The notes under the pieces are model-generated. The model had not been told where the DNA came from. It did not search any database and saw nothing but the letters and a program-made list of their open reading frames with translations. From the NCBI GenBank assembly GCA_942492525.1, contig CALOFI010000005.1, positions 64,001-128,000 of the forward strand: a DNA stretch of 64,000 nt. The letters run 5' to 3'. The position numbers were made by a program, and so were the translations under genes. Below are positions 1 through 64,000 of this stretch, piece after piece. Origin of the DNA: an uncultured Myxococcales bacterium (GTDB lineage Bacteria > Myxococcota_A > Polyangia > Haliangiales > Haliangiaceae). The first letter of the stretch is position 1. Every line of letters starts with the position of its first letter.

Positions 1-573
1 AGCGAGCTGTTCGAGCGCCACTTCGACGCGGTCTACCGGTTCCTGCGCGGCAAGGCCGAGGTCGCGGTCGAGGACCTGGTCCAGCAGACCTTCCTCGCCT
101 GCGTCAAGCGCCGCGACGCGCTGCGCAGCGGCGCCGGCTTTCGCACCTACCTGTTCACGGTCGCGCGCCACGAGCTCTTCGAGCACTGGCGGCAGCGGGC
201 CCGGCGCGCCGGCGACGTCGAGGTCGGCGAGGTCTCGCTCGCCGATCTCGCGACCTCGCCGAGCGGCGTGATCGCGCGCCAGGCCGAGCACAAGCTGCTG
301 CTGCGGGCGCTGCGCGCGATCCCGCTCGATCTCCAGATCGCGCTGGAGCTGCACTACTGGGAAGGCATGGCCGGTCCCGAGCTGGCCGAGGTGCTCGGCA
401 TCCCCGAGGGCACCGTGCGCAGCCGGCTGCGCCGGGCCCGCGAGGCGCTGGAGACCGCCATGGCCGAGCTCGCCGACGATCCGCAGACGCTGGAGTCGAC
501 CCGCAGCGACTTCGACAAGTGGGCAGAGTCGCTGGCGTTCGTCGTCCACAGCGGCCGCCGCAAGGTCGCGTAG
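1..573 (+). CDS. ECF (sigma-70 family) RNA polymerase sigma factor, 5'-truncated by the window edge
   Basis: Frame-1 translation from base 1 gives SELFERHFDAVYRFLRGKAE...DLVQQTFLACVKRRDAL (sigma-70 region 2 pattern); the C-terminal part LELHYWEGMAGPELAEVLGIPEGTVRSRLRRAREAL is a typical region-4 HTH; stop at 571-573. Confidence 0.8.
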   Translation, partial: SELFERHFDAVYRFLRGKAEVAVEDLVQQTFLACVKRRDALRSGAGFRTYLFTVARHELFEHWRQRARRAGDVEVGEVSLADLATSPSGVIARQAEHKLLLRALRAIPLDLQIALELHYWEGMAGPELAEVLGIPEGTVRSRLRRAREALETAMAELADDPQTLESTRSDFDKWAESLAFVVHSGRRKVA

Positions 574-645
574 CCGCGGCCGCGACGATTTCGGTGATCG
601 GTTCGCCGCCTGGTCCCTCTGCGGGAAGACAGGAGGCAACGAACC

Positions 646-1716
646 ATGAATCGACTCAGCATCTCCGCGGTGGCCATCGCCGCCGCAGCTCTCGGCGCGT
701 GCGGCGCCGACAGCACGGGCCAGTATGACCCCCTCACCGAGTTTCGGCTCACGGTCGTGCTGGAGTTCCAGGGCGACGCGACCGGGATGGTCGACCTCGG
801 CAGCGACGGAGACTGCCGCCCCGAGGACAGTACCTGCGTCTTCGCGATCCCGGCGATCAGCAGCGCGAGCCTGAACGCGATGCCGGGCACGGGCTCGGTC
901 TTCGTGGGCTGGTCAGGAGACTGCGTCGGAAGCGACGAGGAGGTCTCGGTGATGGGAATCGCAGGCCGCGACGTCTCCTGCACCGCGACCTTCGCCGTCG
1001 AGGGGACCGCCGGCCCATCGCGCGAAGGCATCCTGGTCGCCAACCGCCAGACCTGCACGCCGGTCAACGGCCCGCCGGCCAGCTTCGGCTGCGACGTCGC
1101 GCCCGGCGGCTCGTTCAACGTCAACGCGCCCAGCCCCGCGCTCGACGCGGCCCTGCAGACCGCGAACGCGTACTGCTACAGCTACGTCGACGTCAACGAG
1201 TTCACCAGCGAGGATCACGGCGTCGTCACCATGACGACCTCGCTGATCAACGCGACCGCCACCTGGTCGGGCGGCTACTACAGCTTCACGGGCCTGACCG
1301 GCGCGCCGTTCGCCGAGGGCGCCGACGCGGTCGCGGTCACCACCAGCGGCGGCACGGTCGACGTGCCGGCGCCGCCGCTGGTCACGCTGGTCGATGACCC
1401 CAGCGCCGGGCTGATCCTCGACACCGACGGCACCGCCGACTCGATCCGCCTGCTCGCCTTCGGCTACACGGCCGCCAACACCTCGTTCGGCGTGCTGTGC
1501 CGGTTCCCGTTCACCGACGACGCGCCGATCTCCAACCCGCTGTTCCTCAGCGCGCTGGCCGCGGTCAGCGGCGGCGCCGTGCCCTACTTCGTGCTCGCGG
1601 GCGTCGCCAACGGCGCGCCGATCACCGGCTGGGACGACGAGGACCGCATCGCCGAGGCCGTGCGGTGGTTCCAGCTCGACGGCCCGCACCTGGTCACGAT
1701 GGGCGAGCTGCAGTAG
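646..1716 (+). CDS. secreted lipoprotein, function unknown
   Basis: GGAGG RBS 8 nt upstream of ATG 646. N-terminus MNRLSISAVAIAAAALGAC is a lipoprotein signal with lipobox Cys. Ala/Gly/Thr-rich mature protein with no recognisable domain. Confidence 0.55.
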   Translation: MNRLSISAVAIAAAALGACGADSTGQYDPLTEFRLTVVLEFQGDATGMVDLGSDGDCRPEDSTCVFAIPAISSASLNAMPGTGSVFVGWSGDCVGSDEEVSVMGIAGRDVSCTATFAVEGTAGPSREGILVANRQTCTPVNGPPASFGCDVAPGGSFNVNAPSPALDAALQTANAYCYSYVDVNEFTSEDHGVVTMTTSLINATATWSGGYYSFTGLTGAPFAEGADAVAVTTSGGTVDVPAPPLVTLVDDPSAGLILDTDGTADSIRLLAFGYTAANTSFGVLCRFPFTDDAPISNPLFLSALAAVSGGAVPYFVLAGVANGAPITGWDDEDRIAEAVRWFQLDGPHLVTMGELQ

Positions 1717-1848
1717 CCGCGCGGCGCCGGCCGCCGGCGCCACGGCGGCGACGGAGTTCCCGATGGCCGCGGCGTCGCCGGGGCCGTCGGCCGTCCGGAG
1801 CGGTGACGCCCCGGCCCGCGCGCGGCGGCAGCTCTGCGCCAGATGTCA

Positions 1849-1905
1849 CGTGCATCACCGTGCACATTATCTCTTGACGCGTGCATCGTCGTGCATATAA
1901 CAAGG
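1849..1905 (+). promoter_or_regulatory. sigma-70-like promoter (TTGACG 1875-1880, TATAAC 1896-1901) overlapped by two copies of an 18-bp operator-like element GTGCATCnnnGTGCAyAT; probable ArsR-family operator; near-leaderless transcript
   Basis: Seen in sequence: cGTGCATCaccGTGCACAT (1849-1867) and GTGCATCgtcGTGCATAT (1881-1898); the first is an inverted repeat GTGCA-N6-TGCAC. The -10 element ends 7 nt before ATG 1909. An ArsR-family regulator is encoded in the operon downstream. Confidence 0.35.
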
Positions 1906-1908
1906 CTC

Positions 1909-2484
1909 ATGCTCGACTCGTTGCTCGCCACCCCGCCGCTGGTGCTCGCGTCCTCGTTGCTGCTGCTGGGCTTCGTCGGGCTCTCCATGGTGGACGGCCT
2001 GTACCTGCACCTGTGGAAGCTGCGGCTGCCCGCCCGCGCGGCCTCGTATCGCGAGCACCTGTGGCACACCGTGCGCGCGGTGCTGTTCGCGCCGATCGTG
2101 CTGGCGATCTTCGCCGCGCCCACCGCGGGCTGGGCGCTGTGGACCGGCATCGCGCTGCTCGCGATCGACCAGCTCGCCGAGCTCCTCGACGTCCTCGACG
2201 AGCGCGACAGCCGCGCCGAGCTGGGCGGCCTGTCGTCCTTCGAGTACGCGGTCCACGCGACGCTGGTGACGCTGCGCGCCGCCGCGATCGCCCTGGCGCT
2301 GGCGGCGCGCCCGGCCGCGGCGTGGGCGCTCGACGCGCCGGCGCAGCTCGGCGCCTACCCGGCCGCGATCGACACGCTGATCGGCGGCCTGGTGCCCGGC
2401 GCGATCGTGACCGCGGCGCTGCACCTCTGGCTGGCCTGGCGTCACCGCCCCGCGAGCCGCGCGCTGGCGACGAGCGCCGCGTGA
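1909..2484 (+). CDS. integral membrane protein (4-5 predicted TM helices), function unknown
   Basis: ATG 1909 directly downstream of the promoter. Hydrophobic stretches (LLLLGFVGLSMV, AVLFAPIVLAIFAAPTAGWALWTGIALLAI, etc.). Stop overlaps the next gene's start (GTGA). Confidence 0.5.
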   Translation: MLDSLLATPPLVLASSLLLLGFVGLSMVDGLYLHLWKLRLPARAASYREHLWHTVRAVLFAPIVLAIFAAPTAGWALWTGIALLAIDQLAELLDVLDERDSRAELGGLSSFEYAVHATLVTLRAAAIALALAARPAAAWALDAPAQLGAYPAAIDTLIGGLVPGAIVTAALHLWLAWRHRPASRALATSAA

Positions 2485-3272
2485 CCACCGCGCTGATCTT
2501 CGCGCTGGCGGTGGTGTCCACGCTGGGCGCGGGGGTCGCCACCGATCCGGCCGGGCTGCGCGCGGCGCTGCGCGGGCCCGGCGTCGCGCTCGCGGTGGTG
2601 ATGCAGACGCTGGCGCTGCCCGCCGCCGCCTGGCTCGCGATCACCGGGCTCGACCTCGGCGCCGCCGGCGCCGGCCTGCTGGTCGCCGCCGCCGCGCCGG
2701 GCGGCAGCACCGGTCCATTGCTCGCGCTGCTGGCCGGCGGCGAGGCGGCGCTCGCCGCCGCGCTGTTCCTGGTGCTGACGCTCGCCGGCACGATCACCGC
2801 GCTGGCCGCGACGCTCGCCTTCGACGTCGCCGGGGTTGCGGCGGTCGCGCGCGCCGCGGCGATCGTGACGGCGGTCGGGGTCGCGCCGCTGCTCGCCGGG
2901 CTGGTGCTCGGCGCGCGCCGGCCGACCGTGGCGCGCCGCCTGGCCCGGCCGCTCACCGCGCTGGGCGCGCTGCTGCTGATCGCGACGATCGGCGCGCTCG
3001 CCGCCCGCCACGCCGGCGCGCTCGCCGCGCCGCGGGTCCTGGCGGTCGCGCTGGGCCTGGTGCTGCTGTCGATGCTCCCCGCGCTGCGCGCCGCGCCGCG
3101 CGCGCGCGCCGTCGCGGTCGCCCAGGTCGGTGCGGTTCGCAACCTCACGCTCGCGCTGGTCGTGCTGACACCGGTCGGCGCGCCCGGGGCGGCGCTGGGC
3201 GCCGCGCTCTCGTACGGCCTGGTCATGTACGTCGCCACCGGCGGCGCGGCGATCGCGCTGCGCCGGGTATGA
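2481..3272 (+). CDS. polytopic membrane transporter-like protein (BART-superfamily / bile-acid:Na+ symporter or ACR3-like fold, tentative)
   Basis: GTG 2481 overlaps the upstream stop. 264 aa, essentially all hydrophobic helices rich in Ala/Leu/Gly, consistent with an 8-10 TM carrier. Family assignment is by composition and context only. Confidence 0.4.
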   Translation: MTTALIFALAVVSTLGAGVATDPAGLRAALRGPGVALAVVMQTLALPAAAWLAITGLDLGAAGAGLLVAAAAPGGSTGPLLALLAGGEAALAAALFLVLTLAGTITALAATLAFDVAGVAAVARAAAIVTAVGVAPLLAGLVLGARRPTVARRLARPLTALGALLLIATIGALAARHAGALAAPRVLAVALGLVLLSMLPALRAAPRARAVAVAQVGAVRNLTLALVVLTPVGAPGAALGAALSYGLVMYVATGGAAIALRRV

Positions 3273-3278
3273 TGGCCC

Positions 3279-3671
3279 ATGGTCAGTCGTGAGCGCGCGG
3301 CGGCGCGCATGGTCGAGGTGCTCGATGCACCGCTGCTGCGCGCGCTGACCGAGCCGGCGCGCCTCGCGATCCTCCGCGTCCTGCTGATCCACGGCCCGGC
3401 CGACATCGCCACCATCGCCGAGCAGCTGCCGCAGGACCGCTCGGTGATCTCGCGTCACCTCAAGGTGCTCGAGGACGCCGGCGTCGTGCTCGGCGTCCGC
3501 GAGGGCCGCCACAACCGCTACCACCTCGACGGCGCCGGCTTCGTCGCCGAGCTCGAGCGCATCCTCGGCGAGACCCGGGCGCTGGCGGCGATCTGCTGCC
3601 CGCCGGTCGCCGAGATCATCCCGGCCGCACGCCTGCGCCGCGCCACCCGCCCGCCGGGGAAACCCGGATGA
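3279..3671 (+). CDS. arsR: ArsR/SmtB-family metalloregulatory transcriptional repressor
   Basis: LTEPARLAILRVLLIHGPADIATIAEQLPQDRSVISRHLKVLEDAGVV is the canonical ArsR winged-HTH; C-terminal Cys pair (ICCPP). An ArsB-type permease follows in the same operon. Confidence 0.8.
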   Translation: MVSRERAAARMVEVLDAPLLRALTEPARLAILRVLLIHGPADIATIAEQLPQDRSVISRHLKVLEDAGVVLGVREGRHNRYHLDGAGFVAELERILGETRALAAICCPPVAEIIPAARLRRATRPPGKPG

Positions 3672-4552
3672 GCAGCCCGCGCCGCACGCCGCCGCACGCC
3701 GCCGCCCGCCACGTGCCGCACTGGCGGTCGCGCCGCCCCGGTCCCGACCGCAGCTACGTCTACCTCGCCGATCATCTGCGGGCCGCCGACCGCGCCGAGA
3801 TCATGGCGTGGCTCGCGACGCTGCGCCCGATCTGGGAGCAGCGCTACTCGACGCGTCGCCCGCCGCCGACGGGTCGCGAGCAGCGCCCGCTGCTGCGGCC
3901 GGTGTACTGGCTGGGCAACTGGCAGTTCGCCTGCCTCGGCTACTACATGCCGCCGCGCGGCATCCACGACCGCTGCGTCCGCGCCGAGCCGTTCCCGCCA
4001 GTGCTGACCCGGCTGACCGCGGCGGTCGAGGCGCGCGTCCGCAAGGAGTTCCCGCCCGCCGACGTGCCGGCCGGCTGGCGGCTCGACACCTGCCTGGTGA
4101 ACTTCTACGGCGACCGCCTCGAGCACGGGCGCTGGATCGACGCCGCGCGGGTCGGCGAGCATCGCGATCTCGAGCCCGGCCCGGTCGCGTCGCTGTCGAT
4201 CGGCGAGCGCGCGCTGATGCAGTTCATCGAGCGCGGCGCCGACGGTCCGCCGGCGCGCACGCAGTGGCTCGACGACGGCTCGCTGCAGATCTTCGCCGGC
4301 CCGCGCTGGAAGGATCGCCTGCTCCACCGCATCCAGCGCGTCGACGACAAGCGCGGCCTCGCGCTGCCGCCGGCGCTCGACGGCTTCCGCACCCGGCGCG
4401 TGAACTTCACCTTCCGGCACGTCCCGCCGGTGCACGTCACGCCGTTCGCCCGGCTGGCGCCGCGCGCGCGCGACGACGTCCGCGACTACGTCGCCCAGCT
4501 CGCCGCCGGCTCGCCGTTCTGGCGGGCGGCGCTGGAGGCGCCGGGCCCGTGA
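3668..4552 (+). CDS. AlkB-like Fe(II)/2-oxoglutarate-dependent dioxygenase with N-terminal extension
   Basis: Blocks align to E. coli AlkB: CLVNFY (AlkB CLINRY), GEHRDLEPGPVASLSIGERALMQF (HQDKDEPDL..PIVSVSLGLPAIFQF), LLHRIQRV (second His), RVNFTFRHV (RYNLTFRQ). Start overlaps the arsR stop. Confidence 0.6.
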   Translation: MSSPRRTPPHAAARHVPHWRSRRPGPDRSYVYLADHLRAADRAEIMAWLATLRPIWEQRYSTRRPPPTGREQRPLLRPVYWLGNWQFACLGYYMPPRGIHDRCVRAEPFPPVLTRLTAAVEARVRKEFPPADVPAGWRLDTCLVNFYGDRLEHGRWIDAARVGEHRDLEPGPVASLSIGERALMQFIERGADGPPARTQWLDDGSLQIFAGPRWKDRLLHRIQRVDDKRGLALPPALDGFRTRRVNFTFRHVPPVHVTPFARLAPRARDDVRDYVAQLAAGSPFWRAALEAPGP

Positions 4553-5799
4553 CCGAGCTGCTCGCGTACGGCGCGCTGGCGACGATGCTGGGCATCGTCC
4601 TGTGGCGGCCGCACGGCTGGGGCCCCGCGCTCGGCGCTGGCGTCGCGTGCGCCATCCTCGCCGCCGCCGGGCTGGTCGAGGCCGGCGATCTCGAGCACGC
4701 CGCGCGCGGGCTGTGGCGCCCGATCGTCACGCTGGTGGCGATCATGGTCATGACCGTCGCCGCCGAGCACCTCGGCGTGATCGATCGCCTCGCCGCGGTG
4801 ATCGAGCCGCGCACCCGTGGCCCGGTCCGCCACGCGTTCCGGGTCACGTTCGTGATCGCCGCGCTGGTCGCCGCGGTGCTGTCGAACGACGGCGCGATCC
4901 TGCTGCTCACGCCGGCGGTGATCGTGCTGATCCGCGCGGTCTATCCGCGCCGCTACCCGCGCTTCCAGTTCGCGTTCGCGTTCGCGGTCTTCGCCGGGGC
5001 CGGGGTCGCGCCGCTGGTCATCTCCAACCCGATGAACCTGATCGCCGCCAGCCACGCCGGCATCACCTTCAACGCGTACGCCGCGCTGATGGTGCCGGTC
5101 GCGGCGGCGAGCTGGCTGGCCACCTACGCGTGCCTGGCGTGGATCTTCCGCGACGTCCTCGACGACGAGGCGCCGGCGCTGGGGGCCTGGCCGGCCGCGC
5201 CGCCGCTGCGGTCCGAGGCCTGGCTGGTGGTCGTCGTGCTCGCCGTGGTCCTGCTCGCGTACCCGATCACCTCGTACTTCGACGGCCCCTTGTGGGTGGT
5301 CGCGGCCGCCGGCGCGATCCTGTGCATCGCCGCCTCGCTGAACGCCGGCGTCGGCGCCGACCGGCTGGCCCGCGGCGTGTCGTGGAGCATCCTGCCGTTC
5401 CTGGTCGGCGTGCTGATCGTCGCGCTCGCGCTCGAGCGCGCCGGCGCGGTCGCGCGCCTGGCCACGCTCTTCAGCGACAGCCCGGCGCCCTTGCCCACCA
5501 TCGGCATCACCGCGGCGATCGGCTCGGCCATCCTCAACAACCACCCGATGTCGCTGCTCGACGCGCTCGCGCTCGACCGGGTCGCCGGCAGCGGCGACGT
5601 CCACGTGCTGGCCGCGCTGATCGGCGGCGACCTGGGACCGCGCCTGTTGCCGGTCGGCTCGCTGGCCGGCCTGCTCTGGCTCGACATCATGCGCCGCGCC
5701 GGGATCGAGGTGCGGCTGAGCATGTTCGTCCGTGTCGGCCTGGTGCTCACGGCCGTGCCGATGACGGCCTCGCTGCTGGTGCTCTGGTTGCTGTCCTGA
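4549..5799 (+). CDS. arsB: ArsB/NhaD-superfamily arsenite/antimonite efflux permease-like membrane protein
   Basis: GTG 4549 overlaps the upstream stop (GTGA). 416 aa, about 12 TM helices with ArsB-like blocks (LLLTPAVIVLIRAVYPRRYPRFQFAFAFAVFAGAGVAPLVISNPMNLIAA; AAIGSAILNNHPMSLL). Lies downstream of arsR. Confidence 0.7.
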   Translation: MTELLAYGALATMLGIVLWRPHGWGPALGAGVACAILAAAGLVEAGDLEHAARGLWRPIVTLVAIMVMTVAAEHLGVIDRLAAVIEPRTRGPVRHAFRVTFVIAALVAAVLSNDGAILLLTPAVIVLIRAVYPRRYPRFQFAFAFAVFAGAGVAPLVISNPMNLIAASHAGITFNAYAALMVPVAAASWLATYACLAWIFRDVLDDEAPALGAWPAAPPLRSEAWLVVVVLAVVLLAYPITSYFDGPLWVVAAAGAILCIAASLNAGVGADRLARGVSWSILPFLVGVLIVALALERAGAVARLATLFSDSPAPLPTIGITAAIGSAILNNHPMSLLDALALDRVAGSGDVHVLAALIGGDLGPRLLPVGSLAGLLWLDIMRRAGIEVRLSMFVRVGLVLTAVPMTASLLVLWLLS

Positions 5800-5816
5800 T
5801 CGGCTACGCTGCGCCG

Positions 5817-6815
5817 ATGCGCACCCTCGTGCTGAGCTCCCTCGTGCTGGCTGCGAGCGGCTGCGGTGGCGACGACGACGGCGTCGACCCGGCCGTCGAC
5901 GCCGCGGCTGGCGCCGATGCCGACGGCGCGCGCTGGCAGCCGGCGCCTGCGGTCATCGACGGCGCGATCCAGGAGACCGCGGCGGTCGCGCTCGACGGGC
6001 GCATCTACGTCATCGGCGGCTTCGACGGCGCGCTGGCGATCCAGCGCGCGGTGCGGATCTTCGACGTCGCCGCCGGGACCTGGGCGCACGGCCCCGAGTT
6101 GCCGCGGGCGGTCCACCACGCCAACGCCGCCGTCGTCGACGGCACGATCTATGTCGTCGGCGCGCTCGAGTCGTTCCAGTTCAGCGCCACCGGGCTGATC
6201 TGGGCGTGGAACCCCGCGACCGACGCCGCCTGGCAGGAGCGCGGCGCGATGCCGGCCGGCACCGAGCGCGGCGCGGCGGTCACCGCCGTGCTCGACGGCC
6301 GCATCTACGTCGCCGGCGGGCTGCGCGGTGGCGCCGCGGTCGCCGACGTCTCCGCTTACGATCCGGGAGCCGGCACCTGGGACGACACCGTGCCCGATCT
6401 GCCGGCGCCACGCGACCACGCCTGCGGCGGCGTGGTGGCCGGCGCGCTGCACGTCGTCGGCGGACGCCAGGTCGACATCGGCTCGACCGAGCGCACCACG
6501 TGGGCGCTGGCGCCCGGCGGCGCGTGGAGCGTCCGCCAGCCGATGATCACCGGCCGCGGCGGCACCGGCTGCGGCGTGATCGACGATCGCTTGATCGTCG
6601 TCGGTGGCGAGGGCAACCCGGACGTCAGCAGCGGCGTGTATCCGCAGACCGAGGCGTACGATCCCGCGCTCGACACCTGGACCGCGCTCGAGCCGATGCG
6701 AACGCCGCGCCACGGCATGGGCGCGGCGAGCTGGAACGGCGTGCTCCACGTGCCCGGCGGCGCCACCGTGCAGAGCTTCGGCGCCGTCGACGTCCACGAG
6801 ACCTTCACGCCGTAG
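5817..6815 (+). CDS. Kelch-repeat (beta-propeller) lipoprotein
   Basis: N-terminus MRTLVLSSLVLAASGCGG (lipobox). At least five repeats of the Kelch signature (RIYVIGG, TIYVVGA, RIYVAGG, ALHVVGG, RLIVVGG) with spaced Trp/Tyr residues. Confidence 0.7.
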   Translation: MRTLVLSSLVLAASGCGGDDDGVDPAVDAAAGADADGARWQPAPAVIDGAIQETAAVALDGRIYVIGGFDGALAIQRAVRIFDVAAGTWAHGPELPRAVHHANAAVVDGTIYVVGALESFQFSATGLIWAWNPATDAAWQERGAMPAGTERGAAVTAVLDGRIYVAGGLRGGAAVADVSAYDPGAGTWDDTVPDLPAPRDHACGGVVAGALHVVGGRQVDIGSTERTTWALAPGGAWSVRQPMITGRGGTGCGVIDDRLIVVGGEGNPDVSSGVYPQTEAYDPALDTWTALEPMRTPRHGMGAASWNGVLHVPGGATVQSFGAVDVHETFTP

Positions 6816-6835
6816 CGACGCGCCGCCCGGGGCCG

Positions 6836-7312
6836 CTACGGGCAGGCCGTCGCCGCGCAGCGCCCGGCGCAGCAGCTGGGCGCCGAGTCTGGACACTGGC
6901 CGTCGCCGTGGCAGACCACCGTGCCGCCGTTGTCGGTCGCGCAGTTCGACGGCTCGCTGCACCCGGGGCCGAAGCCGAAGTCGCAGCACAGGTCGCCGGG
7001 GTTGTCGCAGTCCTCGGGCCCATCGCACGAGGTCAGCGGCCCCAGGCACAGCCCGAAGGCGGGCTCGCACGCGACGCCGCCGTCGGGATCGTCGCAGCAG
7101 CCCTGGCTCGTGCCCGGCACGCAGAGCTCCTGCTGCGGACCGCAGCGCACGCCGTACTCGGCGGCGTCCGGCCCGCCCGGCGCGGCGTCGATCACGCCGC
7201 CATCGATGCTCGACGAGCGCGCGTCGATCACGCGCGCCTCGTCGTCGCCACAGGCAGGCAGGTGCGCGAGCGAGAGGAAGGCCAGCGCCGGGACCAGGAG
7301 CAGGGGTTTCAC
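6836..7312 (-). CDS. small Cys-rich secreted lipoprotein (20 Cys in 158 aa)
   Basis: Signal MKPLLLVPALAFLSLAHLPAC (lipobox). Mature part is Gly/Asp/Pro/Cys-rich with CC and CxxC spacings (GCCDDPDGGVACEP, DLCCDFGFGPGC, SCCAGRCAATAC). Convergent with the Kelch gene. Confidence 0.5.
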   Translation of the reverse strand: MKPLLLVPALAFLSLAHLPACGDDEARVIDARSSSIDGGVIDAAPGGPDAAEYGVRCGPQQELCVPGTSQGCCDDPDGGVACEPAFGLCLGPLTSCDGPEDCDNPGDLCCDFGFGPGCSEPSNCATDNGGTVVCHGDGQCPDSAPSCCAGRCAATACP

Positions 7313-7326
7313 GCCGCGAGTCTACG

Positions 7327-8275
7327 TCAGGGAAACGCGCGGCGGCGACGGCTGTCGCGGTCCAGCAGCTCGCGATCGATCCGCGCGGCGTCGTCGAGCT
7401 GCCGGGGCGGCACCGCGGCGCCGCGGAGCACGTCGCGGATCACGCCGACGACGTCGGGGTCGGCGAGGATACGACGGTGCCCGAGGCCCGCGGTCCCGAC
7501 CATGCGCGCGCCCGGCCAGGGCCTGGACGGTCGCGGCGCCCTCGGCGAACGGGACCTCGCGGTCGCCGACGTCGTGGATCACCGTGAGCGCGGCGGTCTG
7601 CGCGGGCGCGAGCGCGCGGCCGTCGAGCGCGAGCGCGCTGGCCTGGTTGGCGTCGGCCAGCGCCGCCACGAACACGGTCCGCGCGCGCGCCGACAGGCCG
7701 GCCGCGGCCGCGAACCGGTCGATCGCGGCCTCGATGCCGAACACCGGCGCGACGTAGACCACGCGCCGCGCGGTCAGCCCTTGCGCCAGCGCGACGGTGG
7801 TGGCGGCGGCGCCGAACGAGTGCGCGACGATCGCCTCGACGCCGCCGGCGGCGTCGGCCACGGCCCGGACCTCACGGGCCAGGTGCGCGAGCGTGAGCTG
7901 GTGCGCGTCGCTGTCGCCGTGCGCCGTCGCGTCGAACGCGACCACGCGGAAGCCGGCGTTGACCAGCGGCGGGATCAGCGCGCCGAGCTGGGTGCCGCGG
8001 CCGCCCCAGCCGTGGACCAGCAGCACCGTCGGTCCCTCGCCCCAGCTCCAGGCCGCGATCGCGTGGCGCTCGCGCACCACCGTCAGCGGCGTCGCGACCG
8101 CGAGCAGCGCGACCTCCGGCGCAGGCCGCGCGCCGCGCGGCGGGCTGAGGAACGAGCGCACCGCCAGGCGCGCCGCGACCCGCGGCGACAGCCGGTCGGC
8201 GACCGCGACGACGCCGCGCAGGGCGGCGATTCCATGACGAACGTTCGTGCTTTTTTCTGGGTGCGACGATGCCAT
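7327..8275 (-). CDS. alpha/beta-hydrolase fold protein, apparently frameshifted near 7490-7500
   Basis: TVLLVHGWGG, AHSFGAA (GxSxG nucleophile elbow), Asp and His regions. After LAGRAHG the ORF-track frame becomes Arg/Pro junk, while the -1 frame continues plausibly (MVGTAGLGHRRILADPDVVGVIRDVLRG...) to a TGA at 7327-7329. Confidence 0.5.
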
Positions 8276-8296
8276 GACCAGCCTCCGGTGTGCGGT

Positions 8297-8869
8297 TCAG
8301 TGCGCGCGCTCGAGCAGCGCGTCGAGCGCCCGCCGAGCACGAGTCGAGATCCTGGGCTCGCCGAGCAGGCGGCCCATCGTGTGATACGCCATCAGGATGC
8401 CGTGCGCCTCGAACGCGAGCTGCCGCGCATCGACGTCGGCGCGCAGGTGCCCCTCGTCGATCGCGATCCTGGCGGCGCTGGTGAGGGTGTCGAGCCAGTC
8501 GCGCATCGCGGCGGCCACCGCGTCGCGCGCGGGGCCGGGACGATCGTCGAGCTCCGTCGAGAGCTGCACGAAGATGCACGCCTGCTCGCCCCACTTCATC
8601 CAGCGCTCGACCAGCGCGCGCAAGCGCGGCTCGCCGCGCGCCACCTTGAGCGCCGGCGCGATGACCTGGGCCACGAACAGCCCGCGGGCGTGCTCGATCA
8701 CGGCCAGCTGCAGGGCCTCCTTGCTGCCGAAGTGCGCGAACAGGCCGCTCTTCGACAGCTCGAGCGCCGAGGCGAGCTGCCCGATGGTCAGCGCCTCGAG
8801 CCCCAGCGTGCGCGCCAGCTCGGTGGCGCGGTCCAGGATGTTCGTGCGGGTGGCTTCGCCCTTGCGCAT
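8297..8869 (-). CDS. TetR/AcrR-family transcriptional regulator
   Basis: MRKGEATRTNILDRATELARTLGLEALTIGQLASALELSKSGLFAHFGSKEALQLAV is the TetR N-terminal HTH signature; 190 aa. Confidence 0.85.
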   Translation of the reverse strand: MRKGEATRTNILDRATELARTLGLEALTIGQLASALELSKSGLFAHFGSKEALQLAVIEHARGLFVAQVIAPALKVARGEPRLRALVERWMKWGEQACIFVQLSTELDDRPGPARDAVAAAMRDWLDTLTSAARIAIDEGHLRADVDARQLAFEAHGILMAYHTMGRLLGEPRISTRARRALDALLERAH

Positions 8870-8928
8870 CGCGATGAGCCAACAATAGGACGGTCGTTCT
8901 ATTTTGGCAAGGGCCAAGATCGGGGCGA

Positions 8929-9894
8929 TCAGGCCCCCTGCTTCACCGCCAGGGCGTCCTCCGCCAGCTCCTCGAAGCTCATCCGCTGGCTGCGCGCCAG
9001 CTCTTCCGCGGTGAACTGCAGCCGGGCGGCGCGCGCCTCGCCACCCAGCGCGCGCAGCAGCAGGTTGCCGAAGATGGGCCCGATCACCGGGTGGTTGAAC
9101 GCGGCCTGGACGCGCAGCATGAACCGCGTGAACGGCAACCGCGCCACGGTGGGCTTGCGCGCCAGCAGCTGCATGCGCTTGAAGGCCTCGAGGATGCGCT
9201 TGCCGTCCGGATCGGTGCGATCCATCGGCACCAGGAAGACGCCCTGCATGAACGCCTGGGCGTGGAACAGCATCGTGCCCAGCGCCCGCCAGCCGCGCGC
9301 GCGATCGCGCAGCGGCCGCTTCGGCCGCAGCTTCCGCGCCGCCAGGAACTCGTCGGAGGCGTAGACCTCGGTCATGTGGAAGTCGATCGCGATGTGCCGC
9401 GACTCGTCGCGGTTGATCAGGTGCATCGCCTGGTGGCTCATCTCGTCGCCGACGTAGTCGTCGAGCGAGCGCAGCAGCGCGACGTCGAGCATCAGCTCGC
9501 CGGCGGTGATGTACGCGGTCGCGATCTCCGGCGGCATCAGCTCGACGACGCGGAGGAAGTGGGGGCGAAACCGCACCAGCGCCTCGTTGAGCTGGTAGCG
9601 CCGCAGCTTGCGCACGTCGTAGAACCGGGCGAGACGCTCGGCCGCGACCGCGTGGCGCTCCTCGTCGACGACGAACGACTCGAAGATCGCCCGCAGCGTC
9701 GGGTCCGGCTCGTGGCGGGCCTGGGTCGCGAACAGCGCGCCGGCGAGGCGCTCGATCCCGGCCATGTCGGTGAAGTACTGGACCACCGCCTCCTCCTTGT
9801 CGGGCGGCAGCTGCGGCGGTGGGCGCGACCAGTCGAGATCGTCGACCGACCACTGGTCCCGGCGGCACTTGTCGAGCATGCGGGCGAGGTCCAC
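8929..9894 (-). CDS. ferritin-like diiron oxygenase (AurF / p-aminobenzoate N-oxygenase-like family)
   Basis: Two ExxH diiron motifs embedded in helices (VVDEERHAVAAERLAR and INRDESRHIAIDFHMTE) plus further Glu/His ligands; 321 aa, typical of the AurF-like family. Sits between the TetR gene and the DUF2891-like gene. Confidence 0.55.
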   Translation of the reverse strand: MDLARMLDKCRRDQWSVDDLDWSRPPPQLPPDKEEAVVQYFTDMAGIERLAGALFATQARHEPDPTLRAIFESFVVDEERHAVAAERLARFYDVRKLRRYQLNEALVRFRPHFLRVVELMPPEIATAYITAGELMLDVALLRSLDDYVGDEMSHQAMHLINRDESRHIAIDFHMTEVYASDEFLAARKLRPKRPLRDRARGWRALGTMLFHAQAFMQGVFLVPMDRTDPDGKRILEAFKRMQLLARKPTVARLPFTRFMLRVQAAFNHPVIGPIFGNLLLRALGGEARAARLQFTAEELARSQRMSFEELAEDALAVKQGA

Positions 9895-9936
9895 GCCCCG
9901 ATGCTACCCAACCCCCGCGGCCGCGGTGCACGAAAT

Positions 9937-10933
9937 ATGCTGCCGGTGATGCCCTGGGACCACCTCGCCGCCACGATGCTCGCCAACCTCGATCGCGAGT
10001 ATCCCTGCCAGCTGGCGCACCGCATGGACGACGACCGCGACGCCGCCCCGCCGCGCACGCTCACGCCGATCTTCTGGGGCTGCTACGACTGGCACTCGTC
10101 CGTGCACTCGTGCTGGGCGCTGGTGCGCGTGCGCGCTCGCGTGGGTGACGCCGTGCGCGCCCAGCTCGACGCCCGCCTCGACGCCCGCCTCACCGACGCG
10201 CGCGCCGCCGGCGAGCTGGCGTACCTGCAGGCCCGGCCCGGCTTCGAGCTGCCCTACGGCCTGGCCTGGCTGTTGACCCTGACCGCCGAGCTGCGCGCGG
10301 GCGGACCCGGCCGCTGGCTCGCCGCGCTGGAGCCCGCTCGAGGAGGTCGCGCGCGCGCGGCTGCGCGGCTGGGCCGAGCGCCTCGCCGCGCCGATCCGCT
10401 CGGGCGAGCACGCCCAGAGCGCCTTCGCGATCCGCCTGGCGCTCGACCACGCGCGCATCGTTGGCGATCGCGAGACCGCCGCGGCGCTGGCCGCGAGCGC
10501 GGAGCGCCTGCACGGCGGCGACGTCGACGCCCCGCTGGCGTGGGAGCCGGGCGCGTACGACTTCCTGTCGCCGGCGCTGAGCGTCGCCTGGCTGATGAGC
10601 GCGGTGCGCCGCGCCGACCAGCTCGCGCCGTGGCTCGATCGCTTCGCGCCCCGGCTGGGGCGCGAGCTGCGGCTGACGCCGCCGCGCGCGGTCGACCGCG
10701 CCGACGGCAAGCTGGTCCACTGGGACGGCCTGGCGCTGTCGCGCGCGTGGATGCTGGCCGAGCTCGCCGACGCGCTGCCGGCCGACGACCCGCGCCGGGC
10801 GCCGCTCCACGCCGACGCCGACGCGCACGGCGCGGTCGGGCTGGCCGCGCTCGACGACATGACCTACGCCGGCTCGCACTGGCTACCGAGCTTCGCGATC
10901 CGCTGGCGCACCCGCGCCGGTGCCGCGGTGTAG
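9937..10933 (+). CDS. DUF2891-like conserved hypothetical protein, split over two frames (frameshift(s) about 10320-10390)
   Basis: N-terminal part (MLPVMPWDHLAATMLANLDREYPCQLAHRMDD...) reads in frame 1, which degenerates into Arg/Ala-rich junk after ..GRWL. A protein-like continuation (..LEEVARARLRGWAERLAAPIRSGEHAQSAFAIRLALDHARIVGDRE.. through MSAVRRADQLAPWLDRF...SHWLPSFAIRWRTRAGAAV) runs in frame 2 to the stop at 10933. Confidence 0.4.
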
Positions 10934-10942
10934 GCTGCGCGC

Positions 10943-11740
10943 ATGCCCGTGCTCGAACGTGACGGCGCCTCGATCCACTACGAGGTCAGCGGCGACGGTC
11001 CGCCGATCCTGCTCGGCCACTCGCTGCTGCTGGACACCACGATGTGGCGCGACGTCGCGCCCGCCCTGGCGGCTCGCCACCGGGTGATCAACGTCGAGGT
11101 GCGCGGCCACCACCGCTCGACCGCGCCGCGGCCGTTCTCGCTCGACGACCTCGCGGCCGACTGGCTGGCGATCCTCGACCAGGAGGGCATCGAGCGGGTC
11201 GTGCTGTGCGGCCTGTCGATGGGCGGCATGACCGCGATCCGGCTGGCGCTGCTGGCGCCGGCGCGGATCGCCGCGATGGTGCTGATCGACTCGAACGCCG
11301 ACCGCGAGGGCGCGATGAACCGCGCCCGGTACGCCGTCATGGCGGCGATCTACCGGCGCTTCGGCCTGGTCGATTCGATCCAGGCAAGGGTTGCGAAGAT
11401 CATGCTCGGCCGCACCTCGCTGGCCCGCCGCCCCGAGCTGGTCGACGAGCTGGCAACGATCGTCGGCAAGCACGATCGCAAGCACGTCGCGCACGCGCTG
11501 CGCGCGGTGAACGGGCGCGGGCCGATCCTCGAGCGGCTGGCGGCGATCACGTGCCCGACGCTGGTCCTGGTCGGCGACGAGGACCTCGCGACGCCGGTGG
11601 AGAAGTCGGAGCGCCTGGCCGCCGCGATCCCCGGCGCACGCGTCGAGATCGTCCCCGAGGTCGGCCACCTGTCGGCGCTCGAGGATCCGGCCGCGGTGCT
11701 CGCCCGGCTCGAGCCCTTCCTCGCCAGCCAGGCCTGGTGA
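10943..11740 (+). CDS. alpha/beta-hydrolase fold protein (haloalkane dehalogenase / esterase-like)
   Basis: PILLGHSLLLD, nucleophile elbow GLSMGG, C-terminal PEVGHLSALEDP (catalytic His); 265 aa. Confidence 0.8.
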   Translation: MPVLERDGASIHYEVSGDGPPILLGHSLLLDTTMWRDVAPALAARHRVINVEVRGHHRSTAPRPFSLDDLAADWLAILDQEGIERVVLCGLSMGGMTAIRLALLAPARIAAMVLIDSNADREGAMNRARYAVMAAIYRRFGLVDSIQARVAKIMLGRTSLARRPELVDELATIVGKHDRKHVAHALRAVNGRGPILERLAAITCPTLVLVGDEDLATPVEKSERLAAAIPGARVEIVPEVGHLSALEDPAAVLARLEPFLASQAW

Positions 11741-11754
11741 GCTACGATCCGCCC

Positions 11755-12237
11755 ATGTCCGCCACCGCCGCCGCAGCCGCCACCACCGCCGGCGATCCCG
11801 GCGCGGTGTCCGTGGCTCCGGCGGCACAGCTGGCGCCGTTGCCGCCCCGCATCGTCCTGTACGACGGCGTGTGCGGGCTGTGCAGTCGCTCGGTGCGCTG
11901 GTTGATCAAGCGCGACTCGCAGGCGCACCTGGCGTTCGCGCCGCTGCAGGGCGAGACCGCCGCGCGGCTGCGCGCGCTGCACCCGCGGATCCCGACGACG
12001 CTCGAGAGCGTGGTGCTCGTCGTCGACGGCCGGGTCCACCTGCGCAGCAAGGCCTTCCTGTACGGCGCGCGCTGGCTGACGCGCCCGTGGCGCTGGGCCT
12101 ACCACGTGCGCTGGCTGCCCGGCTTCCTGCTCGACCTCGGCTACCGCCTGATCGCGGCGCTGCGCTACCGGCTGTGGGGCCAGGTCGAGCTGTGTAGCCT
12201 GCCCGCGCCGGCCGAGCGCGCCCGCTTCTTGCCCTGA
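11755..12237 (+). CDS. DCC-family thiol-disulfide oxidoreductase (DUF393)
   Basis: IVLYDGVCGLCSRSVRWLIKRD matches the DCC1-like CxxC signature (YDGxCxxC); 160 aa. Confidence 0.7.
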   Translation: MSATAAAAATTAGDPGAVSVAPAAQLAPLPPRIVLYDGVCGLCSRSVRWLIKRDSQAHLAFAPLQGETAARLRALHPRIPTTLESVVLVVDGRVHLRSKAFLYGARWLTRPWRWAYHVRWLPGFLLDLGYRLIAALRYRLWGQVELCSLPAPAERARFLP

Positions 12238-12259
12238 TCCGCGCCGCCGGGCGCGCGGC

Positions 12260-13501
12260 TCACGACACCAGCGCGAGCAGATCGAGCAGCGCGACCTCTT
12301 CGCCTGGCTTGTCGGGCTCGTTCATCTCGGCGTCGATCATCAGCATCACGGCGGTGCCGCGCGCGGCGCCGTGCACGCCACCGCGGTACGTGACGTCGTC
12401 GCCCTGGACGATCAGCGTGCGCAGCCCGCCGTGCGTCATCGCGGCGGCGTCGGGCGCGATCCAGCCGCGCAGCTCCTTCAGGCACTTCTTGTGGTTGGTG
12501 TGGCCGACGATCTGCACCAGGCCCGGCGGCAGCTCGCGCGGGTGAAAGCGCCGACGACGCGGATCGGACTCCCACGCACGATCGACCGGATCCTCGGGCG
12601 TCGCGGCGCGATCGGGGTTGCTGGGCCGGTGGTACAGCAGGCCGCCGCCCTCGTGCGGCTGCGCGCCGGCCACGTGCAGCGGCGCCAGCTCCAGGGGCGC
12701 CATCGTGCCGGCGGCCCAGGCGGCGCGGCGGGCGTCGACCGCGCCGGCGAGGTGGCGATCGAGCGCCGCGGCGGCGAGCTCGACCGGGCCGGTGCCGACG
12801 CCCAGCGCGGCCACCTCGCGCTCGGTCACGCCTGCGTGGGTCAGCAGCGCGGTGCGGTTGTCGGGCAGGCGCCCGGTCGCGGCCAGGCGAAAGCGCCGCC
12901 CGACGAGCAGCGCCATGACCAGCTCGCGCTGGCGCTCGTCGTAGCTGGCGTAGTCGCGCGCGATCAGGCCCGGCGTCGGCATCTCGGGGAACGCCGGCCC
13001 GACCTCGTCGCGCCACCGCCGCGCGTACTCGTCGGGCGCCGAGCGCTCGAGCGGCGCCAGCCGCGACGCGACGGCGTGCGCCTCGGCGAAGCGCGCGTCG
13101 GACAGCGTGATCAGCTCCATCACCCGCGCCGCGTCGTGGTTGCCCAGCAGCAGCAGCACCTGCGACGGATGGTGCTCGGCGAGCCAGCGCAGGATCGCGG
13201 TGCCATCGTGGCTGGGATCGGAGTCGTCGTGGACGCGGTAGTCGAAGTGGTCGCCCATCGACACCAGCTGGACGTCGTCGGCCAGCCAGCCCTCGACCGA
13301 GAGCAGGTCGTGCGCGGCGAGCACGTCGAGGAAGCGCTCGAGCGAGGCCTGCGGATCGCCGACCACCCGCACCCGCGCCGGCGCGCGCGGCGGCGCGGCG
13401 CGGCCGCCGCGGTAGGGCTTGCTCACCAGCTCGCGCGCGCGCGCCATCGCCGCGGTGCCGGTGAGCGAGATCCCCCCGCTGAGATCCGAGCGCATGCCCA
13501 T
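12260..13501 (-). CDS. calcineurin-like metallophosphoesterase
   Basis: GAGGAG RBS upstream of ATG 13501. Metal-binding blocks SMGDHFDY and LLLGNHD, plus later His residues (GHTNH); 413 aa. Confidence 0.6.
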   Translation of the reverse strand: MGMRSDLSGGISLTGTAAMARARELVSKPYRGGRAAPPRAPARVRVVGDPQASLERFLDVLAAHDLLSVEGWLADDVQLVSMGDHFDYRVHDDSDPSHDGTAILRWLAEHHPSQVLLLLGNHDAARVMELITLSDARFAEAHAVASRLAPLERSAPDEYARRWRDEVGPAFPEMPTPGLIARDYASYDERQRELVMALLVGRRFRLAATGRLPDNRTALLTHAGVTEREVAALGVGTGPVELAAAALDRHLAGAVDARRAAWAAGTMAPLELAPLHVAGAQPHEGGGLLYHRPSNPDRAATPEDPVDRAWESDPRRRRFHPRELPPGLVQIVGHTNHKKCLKELRGWIAPDAAAMTHGGLRTLIVQGDDVTYRGGVHGAARGTAVMLMIDAEMNEPDKPGEEVALLDLLALVS

Positions 13502-13698
13502 GGTGACAAGCCTACTCCTCTGCCGACGAAGCGGCGTCACTGTCCGATCTCCGGACATGACGGCCATTTTCCTGCATTTGAGCGGGGTTCCTTACCTGCC
13601 GTTAACACGACCGGCACCGGCGCGAAGCGTCGGCCCGCTAGCGTCGGCCCGGGTCGGACATCGACCTGCACCACCCGCCCCCGACGAGGAGAACCCGA
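13502..13698. promoter_or_regulatory. divergent intergenic promoter region between the metallophosphoesterase (-) and porin-like (+) genes, locally AT-richer
   Basis: ggccattttcctgcatttgagcggggttccttacctgccgttaacac is unusually AT-rich for this DNA. Small inverted repeat GTCCGAtctcCGGAC and direct repeat cgtcggccc x2. GAGGAG RBS before ATG 13699. Confidence 0.3.
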
Positions 13699-14988
13699 TG
13701 CTGAACCGTACCGCTCCCGCCCTGGCCCTGGTCGCCGCGATGTCGGCGACCGCCAGCGCGCAGCCCGCCACCGAGCCGGCCACGCCGGCCCCCGTCGCCG
13801 ACGAGCCGCCGCTGCCGCCGGTCGAGGAGGCCGCGCCGCCGGCGAGCGACGCCCGCGCTCACCGCGGCCGTGGCCGAGCCCGAGCCCGAGGCGCCGGTCG
13901 CCGCCGAGGACGACGCCGCGGCGGTGGTGGCGACGGTGGCCGCGCCGACGACGGCCTGGTACGACGCGATCTCCGTCAACGGCTTCGCCTCGGTGGCGTA
14001 CAGCTTCAACGCCAACAGCCCCGCCGACGACGCCAACCAGCTGCGCGTGTTCGACGGCGACGATGGGTCGATCAACCTCGACGTGATCGAGCTGGTCGTG
14101 CAGAAGGCGGCGGCCGCGCCCGGCTCGGCCGGCTTCCGCGTCGATCTCACCGCCGGCTCGTCGATCCCGGCGGCCGCGGCGTCGGCCGGGCTGTTCCGCG
14201 GCGACGATGGCGTCGGCCAGGACTTCGACGTCCAGCAGGGCTTCGTCTCGTACGTCGGCGACGTCGGCAACGGCCTGCGGCTCGACGCCGGCAAGTTCGT
14301 CACCCACATGGGCTACGAGCTGATCGAGGGCTACGACGGCTACAACGATCACTACTCGCGCTCGATCCTGTTCGGCTTCGCGATCCCGTTCACGCACACC
14401 GGCGCGAAGCTGAGCTACCCGCTGTCCGAGAACCTCACCGGCATGGTCATGGTCGCCAACGGCTGGGACAACGTGAAGGACAGCAACAGCGGCAAGACGT
14501 TCGGCGCGCAGCTGATCGGCACCTTCGGCAAGGTGACGGGCTACCTCAACGCGATCACCGGGCCCGAGCAGGCCGGGGACAACGGCGACCTCCGCAGCGT
14601 CGTCGACGTCGCCGCGGTGTTCGCCGCCAGCGACGCGATCGCGCTGGGCTTCAACGCCGACTTCGGCCACGAGGCGGGCGCCGCCGGCGCCGCTGGCGAG
14701 GACGCGGCGACCTGGATGGGCGCGGCGCTCTACGGCAAGTGGACCGCGTCCGAGCAGGTGTCGCTGGCGCTGCGCGGCGAGGTCTTCGACGACGTCGACG
14801 GCGTGCGCACCGGCACCGCGCAGACGCTGTTCGAGGGCACGCTGTCGCCGGCGTTCGTCCTGGGCGACAACGTCGTGCTGCGCGGCGACGTCCGGCTCGA
14901 CCGCTCGAGCGAGGCGTCGTTCATGACCGACAGCGCCGGCTCGAAGCAGCAGCTGACGATCGCGCTCAACGCGATCGGCGTGATGTAG
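13699..14988 (+). CDS. outer-membrane beta-barrel (porin-like) protein, apparent +1 frameshift near 13850
   Basis: Signal peptide MLNRTAPALALVAAMSATASAQP (frame 0, GAGGAG RBS), then ..PPASDA before Arg-rich junk. The mature protein continues in frame +1 (AEPEPEAPVAAEDD...AWYDAISVNGFASVAYSFNANSP...) with alternating-hydrophobic beta-strand pattern and a C-terminal aromatic residue region typical of OM barrels. Confidence 0.45.
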
Positions 14989-15053
14989 CGCCGACGACGA
15001 AGGCGCGCGACGCGATCGGCGTGAGGTGGCGCGGCCCCGCGCGCGCGGCGCGT

Positions 15054-16070
15054 TCAGCGCGATCGACGCGAGGTCGCGCTGACGACGGTGTGCACCATCG
15101 GCGGCGTCGGCCGGGTGATCACCGCGTCGCCGAAGCCGACCTCGTCGAGCCACGCGACGTGGTCGACGTCGGCGTGGCAGCCGCCGCGGTCGCTGGTGAG
15201 CAGCATGTTCAGCGCGAACAGCGCCGCGAACGGCGGCCCGACCCGGCTGGCGTCGCGCATGATGTCGACGACGTGGACCACGCCGCCGGGCGCCAGCGCC
15301 TGGTGGACGCGGCCGAGCAGCGCCTTGCACGCCTCGGGCGGCTCGCGGTGCAGCACGCCCGAGACCAGCGCCGCGTCGTAGCCGCGGCCGAGATCGTCGC
15401 CGTCGGGATCGACCGGCGCGAAGACGTCGAGGTCGCGATGGACGACGCGGTCGGCCAGCCCCTGCTGCGCGACCAGCTCGCGGCCGACCGCGGCGACGCC
15501 GGGCAGCTCGAGCACGGTGGCGCGCAGGCCCGGGTGCTTCTTGCAGAGCAGCACCGACAGCGTGCCCGGCCCGCCCGCGACGTCGACCAGGTGGCTTCGC
15601 CCGGTGAGATCGACCGCGCCGATCAGGCCGTGGCCCATGCCGAGCGCGCGCTGGTGCATGCCGTGGACGAACGCGCGGGTGCCGGCCGCGTCGAGATCGA
15701 GGTACGTCGGCGCGGCGACGACCGGCGCGTCGTTGCGGACGGCCTCGTCGAGCCGCGCCCACGCAGGGAACAGCCGCGCGTTGTAGCCGAGCGCGCCGGC
15801 CAGCGAGCCGGGCTTGCCCGGGACCAGGAAGACCGCGGCCTCGGGGCCGTTGCGGTAGGTGTCGCCCTCCTTGACGCACAGGCCCAGCGCGACCACCGCG
15901 TCGAGCAGCATGGCCGTGGGCCGGACCGGCAGCTTCGCGCGGGCGGCGACCTCGTCGGCGCTGGCCGGGCCGGCGTCGAGCGCGGCGAACAGGCCCTGCT
16001 CGACCGCGGTGAGCAGCGCGGCCGAGCCCCAGAAGGCGCTGGCCAGCTCGAGGATGCGCGCGGGGTTCAT
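15054..16070 (-). CDS. class I SAM-dependent O-methyltransferase (plant/Streptomyces-type OMT with dimerisation domain)
   Basis: MNPARILELASAFWGSAALLTAVEQGLFAAL (OMT dimerisation/winged-helix region); SAM motif I LVDVAGGPGTLSVLL, later motifs VVHRDLDVF and ALVSGVLH; 338 aa. ATGA start/stop overlap with the upstream lipoprotein gene. Confidence 0.75.
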   Translation of the reverse strand: MNPARILELASAFWGSAALLTAVEQGLFAALDAGPASADEVAARAKLPVRPTAMLLDAVVALGLCVKEGDTYRNGPEAAVFLVPGKPGSLAGALGYNARLFPAWARLDEAVRNDAPVVAAPTYLDLDAAGTRAFVHGMHQRALGMGHGLIGAVDLTGRSHLVDVAGGPGTLSVLLCKKHPGLRATVLELPGVAAVGRELVAQQGLADRVVHRDLDVFAPVDPDGDDLGRGYDAALVSGVLHREPPEACKALLGRVHQALAPGGVVHVVDIMRDASRVGPPFAALFALNMLLTSDRGGCHADVDHVAWLDEVGFGDAVITRPTPPMVHTVVSATSRRSR

Positions 16071-16978
16071 GGCGCGCCTCCGGTGCCGCCCGCCGTGTAT
16101 GGACGCGGCGGTGGCGCGTCCTTGCCGCGCCGGATGACCAGCGTGACCTCGCTGCCGACGGCCGGCAGCGCGTCGGCGTTCGGGCCCAGGCCGGCGTCTG
16201 GGCCAGCGTACGGATTGGCGGCACCGCCGATGATCCGCAGCGGCGCCATCGCGTCCTGGCCGACCAGGGTGAGCAGCTGCAACGTCGTCAGCGCGGCCGT
16301 TCGGTCCGATGGCCTGAAGCCGACGACCTGCCAGGCCATGTCCTTGGGCGCCTTGCCCGTCTTGCGATCGATCAGGAACGCGGACAACGGCCGCTCCTTG
16401 CCGTCGATCTTGACGGCCACATCGACGGTGTCGGCCGGGGTGGCCGCGGGCAGACTGCCGTCGGCGGCCGGCTCGGAGCCCTCGTAACCGAGCAAGGTCA
16501 GCACGAGCCGGAGCTCGACGACCGAGGTGTCCACGATGAACAGGCTCTCGTAGGCCTTGCCGGCCAGGGCAACGGCCACGTATTCGAGCGGTCCGGCGTC
16601 GATCGAGACACGCCCGGGCAACTCGGCCGTCCCGGCGGCGAGGTCGACCCGGATCTGCTTCACCATCATGACGTCCTTCGAGACGACCTTGATGAGCTCC
16701 GCCGGGTTCACGGGCGGCGCGCTGGTGTCGATCACCTTCGCCGGCTTCATCATCTCCGGATCGCCACGACGCAGCAGCTCGTCGCGCCGAGCCTCGTAGC
16801 CGGGGTCGGGATCGGTCGGCGACGGCACGCCCGGCTTGCCTCGGGCCCCCGCGTCGCGCGAGGCCGCCGCCGGATCGGGCGCGGTCGCCTTCGGCGCGGA
16901 CTTCTTGCAGCTCTTGCAGCCAGCGAGCGCGAGCGCGAGAACGCACGCGCCGCCCAGGACGAATCGTTGGACGGACAC
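16067..16978 (-). CDS. lipoprotein, function unknown (co-transcribed with the O-methyltransferase)
   Basis: MSVQRFVLGGACVLALALAGC lipobox; Lys/Pro/Ala-rich linker followed by a globular domain; translationally coupled (ATGA) to the methyltransferase gene. Confidence 0.5.
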   Translation of the reverse strand: MSVQRFVLGGACVLALALAGCKSCKKSAPKATAPDPAAASRDAGARGKPGVPSPTDPDPGYEARRDELLRRGDPEMMKPAKVIDTSAPPVNPAELIKVVSKDVMMVKQIRVDLAAGTAELPGRVSIDAGPLEYVAVALAGKAYESLFIVDTSVVELRLVLTLLGYEGSEPAADGSLPAATPADTVDVAVKIDGKERPLSAFLIDRKTGKAPKDMAWQVVGFRPSDRTAALTTLQLLTLVGQDAMAPLRIIGGAANPYAGPDAGLGPNADALPAVGSEVTLVIRRGKDAPPPRPYTAGGTGGAP

Positions 16979-17009
16979 GTGCGGACTCTACAGCAACCGC
17001 GCGCGCAGG

Positions 17010-18788
17010 TCAGTTGCTCGGGACCGGCTCGCCGGCGCCCGAGGTCGCGCCGGTCTCGGTGTTGATGATCACGAACTCGACGCGGCGGTTCTTCGAGCGC
17101 GCATCCTCGCTGTCGCCCTCGACCTCGGGCACCGTCTCGCCGTAGCCCTTGGCGACCAGGCGGGCGCCGTCGATGCCCTTGCCGATGAGGTAGTCACGGA
17201 CCGCCTCGGCGCGGCGCTGGCTCAGGTCGAGGTTGAACTCGTCCTTGCCCTGGTCGTCGGTGTGGCCCTGGATCTCGACGTTGAGGTGGCTGTGGTCCTT
17301 GAGGACCGCGGCGACCGCGTCGAGGATGTCGTAGCTGCGGCTCTTGATCCGGGCCTTGTTCACGTCGAAGAAGATCATGTCGGTGATCTCGATCGCCGTG
17401 CTGGTCACGACCGCGATGCCGCGCTGATCGGGGCAGCCGTCGTCGTCCTGCTCGCCGTTGACGGTCTCGGCCTCGAGCGGGCACTTGTCGTCGGCGTCGG
17501 CGATGCCGTCGCTGTCGGCGTCGGTCTCGGGGCAACCGTCGATGTCCTCGATCCCGTCCACGTCCTCGGCCTCCATCGGGCAGCGGTCGGACTCGTCCGG
17601 GATGCCGTCGCCGTCGTTGTCCTCGTCGGGGCAGCCGTTGAAGTCCTCGAAGCCGTCGAGATCCTCGGCGACCATGGGGCACTCGTCGGCCTTGTCGGCG
17701 ATGCCGTCGCGATCGTTGTCCAGATCGGGGCAGCCGTCGAGATCCTCGAAGCCGTCGACGTCCTCGGGCTCGGTCCGGCACTTGTCGTCGTCGTCGGTGA
17801 TGCCATCACCGTCGGTGTCGACGATCAGGGGCTGCTCGACCCGGTTGACCCACTGCAGGCCCATCAGCACGCGGTATGGCGGCGCGCCGTAGCCGGCGGT
17901 CAGTGCGGTGCCCGCGCCGAAGTCCAGCGCGATCTTGTCGGTGGCCCAGTAGCGCGCCGAGGCCAGCAACTCGACCGGGAACTCCTCGCTGCCGAGGCCG
18001 CCGGAGACGAACATCGAGTCGTCGGTCGACATCAGGCCGAGGCGGCCGTGCACGGCCAGGCCCGCGGAGAGCTTGTCGGGGGTGATCTCGTACGCGCCGC
18101 CCAGCTACCAGTTGATCTCATCGTTGAGGTAGAGGTTGGCGACCTGCGCGTCGGACGTCCGCAGCCGGTAGCCCAGCGCGGCGCCGGCGGAGATCTTGTC
18201 CTTGCGGTAGTCGGCCAGGATGCGCGGATCCGCGATCCAGCCGGCGTCGCCGATGAAGTCCCGGCCGCCGGTCGGCAAGGTGAAGGACAGGTCGGCGGCG
18301 ATCGCCAGGTCACCCGGCATCGCGAGCTGGTAGCGACCGCCGAGCCGGAGGTCGCCGATGCCGGCCGAGCTGAGGCCGTCCATCCCCGAGCTCGGGTCGA
18401 AGTCGGTGCTCTGGTACAGCACCATCGGCAGGATCGCGCGGACGTCGAACTTGCCCAGGCCGTACATCAGGGCCAGATCGCCGCGGAAGCGCGTGCCGAT
18501 GATGTCGCCCTCGATCCCGCAGGCGTCGCTGGTCGACGCGGCGTCGCGCAGACAGATGTCGAGCGACGGCCCGGCCAGGTTCAGCCAGAGGCCGGCGGCG
18601 TACGAGCCCTTGCCGAGGACGCGCGCGCCGTCGGTCAGCGCGATCGCGCCGGGATCGGCGCTGGCCTGGAACTGCTCGGGATCGAACGAGCCTTCGTAGT
18701 CGAGCGTGACGTCCTGGGCCGAGGCGACCCCGGACGCCAGCACCAACCCGAGAGCTACGACACTGCCAGTGACGCGGGACGTGCGCAT
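17010..18788 (-). pseudogene. OmpA-family outer membrane protein with thrombospondin type-3 (TSP3) Ca-binding repeats, interrupted by an in-frame TAG at 18105-18107
   Basis: RBS GGAGGA + ATG 18788; signal MRTSRVTGSVVALGLVLASGVASAQ; N-terminal beta-barrel. A single amber codon (..LYLNDEINW*LGGAYEITPDK..) occurs with the frame preserved on both sides. Seven or more DxDxDGxxDxxDxCP TSP3 repeats; C-terminal OmpA domain (NLDLSQRRAEAVRDYL...RRVEFVI). Confidence 0.6.
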
Positions 18789-20056
18789 GATTCCTCCAGC
18801 CCTAGCGCGTGATCGAAGTCGACCTCGAGCAACATGAACGAGCAGTGCGGGCAGATCAGCCAGCCCGGCACCGGGAAGCGTCGGGCCGCGCGGAGCGCGT
18901 GCAGCTCGCGCTGCAGCCTGACGTAGAGCGCCGGCGGCAGGCCGTCGGCGAGGCCGTACGCCGTGCCGTCGATCGGCCACAGCGGTGAGTAGACCGGCGC
19001 GATGCCGTGATCGAGCAGGAACGTGGCGCCCTCGAGCACGCTGGCCAGGAACGCCTGGTCGGACATCCCGGGGCCGGGCGGCACGCGCTCGAGCCCGGCG
19101 ACGAACGCCGAGCCGACGTTGCCGCGACCGAAGGCCTCCACCGCGCCGAGCAGGCCGTCGAGCCAGCGCTGGCGCCCCACGTGGTGGGCCTTGCCCCGGC
19201 AGCACGCCTCGAAGGTGGCAGCGTCCCAGGTCTCGAGGTTGTAGCAGGCGCTGTCGGCGCCCGCGTCGCGGTAGCGGCGCGAGCCCTCGGGATCCACCGC
19301 GCCCGACCCGATGGTCACGCGCAGCTTGTCGCCGACGCCGCGGCGCACCGCCTCGAGCACGGGGAGGAAGCGCTCCACCTCCTGCGCGGGGTCGAGCACC
19401 GAGCCGCCGGTGATGTAGACGTGGCCGACCGCGGGATCCTGCGCCGCTGCGCGCATCACCGCCTCGATGCGCCGGGGGATGAGCTCGTCGAGGACGATCT
19501 CACCCTGGTTCTGGCCCAGGGTCACGGAGCGACGATCGAAGCGGCCGTACGCGCAGAAGCTGCACTTGCGCGACTCGCCGATCGGGTCGCGCGAGGTGAA
19601 GTACTCGCAGCCGGGCGCGACGTTGACGACGATCATGTCGCCGAGCTGTTCGGCCCCGGCCGCCATCGGGTCGAGCCCGTCGTCGGTGCGGAAGCCGTGC
19701 CAGCTGTGCTTGCGCACGAACGCGACGTCGCACAGCTCGCGCGCCGTGTCCGGGCTCCGGACGTCCCAGAGGGCGTAGCGCCCGCCCTGGTCACGACGCA
19801 CTTCCATGCCGGCGCGGTCGTCGACCCGGATCCGCGCCACCGCCTTGCCGCCGAGGTCGAACAGGTACGGGACCGCGATGGTCTCGGCCAGGCCCGACGC
19901 CGACTTGCGGCGGTACGGATAGAAGTTGGGCGCGGCCCCTTCCTCGACGGCGCGCGCGAGCGCGTCGGTGAAGCGGAGGCCGCCGAACATCAACTCCGCC
20001 TTCCAGAGGATGATCTCCGGCAGATCGGGGAAGTGCTCTCGTAGGGCCAGCTGCAT
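18755..20056 (-). CDS. radical-SAM-like Fe-S protein with atypical cluster spacing (tentative)
   Basis: Cys triad APGCEYFTSRDPIGESRKCSFCAY (CX14CX2C, a spacing known for some radical SAM enzymes such as QueE), followed by a Gly-rich YITGGSVLD block resembling the SAM-binding GGE motif, and a C-terminal CPHC pair. No canonical CX3CX2C motif. Confidence 0.35.
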   Translation of the reverse strand: MQLALREHFPDLPEIILWKAELMFGGLRFTDALARAVEEGAAPNFYPYRRKSASGLAETIAVPYLFDLGGKAVARIRVDDRAGMEVRRDQGGRYALWDVRSPDTARELCDVAFVRKHSWHGFRTDDGLDPMAAGAEQLGDMIVVNVAPGCEYFTSRDPIGESRKCSFCAYGRFDRRSVTLGQNQGEIVLDELIPRRIEAVMRAAAQDPAVGHVYITGGSVLDPAQEVERFLPVLEAVRRGVGDKLRVTIGSGAVDPEGSRRYRDAGADSACYNLETWDAATFEACCRGKAHHVGRQRWLDGLLGAVEAFGRGNVGSAFVAGLERVPPGPGMSDQAFLASVLEGATFLLDHGIAPVYSPLWPIDGTAYGLADGLPPALYVRLQRELHALRAARRFPVPGWLICPHCSFMLLEVDFDHALGLEESCARPASLAVS

Positions 20057-20131
20057 GGCGGTGAGTCTGGGTCGGATATGAAAAGGGAACGGGCCCGGCG
20101 CGCACGTGGGCGCGCCGGGCCCGTGGTCGGG

Positions 20132-23100
20132 CTAGCGACGGCGACGACGGAGCGAGAACGCCAGGCCGAGGCCGAGCAGGACGAGGCCCGCGCCGGCGCC
20201 GGTACCGGAGGTCTGGCAGCCACCACCGTTGACGACGACCTCGGGGTCATCGATCGGGGCGTTCACCACGAACGAGTTCTCCGGCGAGAAGTCGCTCATC
20301 GCGCCGGACTGGTCGTGCGCACGCGCGCGCCAGGTGTAGGTCTCGCCGTTGACCAGGCCGCCGTTGGCGTCGGCGATGGTCGTGGTCACCGAGGTCACCG
20401 TGCCGCTGACGCCGGTCACCGACGCGACCAGGTCGTCGCCCGCGTCGTACACCTCGACGGTGTAGGTGATGTTCTCGTTCTCGGGGTCGGTCGACGGCAT
20501 CCACGAGAACACCGGCAACGTCGTGTTGGTGCTGCCGTCGTCACCCGGGTTGGCCAGCGTCGGGACGCTGGGCGGGTCGTTCACCGTCGACACCAGGAAG
20601 CAGGCCACGTTGTAGACGCTGGTCGCCGCGCCGTCGTCGGAGCGAGCGCGCCAGCAGTACCGCGTGTCCTCGTCGAGGTCGGCCGCCAGGTTGAACGAGG
20701 TGTTCTGCTGGCCCTGCGCCGGCGCGTTGGCGGCGCCGTCGATGATGTTCACGAAGGTGTCCTCCTCGGCGAGGTCCCAGTCGTAGACCAGCTGGTCGAG
20801 GTCGGAGTCGTCGGCGTTGCTGATGATGAGGTCGGGGCGGATGTTGGCCACGACCACGCCGTTCTGCGGCGACAGCAGCACCGGCGCCTCGGGCGCGGCG
20901 TTGACGGTGGTCACGAAGAACTGACCGGTCGCGCTCCAGTCACCCGAGAGCCCGTCCTGATCAGACGCCCGCGCGCGCCAGTAGTACTGCCGGTCCTCCA
21001 TCAAGTCGACGTCGACCTGCCAGGTCGTGGTCCCGGCGCCGCCCGAGGCAACGCCCGCCTGCGAGGCCACCAGGTTCGACAGCGCGGGATCGGTGTAGAC
21101 GTCGTACTCGTAGGTGAGCACGTCGATGGGATCCGGGTCAGAGGCGTTGTCGATGATCAGGTTGGGGCGGAAGGAGTTGACCTGGCCGCCGAACGCCGGG
21201 GTGTTGATGCGCGGCGTGCCCGGCGCCTCGTTGACGGTGTTGACGTGGAACACGCACACCGACGAGTAGTTGCCGTAGGTGAAGGAGTCACGAGCGCGCG
21301 CGCGCCAGTAGTAGCTGACGTTCTCGAGCAGGTTGACCGGCACCGACCACGAGGTCTGGCCGACGCCCTGGGCGATCCCCGCCTCCTGGGCGATCTGCGT
21401 ACCCAGCGCCGGGTCGCTGTACATCTCGAACTGGTACGTCAGGGCGCTGGCCTGCGGGTCGGTCGCGTTGTCGACCACCAGCGTGGTCTGCAGGCTGTTG
21501 ATCTCCGTGCCGCACACCGGCGTCGCCGGGACCGGCGCCGTCGGACCGTCGTAGTCGCCCGGGTCGGTGCCGTTGACGAACTCGTCGAGGTTCGACGCGC
21601 CGTCGCTGTCCGGATCGCCCGAGGCGCCCTCGGACAGGTCGCCGAAGTTCGCGTTCTCCCACGAGTCGGGCAGCAGGTCGCCGTCGCTATCGACGAAGCT
21701 GACCGAGATGTTCCAGTCCTGGCAGGTCTGGCCGGCGTCGTCGTCGGTCACACAGATGCGGACCGGCGGCGCAGCGCCGACCGACTGCGCGAAGTCAGGC
21801 GTCCAGGTCACCGAGCAGGTCGGCGCGTCGAACGTCATGCCCGTGGGCATGACCGGGGCCGTGCAGACGTGGGTGTCGGCCGTGCCCGGATCGGTGTAGG
21901 TCGCCACGTAGGTGTACGGCGTGCCCTCGACCGCGGCCGCGCCGGGGGTGGAGGTGATCGTCGGGTTGACGTTGAGCACCGTGACGATGACGCCGTCGCT
22001 GCTCGCGCCGAGATCGTCGTCGGTGACGGTGGCGACCACGTTGTAGACGCCGTTGTCGGCGTACGCGTGGCTGGTGTTCTGGACCGTCGCGTTTGGGGTG
22101 CCGTCCGCGAAGTTCCAGTCGAACGTGTGCGTGTCGCCGGTGCCGGGATCGGTGAAGGTGACCGTCAACGGCTGCAAGGTGCCCTCGTTCACGCTGACGT
22201 CACCCATCGCGGTGGCGGTGGGCGCGACGTTGGTGATCGTCACCTGGACGGTGTCGGTCGAGACGCCGCCGATGCTGGTCGAGGTGATGGTGACGTTGAA
22301 GATGTCGTCGCCGATCGCGTCCTCGTCGTCGGGGAACGCGTAGACGACGTTCTGGCCGTTGAGGCTGTCGCCGTTGTCGAAGTCCCAGACGTAGACCGGG
22401 TTGCCGGTGCCGGGGTCGCTGTCGGCGCCCGAGAACGAGATCGCGGTGCCTTCCGGGGCCGCGACCGCGCTGGAGTCGCCGATGGCCAGCGGCGGGATCG
22501 CGTCGGGCGACAGCACCAGCACGGCCCAGGAGACGCGCAAGGGCGCCCCGGCGTTGGCGTCACTGGTGTTCACGCCACTGGTGTTGGTCCAGTTCCATCC
22601 GCCGTCCGCGGCCTGGTTGTTGATGAAGTAGCGCGAGAACAGCTGTGCCCAGTTGTTGCCACCGAAGGTGGTGATCTCGGGCACGGTCGCGCGTGCGGCG
22701 TCCTGCCAGTGCAGCATGCCGTAGTGGTTGCCCTGGCCATCGAGACGCGCGAAGTCCCCGGCGGTCACGAAGCGCTGGTTCCAGCCGATGCTCCCGTTGT
22801 AGCCGGCGAGAAAGCGAGTGCCGATGAACGTGAGCACCTCGTTGTGGTGCGTGCGGAGCTGGCCACGCGTGATCGCGTTGTAGCTGGGGAAGGCGAGCCG
22901 CGTGTCCGTCGCGTCGAAGGTGTTCGCGCCGACCCAGCCGGTGAGCAGGGTCGACAGCGCCGTGGTGGTGAAGCCCGCGGTGTTGCCCGTGGCGTAGCCG
23001 ATGCCACGCTCGCCAGCCGCGGGGACGGCGAAGCCGGTGGTCACGAACGTCGCGAGCCGGGTCTTGGCGATGTTGGGGACGATGACGCCCTGGTCAGTCG

Positions 23101-24220
23101 CGAACTCGTCGGCGTGCCAGAGCCCGGTGATGCCCCACAGCGTGGTCGAGCTATCGGTCCCGCCGCCGTTCTGGGTGTAGTACCAGCTGCCGTTGTCGTT
23201 CTGGGCGAAGACCATGCCGTCGACCATCTGCTGGAGGATGTGCTCCATGCGGCGGCCCAGCACGCGGGTCGGATCGCCGACCTGGGCGACGAAGCCGCCG
23301 AGGTTCGAGACCGCGATCGCCGACAGCATGTGTCCGTAGATGTAGACCTCGTCGGTGCCGCTGTACCAGAAGCCGAAGCCGTCGTCGGTGCCGAAGATGG
23401 GCTGCTTCTGGATCTCGGGGTAGAAGCCGGTCAGGTTGGCTTCGTCGGCGGCGCCGACCGCGAGGACCTGCAGCTGCGTCAGCAGGTAGTTGACGATGCG
23501 CATCGCGTCCTCGGCGTACGGGTCGTTGTCGAACCGCGCCGCGTTGTCCGCGGCGTCGGGCACGTCGCCGATGTACGCCGACGGGAACGCCGCGAAGTGG
23601 CCGTTCAAGGAGAGGCTCCACAGGAAGCCCGCGGAGGAGGCCTGGATGAAGCCGACGTTGATGCTACCGCTGGCCTGCGCACCCGACAGCGGGTTCGCTT
23701 CGTCGCCGGTGCGCGTCATCTGGTTGTGCAGGTACCAGAGCGCGTCGTCGACCGCGACGCCGCGCATGACCTGCAGCTGACGCTCGGTCGCGAGCGCCGG
23801 ATCGGCCGGCACATCGGCGAAGACACGCACCGGGTACGTGCCCTGGACCGTCTCGCCGTTCGACGTGACCGAGATGGTCGCGATGAACGTGGTGGTCACC
23901 GCCTGGTCCGGGTACGTGTAGATCGTCGAGAGGTTGTACCGGGCGTTCGCCGCGTTGCGGGTGAACGTCACGGGCGCCGAGCCGTCGCCGAAGTCCCAGG
24001 TGACGTCGTACGTACCGTTGCCGCCGCGCGCGATCGCCTTGAAGGTGGTCGCGTTGCCGTTGTAGGCCTGATGCGGCACGGCCGGATCAGTGGCGACCCA
24101 TGGCACCGGTATCACTCGCAAGTTCTGGGCCTCGGCGGCCTTGCCGGTGCCGAGCATGATGAACGCTGCGATGGCGCCCAGAACGACGCGCAGACCAAGC
24201 CTGTGGATGCGGGACGGCAT
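20132..24220 (-). CDS. giant (1362 aa) secreted multidomain surface protein: N-terminal enzyme-like domain, PKD domains, four tandem approx 95-aa FN3-like repeats, C-terminal MYXO-CTERM sorting tag
   Basis: RBS GAGGGGGAAG + ATG 24220; signal MPSRIHRLGLRVVLGAIAAFIMLGTGKAAEA. PKD-type motifs (VYVWDFDNGDS, HTFDWNFADGTP). Repeats carrying a YYWRARA / RYCWRAR / TYTWRAR core. C-terminus GGGCQTSGTGAGAGLVLLGLGLAFSLRRRRR matches the MYXO-CTERM architecture. Confidence 0.7.
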   Translation of the reverse strand: MPSRIHRLGLRVVLGAIAAFIMLGTGKAAEAQNLRVIPVPWVATDPAVPHQAYNGNATTFKAIARGGNGTYDVTWDFGDGSAPVTFTRNAANARYNLSTIYTYPDQAVTTTFIATISVTSNGETVQGTYPVRVFADVPADPALATERQLQVMRGVAVDDALWYLHNQMTRTGDEANPLSGAQASGSINVGFIQASSAGFLWSLSLNGHFAAFPSAYIGDVPDAADNAARFDNDPYAEDAMRIVNYLLTQLQVLAVGAADEANLTGFYPEIQKQPIFGTDDGFGFWYSGTDEVYIYGHMLSAIAVSNLGGFVAQVGDPTRVLGRRMEHILQQMVDGMVFAQNDNGSWYYTQNGGGTDSSTTLWGITGLWHADEFATDQGVIVPNIAKTRLATFVTTGFAVPAAGERGIGYATGNTAGFTTTALSTLLTGWVGANTFDATDTRLAFPSYNAITRGQLRTHHNEVLTFIGTRFLAGYNGSIGWNQRFVTAGDFARLDGQGNHYGMLHWQDAARATVPEITTFGGNNWAQLFSRYFINNQAADGGWNWTNTSGVNTSDANAGAPLRVSWAVLVLSPDAIPPLAIGDSSAVAAPEGTAISFSGADSDPGTGNPVYVWDFDNGDSLNGQNVVYAFPDDEDAIGDDIFNVTITSTSIGGVSTDTVQVTITNVAPTATAMGDVSVNEGTLQPLTVTFTDPGTGDTHTFDWNFADGTPNATVQNTSHAYADNGVYNVVATVTDDDLGASSDGVIVTVLNVNPTITSTPGAAAVEGTPYTYVATYTDPGTADTHVCTAPVMPTGMTFDAPTCSVTWTPDFAQSVGAAPPVRICVTDDDAGQTCQDWNISVSFVDSDGDLLPDSWENANFGDLSEGASGDPDSDGASNLDEFVNGTDPGDYDGPTAPVPATPVCGTEINSLQTTLVVDNATDPQASALTYQFEMYSDPALGTQIAQEAGIAQGVGQTSWSVPVNLLENVSYYWRARARDSFTYGNYSSVCVFHVNTVNEAPGTPRINTPAFGGQVNSFRPNLIIDNASDPDPIDVLTYEYDVYTDPALSNLVASQAGVASGGAGTTTWQVDVDLMEDRQYYWRARASDQDGLSGDWSATGQFFVTTVNAAPEAPVLLSPQNGVVVANIRPDLIISNADDSDLDQLVYDWDLAEEDTFVNIIDGAANAPAQGQQNTSFNLAADLDEDTRYCWRARSDDGAATSVYNVACFLVSTVNDPPSVPTLANPGDDGSTNTTLPVFSWMPSTDPENENITYTVEVYDAGDDLVASVTGVSGTVTSVTTTIADANGGLVNGETYTWRARAHDQSGAMSDFSPENSFVVNAPIDDPEVVVNGGGCQTSGTGAGAGLVLLGLGLAFSLRRRRR

Positions 24221-24318
24221 CTCTTCCCCCTCGGAAAAAAGTCGGTAAGCAACAGGAAGACGCGGGTTACCCCGAGTCCCCGCTGGCACTGTGCCCCAGG
24301 AACCTGATCGAGATCAAG

Positions 24319-26650
24319 TCACGTGCGCACGCGAATCGACTCGCCGTCGGAGCGGGCGATCACCATCAGCAACAGGCCGATGAGCAGCGCGCTCACCAGT
24401 GGCACTCGCGCCCACAAGAAAATGTTGGAGCGGAGCTCGTCGCCGGTCGAGGTCAGCGACCACGTCTCGCCGAGCGCGGCGTGCTCGGCGTCGACGGCCG
24501 AGAGGTACACACGTGCACCGAGCGCATCGATCGCCGCGCGCTCGGTGGGCGCGTCGAACGTCGCGAGCAACTGACCTGCCGCGGCGGGCCGCAGCACGAG
24601 GGTGCGAGCGCGCCCCGACCCCGCGAGGGTGATCACCTCGCCGGTGTGATCGTCATTCGAGGTGGCGCGGACTACGAGCTTTCCGGAGGAGTCGCCCGGC
24701 AAGACCTCGAGCGCGGCGCCGTCACGCGGCGTCGCGATCGCGCCGATCACCGTCGCCGCGATCGCCGCGTCGATCCAGGCGCCACGAAGGTCCGCGCTCC
24801 ACGCCAGCACCCGGCCGCGGCCGTGCGCGCGAGCGGCGAGCAGCGGCTGATCGCCGGCGTCGACCAGCACGATCGCGTCGGGCGCCGGCGCGCGCGCGAG
24901 CAGCTGCGCCACGGGCGTGCCTGCGGCCAGGCCTGCCGGCGCCGGCCCCAGGCTGGTCGTGTAGGCCGCGCGCACCTGCGTCCGCGCGGCCCCGCTGGCC
25001 ACCTGGTCAGCCGCGATCACGCGCAGCGCGGGCAGCGCGCCGGCGACGGTGCCGCGCAGCGCGTGCACGCGCCCGCCGCCGGCCAGCGCCAGCGCGTCGA
25101 GGCGCGCGCGCGCCTCGGCGTCCGGAGCGCCGGTCGCGATCACCTCGAGGCGGATCCCGGCCGCCGCGACCTCGCGCGCGGCGACCAGCGCGTCGGCCTG
25201 CGCCGCCGCGAAGCCGCCGTCGGTGATCAGCGCGACGACCCGACGGGTCGCGGCGGGTGCCGTGGTCAGGCGGCGGACCGCCTCGCGGAGCGCGGGCGCC
25301 GGATCGGTGCCGCCGCGCGCCGGCGGCAGGGTCGGGACGATCAGCGTCGCCGGCCGGGGCGCCAGCTCGACCCACGGGTGCGCGGCGACGTCGAACGCGA
25401 TCGCGCCGAACCAGTCGTCGGGGCCAAGCGCCGCGCCCGCGGCGGCCAGCGCCGCCGCGTCGGGTGTGGACCCACCCCGGCCGGCCGCTTCGATCGAGCC
25501 CGAGCGATCGACGACCAGCATCACCGCCATCGCCTCGGGCGCGGCCGCGCGCAGCGGCAGCAGCGGCTCGAGCGCGCCGGCGCCGCCGGCGGCCACCGCG
25601 GGGCCCGCGGCCCACAGCAGCGTGCCGCCATGCTCGACGAAGTCCGCCAGCGCCGGGGGCGCCTCGGCAGGCAACGCCGCCCCCGGGACGTCGTCGAGGA
25701 CCACCGTATCGATGGCGGCCAGCGCCGCCGGGGTGAGCGCGGCGGTGGTCGTGGCGTCGACGCGCAGGAGCCGGGCCGCGCCCGGCGCGATGACGTCGAT
25801 GATCGTGCGCGCGTGGTCGGTCACATCGACGGGATCCCCGGCGACCTCGAGCTCGACCTCGAGCTCGGCCAGGCCAGCGGCGTCGAGCACCACCGGCAGC
25901 GCGGTCGCGGTGCGGCCGGCCGCGACGTCCAGCGCGCGGCGCGCGAGCTCGCGGCCACGCTGGCGGACGGTGAGCGTCGCGGTGGTCGCGATCCGCGCCT
26001 CGACCACCACGGGCAGCGCGAACGCGCGCCCCGCGACGGCGCGCGCGGACGAGGCGGGCAGCTCGACCCGCGCGAGGTCGCCGGCGTCGATGGGCTCGAG
26101 CTCGAGGCGGCGGCCCAGCCGCGCCGCGGCGCCGGCCACCGCCGCCGGGCCGGTGACCGAGTCGCGGCCGTCGCCGATCACGATCAGCTCGCCGCCGGCG
26201 CCGGCGAGCGTGGCTCCGGCGAGCGCGAGCCCGGCGCCGAGATCCGTGGCGCGCGGGTCGAGGCCGAGCGCCGTGGCGTCGACGGCGCCGCGCCGCGCCC
26301 ACGCGATCACGCGCGCCGGCGGGCCGGGCGGCACCACGAGCCGCGCGCCCTCGGCGACGACGATCACCGCGGCGAGATCGTCGTCGTCCAGCGCCGCGGC
26401 GCGACGGGCGAGCGCGGCGCGCGCGGCCGCCTCGGCCGGCGCGACGCTCGCCGAGACGTCGAGGACGAAGACGACGCGGCGACCGCCGGCGCGGACCGGG
26501 TGCCACGCGGTCGCGCCGAGCGCGGCGACGATCGCGAGCCGCGCGAGCAGCGCGCCCCGGCGTGGCCGGGTGATCGCCGCCTCGAGCGCGACCAGCAGCG
26601 CGGCGAGCGCGAGCAGGCCGCGCAGCGGCCCGCCCCGCGCCGCGCGGGGA
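24319..26650 (-). CDS. vWA-domain protein (BatB-like), probably the C-terminal continuation of the BatA-like gene upstream (frameshift about 26640)
   Basis: TM helices LRGLLALAALLVALEAAI and LLARLAIVAALGATAW, then vWA MIDAS-like VVFVLDVSASV; second vWA-like VMLVVDRSGSIE...ALITDGG; C-terminal TM LVSALLIGLLLMVIA. The real N-terminal boundary is unclear because the upstream ORF overlaps in another frame. Confidence 0.45.
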
Positions 26651-27902
26651 TCGCCGGCACCGCAGGCGCGATCGCCGGCGCGCGCACGTCGGGCACGTCG
26701 GCGCGGCCCGACGCCGCGAACGGCGGCGCCGCCAGCGCGTCGGCGAGCACGACCGGCAGGAGCGGCCCGTCGAGCGCGACCGCCAGGCGCAGCGTCGGCG
26801 GTGACGCGTCGCGCTCCAGGCCCAGCGCGGCGTGCGCGCCGGCGCGCAGCCACACCTGCGCGGGGTCGATCGCAAAGCTGGCGCCGGCGTCGACCGCGAC
26901 CGGCGGCGTCGCGTCGAGCAGCGCCGGGGTCGCGCCCGGCAGCGGCGCGCCGGGCACCGCCTGCAGCGGCGCGGGCGCCCCGTCCGCCGCGTCGGCCACG
27001 ACAAGGCGCGCGCGGGCCGGGCCGCGCCACGCGGTCGAACGCACCACGGCGATCACGTCGGCGGCGGGCGCGTCGACGCGCGCGACGGTGGGTAGCACGG
27101 CCAGCGCGCGCGCCACCGGCGTGTGCGCCAGCGCCGGATCGATCCACACCCGCGCGGGGACCAGCGCGGGCACCTCGATGGTCGCGGTGTCGTCGTCGGG
27201 CAACTCGTCGGCGCCGGCCGGCTCCAGCGCGACCGACACCGCCTCGTCGCCATCGCCCGCGTACGGCAGCACCGCGATGAGCTCGTCGCCGACCGCGATC
27301 AGCGGCGCGCGGCCAAGCAGCCCGGCGGCGCCGTGCGCGACGATCGCGGCGGGGGCGGCGACCGCGCCGTGGCGCGCCACCGCGACCACGATGCGGCCCC
27401 GACGCGGCGCCAGCGGCTCGCGATGGAAGCGCGCGTGGACGATCGCCGCGTCATCGCCGATCGGCGGCGCCGACGCCACCGCGACGACGCGCGCGCCCGG
27501 CAGCGCCGCGGCGGTGGCCTCGATCAGGCCGGCGGCGTCGACGGTGCCGCGGCCGGGCACGATCGCGTCGGCGGCAGCGCGCGCGGGCAGGCGCCGCGGC
27601 GGCACGCCCGGCGCGGCCAGCACGACCTCGTCGAACCCGGCGAGCCGGGCGCGGACGGCGTCGACGTCGCGGCCGCGCGTGGCCGAGAGGTCGACGACCA
27701 GCACCCGCACGCCGTCACGCGCGCTGCGCACCGGCCCGGCCGCGGCCAGCGCGATCAGCGCGATCGCCGCGACCAGCAGCAGCCGGGCGCGCCGCGCCGG
27801 GCCGTGCCGGGTGCGCGCGGCGGCGCCGGCGTCGATCAGGAACCACAGCGGGTGCACGACGGTGCGCCCGGCGGCGCGGCGCGCCAGCCACAGCGCCGGC
27901 AC
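26364..27902 (-). CDS. BatA-like aerotolerance-type N-terminal double-TM / vWA-related protein (frame degenerates to junk at its 3' end, about 26640)
   Basis: MPALWLARRAAGRTVVHPLWFLIDAGAAARTRHGPARRARLLLVAAIALIALAAAGPV is the BatA N-terminal pattern (two TM helices separated by a short loop). The C-terminal about 90 codons are Arg/Ser/Pro junk while a good frame continues in the overlapping ORF. Confidence 0.45.
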   Translation of the reverse strand: MPALWLARRAAGRTVVHPLWFLIDAGAAARTRHGPARRARLLLVAAIALIALAAAGPVRSARDGVRVLVVDLSATRGRDVDAVRARLAGFDEVVLAAPGVPPRRLPARAAADAIVPGRGTVDAAGLIEATAAALPGARVVAVASAPPIGDDAAIVHARFHREPLAPRRGRIVVAVARHGAVAAPAAIVAHGAAGLLGRAPLIAVGDELIAVLPYAGDGDEAVSVALEPAGADELPDDDTATIEVPALVPARVWIDPALAHTPVARALAVLPTVARVDAPAADVIAVVRSTAWRGPARARLVVADAADGAPAPLQAVPGAPLPGATPALLDATPPVAVDAGASFAIDPAQVWLRAGAHAALGLERDASPPTLRLAVALDGPLLPVVLADALAAPPFAASGRADVPDVRAPAIAPAVPAIPARRGAGRCAACSRSPRCWSRSRRRSPGHAGARCSRGSRSSPRSARPRGTRSAPAVAASSSSSTSRRASRRPRRPRAPRSPVAPRRWTTTISPR

Positions 27903-27938
27903 GACCGCGGCCAGCAGCGCCAGCCCCGAGCGGCCAGG

Positions 27939-28816
27939 TCAGCTCCACGACGCCACCAGCTCGCCGGCGGCGTCGACCAGCCGCGGCGGACGCGCGGCGT
28001 CGAGCACCAGCAGCGGGACGCCGCGGTGGCGCACCGCGACCGCGCAGCGCTCGCGCCAGGCCGCGACCCGCGCGGCGAAGCCGAGCGCGGCCGCGTCGTC
28101 GACGCGCCGGGACACGTCGGCCTCGGCGCAGCGCAGGCGATCGGCGTCGGCGTCCAGCCGCGCGTCGGCGGCGTCGACGAGGTGGACGCAGCTGATCCGG
28201 CGCGCCAGCCGGGTCACCGCCGCGGCCAGCTCCTCGGGCGGCGCCGGATCGGCGAAGTCGGTGAGCAGCACGACCTGCTCGTCGGCGCGCACCGCGCGGC
28301 GCGCGCGCTCGAGCGCGGGCAGAGCGCGACCCGCCCGCCCGCCGGCAGCCCCGCGATCCGCGCCAGCGCCCGCCGCGCGCCGCCGGCGTCGAGGCGCGCG
28401 CGATCGGCGCCGCCGCGACCGGCGCTGCCCAGCGCGTCGATCGCGATCGGCAGCGCCGCGGCGCCGGCGACCACGGCGAGCGCGGCGGCGAGCCGCGCGG
28501 CGAGCGCGCGCTTGCGCGGCGTCATCGAGGCCGAGTCGTCGATCACGAGGCGCAGGCCGCCATCGCCCTCGGCGCGGTGTCGGCGCGCCCACAGCTCGCC
28601 GGTGCGCAGCCGCGCGCGCCAGTCGATGGCGCGCGGATCGTCGCCGGGCCGGAACGGATCGTGGCCGTGCAGCTCGTAGCCGCGGCCCAGCCGCGCGGTC
28701 GCCGAGGTGCCGGCGGCCTCGCCGGCGCGACCACGCACCCGCGCGGCCAGCCCGACCAGCTCGCGCAGCTCGTCGCCGCTCAGCAGCGCGTCGCCTGGCC
28801 CCGTGGCGATCGTCAT
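27939..28816 (-). CDS. DUF58-family protein (MoxR-associated), apparent frameshift about 28320-28335
   Basis: N-terminal part MTIATGPGDALLSGDELRELVGL...GYELHGHDPFRPGDDPRAIDWRARLRTGELWARRH...LRLVIDDSASM is the DUF58 signature (frame a, ends ..RIAGLPAGG). C-terminal part ..ALPALERARRAVRADEQVVLLTDFADP.. reads in another frame to stop 27939. The switch lies in a gcgggcgggcggg run. Confidence 0.5.
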
Positions 28817-28836
28817 CGGCGTGCCCGGCCCCGCCG

Positions 28837-29829
28837 TCACGACGCCGCGGCGAGCACGTCGGCGACCAGCGCCGCGCGCGAGGCGCCCTCGGCCTCGGCG
28901 GCCCAGTCGAGCAGCAGCCGGTGCTCGATCACCGCCGGCGCCAGCGCGCGGACGTCGTCGCGGGCGACGTGGGCGCGCCCGGCGGCGAGCGCGCGGACCC
29001 GCGCCGCGGCGAGCAGGCCGCGCGCCGCGCGCGCCGAGACCCCGCCGCGGACCGCGCCGCGCACCGACGCGGGCGCGGTGTCGGACGATGGATCGGTGGC
29101 GCGGATCAGGCGCGCGACGAAGCGCGCGACCTCGGGCGCGACCACCGCGTCGGCGGCGAGCGCGCGCAGCGCCAGCAGCGTCGTGCGATCGATCACCGGC
29201 CGCGCGCTGGCCAGCGCGGCGTGCGGATCGCCCTCGAGGATGCGGACCAGCTCGTCCTCGGTGAGGCCGGCGACCGGCAGGCGCAGCAGGAAGCGGTCGA
29301 GCTGCGACTCGGGCAGCGGATACGTGCCCTGATCGAACGGGTTCTGGGTGGCGAGCACCACGAACGGCTCGTCGAGCGCGCGGGTGCCCTCGGGGGTGGT
29401 GACCTGCCGCTCCTCCATCACCTCGAGCAGCGCCGACTGGGTGCGCGGGCTGGCGCGGTTGAGCTCGTCGGCGAGCACCAGGTTGGCGAAGATTGGCCCG
29501 GGCCGGAACACCAGCTCCTCGAGGCCGCCGGCGCCGCGGCGCAGCGTCGGCCCACCGAGGATGTCCGCGGGCAGCAGGTCCGGGGTGAACTGCACGCGCG
29601 CGAACTCGAGGCCGGCGACGCGGGCGACGGTCTTGCACAGCAAGGTCTTGCCGGTGCCCGGCGGCCCCTCGAGCAGGACGTGACCGCCCGCGACCAGGGC
29701 GGTGAGCACGCCATGGATGGTCTCGTCGCGGCCGATGATGACCTCGCCGATCGCGTGCTTGAGCGCGAGGAAGCGCTCGCGGAAGTGCGCGACGGGATCG
29801 CCGTCGACGACGGGCCGTGCCGCGCTCAT
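28837..29829 (-). CDS. MoxR-family AAA+ ATPase
   Basis: Walker A LLEGPPGTGKTL, Walker B VLADELNRASPRTQSALLEVMEE, sensor regions and the MoxR-specific layout; 330 aa. ATGA overlap with the upstream gene. Confidence 0.85.
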   Translation of the reverse strand: MSAARPVVDGDPVAHFRERFLALKHAIGEVIIGRDETIHGVLTALVAGGHVLLEGPPGTGKTLLCKTVARVAGLEFARVQFTPDLLPADILGGPTLRRGAGGLEELVFRPGPIFANLVLADELNRASPRTQSALLEVMEERQVTTPEGTRALDEPFVVLATQNPFDQGTYPLPESQLDRFLLRLPVAGLTEDELVRILEGDPHAALASARPVIDRTTLLALRALAADAVVAPEVARFVARLIRATDPSSDTAPASVRGAVRGGVSARAARGLLAAARVRALAAGRAHVARDDVRALAPAVIEHRLLLDWAAEAEGASRAALVADVLAAAS

Positions 29830-30651
29830 GGCGTGGCCTCGAGGTACGCCGTGACCAGCGCGCGGTAGCGCGGCGGCACCGCCGCCGTCGCCGCCGACGC
29901 GCCGGCGAGCGGCGCCGTGGACGTCAGGCTTTCGTCAGATGACAGCGCGCTGACGGCACCGAGACCGCGACCGACGCTCGTGCCGCCACCGCCACCGCTG
30001 CCGGTACCGTCGCCGTCGCCGCTGCCACTGCCGTCGGCGCTGCCGTCGCCGTCGGCGCGCCGTCGCGTGCCGCTTCCGTCGCCGTCGCCATCGCCATGGG
30101 GCGCGGTTGCGGCTGCCGGAGCCGTCACCGGCGCGGTCGCCGTCGCCGCCGCGGTGGCCGACGCCACCACGGTGGCCGCGGTCGAACCGCTCGCCGCGGC
30201 CACGCCGCTGCCGGTGCCGCGTCCGGGAACCAGGTGCGGCGAGGACGGCGACGATCAGCGCGCTGACGACGGTGATCGTGGCGGCGACCGCGGGGAGGAA
30301 GAGGGGCGGACGCGGTCGCGTGCTGGCGCGGCCGGCGGCGGCGTGCAGGACGTGCGGGGCCAGGGGCGTGGCGCTGCGGCCGGAGACGACGGCGTCGCCA
30401 CTGATGATGAGATCCTGCGCGTCGAGCCAGGTCACGGCGGCGGCGCGGGAGATCGTGCGCCAGCCCAGCGCGGCGCCGAGCGCGGCCGCGAGCAGGATGA
30501 TCACGGCCGGCGCCGAGGGCAGCAGGAGCAGCGCCCCCGTGGCGATGGTGGTGGCGGCGATCAGGCCGAGCGCGGCGCGACGCGCGGCGAGCCGGTGCCG
30601 CACCGAGGACACGGCGTCAGCGAGGCGGCTCGCGTCTTCCCCGAAGAGCAC
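29826..30651 (-). CDS. membrane protein with Gly/Asp-rich low-complexity C-terminal half, translationally coupled to moxR; apparent frameshift about 30200-30260
   Basis: N-terminal TM helices (LGLIAATTIATGALLLLPSAPAVIILLAAALGAALGW; FLPAVAATITVVSALIVAVLAAPG) in one frame. A GDGDGDGSG...GSGDGDGTGSGGGGG tract ending ..PPRYRALVTAYLEATP* runs in the +1 frame, and its stop overlaps the MoxR ATG (ATGA). Confidence 0.35.
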
Positions 30652-30660
30652 GGCGGGACG

Positions 30661-31754
30661 TTACCACAGGAGCCCGAGGCCCACTCCCGTGCCGACGAGC
30701 GCGCCGGTGGCCGCGGCGAGCGGACCGGCGGGGAGCCGCCGGGTCGTGGCGGCCGCGATCGGCGCGGTGATCAGCACGATGCCGATCGTGGTGCCGTCGC
30801 CGCGGTCGCCGAGGAGCGCGGCCCACGCGGCGGCGATGGCGGTGAGCGCCGCCGGCCAGGTGGCGGCGGCGAGATCGCCGACGACGAGGGTCGCCGCCCG
30901 CGCCCAGCGCGGCGCGCGGGTCTCGCGCAACATCGCGGGCCACGCGCGCGTGGTCGCCGCGTCCGCCGACGCGGCGAGCGCGACGGTGACCACCGCGCCG
31001 GCGGTGACCAGGCGCGCCAGCTGGGCGAGCGCCTCGAGCGAGCCCTCGCCGTACCAGAAGCCTTCGTGCGCGGCGACCGAGACGGCGCAGGCCGCGAGCC
31101 AGAGCGCGACCACCGCGCCCAGCGCCAGCGCGGTGCGCGTGGTCGCGACGGCCGCGGCGAAGCGCGCGAGCGCCGCGGCGCCGCCGGCTCGACGCGCGGT
31201 CGCCGGCGACGTGGTCGTCGCGGCGCCGCCGGCGGCGGGCGCGGCCCCGGCCACCAGCTCGATCACGCGATCGACCTGGCCGCGCGTCGCGCCACCGGTC
31301 CACAGCATCGCGCCGTCGCCCGCCCGCACCCGCTCGGCGGCCGCGACGACCTCGGCCTCGGCGTCGTCGGCGAGCGCGCCGTCGACCAGCCAGACCGCGC
31401 CGCGCAGCGTGCGCCCCCGCGCCAGCGCCCGCGCGTCCGGCGACCGGACGACAGCGCCGGGCGGATGGTCGAGCGCGCGCGCGTCGGTGGCGCGGCGCCG
31501 CGGGCGAGCGCGGTCCACAGCGCCGCGGCGGCGCGCTCGGCGCCGGGTGGTAGCGGCTCGCCGCCGCGCACGACCAGCGCCGGCGCGCGCCGGACCACCT
31601 CGCCGGCGACCACCGGGCGACGCCCGGCGATCGCGTCGAGCAGGGCCGAGACGTCGGCGGCCGGGCCGTCGACGCGGACGACCTCGCCGGCGCGCAGGCG
31701 CGTCGAGATCGGCGCCATGCCCGCCCGCGCGACCACCGCGCGCAGCTCGATCAC
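30661..31754 (-). CDS. hypothetical membrane protein of the MoxR/DUF58/vWA cluster (DUF4350-like context), apparent frameshift about 31480
   Basis: GTG 31754 overlaps the upstream stop (GTGA). N-terminal part VAVIELRAVVARAGMAPISTRLRAGEVVRVDGP... is in one frame; the C-terminal part (..GRTLRGAVWLVDGALADDAEAEVV...MLWTGGATRGQVDRVIEL... plus TM helices ALALGAVVALWLAACAV.., ..IGIVLITAPIAAA..) is in another. Confidence 0.35.
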
Positions 31755-32899
31755 GGCGACTCCGGCGGCGCGCGCGGCGCGCGCGCGAGCGCGCCGGTCC
31801 AGCCGCGCGCGTCGGCGGCGACGAAGCCGCGGATCCTGTAGCTGCCCGCGCCGGGGACGGCGCCGGCGAGGCCGACGACGCCGAGCGCCCCGCCGCCGGG
31901 GTCGCCCGAAACCTCGATCCACAGCTCGTCGCCCAGCGCGGCGGCGCCGAGCAGCTCGCTGGCGCCGACCTCGGCGACGACCCAGTCCTCGCCGCCACCG
32001 GCGTCGGCGCGCACGCCGCGCACGGCGATCGCCGGCGCGGTCGCGAGCAGCAGCGGCAGCAGCGTCGCGGCCGCGCACGCGGCGACGGCGAGCGTCGCGG
32101 CCGCCCGGGGCCAGCGCCGCCGCAGCGCGACCGCGCCGAGCAGCGTCGCGGCGAGGCCGAGCCCGACCAGCGCCAGCGCGCGCGGCACCGCCGCGATCGG
32201 CGCGGTCTGCCGGGTGCGAGGCAGCGCGAGCGGCGCCGCACGCGCGCAGCGCGGCGGCGCGGCGTCGGCCACGTCGAGCCGGCACACCGTGCCCCCCGCG
32301 GCCAGGTGTCGCCGGATCGTGCGCGCGGCGAGCTCGCCGAGCGCCGCGATCGGCCGGTCGATGACCACCGCGCCGGCCCCGAACAGCGCCTGCCAGCGCG
32401 CCGGCACCGCCTCGGGCGCGACCACCACCGGATCGCCCAGCTGCTCGCCGCGGCGCCACACGTCGACGCGGGGCAGCAGCGCCGCGGCGCCGTCGGTCAC
32501 GACGATCACCGGTCGCGCCACGACCCGGACCGCCGGCACCTCGCCGTCGGCACCGTCGGCGCCGCGGCTCACGCGCACGGCGCGCGCTGGCAGCGCGCTG
32601 ACGCCCGGGCCGACCCGGGCGGCCAGCGTCACGGTCGCACGGCCGTGGGCCGCGAGCTCGATCGGCTGCGGCGCGGCGCCGGCCACCGCGACTTGCACGC
32701 GCGCGGGCATGGCGAGCCGCGAGCGCACCTCGACCACGACGACGTCGATGCCGCCGGCCGGCACGACCCCGCCGACGCCGCGATCGACGACGACCTCGAC
32801 CGCCAGGCGATCGTCGGCCCGGGCCGGCGACGGCGCGGCCAGCGCCGCGGCCGCCGCGACCAGCGCGATCAGCGCCGCCGACGCCCGCGCCGCGCCCAT
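31751..32899 (-). CDS. secreted protein with C-terminal TM helices, function unknown
   Basis: Signal peptide MGAARASAALIALVAAAAALAAPSPARA; C-terminal hydrophobic segments (ALALVGLGLAATLLGAVAL, LAVAACAAATLLPLLLATAPAIAV); 382 aa. Confidence 0.4.
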   Translation of the reverse strand: MGAARASAALIALVAAAAALAAPSPARADDRLAVEVVVDRGVGGVVPAGGIDVVVVEVRSRLAMPARVQVAVAGAAPQPIELAAHGRATVTLAARVGPGVSALPARAVRVSRGADGADGEVPAVRVVARPVIVVTDGAAALLPRVDVWRRGEQLGDPVVVAPEAVPARWQALFGAGAVVIDRPIAALGELAARTIRRHLAAGGTVCRLDVADAAPPRCARAAPLALPRTRQTAPIAAVPRALALVGLGLAATLLGAVALRRRWPRAAATLAVAACAAATLLPLLLATAPAIAVRGVRADAGGGEDWVVAEVGASELLGAAALGDELWIEVSGDPGGGALGVVGLAGAVPGAGSYRIRGFVAADARGWTGALARAPRAPPESP

Positions 32900-32904
32900 C
32901 ACCC

Positions 32905-34146
32905 TCAATTCATCGCGTCGAGCGCGTGCTCGAGCGCGAGCAGCGCGCGCGACGTGGCGATCGCCGGGTTGTTCTCCCAGTACGTCTCGTCGGTGTTGGC
33001 CCACGAGCCGTCGGGCTTCTGCATCGCGAGCAGCTTGGTGGTGAGCTCGGCCGGCCAGTCGTGCGACTGGCCCTCGGCGTCGACGAGCGTGCGGCTGCCC
33101 AAGAGGCCCAGCGCGCGCGCCATCATGTGGTGGTGGTAGTAGAGCCCCTTGAGGCCCAGGCCCGGGTTCTCGTCGACCGAGTAGTTGGCCTTGATGTAGT
33201 CGAGCGCCGCCGCGACCCGCGGATCCTGGGCGTCGGCCTGGGTGTAGAGGAAGCCGGCGATGCCGGCGTAGGTCATGCTGCCCGACGACGCGGTCGCGCC
33301 GGCCTTGGACGCGCCCGGCTTGTAGACGAAGCCGCCGTCGTTGCCGGTCCACGGCTGGTCGTTGGACTCGCTGCGGTTCTGGCAGCGCTCGAGGAACTTC
33401 TGCGCGCGGGCCAGCACGTCGGGGCGATCGGCCAGGGTCGAGTCCTTGAGCGCGTCGAGCGCGAAGTGCAGGTTCGACAGGTCGGCGTCGGGGTGGGTCG
33501 CGTCGGTGCCGTAGCCGACGCCGCCGTAGTTGGGATCCTTGCCGTCGACCTTGGTGTTCTCGCCGAACTGCTTGTCGGCCAGCCAGCGCTGGGCCTTCTC
33601 GACCAGATCGGTGTTGATGTGGGCCTTCGCGAAGGCGAGCGTCGCGATCGCGGTGACGTACACCGGGTAGTCCTTGTCGTAGATCGCGCCGTCCGGCTTG
33701 GCCAGCTTGGCGAGCGCGGTGAGGCTGGGCTCGACCCGCGGATCGCTGGCGGCGACGCCGTCGGCCGAGACCATCGCCAGCGACGCCAGCGCGGTGGTGC
33801 CCGGGTGACCGCCGATCAGGCCGCCGTCGCCGCGCGACGCGGCGAGGAAGTCGATGCCGCGCGCGATCGCGGCGTGGATCGCGACGGCGTCGGGGCCCGC
33901 GGCCTTCGCCGGGGCCGCGTCGGCCGGCGCCTTGTCGGCCGGCGTCTTGGCGCCGACCGGATCCTTGGCCGGCGCGGGCGCCGCCTCGTCCTTCTTCTTG
34001 CACGCGGGCGCGGCCAGCAGCGCGAGGCCGACCAGGGCGACGGTCGCGACGCCGCGCCGGCGACGCAGCCCGACGAGGGACAGCAACATGCCGGCGGCGG
34101 CGAACGCTCCGGCGGTCCAGATCCAGGGAACCATATGCATCTCCAT
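32905..34146 (-). CDS. membrane-anchored/lipoprotein prenyltransferase / squalene-oxidase-repeat (terpenoid-cyclase-like alpha/alpha toroid) protein
   Basis: N-terminus MLLSLVGLRRRRGVATVALVGLALLAAPACKKKDEA (hydrophobic anchor plus lipobox-like Cys). Ala/Pro/Lys-rich linker. Repeats with the QW-like pattern of squalene-hopene-cyclase/prenyltransferase repeats (QRWLADKQFGEN..DG, QKFLERCQNR...QPWTGNDGGF, LDYIKANYSVD, LLAMQKPDGSWANTDETYWENNP). Alternative starts at 34089-34146. Confidence 0.55.
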   Translation of the reverse strand: MEMHMVPWIWTAGAFAAAGMLLSLVGLRRRRGVATVALVGLALLAAPACKKKDEAAPAPAKDPVGAKTPADKAPADAAPAKAAGPDAVAIHAAIARGIDFLAASRGDGGLIGGHPGTTALASLAMVSADGVAASDPRVEPSLTALAKLAKPDGAIYDKDYPVYVTAIATLAFAKAHINTDLVEKAQRWLADKQFGENTKVDGKDPNYGGVGYGTDATHPDADLSNLHFALDALKDSTLADRPDVLARAQKFLERCQNRSESNDQPWTGNDGGFVYKPGASKAGATASSGSMTYAGIAGFLYTQADAQDPRVAAALDYIKANYSVDENPGLGLKGLYYHHHMMARALGLLGSRTLVDAEGQSHDWPAELTTKLLAMQKPDGSWANTDETYWENNPAIATSRALLALEHALDAMN

Positions 34147-34640
34147 GACGGCTGCAGGGATGCGCCCGTAGAGGGCGCGCTCGTGAAGGACATCGAGGCC
34201 CAGCGCCGCGGACGCGGCAAAGGGCGGACTTGCGGCGTAGGCGGCGGTGCGGACGGCGGGTGCCCGGGTGGCGCCGACGGCCTGCGCGAGCGCTTCACCC
34301 GGCGCGGGCGCGGCGATCAGCGCGAGCACGACGAGCGCGCTGCCGGCCGCGGCGAGCCCGCGGTCGAGGCTGGTGCGACACAGCGTCGCGGCCAGGCCGG
34401 CGGCGGCGAGCGCCTCGGCGGCGAACAGCGCGCGCGTCACCAGCAGGCCGCGCGGAGCTCGCCGGGCCCGTCGGCGAGCCGCCACGCCGCGGCCGCGAGC
34501 ACCGCGTGCGCACCGACGACGAACAGCAACAGCCGCAGCCGGGCCCGCGGGGCCTGCGCGGTCGCGCCCAGCGCGGCGTAGGCGACCGCGGTCGCCGACG
34601 CCTCGATCCAGAGCACCAGTGCGGCCTGGGCGGTCGTCAC
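34137..34640 (-). CDS. small polytopic membrane protein directly upstream of, and possibly fused to, the prenyltransferase-repeat gene (frameshift about 34440)
   Basis: GTG 34640; helices ALVLWIEASATAVAYAALGA, LLLFVVGAHAVLAAAAW, then, after a frame change, LFAAEALAAAGLAATL and SALVVLALIAAPAP. Reading runs into the prenyltransferase-repeat ORF without an intervening stop in that frame. Confidence 0.25.
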
Positions 34641-34723
34641 GCGCGCGGATGTTGGACCAGAACCCGGGCCAGGTCCACGGTCCACGCCCGCGCCGGTGTG
34701 CGATCTCCGCATCGGGTATAACG

Positions 34724-35596
34724 GCGCTGATGGCAGACCAACCTGAGCACGTCCTGGCGGCCCTGCTCGGCCCACGCGCGCGGCCCGACGGGCTGACCTG
34801 GCTCGACGCGACGATCGCCGAGATCGAGGTCGGCCGCGGCGAGCTGCCGGTGGCGTTCCCGGCGGTGTCGCGGCTGATCGGCCGCGGCGGGCTCGACGCG
34901 CCCGGCGCGGAGGTGGTCACCGCCGGCGGCGACACGATCGCGCTGGCGGCCTGGCGCCTCGACGACGCCGCCCGGGTCCGGCTGCTGCTCGCGGCTGCGC
35001 GCCACGCGCCCGGCCAGGCGCTGGCCACCGCCGGCCAGCTCTACGAGCACGGCGACGCGCGCGAGCGCGCCGGCGTGCTGCGCGCGCTCTCGCTCCTGCC
35101 CGGCGCCGACGACGACGCCACCGCGCTGCCGGTGATCCTCGACGCCATGCGGGTGACCCAGGGCGAGATCTTCGAGGCCGCGATCTGCGACAGCCCGTAC
35201 GCGTCGCGCCACCTACCGCAGCACGAGTGGCGCAAGGCCGTGCTCAAGGCGCTGTTCATCGGCATGTCGATCCGCCGGATCGCCCACGTCGAGGCGCGCA
35301 CCGACGCCGAGCTGGCGCAGAGCCTGCTCGACTTCGCCGCCGAGCGCGAGGCCGCGTCGCGCAGCGTGCCGCACGAGCTGTGGCCGCTGGCCGCGCGGTT
35401 CCCACCGCCCGGCCTGGCCGCCAAGCTGCTCGGCTACCTCGAGCACCCGGCGCCCGAGCACCGCGCCGCCGCGGCCGAGGCGCTGGCCGCGCTGGTGCCC
35501 GCCGATCCGCGGCTGCGCCCGTTCCTCGTCGATCGCGGCGCTCGCGAGCGCGACGACACCGTCAAGGATGCGCTGCGGCGCGCCATCGCCGGCTGA
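34724..35596 (+). CDS. EboA-like protein (first gene of ebo/edb-type clusters; no known catalytic domain)
   Basis: 290-aa soluble Ala/Leu/Arg-rich helical protein placed immediately upstream of the TatD / TIM-barrel / phosphodiesterase genes. Assignment is mainly by conserved gene context; sequence is helical-repeat-like (..VLRALSLLPGADDDATALPVILDAMRV.. / ..LLGYLEHPAPEHRAAAAEALAAL..). Confidence 0.45.
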   Translation, partial: ALMADQPEHVLAALLGPRARPDGLTWLDATIAEIEVGRGELPVAFPAVSRLIGRGGLDAPGAEVVTAGGDTIALAAWRLDDAARVRLLLAAARHAPGQALATAGQLYEHGDARERAGVLRALSLLPGADDDATALPVILDAMRVTQGEIFEAAICDSPYASRHLPQHEWRKAVLKALFIGMSIRRIAHVEARTDAELAQSLLDFAAEREAASRSVPHELWPLAARFPPPGLAAKLLGYLEHPAPEHRAAAAEALAALVPADPRLRPFLVDRGARERDDTVKDALRRAIAG

Positions 35597-35618
35597 CCCG
35601 CCTGCCCCGGAGACCCTC

Positions 35619-36488
35619 ATGCGCATCTTCGAACCCCACGCCCACATGTACTCGCGGATCACCGACGACTACGAGCAGATGTCGCTCGCCGGCGTCGAGG
35701 CGATCCTCGAACCCGCGTTCTGGCTGGGCCAGCCGCGCACCCACGTCGGCACGTTCCTCGACTACTTCGACGCCCTGCTCGGCTGGGAGCGCTACCGCGC
35801 CGCCCAGTACGGCGTGCACCACTTCTGCGCGATCGCGCTCAACCCCAAGGAGGCCAACGACGACCGCGTCAACGCCGGGGTGCTCGAGGCGATGCCGCGC
35901 TACCTCGCCAAGGACGGCGTGCTCGCGGTCGGCGAGATCGGCTTCGACGACATGACCGACCGCGAGGAGAAGTTCTTCGCCGCGCAGCTGGAGCTGGCCC
36001 GCACCCACGGCCTGCCGGCGCTGATCCACACCCCGCATCGCGACAAGAAGAAGGGCGTGCAGCGCACGCTCGACGTGCTGCGCGACGTCGGCTTCCCGAT
36101 GGAGCGCGCGCTCGTCGATCACAACAACGAGGAGACCGTCGGCATGTGCGCCGAGGTCGGCTGCTACATCGGCTTCTCGATCTACCCCGACACCAAGATG
36201 GACGAAGGGCGGATGGTCGCCGTGCTGCAGAAGTGGGGCACCGAAAAGGTGATCCTCAACAGCGCGTGCGACTGGGGCAAGAGCGACCCGCTCAAGGTCG
36301 CCAAGACCGCGCTGCGCATGAAGCGCGGCGGCTTCGCCGCGGCCGAGGTCGACAAGGTGGTCTGGCACAACCCGATCGCGTTCTTCGCGCAGTCGGGCCG
36401 CCTGGTCGAGGCCGACCTCGACGCCCGCCCGGCGCTCGACGGCGAGCTGTTCAGCGGCAACAGCATCCTGCGCGGCCAGAGTCAGTAG
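35619..36488 (+). CDS. TatD-family metal-dependent hydrolase (EboB-like)
   Basis: MRIFEPHAHMYS (HxH metal motif at N-terminus), AVGEIGFD, LPALIHTPHRD, VDHNNEE; TIM-barrel amidohydrolase pattern of the TatD family; 289 aa. Confidence 0.75.
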   Translation: MRIFEPHAHMYSRITDDYEQMSLAGVEAILEPAFWLGQPRTHVGTFLDYFDALLGWERYRAAQYGVHHFCAIALNPKEANDDRVNAGVLEAMPRYLAKDGVLAVGEIGFDDMTDREEKFFAAQLELARTHGLPALIHTPHRDKKKGVQRTLDVLRDVGFPMERALVDHNNEETVGMCAEVGCYIGFSIYPDTKMDEGRMVAVLQKWGTEKVILNSACDWGKSDPLKVAKTALRMKRGGFAAAEVDKVVWHNPIAFFAQSGRLVEADLDARPALDGELFSGNSILRGQSQ

Positions 36489-36492
36489 CGCG

Positions 36493-37620
36493 ATGCTGCT
36501 CACCGCCGCCGACGGGCGGCCGCTCCACCTCGGCTACTGCTACAACGTGCTGCCCGGCGAGACCGTGGCCGCGCTGATCGATCAGATCGCACGGATCTGC
36601 GAGCCGGTGCGCGCGCGGCTGGGCGTCGCGCGGCTGGGCGTCGGGCTCTGGATCGCGCGCGGCGCGGCCGCCGAGCTGCGCGCCAGCGCCGACGCGCTCG
36701 CGTCGCTGCGCGAGGCGCTCGACGAGGCCGGCCTGTACTGCTTCACGCTGAACGGCTTCCCGTACGGCGGCTTCCACGCGCCGCGGGTCAAGGAGCGGGT
36801 CTTCGAGCCGAGCTGGGCCAGCGGCGCCCGCGTCGACTACACGATCGACCTCGCCGAGATCCTCGCGGCGCTCTTGCCCGACGACGTCGCGGTCGGCTCG
36901 ATCTCGACGGTGCCGCTGGGCCCGGCGACGGTCGATCCGGACGCCGCGCGCCGCGGCCTGGCCCGCGCCGCCGCCGCGTTCGCCGCGATCACGGCGCGCA
37001 CCGGCAAGCGCATCGAGCTGGCGGTGGAGCCCGAGCCGGGCGCCGGCTTCGAGCGGGTCGACGCGCTGGTCGATTACCTGCGCGCGCCCGACACCGGCGC
37101 GGTCGGGGTCTGCCTGGACTGCTGCCACGCGGCGGTCGTGGGTGAGGATCCGGCCGAGGCCTTCGCCGCGATGAACCGCCACGGCATCCGCTGCGCCAAG
37201 ATCCAGATCTCCAGCGCGCTGGTGGTGCCGCGTCCAGACCTGGACATCGGCCGGGTCGGCGCGTTCGACGAGCCGCGCTTCCTGCACCAGGTGCGCAGCG
37301 AGCGCGGCGGTGCGATGGACATCCCCGAGGCGATGATGCTGCTGGATCGCGACGTGCCCTGGCGGATCCACTTCCACGTGCCGGTGCACGACGCCGATCT
37401 CGGCGAGCTGGCGACCACGCGCGACGAGATCGCGCCGGTGCTGGCCGCGGCGCTGGCCGCGCCCGGCGAGCTACCGCACCTCGAGGTCGAGACCTACACC
37501 TGGAGCATCCTGCCCGACGGACGGCGGCCCGCCGACGACGCCGGCCTGGTCGACGGCATCGCGCGGGGGCTCGCGTGGACCCTGGCGCTGCTCGCGCAGC
37601 TGGGAGCGAAGCCGGCATGA
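36493..37620 (+). CDS. xylose-isomerase-like TIM-barrel protein (sugar-phosphate isomerase/epimerase family; EboE-like)
   Basis: LGYCYNVLPGET, GLYCFTLNGFPYGG, IELAVEPEPG, VCLDCCHAAV, HFHV; the metal-binding E/D/H pattern of the AP-endonuclease-2 / xylose isomerase-like fold. 375 aa; stop overlaps the next start (ATGA). Confidence 0.65.
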   Translation: MLLTAADGRPLHLGYCYNVLPGETVAALIDQIARICEPVRARLGVARLGVGLWIARGAAAELRASADALASLREALDEAGLYCFTLNGFPYGGFHAPRVKERVFEPSWASGARVDYTIDLAEILAALLPDDVAVGSISTVPLGPATVDPDAARRGLARAAAAFAAITARTGKRIELAVEPEPGAGFERVDALVDYLRAPDTGAVGVCLDCCHAAVVGEDPAEAFAAMNRHGIRCAKIQISSALVVPRPDLDIGRVGAFDEPRFLHQVRSERGGAMDIPEAMMLLDRDVPWRIHFHVPVHDADLGELATTRDEIAPVLAAALAAPGELPHLEVETYTWSILPDGRRPADDAGLVDGIARGLAWTLALLAQLGAKPA

Positions 37621-39002
37621 GCACCCGAGCGCCCGTGGTCGTGATCGACGTGGTCGGCATGACGCCGGACCTGTTGCCGTACATGCCAAAGCTGGCGGCG
37701 CTGGGCCGCGACGGCTTCACCGCGCCGCTCGGCACGGTGCTGCCCGCCGTCACGTGCTCGGCGCAGTCGACGCTGCTGACCGGCGCGCTGCCGCGCGAGC
37801 ACGGCGTCGTCGGCAACGGCTGGTTCTTCCGCGAGCTGTCGGAGATCTGGCTGTGGCGGCAGTCGAACGCGCTGGTCGGCGGCGACAAGCTGTGGGACGC
37901 GGCGCGCCGGGTGCTGGGCACCGACGTCAAGGTCGCCAACCTGTTCTGGTGGTACGCGATGGGCGCGGCGACCGACGTCATCGTCACGCCGCGCCCGGTC
38001 TACTACGCCGACGGCAAGAAGGCGCCGGGCGTGTACACCCGCCCCGCCGCGCTCGGCCCCGAGCTGGCCAAGTGGCTGGGCGAGTTCCCGCTGTTCCAGT
38101 TCTGGGGCCCGGGCGCCGGGCTGCCGGCGTCGAGCTGGATCGCCGCGGCGGCGAAGCGGGTCTTCGACGAGCAGCGCCCCGAGCTGACGCTGGTCTACCT
38201 GCCGCACCTCGACTACGACCTGCAGCGCCACGGCAGCAAGGGCCCCGAGGCGCGCGCCGCCGCCGCCGCGATCGACGAGGTCGCCGGCGCGCTGGCCGAG
38301 CACGTCCGCGCCGCCGGCGCGACGGTCGTCGTGCTCAGCGAGTACGGCATCACCGACGTGTCGCGCCCGGTCCACGTCAACCGCCGGCTGCGCGAGGCCG
38401 GGCTGCTCGAGGTGGTGTGGAACCCGGCCGGCGAGCTGCTCGACACCTTCGCCTCGCCGGCGTTCGCGGTGGCCGATCACCAGATCGCCCACGTCTACGT
38501 CCGCGATCCGGCGATGCTGCCGCGGGTGAAGGAGGCGCTCGCCGACCTGCCCGGCGTCGCCGAGATCCTCGACGACGACGGCAAGCGCGCCGCCGGGCTG
38601 GATCACCCGCGCGCCGGCGAGCTGGTGCTGATCGCCGAGCCCGACGCCTGGTTCACCTACTACTACTGGCTCGACGATGTCCGGGCGCCGGACTTCGCGC
38701 CCACCGTCGAGATCCATCGCAAGCCCGGCTACGACCCCGCCGAGCTGCTGTTCGCGGGCGGCGGCGCCAAGGCGCGCGCCGGCCTGCGGCTGGCGCAGAA
38801 GGCGCTGGGCTTCCGCTACACGATGGACGTGATCCCGCTCGACGCCTCGGGCGTGAAGGGCTCGCACGGCCGCCTGCCCGCGCGCGACGGCGACGGCCCG
38901 GTGCTGCTGTGCAGCGACGCGCGCTTCGGCCAGGATCGCTTCGCGGCGACCGACGTGAAGGGCCTGGTGCTCGATCTCATGGGCGCCGAGGGCCGCCGGT
39001 AG
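37617..39002 (+). CDS. alkaline-phosphatase-superfamily nucleotide pyrophosphatase/phosphodiesterase (EboF-like)
   Basis: VVVIDVVGMTPDLL, PAVTCSAQSTLLTG (nucleophile Thr/Ser in the metal site), VYLPHLDYDLQRHG, VLSEYG, HVYV; matches the type I phosphodiesterase/NPP layout. 461 aa. Confidence 0.7.
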   Translation: MSTRAPVVVIDVVGMTPDLLPYMPKLAALGRDGFTAPLGTVLPAVTCSAQSTLLTGALPREHGVVGNGWFFRELSEIWLWRQSNALVGGDKLWDAARRVLGTDVKVANLFWWYAMGAATDVIVTPRPVYYADGKKAPGVYTRPAALGPELAKWLGEFPLFQFWGPGAGLPASSWIAAAAKRVFDEQRPELTLVYLPHLDYDLQRHGSKGPEARAAAAAIDEVAGALAEHVRAAGATVVVLSEYGITDVSRPVHVNRRLREAGLLEVVWNPAGELLDTFASPAFAVADHQIAHVYVRDPAMLPRVKEALADLPGVAEILDDDGKRAAGLDHPRAGELVLIAEPDAWFTYYYWLDDVRAPDFAPTVEIHRKPGYDPAELLFAGGGAKARAGLRLAQKALGFRYTMDVIPLDASGVKGSHGRLPARDGDGPVLLCSDARFGQDRFAATDVKGLVLDLMGAEGRR

Positions 39003-39019
39003 CGGCGCGATCCGCGCGC

Positions 39020-39793
39020 CTACTCGTCCTCGGGCTCGGCGGGCTCCGCGGCCGGCTCGGCGGCGAGCAGGCGGTGCAGGAACTGCTCGCGGTGGCCGAG
39101 GAAGTCGCGACTCAGCCGGACCAGCTCGGTGTCGTCGTACGCCACGGCAGCGATGCCGGTGTCGTCGAGCTGGTAGATGAGCGCGTCCGGATACGCCAGC
39201 ACCAGCGGCGCGTGGGTCGCGATGATCAGCTGCGAGCCCTGCTGCACCAGCTGGTGGATGTGCACCAGCAACGACAGCTGCCGGGCCGGCGACAGCGCGG
39301 CCTCGGGCTCGTCGAGGATGTACAGGCCGCCCGGGCCGAAGCGATGGTTCAGCAGCGCCAGGAAGGCTTCGCCGTGCGACTGCTCGTGCAGCGAGCGGTC
39401 GCCATAGCCGCCGACGCCGAGCCGCTCGATCTCGGTCGCGACGTTGAAGAAGCTCTCGGCGCGCAGGAAGTACCCGGTGCGCGGCCGGCGGGTGCGCGCG
39501 ACCCGCAGGTGCTTGTGCAAGGGCGACTCCGACGACCGGGTCTCGAAGCGGAAGTTGCCGCTGCCACCCTCGGGATTGAAGCCGCACACGATCGCGAGCG
39601 CCTCGAGGATCGTCGACTTGCCCGACCCATTCTCGCCGACGAAGTACGTGACCGCGGCCAGCGGCAGCTCGTCGAGCGCGCGCACCGCGGGCAGCGCGAA
39701 CGGGTACGCGTCGAGATCCTCGACCGTGTCGCGCAGCAGGTCGAGGCTGCGCACGAACGGCGGTGGTGTCGGGCGGGCGCGCCGGGCCGGCAT
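39020..39793 (-). CDS. AAA_21-type ATP-binding protein (SMC/RecF-like ABC ATPase without a partner permease)
   Basis: Walker A VGENGSGKSTILEAL, Q-loop/signature region, Walker B LYILDEPEAALSP, His switch IIATHAP; 257 aa. No transmembrane partner adjacent. Confidence 0.65.
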   Translation of the reverse strand: MPARRARPTPPPFVRSLDLLRDTVEDLDAYPFALPAVRALDELPLAAVTYFVGENGSGKSTILEALAIVCGFNPEGGSGNFRFETRSSESPLHKHLRVARTRRPRTGYFLRAESFFNVATEIERLGVGGYGDRSLHEQSHGEAFLALLNHRFGPGGLYILDEPEAALSPARQLSLLVHIHQLVQQGSQLIIATHAPLVLAYPDALIYQLDDTGIAAVAYDDTELVRLSRDFLGHREQFLHRLLAAEPAAEPAEPEDE

Positions 39794-39850
39794 GGCCCGA
39801 CCGTCTCACGGCGGCCGCGCACGGTGCGACATCGCGGGGCGCGCGCGGCG

Positions 39851-40237
39851 TCAGCGCGCGCCGCGGTCGAAGTCGGCCTGCGCCGCGCGGCAGGCCCGGG
39901 TCCGCCTCATGCCCAGCAGGCCGGACTGCACGAAGCCGGCGGTGCCGGCGATGAGGAACACGGCGCCCACCATGATCGTGCCGTTGAGGTGCCCGGTCCC
40001 CTCGATCGTGTTGCCCTCCGAGTCGTCGGTCGCGGCGCCGACCACGACCAGCGTCAGCCCCGCGACCGCCGCGGCGGCGGCGCCGAGGAAGTCGTGCTTG
40101 ATCGCCGGCGTCTCGGCGGTGCACGCCGGCCGCGTCGCCCACGGCCGCGGCGGCGCCGGCGTCACCGTGAGAAACGAGCAGCCGCTGGTCACGAGCGCGA
40201 GCACCACCACCAGCGAGCCTCGACCGCGCATCATGCG
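39851..40237 (-). CDS. small lipoprotein/membrane protein, function unknown
   Basis: MMRGRGSLVVVLALVTSGC lipobox, then a second hydrophobic stretch (AAAAVAGLTLVVVGAATDD, IMVGAVFLIAGTAGFV); 128 aa. Confidence 0.4.
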   Translation of the reverse strand, partial: RMMRGRGSLVVVLALVTSGCSFLTVTPAPPRPWATRPACTAETPAIKHDFLGAAAAAVAGLTLVVVGAATDDSEGNTIEGTGHLNGTIMVGAVFLIAGTAGFVQSGLLGMRRTRACRAAQADFDRGAR

Positions 40238-40363
40238 ACCATCATAGGATTGCGCCGGGCGCGGATCGACACCCATGCCGGGTAGTTCCCCGTGAGGCCG
40301 CGCGGGCCGCCGGCCGCGACCCCTGCCCCCGGGGGCGCAGGTTCGTCGTCGCAGATGCGGACG

Positions 40364-41200
40364 CTACGGCGCGGTCAGGAACTCGAAGGCGCGGCGCGCG
40401 ACGCGGACGGCGTCGTGGCTGTGGCGCGACAGCTCGAGCGTCGCCGGGCCGGCGTAGCCGACCTCGGTGAGCACGCGCATCACGGCGCGGACGTCGAGAT
40501 CGCCTTCCCACGGCACCAGGTGATCGTGGACGGGCTTGCGCATGCCCTCGACCTGGACGTTGACGATCGCGTCGGCCCAGGCGCGCACCGTGGCCTCGGC
40601 GCCGTCGGGCTCGGTGATGTGGGCGTGGCCGACGTCGAGCGTGAGCAGGAAGGCGGGGTCGTCGACCAGCGCGCGGACGCGGGCGAAGCCGGCCATGTCC
40701 TCGAGGTACATGCCCGGCTCGGGCTCGAAGCCGATGACCACGCCGGCGGCGCGGGCGTGGACGCAGACCGCGCGCAGGCCGTCGGCGAGGCGGGCGTCGA
40801 GCGCGGCGGCGGTGGCGTCGTCGCCCTCGTCAGGCGAGCCCGACCACAAGGACACCACCGACGCGCCGACCGCGGCGGCGGCATCGACGGCCTGGCCGAG
40901 GAAGGCGACGCGGGCGGCGCGCTCGGCCGGATCGCGCGACAGCAGCGTCGGCTTGTGCTTGCGCCGGGCGTCGAGCAGGAAGCGCGCGCCGGTCTCGATC
41001 ACCGGCTGCAGGTCGAGGTCGCGACACACAGCGGCGACCTCGCGCAGCTCGGCGGCGTGACCGGGCGCGAATGGATCGAGGTGGTGGACGTCGAGGGTGA
41101 CGCCCACCGAGCGATAGCCGAGCTCGGCGATCACCGCGAGGGCGTCGAGCAACCGGTGGTGCGCGAAGCCGTTGGTGTTGTAGCCGAGCCGCATGGTCAC
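40364..41200 (-). CDS. second xylose-isomerase-like TIM-barrel protein (sugar-phosphate isomerase/epimerase)
   Basis: MRLGYNTNGFAHHRL..., VIGFEPEPGM, LTLDVGHAHI, HLVPWEGDLD: the same fold signature as the 36493 gene but a distinct paralogue. 278 aa. Confidence 0.7.
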   Translation of the reverse strand: MTMRLGYNTNGFAHHRLLDALAVIAELGYRSVGVTLDVHHLDPFAPGHAAELREVAAVCRDLDLQPVIETGARFLLDARRKHKPTLLSRDPAERAARVAFLGQAVDAAAAVGASVVSLWSGSPDEGDDATAAALDARLADGLRAVCVHARAAGVVIGFEPEPGMYLEDMAGFARVRALVDDPAFLLTLDVGHAHITEPDGAEATVRAWADAIVNVQVEGMRKPVHDHLVPWEGDLDVRAVMRVLTEVGYAGPATLELSRHSHDAVRVARRAFEFLTAP

Positions 41201-41257
41201 GCCGTCTCCTCGCAGGCGCGCGCCGGCAGCGACGCGAGCGGGCCTTCCCGCGACGCG

Positions 41258-41434
41258 CCCTTCGACTCCGGGCTCGCTTCGCTCGCCCTGCGCTCAGGGT
41301 GAGCGGAGCTGGTGGTGTGGCTGCGACGAGAGGGTTCATCAGCAAGAGTCGAGCTGCAGACTGCGGGCGCGATCTCGATCACGGTCCGCTCACCCTGAGC
41401 GCAGGGCGAGCGAAGCGAGCCCGGAGTCGAAGGG
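41258..41434. repeat. perfect 49-bp inverted repeat (arms 41258-41306 and 41386-41434) separated by a 79-bp spacer; MITE/REP-like or long-hairpin RNA element
   Basis: Arm 1 cccttcgactccgggctcgcttcgctcgccctgcgctcagggtgagcgg; arm 2 is its exact reverse complement. A partial third copy of the inner motif (ggggtgagcg..gggggttcatcgcgac) lies about 41521-41567; the spacer contains gagggttcatcagc. Confidence 0.8.
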
Positions 41435-41584
41435 CGGGTTGCACACTGTCGGCCTGGAGGATGGTGTTCTCGGCGCCGGGCCTCGGCTCGCCCCGAGGCT
41501 GACCGTCGATGGAGCTCGCGCCGCTCGGGGTGAGCGTCGTCGCCACAGCGGGGGTTCATCGCGACGACCATCCCGGCTCCGCCG

Positions 41585-42475
41585 CTACGTCGGCGAGAAG
41601 AACTGCTTGAGGATCAAGGCCGGCACGATCAGCGCGGCGACCGAGACCGCCCAGAACGGGCAGCCGGCGGACGCGACGATCGCGGCGTCGATGATCGGGA
41701 TCAGGACGATTCCGCCGCCGATGGCGCGACCGGTGGACGGGCCGTCGTGGCGGTGCCAGACCGGCGCCCAGTTGCGCCAGCCCAGCGCGACCGCGAGCCC
41801 GACCCACGGCCAGGCCCACGCGCTGCGCGGCAGGCACGGGCACGCGAGCAGCGCGACCAGCACCGCGCCGGCGAGCAGGGCCAGGAAGGTCAGGCCGGTG
41901 CGCGCGCGCCGCGTGGTGTTGCCGTCGACCTCGTCGCGCGCGATGTACGTCAGGCCGGTGACGTAGAGCGCGAGCACGATGGGGCCGGCCAGCGCGATGT
42001 GCGGCCAGGCGACGTCGAGCGACAGCCCGGTGGAGATCGCCAGCGCGACGTCGAGGCCGCGGCAGCTGCCCATCACCAGCGGACCGAGCTTGGTCTTCTT
42101 GAGACCGCCATCGTAGAGGAGGATGCAGCCCGCGAGCACCGCCGCGACGATGCCGGGCGCGCGACCGATCCACGCCGCGATGGCCACGCCGCCGATCATG
42201 AGCGCCGCGCCGAGCAGCGCCGCGAAGCGCACCGAGATCTCGCCGCTGGGGATGGGCCGGGTGGGCCGCTCGACCGCGTCGATGTCGCGATCGAAGACGT
42301 CGTTGAGCACGATGCCCGACAGGTAGAGCAGGCCGGAGGCCAGGATCACCGCGCAGGCGCGATCCGGGACGGCGAGCCCGAGGCCGCGCAGCACCAGCAG
42401 GCCGGCGATCGCGTCGGCGAACGAGGTGAAGACGTTCGGCGGCCGGATCAGCCGCAGCAGCGCGCCGACGTTCAC
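41585..42475 (-). CDS. UbiA-family aromatic/polyprenyl prenyltransferase (EboC-like)
   Basis: GTG 42475 overlaps the upstream stop (GTGA). First Asp-rich motif NDVFDRDIDAVERPTRPIPSG and second DEVDG-type motif (YIARDEVDGN), about 8 TM helices. 296 aa. Confidence 0.75.
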   Translation of the reverse strand: MNVGALLRLIRPPNVFTSFADAIAGLLVLRGLGLAVPDRACAVILASGLLYLSGIVLNDVFDRDIDAVERPTRPIPSGEISVRFAALLGAALMIGGVAIAAWIGRAPGIVAAVLAGCILLYDGGLKKTKLGPLVMGSCRGLDVALAISTGLSLDVAWPHIALAGPIVLALYVTGLTYIARDEVDGNTTRRARTGLTFLALLAGAVLVALLACPCLPRSAWAWPWVGLAVALGWRNWAPVWHRHDGPSTGRAIGGGIVLIPIIDAAIVASAGCPFWAVSVAALIVPALILKQFFSPT

Positions 42476-43665
42476 GCGGCGTCTCCGTCGGCGGCGTGGT
42501 CGGCCACATCGGCGGCGTCGGCCAACACCAGCTCGGGCAGCAGGTGGGCGAGCAGCGCCAGCCACTGCCGATCGAGGCGGTGCTCGCTGGTGCCCATGGG
42601 GTTCTTGAAGAACAGCGCCAGGTGGGCGAGCACGCCGCGCTCGCCGCGCCGCGCCGCCAGCTCGACCAGGCGGATGAGATCGATGCAGAGGGGCGCCGCC
42701 AGCGCGGTGTCGCTGCCGCGCCAGGTCAGCTCCAGCGTCATCTGCGCGCCGCCGAAGCCCTCGAAGACGATGCGATCCCAGGCGACCTTCCAGTCGCCGT
42801 AGCTGGGGACGTAGTCGATGCCGACCCGGCTCTCGGGCGCGTAGCCCAGGATGGCCGCGAGCGGCGCGGCCTTGCTGCGCTGCTTGCTGGCGCGCTTGGC
42901 CGGATCGTCGAGCGCGCGGCCGTCTTCGTTGCCGAGGATGTTGTGGCTGACCCAGCTCTGCACGCGCAGCCGGCGGATCGCGAACATCGGCGCGAGCACC
43001 GTCTTGACCAGGGTCTGGCCGGTCTTGCCGTCGGCGCCGGTGTGGACCGCGCCACGCGCCAGCGCCAGCGCGTGCAGCGCGGGCAGGTCGCTGCCGGTCG
43101 ACGGCGTGAAGTTGACGTACGCCAGGCCGAGGTCGAGCGCCGCCGCCGCGTAGATGGTGCTGGCCGGCAGCCGACGCCCGGCGCGCAGCGCGGCGAACAG
43201 CGCGTCCGGCGTGGCCGGCGGCTCGTCGTCGCCCAGGCCCGCCTCGGTCGAGGCGACGTTGAGCACGACCACGCGCTGCAGCTGGTTGCGAGCGCGGAAC
43301 TCGGCCAGCTCACCGCGCACCCGCTCGAGGTCGGCCCAGCCGCCGTCGTCGACGACGCCGGCGCGGACCTCGGCCTGCGCGGCGTCGATCGCGGCGCGCA
43401 CCGCGGGCGCGTCGATCACCGCCGCGGGCAGCACGCCCTCGGCGACCAGCGCACGCGCGCCGTCGAGCAGCGAGCGCGCGCGCACGTCGTGGCCGCCGAA
43501 GACCGCGTCGCCGAACTCGACCAGCGGCAGGCCGGCCAGCGGCTCGCCCGCGGTGACGAGGCCGGTCGGCGGCAACAGGTCGGCGCGCAGCGCCGCCCAC
43601 CCGGCAAGCGTGCACACACCGACATGGCCGGCGGCGCCGACGATCCAGACCCCGAGGGACGACAT
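42472..43665 (-). CDS. myo-inositol-1-phosphate-synthase-family NAD-dependent sugar-phosphate cyclase (occupies the cyclase slot of the ebo-like cluster)
   Basis: N-terminal Rossmann GVWIVGAAGHVG; MIPS-family blocks (..NVASTEAG.., ..VNFTPS.., LGYAPESRVGIDYVPSYGDWKVAWDRIVFEGFGGAQMTLELTWRGSDTALAAPLCIDLIRL). 397 aa. Confidence 0.6.
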   Translation of the reverse strand: MSSLGVWIVGAAGHVGVCTLAGWAALRADLLPPTGLVTAGEPLAGLPLVEFGDAVFGGHDVRARSLLDGARALVAEGVLPAAVIDAPAVRAAIDAAQAEVRAGVVDDGGWADLERVRGELAEFRARNQLQRVVVLNVASTEAGLGDDEPPATPDALFAALRAGRRLPASTIYAAAALDLGLAYVNFTPSTGSDLPALHALALARGAVHTGADGKTGQTLVKTVLAPMFAIRRLRVQSWVSHNILGNEDGRALDDPAKRASKQRSKAAPLAAILGYAPESRVGIDYVPSYGDWKVAWDRIVFEGFGGAQMTLELTWRGSDTALAAPLCIDLIRLVELAARRGERGVLAHLALFFKNPMGTSEHRLDRQWLALLAHLLPELVLADAADVADHAADGDAA

Positions 43666-43713
43666 GACGGCGGACGATATCTCGTCTCCACTCCCGGTGG
43701 TAGGGTGGGCGCC

Positions 43714-44805
43714 GTGCGTCTGCTCGTCGCGCTCTCGGTGCTGCTGACCGCGCCCGCGCTGGCGCGCGCCGACGGCGCGGTCGAGGTGCCACGGACCGGC
43801 GGCCCGACGCCGACCGTCCTGTACCTGGACCGCTGTCCACCGGGCTGCACGATCACCACGGGCGCTACCGACGACGCGCGCACGGACACCTCGTCGGCGG
43901 TTCCGATCGGGGGAACTCTGAGCCCGCTGCCGCGACTCGACCTGGCGTGGGCGTCGCTGGTGCTGTGCCTGGGCGAGACGTTCGGGCCGTACGGCATCGA
44001 GCTCGCCACCGAGGAGCCCGGCCCCGACGTCGAGTACGTCGAGGTCAAGATCAGCGGCTTCCCCGAGGAGCTCGGCCTGCCGACGGGCACCCGCGGGCTG
44101 GCGCCGCGCGCCGACGACTGCACGCCGGTGCGCCGCGGCCTGGCGTTCGTCTTCGGCAACCTCTGGGATCTGAACGACATCGTCGACGCGCCGGTCGAGC
44201 TGTGCGGCCACGTGGCGCATCAGGTCGGTCACCTGCTCGGGCTCGACGACGCGCGGCAGTGCCGCGATCCGATGGTGGCCGGCGACGCCTGCACGCCGCG
44301 CCGGTTCGTCGATCAGGACGTGCCGTGCGGCGACGGCGCCGGCGCGCGCGCCTGCGCCTGCGGCGGCGCGACCCAGAACGGCCACGCCGTGCTGCGCGAC
44401 CGCTTCGGCGCGGGCGGCCTGCTGCCGCCGCCGCACGTCGAGATCGTGACGCCGACCGCGGGCGCGGACGTGGAGGACGAGGTCGCGATCGCGCTGGCGC
44501 TGGGCGTCGGCCGCCGGATCGCGCGGCTCGAGCTGTGGGTCGACGGCGCGCTCGACAGCGAGGTCGCCGCGCCCGCGACCATCGCGCCCACGTTGAGGTG
44601 GACGCACGGCAGCGCCGGCGAGCACGTGATCGAGGCGCGCGCGTTCGACGATCTCGACCGCATGGGTGGCGACGCGATCACCGTGCGCTGGCGCGACGGC
44701 GGGCTGTGCGCCGCCGCGGGCGGCGCCTCGCCGGCGACGCTGGCGCCGGTGCTGCTCGCGCTCGCGCTGGGCGCCCGGCGTCGCCGCGCCCGCGGGCGCC
44801 GATGA
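43714..44805 (+). CDS. secreted metalloprotease-like protein with MYXO-CTERM sorting tag
   Basis: GTG 43714; signal [19 protein letters not shown]; Zn-site-like [14 protein letters not shown]; several Cys pairs; C-terminus [35 protein letters not shown] (MYXO-CTERM architecture). Stop overlaps the Sir2 start. Confidence 0.5.
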
Positions 44806-45641
44806 GCGCGGCCGACGTCGCGGCGCTGGGCCGGCTGCTCGACGGCCGGCGCGTCGTCGCGCTCACCGGCGCCGGCTGCTCGACCGAGTCGGGCATCCCC
44901 GACTACCGCGGCCCGGGACGACCGCCGCGGCGACCGCCCATCCAGTACCGCGAGTTCGTCACCAGCGACGCCGGACGACGCCGCTACTGGGCGCGGGCCG
45001 CGCTGGGCTGGGCGACGATCCGCGACGCCCGCCCCAACCCCGCCCACCACGCGCTGGTCGCGCTCGAGACGCGCGGCGCGCTGGCCGGCGTGATCACCCA
45101 GAACGTCGACGGCCTGCACCACCTCGCCGGTAGCCGGCAGGTGGTCGAGCTGCACGGCGCGCTCGCGCAGGTCCGGTGCCTGGCGTGCGAGGCGCGCACG
45201 CCGCGGGCCGCGCTGCAGGCGCGCCTCGCCGACGCCAACGCGGCCTGGCTCGCGCGCGCGGCGGCCGCGCGCGCCGCCGTCGTCGCCGACGGTGACGCCG
45301 CCCTGCCCGACGAGCTGGTCGCCGACTTCACCGTGGTCGCGTGCGCCGCCTGCGACGGCGTGTTGAAGCCCGACGTGGTCTTCTTCGGCGAGCACGTGCC
45401 GGTCGCGACCGTGACCGCCGCGTGGGCGCTGTTCGACGCCGCCGAGGCGCTGCTGGTGGTGGGCTCGTCGCTCGCGGTCTTCTCGGGCTATCGCTTCGTG
45501 CTGCGCGCGGCCGAGCGCGGCGTGCCGATCGCCATCCTCAACCAGGGCCCCACCCGCGGCGACGCGGTCGCGGCGCTGCGCATCGACGCGCGCGCCGGCG
45601 AGGTCTTGCCCGCGCTCGCCGCGCGGCTGGGCCAGGCCTGA
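44802..45641 (+). CDS. Sir2-family NAD-dependent protein deacylase (sirtuin, class III/U-like)
   Basis: [26 protein letters not shown], Zn ribbon CLACEAR...[18 protein letters not shown]; 279 aa. Confidence 0.85.
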
Positions 45642-45707
45642 ACCGCCGCCACCGGGCCGGCCGCGCCGCACGCGCGGTGCGCCCGGCGTCGGCGCTATAC
45701 TGCGGGC

Positions 45708-47285
45708 TTGCCGTCACCGTCGACCACCGGGGGGTCGCGATCGTCGAAGCCCACCACGGCGGCGACCCACGATCAGATCGCGCGGCACCAGAGCGCCGCG
45801 GACGTGCTGCGCGCGCGCAGCGTGCTCGCGGTGGCGTGCGTGCTGTGGCTGATCGTCGGCGTCGCGTGCGACCTGGCGTTCCACGACGTCATCGGGCGCG
45901 GCTCGCTGGGGTTCGTCCTGGGCATGCGCCTGGCGACCACCGGCTTCCACGTGCTCGTGCTGATCGTCCTGTTCCGCCACCCGCTGCCGCCGCCGTCGAT
46001 CACCCGGCCGCTGGTGGCGATGGTCTTCCCGCTCTCGGCGCTGATGCTCACGATCATCGCCACCCGGATGGGCGGCATCGCGTCGCCGTACGTCACCGGG
46101 CACTTCGTGATCCTCAGCGTCCAGGGCGTGGCCATCGCCGACCGCTGGCAGCGCGGCGCGCCGCTCGCCGCGGCCACCAGCCTGATGTTCCCGGTCGGCC
46201 TGCTGCTCGCGGCCGCCGGCGACGAGCACCTGCGCGCGCAGCTGACCCGCAGCGGCCCGCTCGCCACCTTCATCATCTTCACCGGCGTGCTGCTGGCCGC
46301 GGCGATCGTCGTCGCGTGGGGCAGCCACGTCATGTGGTCGCTGCGGCAGAGCGTGTTCGAGAGCCGCTCGATCGGCCGCTACAAGCTGCAGCGCCGGATC
46401 GGCAAGGGCGGCATGGGCGAGGTCTGGCAGGCCCACGATCGCGCCACCCGGCGCAAGGTCGCGCTGAAGATCCTCAGCCCCGAGCACGGCCGCAGCCCGG
46501 CGGCGATCGCGCGCTTCGAGCGCGAGATCCAGGCCACGTCGGAGCTGATCCACCCCTCGACGATCCGCATCTACGACTGGGGCGTCACCGACGACGGCGT
46601 CTGGTACTACGCGATGGAGCTGCTCGAGGGCGCCGGCCTCGACGTGCTGGTCCGGCGCGCCGGGCCGCTGCCGCCGGCGCTGGTCGTCCACCTCGGCATC
46701 GGCGCCGCGCGCGCGATCGCCGAGGCGCACGGGCGCGGCATCATCCACCGCGATCTCAAGCCGGCGAACCTGTTCGTCGTGTCGCTGGCCGGCGAGGCCG
46801 ACTTCCTCAAGGTGCTCGACTTCGGCGTCGCCCGGGTCGGCGCCGAGGACGCGTCGATCACCCAGGCCGGCGCGGTGATCGGCACGCCCGCGTTCATGCC
46901 GCCCGAGGTGCTCGCCGGCGCGCCGTGGTCAGAGGCCGGCGACGTCTGGGCGCTGGCGGCGTCGCTGTACTTCGCGCTGACCGGCAAGACCCCGCGCGAG
47001 GCCGGCGCGCCGCCGCCGCCGCCGTCGGCGAGCGTCGCGGTGCCGCGCGAGCTGGACGACGCGCTTGTCCGCGCGCTCGACGACGACCCGGCGCGCCGGC
47101 CGCAGACCGGCGCCGAGCTGGCGGCCGCGCTGGTCGCCGCCCAGGCGGGCGCGTACGCCGGCGGCTTCCGGCTCGACGCCGGCGTCGACCCCGGCGTCGA
47201 CGTCGCGCTCGAGCACACCCTCGACGCCGAGCAGCCGCACACCGTCGCCGAGGCGCCGGTGGCCCGCGGCCGCCGCACCCGCTGA
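45708..47285 (+). CDS. membrane-anchored Ser/Thr protein kinase (N-terminal 6-7 TM sensor-like domain plus Hanks-type kinase)
   Basis: TM helices in residues about 40-230. Kinase subdomains [12 protein letters not shown] (Gly loop), [14 protein letters not shown] (catalytic loop), [12 protein letters not shown]. Confidence 0.75.
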
Positions 47286-47365
47286 TCCGACCGCGATCGT
47301 CCTCGGTGCGTCGGGCGGCCACGGTGGGCTTGCGCGGGCGCGGCCAACCGTCCTAGGGTGCGCGC

Positions 47366-49237
47366 GTGACCGAGCCTCATCCTCCCGAGGACGCAACGTC
47401 GTCCGAGCTGCCGCCGCGCGGCGAGCTGACCATCCCCGCGATCATCGCCGCCTGTGTCGTCGCGGTGATCATGGGCGCCAGCTACCCGTACATGACCCTC
47501 AAGCTGGGCTTCGGGCCCAACGTGTCGGTGGTCGCGGCGTTCTTCGGCTTCGTCATCCTCAACATCATCGCGCACAAGACCTACGACCGCTGGCAGAACA
47601 ACATCGTCCAGACCGCCGGCACCTCGGCCGCGCAGACCGCGTTCATGTGCGTGCTGCTGGGCGCGTTCGAGATCCTGCGCGCCAAGGGCGCGATCAACGT
47701 CGAGCTCACGGTCCTGCAGTCGTTCGTGTGGCTGACCGTCGCCTGCACCCTCGGCGTGCTGCTCGCGGTGCCGCTGCGCCGCCACTTCATCATCGACGAG
47801 AAGCTGCCGTTCGTCGACGGCGTCGCCACCGGCGAGACGCTGATCGTCCTCGACCCGCCGCGCGGCGTCGGCGCCGACCCGGCGCTGCTGCGCGCCGCCC
47901 GCGAGGCCACCAAGGCGCTGGGCCTGGGCCTCTTGCTGTCGGGCCTGTTCTTCGCGATGCGCGACGAGTCGCAGCTGCTGTGGTTCGTGCACGACGGCTG
48001 GGTGCCCGCCACCGTGATCGGCGCGGTCGCGGTCGCCAACATGGGCGTCGGCGTCTCGTACGGCTTTCTGTCGATCGGCTCGGGGATGCTGCTCGGCCTG
48101 CGCATCAACCTGAGCATGATGCTGGGCGGCACCCTGGCGTGGATCATCCTGCCGCCGATCCTGGTCGACCTGATCTCGGGGCGGCCCTCGGGCGAGGGCG
48201 GCCTGCTGGCCGGGCACATGCTCAAGCCCGGCACCAAGAACACCTTCCTGCTCGAGTGGATCATGTGGCCGGCCACCGGGATGCTGGTCGCCGGCGGGCT
48301 CACCGCGCTGGCGCTGCGCTGGCGGATCCTGATCGACACCTTCAAGAGCCTGCGCCACGCGCGGATCGGCTCGACCGAGTTCCCGCTGCCGTGGGTGATC
48401 AGCGGCATCGCGCTGTTCAGCTTCTTGCTGTGCGGCGTGCAGTACATCCTGCTCGACATGCCGATCTACATGACCGCGCTGGCCATCGTCATGTCGGTGC
48501 CGCTGATGCTGGTCGGCATCCGCGTCCTGGGCGAGACCAACTGGGGCCCGATCAGCGCGCTGTCGAACATGATGCAGGGCGTCTTCGCGGTGGTCGCGCC
48601 CGGTAACATCGGCGCGAACATGGTGTCGTCGGGCACCACCGGCACGATCGCGGTCTCGTCCGAGGCGATCATGCAGGACTACAAGGCCGGCCAGATCATC
48701 GGCTCGACCCCGCGCAGCCTCACGTTCGCGCAGCTGATGGCGGTGCCGATCGGCGCCGCCGCGGTCTCGCTGGCCTACGCGGCGATGTCCGAGACCTACG
48801 GCATCGTCGAGAAGCACCTGCTCTTCAACCAGGCCGCCGACGCGATCACGCCCGGGCTGTCGTCGCCGATCTCGAACAAGTGGGCCGGCTTCGCCACCAT
48901 CCTGCAGGATGGCGTCGGCGTGCTGCCGTCGTCGGCGCTGATCGCGCTGGTCGCGTTCTCGGTGCTCGGCGTGGTGCTCACGGTCCTCGAGAGCAACAAG
49001 AAGCTCAAGCCGTACGTGCCGTCCAGCACCGGCATCGGCATCGGCATGCTGGTCCCGTTCGCGGTCATCGCGGCGATGTTCGTCGGCGGCGCGATCGGCG
49101 CGCTGTGGGACCGCTTCGACAAGAAGTCGGCCGATGTCTACAAGATCCCGTTCTCGTCGGGGATGATCGCCGGCGAGGCGATGGTCGCGGTGGTGGCGCC
49201 GCTGCTGCTCTACCTGGGCTGGCACCTCTCGCCCTGA
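47366..49237 (+). CDS. OPT-family oligopeptide transporter
   Basis: GTG 47366. About 16 TM helices and OPT-family blocks (YPYMTLKLGFGPNVSVVAAFFGF, ..NIVQTAGTSAAQTAFMCVLLGAFE.., ..GSTPRSLTFAQLMAVPIGAA..). 623 aa. Confidence 0.75.
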   Translation: MTEPHPPEDATSSELPPRGELTIPAIIAACVVAVIMGASYPYMTLKLGFGPNVSVVAAFFGFVILNIIAHKTYDRWQNNIVQTAGTSAAQTAFMCVLLGAFEILRAKGAINVELTVLQSFVWLTVACTLGVLLAVPLRRHFIIDEKLPFVDGVATGETLIVLDPPRGVGADPALLRAAREATKALGLGLLLSGLFFAMRDESQLLWFVHDGWVPATVIGAVAVANMGVGVSYGFLSIGSGMLLGLRINLSMMLGGTLAWIILPPILVDLISGRPSGEGGLLAGHMLKPGTKNTFLLEWIMWPATGMLVAGGLTALALRWRILIDTFKSLRHARIGSTEFPLPWVISGIALFSFLLCGVQYILLDMPIYMTALAIVMSVPLMLVGIRVLGETNWGPISALSNMMQGVFAVVAPGNIGANMVSSGTTGTIAVSSEAIMQDYKAGQIIGSTPRSLTFAQLMAVPIGAAAVSLAYAAMSETYGIVEKHLLFNQAADAITPGLSSPISNKWAGFATILQDGVGVLPSSALIALVAFSVLGVVLTVLESNKKLKPYVPSSTGIGIGMLVPFAVIAAMFVGGAIGALWDRFDKKSADVYKIPFSSGMIAGEAMVAVVAPLLLYLGWHLSP

Positions 49238-49252
49238 TATCCTGGGCGCGGG

Positions 49253-52200
49253 ATGGGCGCGCACGTCGACGTCGTCGCGGGACGCTTCGAGCTGGCCGAA
49301 GCGATCGGCTCCGGCAGCGCCGCCGACGTCCACCACGCGATCGACCTGGTGACCGGCGAGCGCGTCGCGGTGAAGCTCGCCGCCACCGACCGGATCGAGC
49401 TCGAGGTCGCGCGCTACCGCTTCGAGCGCGAGGCCGCCGCGCTCGCGGTGCTGGGCTCGCCGCACGTGGTCCGGTTGATCGCCGCCGGCACCACGCGGCG
49501 CGAGCAGCGGCCGTTCCTGGTGCTCGAGCTGCTGCGCGGGCGCACGTTGCAGGAGGAGCTGATCGACGGCCCGCTGCCGCCGCGCAACGTCGCCACCTGG
49601 CTGAGCCAGACCGCGGCCGCGCTCGAGCTCGCGCACGGCCTGGGCATCGTCCACCGCGATCTCAAGCCGGCCAACCTGTTCCTCCACGAGGTCGGCGACG
49701 CGCGGACGGTCAAGGTCCTCGACTTCGGCCTGGTCAAGGACACCCGCGAGCGGACCCACGCCGACGGCGTCGTCGGCACGCCCTTGTACATGTCGCCCGA
49801 GCAGGTGCGCGGCCAGGCGTCGCGCATCGGCCCGGCCAGCGACATCTGGGCGCTGGCCATGTGCGCGATCACGCTGCTCACCGGCGAGACCTACTGGACC
49901 GGCGACGGCGCGCTCGCGGTGATCGCGCAGATCGACGGCTCGCCCTTGACGCCGCCGTCGGCGCGCTGGGGCTGGCTGCCGCCGGCGTTCGACGCGTGGT
50001 TCGCCCGCTCGACGGCGCGGGTCGCCGAGCGCCGCTTCCGCAGCATCGCCACGCAGGCCGCGGCGCTGAGCCGCGCGCTGGCTGGCCTCGCGGCCCGACG
50101 CGGCGCGCGGCCGGTGACCGCCGCCGACGGGCCGACGCTGGCCGGCACGCCCACCCCGACGCTGGTGCGGCTGGCCGCTGACGGACCGCGCCCGCTGGTC
50201 GGGCGCCAGGTCGAGCACACCGCGCTCGAGACGCGCCTCACCGCGGGCGCGCTGGTGACGATCACCGGCCCGTCGGGCGTGGGCAAGTCGCGGCTCGCCG
50301 CCGCGGTCGCCGCCGCCAGCGGCGAGCGCCTCGCCGACGGGGCCTGGATCGTGCCACTGGGCGCGGTCCGCGACGGCAGCAAGCTGCCCGAGGCGATCGC
50401 GCACGTCCTGGGCCTGATGCCGGACGCCACCCAGGGCGCGCTCGGGCTGGTGGCGAGCGCGCTGGCGCCGCGCCACACCTTGATCGTCCTCGACGGCGCC
50501 GAGCACCTGCGCGCAGGCGGCGCGACCGAGGCGATCGCCACGCTGCGCGCGCGCTGCCCGCACGCGTCGTGGCTGGTGACCAGCCGGATGCCGCTGGGCC
50601 TGGCCGGCGAGGACCGCGTCGTGCTCGAGCCGCTCGAGTCGCCGGCCGCCGACGTCACGCCCGACGAGGCGGCGCGCTACGCCGCGGTCGAGCTGTTCGT
50701 CCAGCGCGCGCGCGGCGTCGACCCCGGGTTCTCGCTCGACGACGACAACGTCGGCGACGTGGTCGCGATCTGCCGGCTGGTCGAGGGCCTGCCGCTGGGC
50801 GTCGAGCTGGCCGCCGCGCAGGTGCGCGCGCGCAACCTCGCCGAGATCCGCACCCGCATCCAGCGCGCCAGCGTCGACGACCCGGTGCGCGGCGCGGTGA
50901 CCTGGGCCTACGGCCTGCTCCGCGCCGATCACCAGGCGCTGCTGCGCCACCTCGCGGTCCTGCCCGGTGGCATGACCTTCCCCGACCTGCGCGCGCGCCT
51001 GGGCCACCTCACCGACGACGTCGCCGGCGCGGTGATGCGCCTGCTCGAGAGCGGCCTGGCGTCGTGGTCGGGCGACGAGACGCCCCGGCTGACCATGCTC
51101 GACAGCGTCCGCGAGGTCTGCCGGCGCGCCTCCGAGGAGGCCGGCGAGGACGAGCAGGTCTGGGACGCCGCGATGGATCACCTGGAGCGCCTGGTCGGCC
51201 GCGCCGACGCCGGGCTGCGCGGCGTCGATCAGGAGCGCTGGCTCGCCGTGATCGACGCCGAGCACGACAACCTGCGCGCGGCGATCCACCACGCGCTGGT
51301 GACCGAGCCCGACGCCGCGCTGGCGCTGGCGGGCCGGCTGACCTGGTACTGGTACCTGCGCGGCCACTACGACGAGGGCCTGACCTTGCTCGAGACCTCG
51401 CTGGGCCGCGCGCCGGCGCGCGACGGCGCGCCGCGGCTGGCCGCGCTGCACGGCGCCGGCCGGCTGGCGCTGCTCGAGTGCGCGTACGACCGCGCCGGCG
51501 AGCTGCTCACCGAGGCGCGCGCGCTGGCGGCGCGGCTCGGCGACGTCCGCGGCGAGGCCGAGGCGGCGCAGCTGCTGGGCTCGGTGGCGCGCGAGCGCGG
51601 GGCGTACGGCGAGGCGCGCCGGCTGCACCGCCGCGCCCTGGCGCTGTGGCTGCAGCAAGGTGATCAGCGCGAGGCCGCGCGCGCGCGCAACTACCTGGCG
51701 TTCGTCGGCTGGCTGGGCGCGGCCGACGGGGTGCCCGACGATCCCGTCGAGGACACCGAGGCGACGCTGGCGGCGCTGGGCGATCTCGAGGGCCAGGTCT
51801 GGGCGCTGCTCAACCGCGGCGCGATCGCGCACCACCGCGGTGATCCGGCGGCCGCCGACGAGGCGATCACCCGCGCGTTCGCCGGCGCGGTCGGCGCGGG
51901 CTTCCAGGAGGGCATCGCGTGGGCGCTCGACCTCGGCGGCCGCACCGCCGCGCGCCGCGGCGATCTGCTGACGGCCCGCGCGCGCCTGCACGCCAGCCTG
52001 CGCGTGCACCGGCGCCTGGGCGATCTGTGGCGCTGCGCCAGCGTGCTCGAGGCGCTCGCCGCGGTGATGGTCGACGACGAGCGCCCGGCCCGCGGCGCGG
52101 TCTACCTGGGCGCGGCCGACGCGCTGCGCGCGCGGGTCGGCGCGCCGGTGCCGGCGTGCGAGCTGCCGCTGCGCGACGAGGCCGAGCGCCGCGGCACGGC

Positions 52201-52291
52201 CGCGATCGGCGAGGCCTACGCGCTCGGCCGCGAGCGCGGCCGCCGCACCCCGCTCGACGAGATCGTCGCGATGGCCGCCGAGCTGCTGTAG
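49253..52291 (+). CDS. STAND-type Ser/Thr kinase: Hanks kinase + P-loop NTPase (NB-ARC/AAA-like) + TPR/LuxR-like helical repeats
   Basis: Kinase motifs ([27 protein letters not shown]); P-loop ITGPSGVGKSRLAAAVA and Walker B LIVLDGAEHL; C-terminal TPR-like repeats. 1012 aa; starts 15 nt after the OPT gene. Confidence 0.8.
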   Translation: MGAHVDVVAGRFELAEAIGSGSAADVHHAIDLVTGERVAVKLAATDRIELEVARYRFEREAAALAVLGSPHVVRLIAAGTTRREQRPFLVLELLRGRTLQEELIDGPLPPRNVATWLSQTAAALELAHGLGIVHRDLKPANLFLHEVGDARTVKVLDFGLVKDTRERTHADGVVGTPLYMSPEQVRGQASRIGPASDIWALAMCAITLLTGETYWTGDGALAVIAQIDGSPLTPPSARWGWLPPAFDAWFARSTARVAERRFRSIATQAAALSRALAGLAARRGARPVTAADGPTLAGTPTPTLVRLAADGPRPLVGRQVEHTALETRLTAGALVTITGPSGVGKSRLAAAVAAASGERLADGAWIVPLGAVRDGSKLPEAIAHVLGLMPDATQGALGLVASALAPRHTLIVLDGAEHLRAGGATEAIATLRARCPHASWLVTSRMPLGLAGEDRVVLEPLESPAADVTPDEAARYAAVELFVQRARGVDPGFSLDDDNVGDVVAICRLVEGLPLGVELAAAQVRARNLAEIRTRIQRASVDDPVRGAVTWAYGLLRADHQALLRHLAVLPGGMTFPDLRARLGHLTDDVAGAVMRLLESGLASWSGDETPRLTMLDSVREVCRRASEEAGEDEQVWDAAMDHLERLVGRADAGLRGVDQERWLAVIDAEHDNLRAAIHHALVTEPDAALALAGRLTWYWYLRGHYDEGLTLLETSLGRAPARDGAPRLAALHGAGRLALLECAYDRAGELLTEARALAARLGDVRGEAEAAQLLGSVARERGAYGEARRLHRRALALWLQQGDQREAARARNYLAFVGWLGAADGVPDDPVEDTEATLAALGDLEGQVWALLNRGAIAHHRGDPAAADEAITRAFAGAVGAGFQEGIAWALDLGGRTAARRGDLLTARARLHASLRVHRRLGDLWRCASVLEALAAVMVDDERPARGAVYLGAADALRARVGAPVPACELPLRDEAERRGTAAIGEAYALGRERGRRTPLDEIVAMAAELL

Positions 52292-52296
52292 CGCGG

Positions 52297-52318
52297 GCGA
52301 CCGGGGCGCTTCGGTCGC
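52297..52318. terminator. GC-rich hairpin (7-bp stem GCGACCG / CGGTCGC, 8-nt loop) between convergent genes; putative bidirectional intrinsic terminator
   Basis: gcgaccg-gggcgctt-cggtcgc immediately after the kinase stop (52289-52291) and before the convergent stop at 52344; no T-tract, as is common in high-GC genomes. Confidence 0.25.
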
Positions 52319-52343
52319 GTCCGGCCGGCTCGGCCCGCGGCGG

Positions 52344-53222
52344 CTACTTCATGTGGCCGACCAGCGAGAACGCCAGCGCCAGTTCGAGGTTGTCCGCGAG
52401 GTCGTCGAAGCCGACCGGCACGACGATCGCGAAGCCAGGCTGGACCGACTCGCCCTGGAAGCGCACGCCCAGCGTGAACGTGCTGGCGCTCTCGTCGGCG
52501 TCGGGATCCTCGGGATCGGTGATGTTGGTGACCAGCTCGGCCGACAGGTCAGCCTTGCCCAGATCGATGCCGCCGGCGAGGTTGACGCGGAAGATCGGCG
52601 AGATGTCGGCGGCCATGCCGTCGCCGTCGTCGAGCATGAGATCGAGGCCGACGTCGACCCGCCAGAACACCGGCCCGCCGCGGCCCATCGGCGACACGCC
52701 GAGCCGCAGCCAGGTGGCGTTGGGGATGCGCTGGGCCAGCTCGCCGTAGCGCGGCACCGAGGCCAGCGCCTGGAACGCGCCGACGCCGTCATCGTCCGCG
52801 GTGGGCAGCGCCAGACCGCCGTGGACGATCAGATCGGCGCGGCGGCCGAGCGGCGAGACGTACAGGCCGCCGACCTCGATGTTGCCCAGCGCCACCTCGC
52901 TCTCGCCTTCGATGACGAGCGGCCCGATGACGGTGTCGGCGTACGACAGGTACGACAGCGGCAGCACCACGTAGCCGCCGGCACCGGCGTCGCTGACCAC
53001 GTGCGCCGAGACGTCGAAGCCGAGGATCGTCGGATCGCCGGGCGTGTCGCCGTCCCAGATCTCGTAGCCCAGGCCGAAGCCGACGGTGGTCACCGGCGTG
53101 AGGCGATCGCTGCTGTGCAGATCGTGGACGCGATCGGCGTCGCGCAGCGGCTCGGCGGTCGCGACCGTGGGCGCGACGACAGCAGCGGTGACCAGGACCA
53201 GGCTCGCCTTGAACTCGGACAT
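52344..53222 (-). CDS. secreted beta-rich protein (possible OM beta-barrel), function unknown
   Basis: Signal MSEFKASLVLVTAAVVAPTVATA; alternating hydrophobic beta-strand-like segments; C-terminal ..LALAFSLVGHMK. 292 aa. Confidence 0.4.
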   Translation of the reverse strand: MSEFKASLVLVTAAVVAPTVATAEPLRDADRVHDLHSSDRLTPVTTVGFGLGYEIWDGDTPGDPTILGFDVSAHVVSDAGAGGYVVLPLSYLSYADTVIGPLVIEGESEVALGNIEVGGLYVSPLGRRADLIVHGGLALPTADDDGVGAFQALASVPRYGELAQRIPNATWLRLGVSPMGRGGPVFWRVDVGLDLMLDDGDGMAADISPIFRVNLAGGIDLGKADLSAELVTNITDPEDPDADESASTFTLGVRFQGESVQPGFAIVVPVGFDDLADNLELALAFSLVGHMK

Positions 53223-53337
53223 GCGCGCATGGTGCCCGGCGAGCGGGCGTCGGTCCACCCGCCGTGCAGCGCGCGCAAGCGATCTCACCGTGGCAGGTTC
53301 ACGCCGTGCGATCGGCCACGCTGGCGGCAGCCGGGCG

Positions 53338-55509
<2,172 letters not shown>

Positions 55510-55572
55510 CGCGGCGATAGTAGCGCGTCAGGGCGGCCGCGCCGGCCGCGAGCTGGGGCGTATGCTGTCGCG

Positions 55573-56976
55573 ATGCGCCGCTGTACCGCCGTCTCCGCGC
55601 TCGCCCTGCTGGCGCTCGCCGCCGCCTGCGGCGACGACGCCCCCGCCGACCGCCCCGACGCCGGCCTGCAGTGCGAGGTCCCGGCCGCGCTGGTCGCGGG
55701 CACCGCCGGCACCGACGCGCTCGCCGACGCGCCGGCGCGGTGCGGCCAGGCCGCGCACACCTGGCTGCGCGACGCCGCGCTGGGCACGGTGGTCGAGGTC
55801 GACACCGCCACCGCGTACGCCGCCGACTTTCTGATCGCGCTGCTCGGCCCCCAGGGCGTCGCGCTGCCCACGCCGCCCGCGTACGACGTCGCGGTGCGGC
55901 GCATCACCTACCAGACCCAGGATCGCGGCGTGCTGGTCGAGGCCACCGCGTTCGTCGCCTACCCCACCGTCGAGGTCCCCGGCGGACCGCTCGACATGCT
56001 CGTGCTGCTGCACGGCACCAGCGGCTTCACCGACGGCTGCGGCGCCGGCAGCGACCAGCTCTATCCCCTGCTCGGCTCGCTGCTCGCGGCCACCGGCAAG
56101 ATCGTCGTCATCCCCGACTACCTGGGCCTGCGCAGCGACGAGCGTGCCACCGGCTTCCCGCACCCGTACCTGGTCGGCCAGGCCACCGCGATCGCCTCGC
56201 TCGACGCGGTCCGCGCGGCGCAGCGCCTGGCCCCGGGCGACCGCGGCGGCCACTGCGCGACCAGCCGCGTCGCGGTGATCGGCGGCTCGCAGGGTGGCCA
56301 CGCCGCGCTGTGGCTCGATCGCCTGGCGCCCTACTCCGCGCGCGAGCTCGAGCTCGCCGGCGTGGTCGCGACCGTGCCACCGATGGATCTCGTCGCGCAG
56401 ACCACCCGCGCGCTCACCGAGATCGTCGACGCCACCGGCAACACGATCGCGATGCTCGGCACCGCGTCGCCCTGGTACGGCGCCGGCCTGGCCGGCGCGC
56501 TGGTGCAGCCCTGGGCCGGCGACCTGCCCGGCATCCTGGCCGCGGACTGCAGCCCCGACGCCGACATCGACGGCCTGCAGCTCGGCGACGTCTTCACCAC
56601 CACGCTGCTCGACGCCGCCGCCGCCGGCACGCTCGCCGACGTCGATCCGTACGGCTGCATCTTCGCCGAGAACGCGCTGACCACCACCAGCGTCGCGCGC
56701 ATCGCCAGCAGCGCGCCCGGCTACGGCATCCTGGTCGTCCTCAGCGAGGACGACACGCTGGTCCACACGCCGATCGAGCGCGCCGCCTACGAAGCGCTGT
56801 GCACCGCCGGCATGCCGATGCAGTACCTCGAGTGCGCCGGCGCCGGGCACACCGACTCGACGATCTGGAGCCTGCCCGAGATCCTCGCGTTCATCGACGC
56901 GCGCCTCGCCGGCGAGCCGATGACGCCGGCGTGCGCGGCGGCCGCGCCGGTGACCTGCTCGGGCACGCCCGAGTAG
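55573..56976 (+). CDS. secreted lipoprotein of the secretory-lipase (LIP) / alpha/beta-hydrolase type
   Basis: MRRCTAVSALALLALAAACGDD lipobox; nucleophile elbow VIGGSQGGHAA; Cys pairs; 467 aa. Immediately upstream of the SGNH/MBOAT genes. Confidence 0.5.
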   Translation: MRRCTAVSALALLALAAACGDDAPADRPDAGLQCEVPAALVAGTAGTDALADAPARCGQAAHTWLRDAALGTVVEVDTATAYAADFLIALLGPQGVALPTPPAYDVAVRRITYQTQDRGVLVEATAFVAYPTVEVPGGPLDMLVLLHGTSGFTDGCGAGSDQLYPLLGSLLAATGKIVVIPDYLGLRSDERATGFPHPYLVGQATAIASLDAVRAAQRLAPGDRGGHCATSRVAVIGGSQGGHAALWLDRLAPYSARELELAGVVATVPPMDLVAQTTRALTEIVDATGNTIAMLGTASPWYGAGLAGALVQPWAGDLPGILAADCSPDADIDGLQLGDVFTTTLLDAAAAGTLADVDPYGCIFAENALTTTSVARIASSAPGYGILVVLSEDDTLVHTPIERAAYEALCTAGMPMQYLECAGAGHTDSTIWSLPEILAFIDARLAGEPMTPACAAAAPVTCSGTPE

Positions 56977-57052
56977 GCGTCGCCAGCGGGAACAGCGCGG
57001 CGAGGTTCGTCGTTGAGCCCCGCGCGCCCCGCTGCTAGCGTCCGCCCTCGTC

Positions 57053-58582
57053 ATGACCGCCCACGCGCGCGATACCTCGACCTCGGTCGCGCCCACGCTC
57101 GGCTGGTTCGTCCTGGTGCTCGTCGGCGTGCTGGTCGCGCTGGGCGGCGGCGTCGCCGGGCTCGATGGGCTGCGGGCGCTGGTCGACGGCGACGACGGCG
57201 ACGACGAGCTGGGCCCGCGCGTGGCCGGTCCGACGTTCGTCCACGCCGAGGCCGAGGGCGCCGATGACCTCGGCGAGCTGGCCGCGTACGCGCGCGAGGA
57301 CGTCGTGCCGGTGCCGGTGGCTACCGCCACCCACGTCGTCGAGGCCGACGCCCCGGCGGCCGCCGCCGGCGGTCCCACCGCGATCGCCACCACCGACGAC
57401 GACGACGGCGACGGCGACGTCACCACCGCGCGCACGCCCATCGAGGACACCTGCGTCGACGGCGACGCCGACGCCTGCCGGCGCTGGGCCATGGACGGCG
57501 CGTACGACGCGCTGCGCGACGCGCGCGCGCGCACCGGCCTGGTGCGGCTGTCGCTGTACGGCGACTCGGTCACCGCCGAGGGCTACATCGCGTCGGGCAT
57601 GCGGTCGCGGCTGATCAAGAAGGTGGGTGACGGTGGCGCCGGCTTCGTGTTCCTGGCCCAGCCCAGCCGCTGGTACCAGAACACCGCGGTCCGCCAGACC
57701 CAGTCCAAGGGCTGGTCGATCCAGAGCGTGGTCTTCAAGCCGGCCAGCGATCGTCGCCACGGCTACGGCGGCGCCTCGTTCACCGGCTCCGCCGGCGACA
57801 GCGTCACCTTCAAGACCGCCAAGCGCGGCGCCGGCAGCAAGGTCGCCCGCTTCGAGCTGTACTACCTGGCCGGGCCCAGCGGCGGCACCGCCGACATCCT
57901 GGTCGACGGCGTGGTCGCGACCACGGTCGACGCCCACGCCGAGACGATCCGCTCGGGCTTCGCCGGCGTCGACGTCGACGACGGCGCCCACGAGCTCACC
58001 GTGCGGGTCACCGCCGGCACGCTGCGCGCGTTCGGCGTCACGATGGAGCGGCGCCGCGGCGTGGTCGTCGACAGCCTGGGCATCGTGTCGCAGACGGCCA
58101 AGAACATGGGCAACAACCAGGCCGCCCACTACCGCGAGCAGATCCTGCACCGCGATCCGCACCTGGTCATGATCCTGCTCGGCGCCAACGAGAGCGCCTG
58201 GCTCGAGGGCAAGACCGCGCTGCGGCTGTTCCGCGGCCAGTGGGACCGGCTGCTCGCCCGCATCCGCACCGGCAACCCCGGCGCCTCGTGCCTGGTGCTG
58301 GGCACGCTCGACGCCGGCACGCTGATCGAGGGCAAGAAGTTCGAGGGCCGCGCCAGCATCACCGACATGATCAAGGCCGAGCGCGCCGCCGCCACCGCGG
58401 CGGGCTGCGCGTTCTGGGACGCCCGCGCGTTCATGGGCGGCGAAGGCGCGGCGCGCACCTGGTATCGCAAGCGGCTGATGTCGGGCGACTTCGAGCACCT
58501 GACCCAGAAGGGCGGGCAGGTCATCGGCTCGGGGATCGTCGAGGCGCTCGAAGCGGGTTACGCTGCTCGCAGCTCCCGGTGA
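57053..58582 (+). CDS. membrane-anchored SGNH/GDSL hydrolase (AlgX/AlgJ/PatB-like O-acetyltransferase-esterase fold)
   Basis: N-terminal TM (LGWFVLVLVGVLVALGGG), Asp-rich linker, block I LSLYGDSVT (GDS nucleophile), block V GDFEHLT (DxxH); 509 aa. Stop overlaps the next start. Confidence 0.6.
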   Translation: MTAHARDTSTSVAPTLGWFVLVLVGVLVALGGGVAGLDGLRALVDGDDGDDELGPRVAGPTFVHAEAEGADDLGELAAYAREDVVPVPVATATHVVEADAPAAAAGGPTAIATTDDDDGDGDVTTARTPIEDTCVDGDADACRRWAMDGAYDALRDARARTGLVRLSLYGDSVTAEGYIASGMRSRLIKKVGDGGAGFVFLAQPSRWYQNTAVRQTQSKGWSIQSVVFKPASDRRHGYGGASFTGSAGDSVTFKTAKRGAGSKVARFELYYLAGPSGGTADILVDGVVATTVDAHAETIRSGFAGVDVDDGAHELTVRVTAGTLRAFGVTMERRRGVVVDSLGIVSQTAKNMGNNQAAHYREQILHRDPHLVMILLGANESAWLEGKTALRLFRGQWDRLLARIRTGNPGASCLVLGTLDAGTLIEGKKFEGRASITDMIKAERAAATAAGCAFWDARAFMGGEGAARTWYRKRLMSGDFEHLTQKGGQVIGSGIVEALEAGYAARSSR

Positions 58583-59997
58583 ACCGCGCTCCCTCGTTCC
58601 TGACGTTGCTGGTCGTGGCCGGCTGCGCGACGCCGCCCGGCGACGCGCCACCGCCGCGGCCGCCCGAGCGCGTGACCCTCACGCAGGCGCCGACCGAGCT
58701 CGAGCCGGCGCAGACGGCGGCGCCGGTCGTCGTGCCCCCGGTGACGCTCGAGGCGCCGGCGGGCGCCCTCGATCCGCTGTACCAGGCGCTGGCCGCCGCC
58801 GAGGCCGACGAGCCCGACGGCCGCGCCCTGATCGCGCAGTTCGGCGACTCGCACACCGCCGGCGATCGCTTCACCGCCCGGCTGCGGCACGTGTTGCAGG
58901 CGCGCTTCGGCGACGGCGGCCGCGGCTTCGTCCTGCCGGGCCGGCCGGCGATCAAGCACTACGAGCTGACCGACGTCCGCTACGGCAACGAGGGCGCCTG
59001 GAAGGCCGACCAGGGCGGCAAGCGCGACGCCACCGAGCCGTACGGGCTGGGCGGCGTGCGCAGCTACGCCAGCAAGCCCGGCAAGGTCGCGTGGGTCGAG
59101 ACCTGCGCGGACTGCGGCGCCGGCACCGCCGTGACCCGCTTCGAGGTCTTCTACCTGCGGCAGGCCAGCGGCGGGATCCTCGAGGTCCGCATCGACGACG
59201 GCGCCTGGCAGCCGGTCGGCACGGCGCTGGCCACCGACGAAGGCGACGCGCCGCGGCCGGACTACGCCGTCTTCACCGTCACCGACGGCGCGCACCGGCT
59301 GGCCTTGCGTCCCAAGGGCCGCAAGCGCGTCGACGTCTTCGGCGTGGCGCTCGAGCGCGACACGCCGGGCGTGGTGGTCGACGCGCTGGGCATCGTCGGC
59401 CTGCAGATGTCGCACCTGTGGAAGTGGGACTGGAGCGTCATCGGCCCGCAGCTCGAGCACCGGGCGCCCGCGCTGGTGGTGCTGCAGTACGGCACCAACG
59501 AGGTCGACGACCCCGACCTCGACGTCGCCCGCTTCGAGCAGCGCTACACCGAGCTGATCGGCCGCGTGAAGCTCGCGGTCCCCACCGCCGCGATCTTGAT
59601 CCTCGGCCCACCCGACATGGCCCGCCGCGCCGACGGCCGCAAGTGCGACCGACCGGTGCGCAAGCCCAGGCGTGGCAAGCGGAAACCCGCCGTCGAGCCG
59701 CCGCCCGTCGAGGTCCGCGAGGGCTGCCTGTGGAAGACGCCGCCGGCGCTGCACGACGTGATCGACGCCCAGCGGCGGGTCGCCCAGGCCACCGGCGTGG
59801 CGTTCTTCGACAGCCTCGCGGCGATGGGCGGCGCCGACCAGATCGACCTGCTCGTCCACGCCGAACCCGCGCTCGCCTACAAGGACCGGGTTCACTTCAC
59901 CGCCGCCGGCTACGCGGTCTGGGCGGATCTGGTGCTGGAAGATTTGATGCGCGGCTACGACGCGTGGCAGAAACAGGCGGCTCGCGCCCCGCGTTGA
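58579..59997 (+). CDS. second SGNH/GDSL hydrolase, lipoprotein (AlgX/AlgJ/PatB-like)
   Basis: GTG 58579 overlaps the upstream stop; VNRAPSFLTLLVVAGC lipobox; block I IAQFGDSHTAG, block V DRVHFT; Lys/Arg-rich insert (CDRPVRKPRRGKRKPAVEPPP); 472 aa. Confidence 0.6.
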   Translation: MNRAPSFLTLLVVAGCATPPGDAPPPRPPERVTLTQAPTELEPAQTAAPVVVPPVTLEAPAGALDPLYQALAAAEADEPDGRALIAQFGDSHTAGDRFTARLRHVLQARFGDGGRGFVLPGRPAIKHYELTDVRYGNEGAWKADQGGKRDATEPYGLGGVRSYASKPGKVAWVETCADCGAGTAVTRFEVFYLRQASGGILEVRIDDGAWQPVGTALATDEGDAPRPDYAVFTVTDGAHRLALRPKGRKRVDVFGVALERDTPGVVVDALGIVGLQMSHLWKWDWSVIGPQLEHRAPALVVLQYGTNEVDDPDLDVARFEQRYTELIGRVKLAVPTAAILILGPPDMARRADGRKCDRPVRKPRRGKRKPAVEPPPVEVREGCLWKTPPALHDVIDAQRRVAQATGVAFFDSLAAMGGADQIDLLVHAEPALAYKDRVHFTAAGYAVWADLVLEDLMRGYDAWQKQAARAPR

Positions 59998-60021
59998 CCA
60001 CGCGGGCCCGCGCCCGACCCG

Positions 60022-62427
60022 GTGACCTTCTCCAGCGCCGACTACCCGCTGTTCCTGATCGCCGTCTTCTCCGCGTATGCGCTGACGCGCGCGGAGGGAC
60101 GGATCGGTCGAGCTGCGCGCGTCGCGATCCTGATCCTCCTCGGCGACCTGCTCTACCTGCTGCTGACCAAGGACGTCGGCGCGCTGTGGGATCCGCTGGG
60201 CGCGCTGACCTTCCATCGCATCGCGCTCGACGGCGACCTGCCGCCGGCGTGGCACCTGCCGATCGGCGCCGCCGTGGTGGCGGGTGCGGTGTGGCTGGGC
60301 TGGCGGCACGGCGCGCGCCTGGCCAGCCCGGGCGCGCAGCGGATCGCGGCGTGGGGCGCCATGGTGGCGATGACGGCCATCGGCGTCGCGGTCTGGTTGA
60401 CCCACCGCGCCGGCACGCTGGGCCAGCTCAGCGACGGCTTCCAGGCGATCGGCCACCTGATCTTCCTGCTCGGCTGGGGCATCGCGATCGGCGGCGCGCA
60501 GACCCAGGGCGGTCGCCCGCTGGGCCGCGTGATCATCCTGCTGCTCGCGAGCGCGGTCTTCTATCACGCGTGGGCCGCGGCCCAGCACGGCTGGTATCGC
60601 TACCTGCTGCTGCTGCTGCTGGCGATCATCGTCGGCGACTTCCTGCTCGCGCTGGCGATCGAGCGCGCCGAGGATCCCCGCAAGCGCAAGGCGCTGCTGC
60701 TGGTGTCGCTGGTCTCCAACCTGGGCGTGCTCGCGCTGTTCAAGTACTACGACTTCTTCGCGATCGACGTGCTGGGGCTGGGCGTCGAGCCGCTGCACCT
60801 GATCCTGCCGGCCGGCATCTCGTTCCACACCTTCCAGTCGCTGTCGTACACGCTCGACGTCTACCGCCGACAGATCCCGGCGACACGCTCGGTGGTGCAG
60901 TTCGCCACCTACGTGCTGTTCTTCCCGCAGCTGGTCGCCGGGCCGATCGTCCGCGCCGGACAGCTGCTGCCGCAGATGGAGCAGCTGCCCGCGCTGGATC
61001 GCCGGCTCGCCGCCGACGGCCTGTTCCGCATCCTGGTCGGCCTGTTCAAGAAGATCGCGATCGCCGACCTGCTCGCGCAGCTCATCGTCGACCGCGTCTT
61101 CGAGGCGCCGGGCCGCTTCTCGGGGCTCGAGGTGATGCTCGCGACGTACGCCTACGCGCTGCAGATCTACCTCGACTTCTCCGCGTACTCCGACATCGCG
61201 ATCGGCTCGGCGCAGCTCCTGGGCTTCGAGTTCCCGGAGAACTTCCGCACGCCGTACCGCTCGGGGAACCTGGGCGAGTTCTGGCGGCGCTGGCACATCA
61301 CGCTGTCCAGCTGGCTGCGCGACTACCTGTACATCCCGCTGGGCGGCGGCCGCGGCGGCGCGCTCGCGACGTACCGCAACCTCATCATCACGATGCTGCT
61401 CGGAGGGCTGTGGCACGGCGCGAGCTGGACGTTCCTGACCTGGGGCGCGCTGCACGGGCTGGGGCTGGTGGCGACCCGGATGTGCCAGCGGCGCGCCGAG
61501 GCCGGCGCGCCGATGGGGCGCTGGATCCTGGGCACGCTGGCGATCGCCGGGGCCGGCGTGTTGCTCCATCTCACCGCGTTCGCCGACGGCGACCACGGCG
61601 TGGTCTTCCACCTGATCTTCGCGTGGCTGTACACCGCGCCGATCTGGGCGGCCGCGACGACCTGCCTGACGCTGGGCGCCGCGCCCGAGGCCGCGCCGCT
61701 GCCGCCGCGCGCGCCGGGCACGGGTGGCCCGCACGCGCGCGGCAAGGCCCCGGGGCGGACCGGCGCGCCGCCCGCGCAGGTTGTCCGGAAGTCGGACAGT
61801 CGCAAGCTCGCGCGCAAGCAGCGCAAGCGCAAGCGGCGCCAGGCCGGCAGCGTGCGCCTGCCGATCGCGGTCGCGCTCGAGCCGGCCGGCACCCGCCGCG
61901 GCCATCGCCCCGAGGTGGTCGAGGGGCTGCGCTGGCTGGCCTGCGCGCTGGGCGCGCTGGGCGTGTGGTCGTTCCTCGAGGCGCCCGCCGCGACGCTGTC
62001 GCTGGCGGTGGCGTGCACCGGCGTGGGCCTGATCGCCGATCTGCTCGATCGCCGCCCCGACGACGCGTTCGCGCGGCGCTGGGCGGCGTGGGCCGCGCGC
62101 CGCGCGCTCGCCGTGGTGCTGACGTTCCACTACGTGTGCCTGGCGTGGATCTTCTTCCGCGCCACCAGCTTCGACCACGCCGCGGCGGTGCTCGGCCAGC
62201 TCGCGACGCTGACCACCGACACCCACAGCCTGCTGCCGCAGGTGCACCTCGTCCTCACGATCGCGCTGCTCGCGCACTTCTACGCGCCGCGCACCTACGC
62301 GTGGGCCCGCGCGGGCTTTCCGCGGCTGCCGCCGTGGGCGCAGGCGCTGGTCATGGTCGCCGCCGCGCTCGCGCTGCGCCGCCTCGCGGTCACCGACGCG
62401 CAGCCGTTCATCTACTTCCAGTTCTAG
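60022..62427 (+). CDS. MBOAT-family membrane-bound O-acyltransferase (AlgI/PatA/DltB-like) with long C-terminal membrane extension
   Basis: GTG 60022. Conserved MBOAT core ..FWRRWHITLSSWLRDYLYIPLGG.. (catalytic His) and ..LLGGLWHGASWTF..; a basic linker (KRKRRQ) precedes an additional C-terminal multi-TM domain. 801 aa. Confidence 0.75.
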   Translation: MTFSSADYPLFLIAVFSAYALTRAEGRIGRAARVAILILLGDLLYLLLTKDVGALWDPLGALTFHRIALDGDLPPAWHLPIGAAVVAGAVWLGWRHGARLASPGAQRIAAWGAMVAMTAIGVAVWLTHRAGTLGQLSDGFQAIGHLIFLLGWGIAIGGAQTQGGRPLGRVIILLLASAVFYHAWAAAQHGWYRYLLLLLLAIIVGDFLLALAIERAEDPRKRKALLLVSLVSNLGVLALFKYYDFFAIDVLGLGVEPLHLILPAGISFHTFQSLSYTLDVYRRQIPATRSVVQFATYVLFFPQLVAGPIVRAGQLLPQMEQLPALDRRLAADGLFRILVGLFKKIAIADLLAQLIVDRVFEAPGRFSGLEVMLATYAYALQIYLDFSAYSDIAIGSAQLLGFEFPENFRTPYRSGNLGEFWRRWHITLSSWLRDYLYIPLGGGRGGALATYRNLIITMLLGGLWHGASWTFLTWGALHGLGLVATRMCQRRAEAGAPMGRWILGTLAIAGAGVLLHLTAFADGDHGVVFHLIFAWLYTAPIWAAATTCLTLGAAPEAAPLPPRAPGTGGPHARGKAPGRTGAPPAQVVRKSDSRKLARKQRKRKRRQAGSVRLPIAVALEPAGTRRGHRPEVVEGLRWLACALGALGVWSFLEAPAATLSLAVACTGVGLIADLLDRRPDDAFARRWAAWAARRALAVVLTFHYVCLAWIFFRATSFDHAAAVLGQLATLTTDTHSLLPQVHLVLTIALLAHFYAPRTYAWARAGFPRLPPWAQALVMVAAALALRRLAVTDAQPFIYFQF

Positions 62428-62429
62428 GC

Positions 62430-62471
62430 GCGTTCCGAGCGCGTTCCGAGCGCGTTCTAGCGCGTTCTAGC
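62430..62471. repeat. four tandem 10-11-bp repeats (GCGTTCCGAGC x2, GCGTTCTAGC x2) starting 3 nt after the MBOAT stop codon
   Basis: ttcTAGgcg|cgttccgagc|gcgttccgagc|gcgttctagc|gcgttctagc|gcc read directly; the stop context gttctag is itself repeated in the last two units. Confidence 0.8.
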
Positions 62472-62862
62472 GCCTGCGAGCGGAGCCGTCCGGGAGACCG
62501 CGGGCGCCGGCGGGCGGGGCCTGTCCCTCGCGTGGTGGCTCCGTCCCGGCGCTCGGACTGCGCACCTCCCGGGCGCAGCGAGACGACGGTGGTATCTCCG
62601 ACCCGCCGACGAGCGGTGATCGGTTGGCTCTCTACGAGCGCGGGACGGACCACCACGTCTCGGGCCACCCGCCCGCCTCTGGCGGCACGCGAACGCTCGC
62701 GGAATCGACACGGGAGGCCGACCTTGATCGAATGGGCCATGGCGAAGCGCTACCGCCCGTATGCCCCGGACCAGTCTGCAGGCCGCCGATCCGCGCGGCG
62801 AGCGCCCGTACTCGCCGCGGATGATGACGGCGCTGCTGCGGCGGCGCGACGGCGCGACGGCG

Positions 62863-63762
<900 letters not shown>

Positions 63763-63930
63763 AAGCGACCTCGTGACTCTGCAGTGCGTCTTCGGTTGTC
63801 CGGGCTCAAAAAACGATCCGCAGCTACTGCTCTGGGACCGCATCGGGGCGGGGGCAGCCGACGGTGCAGCGAGCTACACGGTCGGAGAGACGACCAGTCT
63901 ATCCGCGACGCCGCCGCGCGCAGCGGTCGC

Positions 63931-63998
63931 GCGCAGAAACCTTTGGTTAACACGCTTACAGAAGTGCCAAGTTTGGCACCCCTGGCATGTTTCTGGCG
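63931..63998 (+). promoter_or_regulatory. AT-richer window-edge region with a 7-bp perfect palindrome GTGCCAAgtTTGGCAC followed by a sigma-54-like GG-N10-GC element (cTGGCATGtttcTGGC); candidate enhancer-dependent promoter for a gene beyond the window
   Basis: Read directly from 63935-63998; the -24-like TGGCAT is good, the -12-like element is weak (tGGC instead of TTGC). No downstream gene is visible. Confidence 0.2.
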
Positions 63999-64000
63999 GC

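Follow-up and report, generated by a model that had tools for sequence, protein, structure and literature searches.

An operon of eight minus-strand genes, divergent from eboA and probably ending at a hairpin, is best explained as a lineage-specific elaboration of the Bat-like envelope module, and we put the probability of this reading, with the mechanism proposed below, at about one half. It lies in a window of 64,000 nucleotides (the whole stretch of DNA that was analysed) from an uncultured Myxococcales bacterium. The operon most likely specifies an envelope complex with toroid partners, and what is new is a variant of the known MoxR–vWA Bat-like module that carries two terpene-cyclase-fold proteins and an ABC half-transporter predicted to be ATPase-dead.

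The cluster described in the first-pass annotation is confirmed as a run of minus-strand genes from 34616 to 20132 with all of its domain calls upheld, and coding is unbroken on that strand from 34.6 kb to 20.1 kb in a GC3 frame plot. The earlier count of about 11 genes falls to eight by comparison with the intact homologues in loci L085 and L086, in the order toroid, C, DE (ABC-like), FG (TM-hairpin), MoxR, DUF58, KL (double-vWA) and giant. Five of the eight (toroid, DE, FG, DUF58 and KL) are split by frameshifts in the window and have intact copies in relatives. The operon and its surroundings are laid out as follows.

40364-43650, minus strand: AP_endonuc_2, UbiA (eboC) and Ino1-type inositol-phosphate synthase
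34731..39002, plus strand: eboA, eboB (TatD), eboE (xylose-isomerase-like TIM barrel) and eboF (phosphodiesterase)
34617..34730, no strand: divergent intergenic region of ~115 nt between gene 1 (minus) and eboA (plus, ATG at 34731)
32905..34616, minus strand: gene 1, membrane-anchored toroid, start and split (~34449-34458) both placed by L085 alignment
31751..32899, minus strand: gene 2 (C), signal-peptide protein, intact in the window
30661..31754, minus strand: gene 3 (DE), ABC half-transporter, split between 31497 and 31428, start overlapping the gene 2 stop
29826..30651, minus strand: gene 4 (FG), TM-hairpin protein, split between 30238 and 30209, stop overlapping the MoxR start
28837..29829, minus strand: gene 5, MoxR-class AAA+ ATPase, 330 aa, intact
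27939..28840, minus strand: gene 6, DUF58 (vWA-like, MIDAS DDSAS), split at ~28316-28319, start overlapping the MoxR stop
24319..27938 (start approximate), minus strand: gene 7 (KL), double-vWA membrane protein of ~1200 aa, split between 26682 and 26568
20132..24220, minus strand: gene 8 (giant), 1362 aa, intact
20089..20124, minus strand: terminator-like hairpin, 15-bp stem with 14 G-C pairs, then TCCCTTTTCA

Components of the putative envelope complex

The MoxR protein matches AAA_3 (1.4e-53 over residues 50-182), AAA_5 and AAA_lid_2 (1.9e-10), has Walker A GPPGTGKT and Walker B LADELN, is 82% identical to its L085 counterpart, and contains neither a signal peptide nor a TM segment. The DUF58 gene scores 36.8 bits against PF01882 (cut-off 23.4) and its DDSAS motif is present. 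KL has hydrophobic anchors at both its N- and C-terminus and two vWA domains (VWA_2 1.4e-12 in two stretches, VWA_3 3.5e-7), each with an intact DxSxS motif (DVSAS and DRSGS). The label 'BatA-like' given to this region earlier stands as a statement of probable ancestry and not of the window sequence itself, as the BatA N-terminal domain (PF07584/TIGR02226) is not matched in the window K segment or in the L085 and L086 homologues, and the ancestry is traced through the syntenic homologue in L108 (PF07584 30.8 bits, cut-off 25.9), which has BatA_N, two vWA domains and GATase1_like. BatA_N scores 22.2 bits in L143 and is carried by L002 and L003, the L002 homologue being a 1506-aa BatA-vWA-GATase1_like protein. 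Judging by these sequences, KL appears to be derived from a BatA-vWA-vWA(-GATase1-like) architecture. TPR, SH3 and BatD families have zero matches across the eight genes.

In the proposed mechanism MoxR would be a cytoplasmic AAA+ motor and DUF58 a cytoplasmic vWA-like adaptor, and both would work on an inner-membrane complex built from KL, the predicted ATPase-dead ABCG-like half-transporter DE, FG with its TM hairpin and the membrane part of gene 1. Facing the periplasm, the vWA/MIDAS domains of KL would engage the periplasmic toroid of gene 1, and in the giant-bearing clade they would also engage a second toroid, at the tip of the MYXO-CTERM-anchored giant. This topology is predicted from analogy and a crude hydropathy profile of Ala-rich sequences; in Borrelia, experiment has placed the vWA domain of the BatA-like protein BB0173 in the periplasm (PMC5700661).

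Gene 1 consists of a polytopic N-terminal membrane domain containing the conserved motif MEMHMxPWxWT, a conserved Cys-Lys-Lys-Lys, and an alpha/alpha toroid with QW-type repeats, which belongs to the terpene-cyclase/prenyltransferase-repeat superfamily and is predicted to be periplasmic. The toroid-family profile matches squalene-hopene cyclase (SHC, 1gsz) with an E value of 8.5e-21, and SQHop_cyclase_C scores 24.3 bits on gene 1, just below its cut-off of 26.1. Lipid anchoring, as suggested in the first-pass annotation, is not established: the Cys (…APACKKK) lies ~200 residues in, behind 3-5 hydrophobic segments, and the lipobox is non-canonical. The SHC sequence PDVDDTA aligns with PDLSNL in the toroid family, in which D203 and N206 are invariant and Ser takes the place of the central Asp; with DLSN for DVDD the proton-donor Asp is missing, and the gene 1 toroid is therefore no canonical class II cyclase. 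The family has invariant motifs of its own, CQNRSESND and NDGGFxY. The operon's toroids are single domains (~320 aa in gene 1, ~425 aa in the giant), unlike the beta-gamma two-domain architecture of SHC/OSC. Monodomain class II cyclases exist (MstE, drimenyl diphosphate synthase, PDB 8paj), so a single toroid alone does not exclude catalysis. Compared with class II terpene cyclases, the cluster toroid shares the alpha/alpha toroid and QW-like repeats, but it is one domain, exported or membrane-anchored, and lacks the proton-donor Asp. A role in ligand binding or in non-canonical catalysis is more likely for the toroids than one as protonation-type cyclases.

Genes 2-4 lie between the toroid and MoxR. 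C begins with a beta-rich part, followed by two hydrophobic segments seen in its hydropathy profile and by a C-terminal domain; it aligns full-length and in one frame with the L085 protein C402 (48% identity), and has no Pfam or NCBIfam match and no known family. DE has the order NBD-TMD and is modelled with moderate confidence (pLDDT 72) as an ABCG/ABCH-like type V fold, with structural matches over NBD and TMD to the lipid/sterol transporters ABCH, ABCG1 and ABCG5/8. In an alignment of DE homologues (A4), 10 of 10 have GPxxAVSA, VW[LI]VDG and xxRG at the Walker A, Walker B and signature places, and all members of the family, unlike ABCG/ABCH (type V, ABC-2) half-transporters, lack the Walker A Lys, the Walker B Glu and the LSGGQ signature. 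With Walker A and B degenerate, DE is therefore predicted to be ATPase-dead. The family is very small, with 11 proteins among 5.8 billion. FG opens with a TM hairpin, continues with a low-complexity tract of Ala, Asp and Gly (GDGDGSG) and carries the conserved motif VPxRYRALVxAY at its C-terminus. At the FG position L002 and L003 have proteins of 543 and 616 aa, respectively, built on the same plan and with RYF as the C-terminal motif. The degenerate half-transporter was overlooked in the first-pass annotation, as were the toroid domain on the giant and the ebo neighbourhood.

The N-terminal part of the giant contains a signal peptide, an Ig-like sandwich (~35-134) and an alpha/alpha toroid (~146-570) of the same fold class as that of gene 1; DxDD is not among the conserved positions of the giant family. 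The remainder contains PKD domains, a TSP3-like acidic linker, four FN3/Ig-like repeats of ~109 aa (YxWRARA) and MYXO-CTERM (residues 1332-1362; TIGR03901 24.6, cut-off 20; TIGR03382 19.9, cut-off 15.85), and family matches to the protein include PKD_4 (1.4e-21) and Ig_Rha78A_N (5e-12). The giant shares with MYXO-CTERM proteins such as TraA of Myxococcus the C-terminal GGGC, hydrophobic stretch and RRRRR tag, as well as the N-terminal signal peptide and an Ig-like/PKD stalk. Unlike TraA-type proteins, its distal domain is a terpene-cyclase-fold toroid and its gene ends a MoxR-vWA operon.

Gene order and the place of the giant

Start/stop overlaps had been taken as signs of translational coupling, and three are genuine and the same in intact relatives (C/DE, GTGA at 31754; FG/MoxR, ATGA at 29829; MoxR/DUF58, GTGA at 28840), whereas GTGA at 34440 and 26367 are frameshift artefacts. 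Between KL and the giant are 98 nt with a lower GC content, and the giant has a strong RBS of its own, GAGGGGGAAGAG. Eight nt past its stop codon is the terminator-like hairpin, by far the strongest of 5 such sites in a scan of 16500-35500 (~2 expected by chance) and the probable end of the operon; the same scan gave none between KL and the giant, and one weak minus-strand match within the giant gene. With a GC3 of 0.94 the giant does not differ from the other genes of the operon, and so shows no sign of foreign origin. A promoter scan was uninformative in this 75% GC DNA, and the 98-nt gap could hold a promoter of its own.

The earlier proposal, that the MoxR module may be dedicated to assembly or surface display of the giant and/or the toroid protein, is partly supported: synteny speaks against accidental adjacency, with the toroid present in every window-type locus and the giant conserved beside the module within one clade, while the assembly or display role itself is conjectural. 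The whole gene order is kept in Kofleriaceae-like genomes at toroid identities of 46–72%, and the toroid is linked to MoxR-DUF58-vWA in all window-type loci examined (window, L084-L087, L108, L143 and L168). In L085 the operon is intact (569, 402, 381, 299, MoxR 329, DUF58 294, 1228 and giant 1374 aa) and its junctions are overlaps of 4-10 nt or gaps of at most 38 nt. That of L086 is also intact, at identities of 46-52% for the toroid, 60% for MoxR, 33% for KL and 49% for the giant N-terminus, and L084 and L087 have intact syntenic operons too. In the window, L084, L085 and L086 the giant comes directly after the vWA gene in the same orientation, 38-100 nt away, and in L083 it follows a C-terminal vWA fragment. 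A second, independent layout (ABC-2 permease, toroid, MoxR, DUF58, BatA) is seen in Armatimonadota (L088) and several metagenome contigs. Of 80 metagenome toroid loci, 10 have MoxR on the strand of the toroid (4 of the 22 whose downstream sequence extends to 5 kb or more), separated from it by 30-160 nt or 3.1-3.6 kb, and 9 have an ABC-2 permease directly 5' of the toroid. MoxR is absent from the neighbourhood in about 80% of evaluable toroid-family loci, so the toroid family is not confined to such modules.

The linkage of the giant to the MoxR module is limited to one clade, and it is conceivable, if unlikely, that the giant is an independent surface adhesin or enzyme, inherited in that clade beside MoxR without a functional tie, the toroid being the sole true partner. 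Homologues of its N-terminal domain occur without MoxR within 10 kb in Anaeromyxobacter, another myxobacterial MAG, Vicinamibacterales and Eisenbacteria, and neighbours are unrelated in Anaeromyxobacter (L081), L082, Vicinamibacterales (L169) and Eisenbacteria (L170/171). The giant is not found in the clusters with the closest MoxR relatives beyond the clade (L001-L003 and L143), its own RBS and lower-GC upstream gap also fit this reading, and its real partners could be a conserved radical-SAM gene and an OmpA gene, which come after it both in L083 and in the window. However, the close same-strand adjacency persists in L086 at the low KL and giant identities given above, the only strong terminator comes after the giant rather than before it, and the fold class is shared with the cluster's own toroid protein. 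A distant homologue in L168 (27%, with a toroid-like N-terminus and PKD) also argues for a tie, lying 6 kb from the cluster in the other orientation, and is an independent association.

The preferred reading, an elaborated Bat-like module, draws on comparison with the Bat/MoxR-DUF58-vWA operons of Bacteroides, Leptospira, Borrelia (bb0170-0176), Francisella and Rhizobium. These share with the window MoxR (AAA_3) followed directly by DUF58 and then membrane-anchored vWA proteins, of probable BatA ancestry in the window, together with translational coupling and an envelope location. In contrast, the operon in the window lacks BatC/D/E-type TPR or SH3 proteins, appears to have BatA and BatB fused into one ~1200-aa double-vWA protein in which BatA_N is not detectable by HMM, adds further conserved genes (the TM-toroid, C, DE, FG and the giant at its end), and adjoins ebo. 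The nearest MoxR proteins outside the clade (44-53% identity) are in the Actinomycetota/Polyangiaceae clusters L002 (Ca. Aldehydirespirator), L003 and L001, which share the window order of secreted/TM, ABC, low-complexity TM-hairpin with C-terminal RYF, MoxR, DUF58 and BatA-vWA-vWA-GATase1_like. Where the window has DE, L002 has a canonical ABC ATPase (Walker A GPNGAGKT) and a separate ABC-2 permease, and toroid, giant and ebo genes are not detectable in L001-L003 by tblastn. The MoxR-vWA-beta-propeller ternary conflict systems (Kaur et al. 2020, PMC7159879) likewise pair MoxR with vWA in a multicellular-type bacterium, and the window MoxR has a weak bpMoxR match (53.6 bits), but its AAA_3 score (180.7 bits) is far higher and there is no beta-propeller or effector domain. 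PADLOC defence models gave weak AAA-type matches to MoxR only (mad8, 23.8 bits) and none to the other seven proteins.

The ebo neighbourhood and a possible metabolite partner

The genes adjoining the operon include EboA (NF035938, 147 bits), TatD, AP_endonuc_2, Phosphodiest and UbiA (65.8 bits), the ebo gene set, in which an Ino1-type synthase takes the place of eboD, as has been described for Actinomycetota (10.64898/2026.05.21.724671). ebo/Ino1 genes adjoin the window-type cluster in seven of the eight loci with a visible upstream side, and in three arrangements: divergent in the window, L084, L086 and L087; a co-directional array in L143 (EboF-EboA-EboB-EboD-OMT-...-ABC-toroid-...-MoxR); and Ino1 immediately upstream in L108 and L168. 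They were not found beside Armatimonadota-type or MoxR-less toroid loci. The adjacency provides a concrete candidate partner for a type of module whose clients are usually unknown, and a link of the operon to ebo-derived prenylated metabolites is plausible.

A stronger claim, which we consider doubtful, is that the operon serves the ebo pathway and handles a prenylated lipid product of cyclitol or quinoline type. The UbiA prenyltransferase and cyclitol enzymes would make the lipid, the ABCG-like half-transporter and its complex would move the product across or out of the inner membrane, the periplasmic toroid would bind or non-canonically process the isoprenoid part, the surface toroid of the giant would receive or display the product, and MoxR/DUF58/vWA would assemble, gate or power the ATPase-dead transporter. 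Such a role is consistent with the repeated adjacency, with the membership of both toroids, by structure, in the isoprenoid-cyclase/prenyltransferase superfamily, and with the resemblance of DE to lipid/sterol transporters. Published work ties ebo to precursor export to the periplasm (PMC6282210) and links it as well to thallusin, a drimane meroterpenoid with no known dedicated cyclase (10.64898/2026.05.21.724671). Against it, the toroid has DLSN instead of the DxDD general acid, L085 has the full operon with ebo genes not found in the 6.3 kb available upstream, thallusin producers of other phyla are reported to need the ebo genes only (10.64898/2026.05.21.724671), and the adjacency is mostly among related, probably myxobacterial, high-GC genomes.

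More specific, and quite improbable in our estimation, is the idea that the window-type operon supplies an envelope half so far missing from the ebo pathway, with MoxR-DUF58-vWA driving or gating the ATPase-dead half-transporter and a toroid-to-toroid handover. Equally speculative is the form this handover might take, in which a prenylated cyclitol or thallusin-like meroterpenoid would pass from the inner-membrane-tethered periplasmic toroid to the surface toroid on its MYXO-CTERM stalk. If true, this would give a Bat-like MoxR module a defined small-molecule client, and a function to a large family of exported proteins annotated as 'terpene cyclase/mutase family'.

Frameshifts in the window copy

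Frame changes were mapped by tblastn of the L085 proteins against the window. The 569-aa toroid aligns as residues 1-54 at 34616..34458 (frame -3) and 57-568 at 34449..32911 (frame -2, 71% identity), FG299 as residues 2-133 at 30624..30238 (frame -2) and 169-297 at 30209..29838 (frame -3), DUF58 as residues 11-169 at 28792..28316 (frame -1) and 169-293 at 28319..27945 (frame -3), and KL1228 as residues 9-424 at 27923..26682 (frame -3) and 464-1160 at 26568..24469 (frame -2); in DE the change is at 31497/31428. The entries 'membrane protein(s)' and 'two membrane proteins' of the first-pass annotation are therefore halves of single genes, and its 'BatA-like' and 'multi-vWA' entries are halves of KL. 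The source's own gene call for the toroid (P0038, 511 aa, start at 34440, 100% identical) has the same truncation, other homologues being 560-590 aa.

Assembly indels, and not biological decay, are the most likely source of the five frameshifts. That they (five or more) are true mutations in a decaying operon, non-functional in this organism, is very unlikely: disruption in five of eight genes, the truncated source gene call, breaks away from long homopolymers (with only three G/C runs of at least 6 in the window) and a KL start codon that cannot be placed would agree with it, but every disruption is inside a 76-82% GC stretch, there are zero in-frame stops inside any segment, GC3 is at least 0.93, and MoxR, C and the 1362-aa giant are all intact. 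The related MAG L083 has similar frame breaks in its giant gene, typical of indel-prone assemblies, and identity to L085 is equally high past each shift, with 80% before and 72% after in DUF58 and 63% and 71% in the toroid.

Gene models and frame changes in the window copy

The operon comprises eight minus-strand genes (34616 to 20132) encoding, in order, a TM-fused toroid protein, a signal-peptide protein (C), an ABC-like half-transporter (DE), a TM-hairpin protein (FG), MoxR, DUF58, a BatA-derived double-vWA protein (KL), and a giant protein. The G+C content of the window is ~75%, and 76–82% at 26–32 kb, such that raw ORF lists are useless. In a GC3 frame plot, minus-strand coding is unbroken from ~34.6 to 20.1 kb, and frame switches outnumber stop/start junctions across this interval. 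Using candidate-frame translations and HMM scans, all of the domains named in the first-pass annotation were confirmed; the SQHop_cyclase_C match of the toroid protein is sub-threshold.

Domain assignments in the operon
29829..28837, minus strand: MoxR, AAA_3 (1.4e-53)
DUF58 protein: PF01882, 36.8 bits
Two vWA domains: DxSxS motif in each
24220..20132, minus strand: giant protein, 1362 aa; PKD_4; Ig_Rha78A_N/FN3-like repeats; MYXO-CTERM tag above the cut-offs of TIGR03901 and TIGR03382

The database call for the toroid gene (P0038) is 100% identical and 511 aa long, compared with 560–590 aa in all close homologues. An intact syntenic operon is present in GCA_046597055.1 (L085), with products of 569, 402, 381, 299, 329 (MoxR), 294 (DUF58), 1228, and 1374 aa, and junctions that either overlap by 4–10 nt or have gaps of no more than 38 nt. 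When the L085 proteins were compared with the window by tblastn, five of the eight genes were seen to change frame, once each.

Frame changes in the window (tblastn with L085 proteins)
34458/34449, minus strand: toroid
31497/31428, minus strand: ABC-like DE
30238/30209, minus strand: TM-hairpin FG
about 28316-28319, minus strand: DUF58
26682/26568, minus strand: BatA-derived KL

No segment of these five genes contains an in-frame stop, and identity to L085 is equally high before and after each frame change. All five fall where GC is 76–82%, and none coincides with a long homopolymer. Assembly indels are a likelier cause than real decay, and correct annotation of this copy requires frameshift-aware gene models. 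Start/stop overlaps had been reported between several of the genes; those at 31754, 29829, and 28840 are genuine and common to the relatives, and those at 34440 and 26367 are frameshift artefacts. The KL start codon could not be placed, as the L085 alignment begins 5' of the first in-frame start (27902). The giant gene of a related Myxococcales MAG (GCA_016707895.1, L083:621-4660) is spread over four or more frames, and its gene calls are two proteins of 379 and 628 aa, which suggests indel-prone assemblies in these MAGs.

Conservation of the operon and of the toroid-MoxR association

A MoxR-centred scan (one genome per species; 80 loci) yielded for the most part generic Bacteroidota Bat operons. 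Its three best MoxR matches (L001, L002, and L003; 44–53% identity) have MoxR, DUF58, and a multi-vWA protein in common, and L002 additionally encodes a TM-hairpin protein, an ABC-2 permease, and an ABC ATPase of canonical type; toroid and giant genes are absent from all three. Searched against all 80 loci by tblastn, window proteins B to G, K, and the giant gave matches to DUF58 and vWA only. The complete gene order of the window is found in four other loci, L084 (Kofleriaceae), L085, L086, and L087, the last of which ends inside the vWA gene. L086 is a 3.1-Mb metagenome contig with identities of ~50% (toroid), 60% (MoxR), 33% (KL), and 49% (giant N-terminus). The linkage of MoxR, toroid, and giant genes noticed at first pass is real, and the operon-like unit of eight genes is conserved across a deep myxobacterial clade.

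The toroid-MoxR association extends further. An Armatimonadota genome has the order ABC-2 permease, toroid, MoxR, DUF58, BatA-vWA, and a metagenome scan with the toroid alignment (80 loci kept) revealed a same-strand MoxR gene downstream of the toroid at 10 loci, and at 4 of the 22 loci where 5 kb or more of sequence is available downstream. The toroid-MoxR spacing at these metagenome loci is bimodal, either 30–160 nt or 3.1–3.6 kb, and we infer that chance alone would place the two genes together in well below 1% of cases. At 9 of the 80, the gene immediately upstream of the toroid encodes an ABC-2 permease. The toroid is therefore a recurrent partner of both module types, and its association with ABC-2 and MoxR-vWA genes is recurrent, with most family members residing away from these modules. 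In two loci with the Armatimonadota-type layout (L088:15550-17934 and L121:8721-11138) a conserved ~800-aa protein follows the BatA-vWA gene; it has weak matches only, to alpha-2-macroglobulin MG2 (E 0.001) and vWA, and may correspond to the giant.

The N-terminal domain family of the giant is small (37 matches). In four loci (the window, L084, L085, and L086) the giant gene comes directly after KL, and in L083 it is preceded by the C-terminal fragment of a vWA gene. L168 encodes a distant homologue, with the N-terminus and PKD domains in common, 6 kb from the cluster and in opposite orientation. No MoxR gene is present within 10 kb of giant homologues in Anaeromyxobacter, another MAG, Vicinamibacterales, or Eisenbacteria. 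The proposal that the MoxR module serves its flanking proteins is partly supported: the case is strong for the toroid, which recurs with MoxR-vWA, and confined to one clade for the giant, whose homologues in other lineages are without MoxR. A role of the module in assembling or displaying these proteins is conjectural.

By far the strongest terminator-like site is a 15-bp stem immediately 3' of the giant stop codon; there are none between the operon genes, and one weak match lies inside the giant gene. No promoters were found in the 19 kb scanned, a scan that is uninformative at 75% GC. The giant gene is lower in G+C than the operon, which reflects amino-acid composition, since its GC3 (0.94) matches the rest of the operon, and a foreign origin was rejected on the same grounds.

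The giant gene is followed by genes for a radical-SAM protein (18755-20056, minus strand; NF045502 variant_rSAM, 146 bits) and for a protein of the OmpA family that contains a thrombospondin type 3 repeat (17010-18053, minus strand). L083 has the same order of giant, radical-SAM (76% identical), and OmpA genes, and because the OmpA protein there has 634 aa and begins with a Phenol_MetA_deg barrel, the window OmpA gene may also be split, around 18054-18750.

Toroids and the membrane proteins of the operon

We modelled residues 1–640 of the giant using AlphaFold with 33 homologues (pLDDT 88.8). In this model a signal helix precedes an Ig-like sandwich, and residues 146–570 form an alpha/alpha toroid, which places a predicted toroid in both of the proteins flanking the MoxR core. 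The shared fold is visible at the structure and profile level only; BLASTP of the giant N-terminus against the toroid protein reveals no sequence similarity (E 0.19), and phmmer searches of PDB sequences with either gave nothing useful. BLAST of the giant against itself did not report four C-terminal repeats, though these are visible by eye.

The gene-1 toroid family profile matches squalene-hopene cyclase (8.5e-21), whose catalytic DVDD aligns to an invariant DLSN in the toroid family. With DLSN at this position, a role as a canonical protonation-type terpene cyclase was rejected. A MEMHMxPWxWT motif is strictly conserved in the toroid membrane domain (window 33990-34140, minus strand; L085 and L086 homologues), followed ~40 residues later by a conserved Cys and then KKK, always in frame with ~200 upstream residues. 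The Cys and its surroundings resemble a lipoprotein signal placed internally, with Lys at +2, a residue that in Myxococcus acts as an inner-membrane retention signal.

Among 5.8 billion proteins, DE has just 11 relatives; no family member retains the Lys of Walker A, the Glu of Walker B, or the signature motif. Alignment of three DE sequences with a real ABC ATPase by hhalign was not significant, with the register correct; structure prediction was required. In FG, a TM hairpin is followed by a low-complexity tract and, at the C-terminus, by a conserved VPxRYRALVxAY motif, and proteins of the same plan are encoded directly upstream of MoxR in Actinomycetota and Polyangiaceae clusters. KL derives from a BatA-vWA-vWA-GATase1_like architecture, still recognisable in L108, L143, L002, and L003.

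The ebo neighbourhood and a possible role for the operon

Gene 1 is divergent from eboA (ATG 34731), with ~115 nt between the starts, and the ebo genes form two blocks.

ebo blocks in the window
34731-39002, plus strand: eboA (EboA domain and HEAT), TatD/eboB, TIM-barrel eboE, phosphodiesterase eboF
40364-43650, minus strand: AP_endonuc_2 (TIM-barrel), UbiA/eboC, Ino1-type inositol-phosphate synthase

The Ino1-type synthase replaces eboD, a variant described for Actinomycetota thallusin producers (bioRxiv 10.64898/2026.05.21.724671). The cluster is also divergent from ebo genes in L084, L086, and L087, and an Ino1 gene is immediately upstream in L108 and L168. L143 has one co-directional array of EboF, EboA, EboB, EboD, O-methyltransferase, an unknown gene, SBP, permease, ABC ATPase, toroid, further genes, MoxR, DUF58, and vWA. 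Adjacency of operon and ebo is consistent, L085 being the sole window-type locus without ebo genes upstream (none in the available 6.3 kb); none were found near other toroid loci. The ebo genes are tied to the biosynthesis of the drimane meroterpenoid thallusin, the cyclisation step of which has no assigned enzyme (bioRxiv 10.64898/2026.05.21.724671), and to precursor delivery into the periplasm (PMC6282210).

A plausible arrangement is that MoxR and DUF58, both cytoplasmic, would act on a complex formed in the inner membrane by KL, DE, FG, and the toroid membrane domain, whose periplasmic vWA domains, so placed by analogy with BB0173 (PMC5700661), could engage the toroid proteins. The thematic fit of the toroid fold, the lipid-transporter-like DE fold, and the ebo neighbourhood raises the possibility, to which we assign a probability of about 15–20%, that the operon handles an isoprenoid-bearing molecule. 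The ebo product, recently linked to the algal morphogen thallusin, has to get to the periplasm or out of the cell; if true, the proposal links the role of Bat-like modules, the role of exported toroids, and ebo product handling. Compared with PADLOC models, MoxR alone gave matches, weak and AAA-type; a defence-system reading was rejected, and the operon is not a known defence system.

Operons of the MoxR-DUF58-vWA ('Bat-like') type rank with the most widely distributed bacterial gene clusters for which no client is known. Specific, testable partners are supplied by this locus and, more than anything, by the intact copies in its relatives: a large exported family with the terpene-cyclase fold minus the cyclase acid, beside MoxR-vWA and ABC-2 permease genes in several lineages; a transporter lacking its own ATPase motifs; a surface protein sharing the toroid fold; and the recurring ebo neighbours. 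It is a variant form of the Bat-like MoxR-vWA kind, and our literature searches revealed no description of MoxR/vWA associated with a terpene cyclase, prenyltransferase, or squalene.

Other genes accompany the ebo blocks. In L143, an O-methyltransferase, a 481-aa protein, and all components of a binding-protein-dependent ABC system (SBP, permease, ATPase) lie between ebo and toroid-MoxR (4929-9882). In the window, a 261-aa AAA_21/ABC-like ATPase is encoded between the two blocks (39020-39805, minus strand), and a Ser/Thr protein kinase just past the Ino1 gene (45642-47285, plus strand), with a kinase at the matching edge in L086.

Follow-up and report, generated by a model that had tools for sequence, protein, structure and literature searches.

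A probable eboD-less, inositol-type ebo biosynthetic cluster with a predicted saccharoquinoline/thallusin-type product in a myxobacterial genome

The analyzed DNA (a 64-kb stretch, hereafter the window), from a Kofleriaceae-like myxobacterium, carries a locus that is probably an inositol-type (eboD-less) ebo biosynthetic cluster. Its seven genes are arranged as two convergent units with translational coupling, and the predicted product is a secreted meroterpenoid of the saccharoquinoline/thallusin type. The plus-strand unit has the order EboA, EboB, EboE, EboF, and the convergent minus-strand unit comprises Ino1 (myo-inositol-phosphate synthase, MIPS), an EboC-like UbiA prenyltransferase and a second xylose-isomerase-like TIM barrel, designated TIM2. 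No eboD was found in the cluster within the 64-kb window. The locus represents a known pathway and not a novel type of system, because the replacement of EboD by MIPS has already been described and a preprint ties the gene set to thallusin-type compounds.

All nine genes of the region, including two at the junction of the units, are supported by a GC3 frame plot and family scans at the coordinates of the first-pass annotation, except for the start of EboA: the codon at 34724 is GCG, and the gene begins with ATG at 34730. The seven cluster genes are confirmed as real, as is their translational coupling, seen as an ATGA overlap between EboE and EboF and a GTGA overlap between Ino1 and EboC; the latter 4-nt overlap is also found in relatives. 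The Pfam models proposed at first pass (PF01026, PF01261, PF01663, PF01040, PF07994 and PF01658) all matched the expected genes, those for TatD, the phosphodiesterase, UbiA and the two MIPS domains above the Pfam cut-offs.

EboA (34730–35596, plus strand; 288 aa) combines an EboA domain (NF035938, 148.5 bits at a cut-off of 50) with C-terminal HEAT repeats (HEAT_2, 35 bits). The protein remains below the cut-off of the EboA_family model (NF035937, 105 bits against 320), in which it differs from canonical EboA. It is 65% identical to the copy in the myxobacterial locus L081 and 31–44% identical to the actinomycete copies. EboB (35619–36488, plus strand; 289 aa) is a metal-dependent hydrolase of the TatD family (PF01026, 52.9 bits). 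Its length is unchanged in L081, L087 and L088, and its identity is 80% to L081, 57–61% to the actinomycete cluster copies and 45% to L089. EboE (36493–37620, plus strand; 375 aa), a xylose-isomerase-like TIM barrel (PF01261, 47.5 bits), matches the TIM_EboE equivalog model over its full length (NF035939, 349.4 bits at a cut-off of 250) and is 43–46% identical to the proteins of the actinomycete loci. The ebo character of the cluster, as originally recognized, is thus borne out by curated cut-offs for both the EboA domain and EboE. EboF (37617–39002, plus strand; 461 aa) belongs to the alkaline-phosphatase/nucleotide-pyrophosphatase family (PF01663, 199 bits), with 80% identity to L081 and 56–65% to the actinomycete copies.

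The place usually taken by the DHQS-like EboD is occupied, as first proposed, by a MIPS-family enzyme. Ino1 (42472–43665, minus strand; 397 aa) matches PF07994 with 140 bits and PF01658 with 112 bits, and its best solved match is the myo-inositol-1-phosphate synthase of Archaeoglobus fulgidus (1U1I, 203 bits over the full length). According to our own mapping onto the 1U1I alignment, equivalents of the Archaeoglobus residues N255, K274, K278, K306, D332 and K367 are retained in a gap-free block. Since all residues checked are conserved, Ino1 is predicted to be a catalytically intact MIPS; it differs from the archaeal enzyme in its placement within a secondary-metabolite cluster. The model for the INO1 of mycothiol synthesis gave only 38 bits (TIGR03450, cut-off 638). 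In a neighbor-joining tree, the Ino1 clade was not split from stand-alone planctomycete MIPS, and the grouping of Myxococcota and Actinomycetota sequences received 22% bootstrap support. The case for a dedicated function therefore rests on linkage and not on phylogeny.

The UbiA prenyltransferase (41585–42475, minus strand; 296 aa; PF01040, 66 bits), whose GTG start overlaps the Ino1 stop, has a conserved NDxxDxxxD motif. Its top two models are EboC (NF035940, 183 bits at a cut-off of 250) and the SCO3242 family (NF045897, 163 bits at a cut-off of 260), neither of which it passed. The next-best UbiA model gave 79 bits, and archaeal GGGP-type prenyltransferases gave 73–79 bits. Two scanned actinomycete EboC copies reached 332 and 359 bits with the SCO3242 model, unlike the window enzyme, which is 33–42% identical to the actinomycete enzymes. 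Myxobacterial EboC forms its own lineage between the two equivalog models, and because of these scores and identities its acceptor or prenyl specificity could differ.

TIM2 (40364–41200, minus strand; 278 aa; PF01261, 122.8 bits) had been regarded as a duplicated TIM-barrel gene. It is instead a distinct family: TIM2 gave no match to the EboE model NF035939, its nearest solved structure is UlaE (L-ribulose-5-P 3-epimerase, 30 bits), and it is the commonest neighbor of this MIPS clade (33 of 84 Ino1 family loci). It is 45–50% identical to the proteins of the actinomycete loci. In Actinobacteria, EboA was reported to be fused to an N-terminal xylose-isomerase-like domain (Yurchenko et al., PMC5133447), which we infer to correspond to TIM2.

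All seven genes sit together in six independent myxobacterial assemblies, which share one layout, with Ino1-EboC-TIM2 convergent with EboF-EboE-EboB-EboA (L001, L002, L081–83, L087 and L088). In eight actinomycete loci, whose hosts include Streptomyces, Micromonospora, Thermomonospora, Catellatospora and Acrocarpospora, they form one co-directional operon, Ino1-EboC-TIM2-EboA-EboB-EboE-EboF, with TIM2 between EboC and EboA. This linkage far exceeds chance. Gene-neighborhood comparison had been set beforehand as the test of whether the two units belong together, and the units proved to be co-conserved in both phyla. The convergent split, initially viewed as an oddity, is the normal layout in related myxobacteria.

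The product of ebo genes had been described at first pass as still unknown. This is outdated, because an un-reviewed preprint (10.64898/2026.05.21.724671) links these genes to thallusin and saccharoquinoline. In that work, thallusin production correlated with ebo genes (27 producers against 8 non-producers) and was abolished by deletion of eboB, eboC, eboE or eboF. L-Aspartate was incorporated into the product, which was secreted, and EboC homologs from three phyla farnesylated 6,7,8-trihydroxyquinaldic acid ethyl ester in vitro. In the scheme given there, the quinoline ring derives from the cyclitol together with L-aspartate, and the final compound is a drimane-quinoline meroterpenoid. The same preprint lists Myxococcota among the phyla with core ebo genes and describes in Actinomycetota an eboD-less variant with ino1, ino2 and ino3, the last two being named isomerase/dehydratase genes; such a cluster in Saccharomonospora sp. 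CNQ-490 yields saccharoquinoline and thallusin. TIM2 is probably the Ino2 or Ino3 of the preprint, one gene of this type being present at the locus against the two named there.

By analogy with these data, Ino1 would convert glucose-6-phosphate into inositol-3-phosphate, as its conserved residues suggest. TIM2, resembling sugar-phosphate isomerases/epimerases, could help to turn inositol-3-phosphate into a C6 cyclitol/inosose precursor. In canonical clusters, the precursor is formed directly from mannose-6-phosphate by EboD. EboB, EboE and EboF, assisted by the non-core protein EboA, could then build a polyhydroxy-quinaldic acid core from the cyclitol and L-aspartate; the necessity of eboB, eboE and eboF and the incorporation of aspartate were shown in other organisms (10.64898/2026.05.21.724671). 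Farnesylation of this core could be performed by EboC, as by its three homologs from other phyla, and cyclization of the farnesyl chain to a drimane would give a secreted meroterpenoid of the saccharoquinoline/thallusin type.

The same pathway logic could lead to a distinct meroterpenoid differing in prenyl length, acceptor substitution or stereochemistry, an outcome that we consider rather unlikely. The separate lineage of myxobacterial EboC, below both cut-offs, speaks for it, and known members already vary: the quinolines of streptoquinolines bear more substituents, and the drimane part of saccharoquinoline is of opposite configuration (PMC12862604). The 56–65% identity of EboB and EboF to the actinomycete copies, the equivalog match of EboE and the acceptance of one common substrate by EboC enzymes of three phyla argue against it. 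The first-pass annotation predicted a prenylated cyclitol-type membrane metabolite, taken here as a prenylated cyclitol or an inositol-derived membrane lipid. MIPS beside a UbiA enzyme with archaeal GGGP-type secondary matches superficially resembles inositol ether lipid synthesis, and a prenylated cyclitol was predicted in an earlier paper cited in the preprint. This reading is nevertheless quite improbable: isotope labeling, deletions and EboC assays indicate that an aromatized, aspartate-derived quinoline is prenylated and the product secreted, and the window enzyme scores more than 100 bits better against EboC/SCO3242 than against lipid prenyltransferases.

Still less probable is the view, put forward by Klicki et al. 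2018 (PMC6282210) for the scytonemin monomers of Nostoc, that ebo proteins serve chiefly to export other metabolites or to move them through the periplasm and not to make a signaling compound of their own. In NCBI nomenclature, both EboA and EboE are "metabolite traffic proteins", and secreted proteins of the toroid and YdjY-like types are recurrent neighbors, as is a TonB receptor. However, ebo-carrying cyanobacteria, N. punctiforme being among the tested strains, yield thallusin according to the preprint, which reinterprets the scytonemin phenotype as indirect, and no scytonemin-like or other pigment cluster was found within the window. That the two units are unrelated, an incomplete ebo operon merely having a housekeeping MIPS and an unspecialized UbiA enzyme as neighbors, is hardly credible, although MIPS keeps every catalytic residue checked and nests among stand-alone Planctomycetota enzymes. 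The synteny in both phyla, the conserved Ino1/EboC overlap and the actinobacterial EboA fusions contradict it, and the synteny data effectively refute it already.

The closest counterpart of the inositol-type cluster, likened by description, is the Actinomycetota ino1/ino2/ino3 cluster of Saccharomonospora sp. CNQ-490: both are without EboD, and in both eboA, B, C, E and F are linked with MIPS and an isomerase-like TIM barrel. The eight actinomycete loci examined have exactly the seven genes of the present locus. The latter differs in its host (Myxococcota), in being divided into two convergent units where the actinomycetes have a single operon, and in a TIM2 separate from EboA, neither adjacent nor fused. 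With canonical eboABCDEF (Bacteroidota, Cyanobacteria, eustigmatophyte plastids; PMC5133447) it shares the EboA domain, TatD EboB, EboC-like UbiA, EboE equivalog and phosphodiesterase EboF; MIPS and TIM2 replace the DHQS-like cyclase, and gene order and strand organization differ. The EDB cluster of Pseudomonas fluorescens NZI7 (nematode repellence), compared from the literature only, is another ebo-homologous set, but retains an eboD homolog and three extra genes.

The junction also holds a small lipoprotein-like membrane protein (39851–40276, minus strand), with no family match in Pfam, NCBIfam or PADLOC, and a 257-aa AAA_21/ABC-type P-loop ATPase (39020–39793, minus strand; PF13304, 54.7 bits), for which PADLOC gave only partial P-loop matches. 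Both are present as originally annotated. They are missing from all related loci examined and are therefore incidental insertions and not part of the cluster. The spacer between EboC and TIM2 contains an inverted repeat (41250–41442; 58-nt arms, 97% complementary, 77-nt spacer) with an RNA fold of −160 kcal/mol (z = −13). L081, L087 and L088 lack it, the spacing of EboC and TIM2 there ranging from an overlap to a gap of 19 nt, and no second copy was found in the window, loci or metagenome scans. All three elements are strain-specific later insertions outside the pathway.

Divergent from EboA lies the gene of a membrane-anchored or secreted alpha/alpha-toroid protein with the class-II terpene-cyclase beta-domain fold (32905–34440, minus strand; PF13243, 25 bits), which is possibly an accessory of the ebo cluster. 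Its start is uncertain: the gene may begin with the ATG at 34146 or near 34440, the latter agreeing with database entry P0121 (511 aa). Homologs adjoin ebo genes in L002, L081–83 and L084, form part of ebo-like operons (L067, L089) and stand beside Ino1 in L047, L053 and L064; the clusters of L087 and L088 have none nearby, and the majority of family members are located away from ebo genes. The AlphaFold model (pLDDT 95.5) has as top Foldseek matches the monodomain cyclases 8PAJ and MstE (6SBB) as well as SsDMS and SHC, with a TM of about 0.6. The single alpha/alpha-barrel is common to the monodomain class-II terpene cyclases (Foldseek probability 1.0), from which the toroid protein differs in being secreted or membrane-anchored and only 13–19% identical. 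Across the family, the shared motif reads DLSN, and its only invariant Asp is paired by HMMER with D374 of SHC and not with the catalytic D376; in the myxobacterial subgroup, the motif is extended to a DxD (DADLSN), the motif type used by MstE.

Among the known inositol-type ebo (thallusin-pathway) clusters, this one is a myxobacterial member; its layout is convergent and it carries some incidental insertions. The G+C content of the window is about 75%, so raw ORF lists are unreliable; the GC3 frame plot gives a single coding frame for each gene named in the first-pass annotation. Together with Pfam and NCBIfam scans, this plot supports the gene positions proposed there, except for the start of eboA: the ATG lies at 34730, 34724 being a GCG codon, and this is the sole coordinate error. 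The EboA-like protein (34730–35596, + strand, C-terminal HEAT repeats) matches the EboA_domain model NF035938 (148.5 bits, cut-off 50). The stricter subfamily model NF035937 (105 bits, cut-off 320) is not reached; the assignment is made by NCBIfam models, not by Pfam PF28008. EboB, a TatD-family hydrolase (35619–36488, +; PF01026, 52.9 bits, cut-off 27), is 57–61% identical to EboB of actinomycete ebo/ino operons. The TIM barrel EboE (36493–37620, +) matches the equivalog NF035939 over its full length (349.4 bits, cut-off 250) and is followed by EboF, an alkaline-phosphatase-family phosphodiesterase (37617–39002, +; PF01663, 199 bits).

The opposite unit comprises Ino1, a protein of the inositol-phosphate synthase (MIPS) family (42472–43665, - strand; PF07994, 140 bits, and PF01658, 112 bits, each over its cut-off), an EboC-like UbiA-family prenyltransferase (EboC; 41585–42475, -) and TIM2, a second PF01261 TIM barrel (40364–41200, -), the last two recognised in the Pfam and NCBIfam scans. 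The translational coupling read from the sequence is real, with the overlaps ATGA (EboE/EboF) and GTGA (MIPS/UbiA), the latter placing the Ino1 stop over the EboC start. The presence of a MIPS-family cyclase in place of the DHQS-like EboD is likewise upheld by both Pfam families: no DHQS-like cyclase was found in the window cluster by Pfam and NCBIfam scans, nor, in precomputed Pfam tables, within 6–10 kb on either side of the cluster in the myxobacterial loci L081–83, L087 and L088. The cluster shares the EboA domain, EboB, EboE and EboF with the canonical eboABCDEF and differs from it by the lack of EboD and by two convergent units, A-B-E-F and Ino1-C-TIM2, instead of a six-gene co-directional operon.

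According to a preprint posted on bioRxiv in May 2026 (10.64898/2026.05.21.724671), the ebo genes track thallusin production over 35 strains, and deletion of eboB, eboC, eboE or eboF in Stieleria maiorica abolishes it. The preprint also shows that the quinoline part takes up L-aspartate and that EboC enzymes drawn from three phyla transfer a farnesyl group to 6,7,8-trihydroxyquinaldic acid ethyl ester (10.64898/2026.05.21.724671). The same work describes an 'Actinomycetota-type' cluster in which eboD is absent and ino1 (inositol-3-phosphate synthase) is accompanied by ino2 and ino3 (putative isomerases/dehydratases); its host Saccharomonospora sp. CNQ-490 makes both saccharoquinoline and thallusin, and Myxococcota are listed there among the phyla with ebo core genes. 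Streptoquinolines, which are related compounds, come from terrestrial Streptomyces (PMC12862604). The eboD-less MIPS variant, regarded as unusual in the first-pass annotation, has therefore already been described and its product class assigned, in the preprint only and not for myxobacteria. What had been observed in the sequence stands, and its interpretation is borne out in part.

Ino1 is predicted to make inositol-3-phosphate, and Ino1 and TIM2 would jointly supply the cyclitol otherwise provided by EboD. EboB, EboE, EboF and EboA would build the quinoline core, and the myxobacterial EboC may carry out the same prenylation, the farnesylation of hydroxyquinaldic acid. The flanking ORFs scanned, a set that leaves out several small ORFs at 1–15,000, contained neither an FPP synthase gene nor another gene for terpenoid precursors. 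Should the assignment prove right, Kofleriaceae-type myxobacteria of soil and fresh water would be added to the potential producers of thallusin-type drimane-quinoline signals, whose validation is so far limited to Bacteroidota, Actinomycetota, Pseudomonadota, Planctomycetota and Cyanobacteria. Current understanding is not overturned by this; the pathway described in 2026 is extended.

In the first-pass annotation, a lack of co-conservation of the two units in related genomes would have counted towards a refutation; the units turn out to be co-conserved. An alignment of MIPS homologs served as the seed of a genome scan that yielded at least 80 loci, against which all proteins of the window were run by tblastn. 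In two of them, Myxococcota MAGs (L001 and L002), Ino1-EboC-TIM2 is convergent with EboF-EboE-EboB-EboA. The window genome and its close relatives are not among the matches listed in this species-representative scan; exact-protein look-ups revealed the same convergent layout in closer relatives, represented by the protein entries P0013 (77% identical), P0004 and P0007. Those relatives that carry a name are MAGs of Kofleriaceae and Myxococcales. The convergent split, previously considered unusual, is typical of this lineage. Among the matches listed, one co-directional operon, Ino1-EboC-TIM2-EboA-EboB-EboE-EboF, occurs in eight Actinomycetota, including Streptomyces, Catellatospora, Acrocarpospora, Thermomonospora, Micromonospora, Actinophytocola and Solirubrobacterales, and versions lacking EboA occur in Nitrospira, three haloarchaea and one Thermodesulfobacteriota MAG. 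The linkage of ino1 to ebo genes is kept in 14 loci of two phyla. On the right, the flank of the window (43705–52291: a secreted Big_7 protein that weakly matches MYXO-CTERM, Sir2 deacetylase, Ser/Thr kinase, OPT transporter and a further Ser/Thr kinase) is syntenic with the myxobacterial locus L088 (GCA_011526095.1, contig WYBA01000067.1).

In some actinomycete inositol-type ebo loci, a GFO/IDH/MocA (inositol-dehydrogenase-like) oxidoreductase is encoded directly upstream of Ino1 (L062, 8151–9371; L073, 1790–2971). This enzyme, absent from the window, is a possible candidate for an additional bypass enzyme. Genes of a ROK regulator and a sugar ABC transporter are located upstream of Ino1 in L046 (5913–9815), and relatives of these are present in L062 and L073.

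The solved structure closest to Ino1 is the MIPS of Archaeoglobus fulgidus (1U1I, 203 bits). In the gap-free part of the HMMER alignment, N242, K261, K265, K293, D319 and K354 of the window protein correspond to A. fulgidus N255, K274, K278, K306, D332 and K367, which we take, partly also from mutant PDB entries, to be the catalytic residues of archaeal MIPS. Since all these active-site residues are conserved, Ino1 is predicted to be a working inositol-3-phosphate synthase. Judged by its sequence, it is not of the actinobacterial housekeeping type: the TIGR03450 equivalog (housekeeping actinobacterial/mycothiol INO1) gives 38 bits against a cut-off of 638. In a bootstrapped neighbor-joining tree, the myxobacterial ebo-linked Ino1 proteins form a clade with 100% support, as do the actinomycete ones. 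The two sets do not group exclusively with each other (22% bootstrap), and both nest among planctomycete MIPS; a clade of ebo-linked Ino1 apart from ordinary MIPS is thus unsupported. Because the phylogeny contains no 'EboD-substitute' clade, a dedicated role of Ino1 is argued from linkage.

Conversion of the Ino1 product could involve TIM2. The first-pass annotation counted it as a duplicated TIM-barrel gene; this does not hold, since TIM2 has no match to the EboE model and its nearest solved structure is UlaE (L-ribulose-5-phosphate 3-epimerase). Among the matches listed, TIM2 is the commonest neighbour of this MIPS family (33 of 84 loci), followed by EboC-like UbiA (22), EboB (16), a YdjY-like protein (15), EboF (14) and EboE (11). 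Ino1 and TIM2 form a module recurring in several bacterial phyla and in haloarchaea, so the search for the two intermediates of the eboD bypass would best begin with this pair. Set against Ino2 and Ino3 by description, TIM2 is the one candidate, present and conserved, for these two putative isomerase/dehydratase genes; no second candidate of this type was found in the window cluster. Actinobacterial EboA is fused to an N-terminal xylose-isomerase-like domain (Yurchenko et al. 2016, PMC5133447), a fusion that fits the adjacency of TIM2 and EboA in actinomycete operons.

The best-scoring model for the window EboC is the EboC equivalog NF035940 (183 bits, cut-off 250), and the SCO3242 family NF045897 gives 163 bits (cut-off 260). 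Myxobacterial copies sit between the two models (183–190 and 163–167 bits, respectively), under both cut-offs, whereas the two actinomycete copies scanned exceed that of the SCO3242 equivalog (332 and 359 bits). The cluster in the window shares the absence of eboD and the linked ino1 with the Actinomycetota-type cluster and differs from it in an EboC below the SCO3242 cut-off. The strong matches of every Ino1-linked UbiA scanned are restricted to the EboC and SCO3242 models, and the NDxxDxxxD motif is conserved in EboC.

The convergent junction differs between loci in both size and content. The 3' ends of the two units overlap by 17 bp in L081, and gaps of about 0.5, 1.1 and 3.4 kb separate them in L088, L002 and L001, respectively. 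In the window, the junction measures 1.36 kb and contains, at 39020–40276 on the - strand, a small ORF for a lipoprotein-like membrane protein (39851–40276, 141 aa) and a stand-alone AAA_21/ABC-like ATPase (39020–39793, 257 aa). Both genes, mentioned in the first-pass annotation as a peculiarity of the cluster, are indeed present; they are incidental insertions, as no homologs were found in any related locus compared. The junction looks like an insertion hot spot, since an HNH endonuclease and DUF4377 occupy the same place in L087 (about 2.7 kb). Assignment of the ATPase to a defence system was rejected as unsupported: its PADLOC matches are generic P-loop ones only. The 385-bp spacer between EboC and TIM2 contains a near-perfect inverted repeat (41250–41442, 58-nt arms, 77-nt spacer), for which RNA folding gives a hairpin of -160 kcal/mol (z = -13). 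It is absent from the corresponding junctions of relatives, whose EboC and TIM2 genes overlap or sit at most 19 nt apart. No further copy was found in the window, 91 loci or two metagenome scans, so that a mobile-element nature could not be shown.

Divergent from eboA, a gene on the - strand (32905 to about 34440) encodes an N-terminally membrane-anchored or secreted alpha/alpha-toroid protein. The top Foldseek matches of its AlphaFold model (pLDDT 95.5) are class-II terpene-cyclase beta domains (8PAJ, SHC, SsDMS and MstE); it shares the alpha/alpha-barrel fold of these domains, 8PAJ and MstE being monodomain enzymes and SsDMS a drimenyl-diphosphate synthase. The cyclase of the thallusin/saccharoquinoline pathway was not found in the preprint (10.64898/2026.05.21.724671), and this recurrent secreted cyclase-fold protein is one concrete candidate for the drimane cyclisation step. 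Its homologs are found beside or inside ebo/Ino1 clusters of four phyla: they adjoin ebo genes in L002, L081–83 and L084, lie within ebo-like operons together with a YdjY-like secreted protein in L067 (11966–13156) and L089 (792–1910), and directly precede Ino1 in three planctomycete loci, among them L047 (8842–9981). The myxobacterial subgroup, which includes the window protein, carries DADLSN and with it the type of DxD found in MstE. Several arguments speak against direct participation in the pathway. Across the family, the motif is DLSN, not DxDD; in the HMMER alignment its Asp falls on SHC D374, and Ser/Asn occupy the positions of the catalytic D376 and of D377. L087 and L088 have no homolog close to the cluster, the 412-aa EboA neighbour in L088 having been ruled out by alignment, and the majority of family members have no nearby ebo genes. 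Finally, the gene heads a long - strand operon of the MoxR/VWA type (24319–34440), with a MoxR AAA_3 ATPase (28837–29934) and very Ala/Arg-rich VWA-like proteins, which parallels the toroid...MoxR-DUF58-VWA operon of L084. A part for the toroid protein in the thallusin/saccharoquinoline pathway, whether as the cyclase still missing for drimane formation or as a periplasmic binder dedicated to it, is improbable.

In 15 loci among the matches listed, mostly Planctomycetota without nearby ebo genes (L089, 1919–2650; L067, 11136–11945; L053, about 6100–6750; and about 12 more planctomycete loci), the gene of a YdjY-like secreted protein lies 1–2 kb upstream of that of the MIPS homolog. These genes (PF27149) were recognised via precomputed matches and BLAST only, and the window has a weak match at 16130–16693. 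This suggests an association of MIPS with a periplasmic YdjY-like protein. Downstream of the MoxR/VWA operon lies a gene for a 1393-aa secreted protein (20132–24313, -) with PKD and Ig-like domains, whose Gly-rich, hydrophobic and Arg-rich C-terminal tail resembles a MYXO-CTERM sorting signal. It is adjoined by a radical-SAM gene (18755–20131) and an OmpA-family gene (17010–18104).

Follow-up and report, generated by a model that had tools for sequence, protein, structure and literature searches.

Introduction

REP-type repeats are normally lineage-specific and are tied to RAYT transposases. Those of the GTAG-tagged superfamily are stem-loops of 20-40 nt, with a stem of 6-13 bp and a short loop; they number tens to hundreds per genome and lie mostly outside genes, where the neighbours are co-directional or convergent. 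The Correia (NEMIS) elements of Neisseria are intergenic, 100-160 bp long and bounded by inverted ends, and they are co-transcribed to give a long RNA hairpin that is cut by RNase III; IHF sites and TA target duplications are typical of them, and they are found in Neisseria only. Once transcribed, both REP and Correia-type repeats act as RNA elements that split or stabilise an operon transcript. General statements on REPs agree with such an action at the RNA level (PMC3733652). In the GTAG superfamily of REPs a GTAG tag plus a stem-loop is the defining layout, the tag being found also in the variants GYAG, GYRG, GTRG and GTMG, and dimers spaced 20-100 bp apart, units nested in other palindromes and intragenic units are known features of REP families (PMC3733652). 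As for nucleases, the UPF0213 proteins have no domain for binding DNA, and they have been characterised as enzymes of the repair type that are inherited vertically (PMC1564403).

In the present study we analysed a 64-kb stretch of DNA (the window) that carries a long inverted repeat between two genes of an ebo-like cluster. We consider it likely that this element is a dimer from a dispersed family of REP-like palindromes, gene-less and inserted at this site; a partnership of the family with a GIY-YIG nuclease is a separate question and is judged on its own below. The family resembles the REP/BIME/REPIN elements and their RAYTs in E. coli and Pseudomonas (PMC3733652) in its short GC-rich stem-loop, one foot of which carries a tag of 4 nt, in its covarying stems, in its arrangement as singletons, clusters and head-head, tail-tail or tandem dimers, which can form a single long hairpin, in its largely extragenic position with some intragenic copies, and in the presence of a small nuclease gene between inverted units. 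It differs from REPs in that the stem-loop is nested in a second conserved frame (CCCTTCGAC...GCTCAGGGTGAGCGG), which also occurs without the stem-loop, and in that the nucleotide sequence of this frame is conserved from phylum to phylum rather than being confined to one lineage. Moreover, the bracketed gene encodes a UPF0213 GIY-YIG nuclease instead of a Y1/HUH RAYT, and the tag of the window copy is GCAG.

The GTAG-23 REPs of Thermomicrobium roseum likewise lie within an outer palindrome that also exists unoccupied, in many copies, but the outer sequence there is CCGSSCC n3-4 GGSSCGG and no association with a nuclease gene was reported for it (PMC3733652). A palindromic repeat in frame within a protein-coding gene, as in the Lnt copy of the present family, recalls the Rickettsia palindromic elements, which are AT-rich, 100-150 bp long and partly of the CGTC REP class; the window copy, unlike these, is intergenic. 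Free-standing GIY-YIG homing genes such as seg of phage T4 show a further likeness, namely a small GIY-YIG gene amid sequence that also exists uninterrupted.

Results

Geometry and folding of the inverted repeat

The main features of the locus, as obtained from inverted-repeat searches, blastn, Pfam and comparison with family members and orthologous junctions, are as follows.

35568-36488, TatD gene of the ebo-like cluster
36493-37620, TIM-barrel gene of the ebo-like cluster
37575-39002, Phosphodiest gene of the ebo-like cluster
40364-41194, minus strand, xylose-isomerase-like TIM barrel, intact, 276 aa (MRLGYNTNGF...), Pfam PF01261 (E 2.4e-35), ATG at 41194
41195-41584, unstranded, non-coding block of 390 bp holding all three repeat units, lineage-specific inserted DNA by junction comparison
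41250-41307, plus strand, left arm, one forward repeat unit (inverted-repeat search and comparison with family members)
41308-41384, unstranded, 77-nt spacer, loop of the long hairpin, unique sequence with weak folding within the loop
41385-41442, minus strand, right arm, reverse-oriented copy of the left-arm unit (inverted-repeat search, 48-mer match, blastn)
41514-41536, plus strand, decayed third unit, forward, with only the 3' part recognisable (GCTCGCGC-CGCTCgGGGTGAGCG)
41585-42475, minus strand, UbiA-family prenyltransferase, eboC-like, intact, 296 aa, Pfam PF01040, stop codon at 41585-41587

A sequence-only reading of this DNA had described arms that match at 49/49 positions around a 79-bp spacer. 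The match is indeed exact, but the arms were given 3 nt too short, as the perfect part extends over 52 nt in blastn (41256-41307 against 41436-41385), and the spacer measures 77 nt. The full arms are 58 nt long and 97% complementary (57 nt with 2 mismatches when dimers were compared), so that the whole dimer, arms and spacer together, amounts to 193 bp. Throughout the 64-kb window, a 48-mer from the arm was matched only at 41260-41307 on the plus strand and at 41385-41432 on the minus strand, with 0 mismatches, and it gave 0 matches in 100 shuffles; the runner-up inverted repeat of the window is 44 nt long with 77% pairing, and there is one repeat cluster only. Both GAGCGG ends point inward, giving the dimer the polarity 'fwd> <rev'. 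The mirrored spurious ORFs noticed earlier on both strands (PSTPGSLRSPCAQGER) are true translations of the two arms.

The third copy reported in that reading is real, though weak, and it lies 78-88 nt past the right arm and not about 150 bp. Its 15-mer CGCTCgGGGTGAGCG (41522-41536) is by itself not significant, with about 1.03 chance matches expected and at least 3 matches in 6 of 100 shuffles. On the other hand, the local alignment of 23-25 nt between 41514-41536 and 41281-41305 reached a score of 29, which was equalled by just 5 of 1000 shuffles and 5 of 990 genomic windows. Together with the right arm, the third unit forms a 'rev< >fwd' pair, the polarity that is found around GIY-YIG genes. 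The sequence GGGTTCATC is present downstream of both the third unit (14 nt) and the left arm (25 nt).

The predicted DNA fold of 211 nt has an energy of -99.3 kcal/mol (z -13.9 against shuffles). The folding check of the transcribed strand that had been proposed gave -255.5 kcal/mol for a 411-nt RNA (z -9.2), far better than shuffles. The window dimer thus has the architecture of a REPIN, that is, an inverted pair of units with a short spacer and a single long hairpin. Errors of library preparation or assembly can create perfect palindromes as well; yet the arms are short, the 77-nt spacer is unique, the two flanking genes are intact and correctly ordered, and arms of 92% identity occur in independent assemblies, and a chimeric artefact is accordingly hardly credible here.

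Insertion into the UbiA/TIM-barrel junction

The earlier assignment of the flanking genes to a UbiA prenyltransferase and a TIM barrel of an ebo-like cluster agreed with both the Pfam matches and the cluster content: TatD, TIM-barrel, phosphodiesterase and UbiA genes are present, and the cyclitol-forming enzyme is represented by an inositol-1-P-synthase-like gene upstream. An EboA gene (PF28008) is present in relatives; the window ORF at that position matched HEAT repeats only. The TIM-barrel protein is 100% identical to the database entry P0001, its nearest named relatives being from Kofleriaceae, and a GGAG lies 11 nt upstream of its start. The UbiA protein ends in ...LKQFFSPT, the same as in relatives. 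Its stop codon in the window is TAG, read ACG TAG (which contains GTAG); at this place the six relatives with a gap read ACC TGA, and L130 reads ACA TGA.

When orthologous junctions were compared (L129, L130, L137/138, L139, L140-142), the spacing of the two genes in six relatives ranged between an overlap of 4 nt and a gap of 21 nt, against 390 nt in the window. Since the block is missing from all six orthologous junctions, it must be regarded as an insertion and not as an ancestral regulator, and the earlier view that the element had been inserted is thereby upheld; both genes are intact. The repeat units were also absent from the orthologous loci of the relatives L129 and L130, with about 70 kb of orthologous DNA of relatives covered in all.

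These data bear on the idea that the hairpin is a selected cis-regulatory RNA, which is kept in order to split or stabilise the operon transcript (as an RNase III site or 3'-end protector) or to set the ratio of UbiA to TIM barrel. We give this idea a low probability, in spite of the very stable hairpin predicted on the sense transcript, of the location between co-oriented genes of one gene cluster, and of the RNA-level action known for REP and Correia-type repeats. Besides its absence from all six orthologous junctions, the element showed no Rfam family match: in a scan of 40800-42000 at E up to 10, the best hit of Rfam 15 had an E value of 0.097, and its 18 bits fell short of the threshold of 60; at gathering score the 17 family loci searched gave one tRNA and nothing else. 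There were 0 terminator-like sites in 40900-41900 and no T run after either arm, nor was any promoter-like site obtained; the statement that the stem is not an intrinsic terminator therefore held, with no terminator-like site or U tract to be seen. The base of the hairpin lies at least 50 nt from the TIM-barrel ribosome-binding site, and conservation is limited to the arms, which are conserved as copies of a dispersed DNA repeat that turns up in unrelated settings, ORFs among them. A dedicated, conserved regulatory or structured RNA, one of the options raised earlier, was not borne out, there being no Rfam match, no counterpart at orthologous loci, and no homology elsewhere beyond the arms.

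A second option, a MITE in the classical sense, would consist of the terminal inverted repeats of an IS whose DDE transposase had been deleted and which was mobilised in trans. Its size of 193 bp, its terminal inverted repeats and its intergenic position suit the general picture. No direct repeat was observed at the borders, however, where the flanks read gggccttccc and acactgtcgg, and the inverted repeat itself has no sharp limits; at the fetched loci no transposase was seen beside the units, nor any whose ends match them. Units of this family are usually single or tandem and not terminal pairs, and the repeated entity is the 26-50-nt unit itself. The earlier suggestion of a MITE was not supported, since neither a target-site duplication nor an IS with matching ends was found, and we regard it as very improbable.

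Anatomy of the repeat unit

The architecture of the unit was derived by comparison with at least 40 family members. In the left arm of the window, on the plus strand, it consists of the following parts.

41258-41266, plus strand, 5' half of the frame, CCCTTCGAC
41267-41269, plus strand, TCC, between frame and nested hairpin
41270-41288, plus strand, nested hairpin GGGCTCGC-TTC-GCTCGCCC, 6/8 pairs with a tandem TC/TC mismatch
41289-41291, plus strand, tag TGC, GCAG on the other strand
41292-41306, plus strand, 3' half of the frame, GCTCAGGGTGAGCGG

C41291 and the 3' half of the frame together make a mini-palindrome, CGCTCA-GGG-TGAGCG. In the long form of the unit, to which the window copies belong, a REP-type stem-loop is nested in the middle of the frame; its stem has 8 bp and its loop 3 nt, and the complementary strand bears the tag G(T/C/G)AG. 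The frame alone constitutes a 26-nt short form, which is without the nested stem-loop and is scattered across genomes of many phyla. Inserts of more than 14 nt within the frame are mostly hairpin-forming. With its 6/8 pairs, the window unit qualifies as a short, GC-rich REP stem-loop of 20-40 nt.

In the family alignment, changes on both sides were seen in 7/8 pairs of the nested stem, and 84% of cells were paired as compared with 27-50% when the partners were slid. At the level of the aligned sequences this shows that pairing has been retained by compensatory changes despite a drifting sequence. Because the nested stem covaries, the selected feature is a folded single strand or a cruciform. 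A relic of a tRNA T-arm (the stem fails to pair), a small self-cleaving ribozyme (no Rfam match) and an integron attC site (no GTTRRRY core sites) were considered and rejected as identities of the unit.

The tags bear on the likeness of the unit to a classical REPIN, in which a GTAG-type REP doublet is moved as a single-stranded hairpin by a once-per-genome RAYT (Y1/HUH) transposase. On the complementary strand, 9 of the 14 aligned long-form units read GTAG, 8-bp stem, 3-nt loop and stem, the tag itself appearing as CTAC. A doublet with a 77-nt spacer fits the REPIN architecture as outlined in PMC3116915 and PMC3337134, and the absence of a target-site duplication is what HUH enzymes predict. 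In addition, the relative L129 has a weak Y1_Tnp gene at a distance of about 870 nt from its TIM-barrel orthologue. The Y1_Tnp gene is without a flanking motif, however, and neither the window nor 128 family loci yielded a Y1/RAYT-like ORF, either with a regular expression for HUH plus Y..NP or by tblastn with the L129 Y1_Tnp protein; a RAYT flanked by its own REPs was likewise not found in the window and these 128 loci. The window tag, CTGC, corresponds to GCAG, which is compatible with the GYAG variant and is not GTAG; the tags of the relatives from Kofleriaceae and metagenomes are GGAG or GAAG. As the bracketed gene is a GIY-YIG nuclease, and as the outer frame is common to several phyla unlike lineage-specific REPs, the classical form of a REPIN appears an unlikely identity for the element.

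A dispersed family of repeat units

To describe the family, the pattern CCCTTCGAC-N(0-30)-GCTCAGGGTGAGCGG was used in viral contigs and N(3-30) in genome stretches. The former matched 17 viral contigs, where the gap was mostly 2 nt (AA or AG), and the latter matched at least 111 genome stretches, with Dehalococcoidia, Anaeromyxobacter, Kofleriaceae, Binatia, Dadabacteria, Dependentiae, Sphingomonadales and gammaproteobacteria among the matches listed; several loci each were found, again among the matches listed, in Anaeromyxobacter PSR-1 and Dehalococcoidia OY762063.1. The 26-nt short form was seen in Dehalococcoidia, Myxococcota, Binatia, Sphingomonadales and other groups. Within 1.1 Mb of motif-selected loci there were 286 core copies, frequently in clusters and in all three relative orientations; the units are mainly single or tandem rather than terminal pairs, and 14 dimers have the 'fwd> <rev' polarity, with core-to-core gaps of 8-297 nt. 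Many copies are placed just after stop codons. The position of the window copy between co-directional genes is extragenic in the manner of REPs, and the family includes in-frame intragenic exceptions. A tandem array of 171 nt was observed at one locus (L065); it has no spacer-like architecture, and a CRISPR repeat was accordingly rejected.

The window arm is 92% identical to arms in the metagenome loci L131, L134 and L135 and in L098 of Kofleriaceae, and units of this subfamily are near-identical (47-48/48) at the three separate loci of one metagenome (L131, L134, L135). In a Kofleriaceae Lnt gene, a 48-nt unit forms an in-frame insert of 16 codons, which adds PSTPGSLREPSAQGER to the N-terminal domain. 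One subfamily unit sits in a cluster that is traversed by the spurious ORF P0244, and P0244 was the sole match when the arm peptide was searched in a protein database, a search unsuitable as a census of window-type units. No match was obtained with the element against plasmids in blastn, or with the exact arm in viral contigs. The proposal that the element belongs to a family of repetitive extragenic palindromes was thus supported, in the sense that its arms are members of a dispersed multi-genome family.

A purely local origin would require that one pre-existing unit was copied in inverted orientation, by template switching during replication or by hairpin-primed repair, and that the dimer was never mobile. 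In its favour, the 52-nt arms are 100% identical, whereas long arms were otherwise found only in L145 (60 nt with 6 mismatches) and the remaining family dimers have arms of at most 24 nt with mismatches; the 64-kb window has one cluster only; and the spacer and the rest of the 390-bp block are without relatives elsewhere, likeness of the spacer region to any fetched locus being confined to the arms in blastn. Such an origin leaves unexplained what brought the first unit, or the 390-bp block, to a junction that is near-gapless in relatives, and other genomes also contain dimers of this polarity. Local copying is less a full alternative than a sub-step that fits the main explanation, and as the whole account of the element we consider it rather improbable.

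Inverted units around a GIY-YIG gene

Inverted units were found to bracket one kind of gene only, which encodes a UPF0213 (bacterial Slx1-like) GIY-YIG nuclease of about 100 aa, and such brackets were present in four genomes of three phyla: L135, L143 (Anaeromyxobacter terrae), L144 (Novosphingobium soli) and L145 (Chloroflexi). In this cassette a reverse unit lies upstream and a forward unit lies at the stop codon or overlaps it, with the CCCTTCGAC ends inward. L135 was the only pattern-fetched locus with the gene; in L131 and L134, 7 nt separate the units at the site which the gene occupies in L135. The protein matches the PDB entries 1zg2 and 1ywl, both UPF0213.

Traces of the units were also seen in the proteins. 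Among the 120 best homologues, 37 end exactly in PST(S/G)SG, encoded by CCT TCG ACA AGC TCA GGG followed by the stop TGA, and 46 carry a forward-motif peptide at the C-terminus; a reverse-motif peptide was present in 6 of the 8 long N-terminal extensions. Those homologues that have names belong to taxa in which the motif also occurs. Homologues are 60-70% identical across phyla, which suggests horizontal spread. The units, along with the 37/120 PST(S/G)SG ends, suggest a pairing similar to that of REPIN and RAYT, with a different nuclease.

In contrast to the bracketed cassette, the window holds no GIY-YIG gene, and its perfect dimer has the opposite polarity; the cassette polarity is represented there by the right arm and the decayed third unit only. 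The opposite polarity means that the dimer is no simple deletion derivative of the GIY-YIG cassette. A relaxed tblastn and six-frame reading of the 390-bp block for a GIY-YIG remnant gave noise only, the 128 motif-selected loci of the first two pattern scans contained no GIY-YIG gene, and none of the gene's relatives was confirmed in viral contigs. Judged by its sequence, the window element is a gene-less relative of the cassette and not the cassette itself. In the literature searched, no paper joined the motif, its peptides or GIY-YIG/UPF0213 proteins to REP or MITE repeats, and no homing activity was reported.

Discussion

The explanation we prefer and hold likely, an inserted dimer of a REP-like family, runs as follows. 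Two identical units of 50-odd nt, head-to-head, and a decayed third unit make up a small cluster similar to a BIME or REPIN, which entered the very short UbiA/TIM-barrel junction of the ebo-like cluster in this lineage only. The units would multiply as DNA by way of their folded structure, and by analogy with REPIN and RAYT the copying may be done by a structure-specific nuclease that acts in trans, along with repair or gene conversion. As to the 100% identity of the 52-nt arms, we infer a recent inverted duplication or a hairpin-templated correction. Some observations weigh against this explanation. The arms are much longer and more perfect than those of other dimers, which a purely local duplication explains equally well; there is a single cluster in the 64-kb window and none in about 70 kb of the relatives' orthologous loci, and the copy number in the source genome may be low; the strict subfamily pattern was found in only 6 contigs of the whole metagenome collection; and the tag is GCAG instead of GTAG, with two mismatches in the nested stem.

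With the insertion, the TIM-barrel gene has come to lie about 390 nt from its upstream partner UbiA, which would abolish the tight or translational coupling of the two genes in relatives. If they are still co-transcribed, the mRNA is predicted to carry a duplex of 58 bp, which may be a substrate of RNase III and a barrier to 3' exonucleases. No sequence similarity of the window element to Correia elements was seen; as an analogy, these elements are the most likely model of how the dimer would work at the RNA level. Most likely, any effect on the RNA is a side-effect and not the reason for the presence of the element. A biosynthetic ebo-like operon split by selfish repeat DNA would constitute a natural experiment on operon decoupling.

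With regard to the nuclease, we tentatively put forward that UPF0213 is the nuclease partner of the family, or alternatively a homing gene with unit dimers as its target, while holding the opposite to be the safer assumption. Marginally more doubtful is the complete scheme, in which the 26-nt motif and the long form would be non-autonomous partners of the UPF0213 gene in a second, mechanistically different system of the REPIN/RAYT type; the enzyme would mobilise the units or home into unit dimers, the spread would be horizontal over at least Myxococcota, Chloroflexota and Alphaproteobacteria, and the window would hold a gene-less dimer. A repeat frame that is conserved at the nucleotide level across phyla and that recurs around a minimal GIY-YIG nuclease stands in contrast to the usual REPs. 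If the association is functional, it would represent a new partnership between a nuclease and a repeat, and it would account for spurious ORFs that are very common in metagenomes (the PFDKLRVSG, LSLSKG and PSTSSG peptides). If the scheme is true, the widespread, uncharacterised UPF0213 family would gain a concrete substrate, and its role would become directly testable.

The inverted repeat at the UbiA/TIM-barrel junction

The strongest inverted repeat of the 64-kb window was found at 41250-41442, where two nearly complementary arms are separated by a 77-nt spacer between two genes of the ebo-like cluster:

40364-41194, minus strand, xylose-isomerase-like TIM-barrel gene, downstream of the element
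41250-41307, plus strand, left arm, 58 nt, 97% complementary to the right arm
41385-41442, minus strand, right arm, 58 nt, 97% complementary to the left arm
41585-42475, minus strand, UbiA prenyltransferase gene, upstream of the element

The sequence-only reading had described perfect arms of 49 bp; a long perfect inverted repeat is present, with the perfect stretch extending to 52 nt in blastn (41256-41307 against 41436-41385) and the spacer corrected to 77 nt. A 48-mer of the arm occurs twice in the window, once per strand and with 0 mismatches, against 0 occurrences expected in shuffled sequence, and the runner-up inverted repeat reached 44 nt at 77%. The predicted fold, which the same reading had proposed to check, was far more stable than shuffles, both for the 411-nt sense RNA over the element (-255.5 kcal/mol, z -9.2) and for a 211-nt DNA strand (-99.3 kcal/mol, z -13.9). 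The proposed third partial copy is weaker; it was upheld as a 23-25-nt alignment (41514-41536 against 41281-41305), which just 5 of 1000 shuffles matched; the 15-mer at 41522-41536 has no significance on its own. No further unit was detected in the window, even allowing 3 mismatches. It was also observed that GGGTTCATC (ATGAACCC on the gene strand) lies at 41333-41341 and 41552-41560, 25 and 14 nt past the two forward units, and its presence after both suggests that the duplicated stretch originally extended beyond the unit.

Insertion into the ebo-like cluster

In the window, whose G+C is 74.5%, an inositol-1-phosphate-synthase-like gene lies upstream of UbiA, and convergent plus-strand genes encode a TatD-like protein, a second TIM barrel and a type I phosphodiesterase. 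Relatives carry the same set plus EboA, so that "ebo-like cluster" is a fair name for these genes (for the ebo cluster, see PMC5133447, PMC6282210). Among named relatives, those from Kofleriaceae MAGs are closest to the TIM-barrel protein, and an identical protein is encoded on an NCBI contig of 142,399 nt.

Orthologous loci were compared in six relatives with 78-84% protein identity. The distance from the UbiA stop to the TIM-barrel start ranged from a 4-nt overlap to a 21-nt gap in all six, against 390 nt in the window, where both genes are intact (ending ...LKQFFSPT and starting MRLGYNTNGF); the entire block 41195-41584 is thus lineage-specific inserted DNA. Within it, the arms alone resemble other fetched loci. 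At 41583-41589 the window UbiA gene ends ACG TAG, in place of ACC TGA in six relatives with a gap and ACA TGA at the orthologous junction L130; judged from these codons, the left border of the block may lie inside the last UbiA codons. The GTAG read there is also a REP tag, possibly by coincidence.

Two extra minus-strand genes occupy 39003-40363, separating the TIM-barrel gene from the convergent phosphodiesterase gene:

39020-39793, minus strand, AAA_21/ABC-type ATPase gene, 257 aa, with weak, generic matches to defence-system ATPases
39851-40238, minus strand, ORF of ~129 aa with a signal/TM-like N-terminus and no family match

The TIM-barrel and phosphodiesterase genes abut or overlap in two relatives (L139 and L140), and the cluster thus contains another lineage-specific insertion here.

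Several readings of the element were weighed at this junction. No direct repeats were found at the arm borders. The element is no MITE in the strict sense, an option that the sequence-only reading had listed; a DDE-type MITE was the corresponding rival. No promoter-like or terminator-like site was found at the element and no Rfam family matched it, so an intrinsic terminator and a known RNA family were rejected; a selected regulatory hairpin was considered as a further rival, as was an assembly artefact.

Architecture of the unit

Each arm is laid out as CCCTTCGAC-TCC-GGGCTCGC-TTC-GCTCGCCC-TGC-GCTCAGGGTGAGCGG. Its ends, CCCTTCGAC and GCTCAGGGTGAGCGG, are a motif frequent in environmental genomes that gives rise to the peptides PFDKLRVSG and PLTLSLSKG. 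These outer halves form a frame, which stands alone in the 26-nt short form and encloses a nested hairpin in the long form; elsewhere the long form has the same layout as the window arms (frame half, T(C/G)C, hairpin, (C)TAC, frame half), the hairpin varying in sequence by genome while pairing is kept. When 14 units were aligned, changes on both sides were seen at 7 of the 8 stem pairs, and 84% of cells were paired against 27-50% with the partner columns slid, showing that the nested stem is under structural constraint. The outer halves were set by the search pattern, and it is the stem covariation, not their invariance, that counts as evidence.

On the other strand, most long forms show GTAG followed by stem, loop and stem, as members of the GTAG-tagged REP superfamily do (PMC3733652); the tag of the window unit is GCAG. 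A tandem TC/TC mismatch in the window stem, GA/GA when the complement is read, is also present in metagenome relatives. At Dehalococcoidia loci such as L019, L048 and L117, many short forms are preceded by CCGCTC(G/A) and fold with it into a longer hairpin (CCGCTC-ACCCT / AGGGT-GAGCGG) with the 12-nt loop TCGAC-NNN-GCTC, its variable NNN being the exact site of the REP-type hairpin in the long form.

Dispersal of the family

The pattern CCCTTCGAC-N(0-30)-GCTCAGGGTGAGCGG matched 17 viral contigs, mostly with just AA or AG between the halves, and with N(3-30) at least 111 genome stretches, the matches listed including Dehalococcoidia, Anaeromyxobacter, Kofleriaceae, other Myxococcota, Binatia, Dadabacteria, Dependentiae, Sphingomonadales and gammaproteobacteria. 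The window subfamily was recovered on six contigs (four loci) in the metagenome-contig scan, and at three separate loci of one metagenome the units were identical at 47-48 of 48 positions. The arms are thus units of a dispersed palindromic family, which supports the earlier suggestion of a repetitive extragenic palindrome family.

A 48-nt long-form unit also lies in frame within the apolipoprotein N-acyltransferase gene of a Kofleriaceae MAG (L098, 399-446) and of two metagenome contigs (L132, L133); it adds 16 residues (PSTPGSLREPSAQGER) to the N-terminal domain, the ORF stays open and the LNT_N match spans the insert. A protein-database search with arm-derived peptides gave one spurious ORF (P0244), which crosses four units, one of window type.

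Among 286 core copies in 1.1 Mb of family loci, neighbours at most 450 nt apart comprised 14 pairs with GAGCGG ends inward (fwd><rev, as in the window), 15 of the opposite polarity (rev<>fwd) and 65 tandems. REP/BIME families are likewise described as mixing singletons, both inverted dimers, tandems and clusters (PMC3733652). The window dimer is atypical solely because its arms are so long and so perfect, which points to a recent inverted duplication or correction event; a purely local template-switch duplication was among the rival readings weighed.

Several loci showed further repeats. At L088 (3955-4060, minus strand), a ferrochelatase-like ORF (MNLGGPRSLDEVEPYL...) carries a long-form unit right at its start. 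On each side of this unit is an imperfect direct repeat of ~20 nt that includes ATGAACCT, which may reflect duplication of the target or displacement of the gene start. Four 22-nt tandem repeats, AGGCCGCGCGGAGTCGAGGGAC, made from unit parts, lie just 3' of a unit on the minus strand in Anaeromyxobacter sp. PSR-1 (L024), and a Dehalococcoidia MAG (L065, 5402-5950) carries a tandem array of four motif copies with a 171-nt period. In a Pacificimonas MAG (L121), a REP of the CGTC class (as defined in PMC3733652), TGTCATTCCCGCGCACGCGGGAATCCAG, adjoins motif copies ~80 nt 3' of the unit, so the two repeat families share intergenic clusters.

Association with a GIY-YIG nuclease gene

A RAYT-driven REPIN was another rival that was weighed. 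No RAYT-like gene was found in the window or near any fetched unit. The orthologous TIM-barrel gene of a Kofleriaceae relative (L129) is followed, ~870 nt downstream, by a 236-aa ORF (7477-8408) that matches Y1_Tnp (IS200/RAYT-like) weakly; tandem GACCCGCGAC(G/A)... repeats precede this ORF, and the motif does not flank it.

In one metagenome, a GIY-YIG gene of ~100 aa (L135) is bracketed by two long-form units in inverted orientation, whose identity to the window arms is 92%, and the same rev<>fwd pair occurs at two other loci (L131, L134) with just 7 nt between the units. The encoded protein belongs to UPF0213 (PDB 1zg2 and 1ywl matches), the bacterial Slx1-like minimal GIY-YIG family (PMC1564403), and has 2256 homologues. 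Among the best 120, the named ones come from the same taxa as the motif (Anaeromyxobacter, Sphingomonadales, Chloroflexi/Dehalococcoidia), 46 carry a C-terminal forward-motif peptide and 37 end exactly in PST(S/G)SG. Since this end corresponds to CCT TCG ACA AGC TCA GGG and then TGA, the forward motif contains the final six codons and the stop. The reverse-motif peptide was present in 6 of the 8 long N-terminal extensions in the same set. In the DNA of three further homologues (L143, Anaeromyxobacter terrae; L144, Novosphingobium soli; L145, a Chloroflexi MAG), the start was in each case preceded, ~18-75 nt upstream, by a reverse unit; the stop codon is overlapped by a forward unit in N. soli, forward units follow ~100 nt downstream in the Chloroflexi MAG, and in A. 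terrae the forward motif was inferred from the peptide LRQAQHER within the 3' part of the ORF. The GIY-YIG gene is specifically bracketed by units. In the literature searched, no paper linking UPF0213 to repeats was found, which is no proof of novelty.

Judged from translations, the cassette in L135 sits within a region (2500-6200) that resembles a diversity-generating retroelement. Its parts are a protein of 503 aa whose C-terminus is FGE-sulfatase-like, a small ORF of the four-helix-bundle (Avd-like) type and an ORF resembling a reverse transcriptase.

Classification and possible mechanism

The element largely resembles a REP/REPIN or BIME cluster and would work in the same way. It was not filed as a REPIN proper, because no RAYT-like gene was found in the window or near the fetched units and its copies were counted within the 64-kb window. 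The family differs from described REPs in nesting a REP-type hairpin in a second conserved frame, in the conservation of that frame across phyla and in its association with a GIY-YIG gene.

Units may spread as DNA through hairpin or cruciform structures cut by a trans-acting nuclease and repaired, with the GIY-YIG enzyme as the candidate nuclease; alternatively, the GIY-YIG gene could be a homing gene exploiting unit dimers. Within the operon mRNA, the 58-bp duplex would offer RNase III a substrate and hinder exonucleases, and the element would remove the tight UbiA/TIM-barrel coupling present in relatives. Because the window contains no GIY-YIG gene or remnant, and its perfect dimer has the polarity opposite to that of the cassette, the GIY-YIG link is a family-level lead and not a demonstrated property of the window element. 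The window element is moderately interesting by itself, and the family-level GIY-YIG lead more so.
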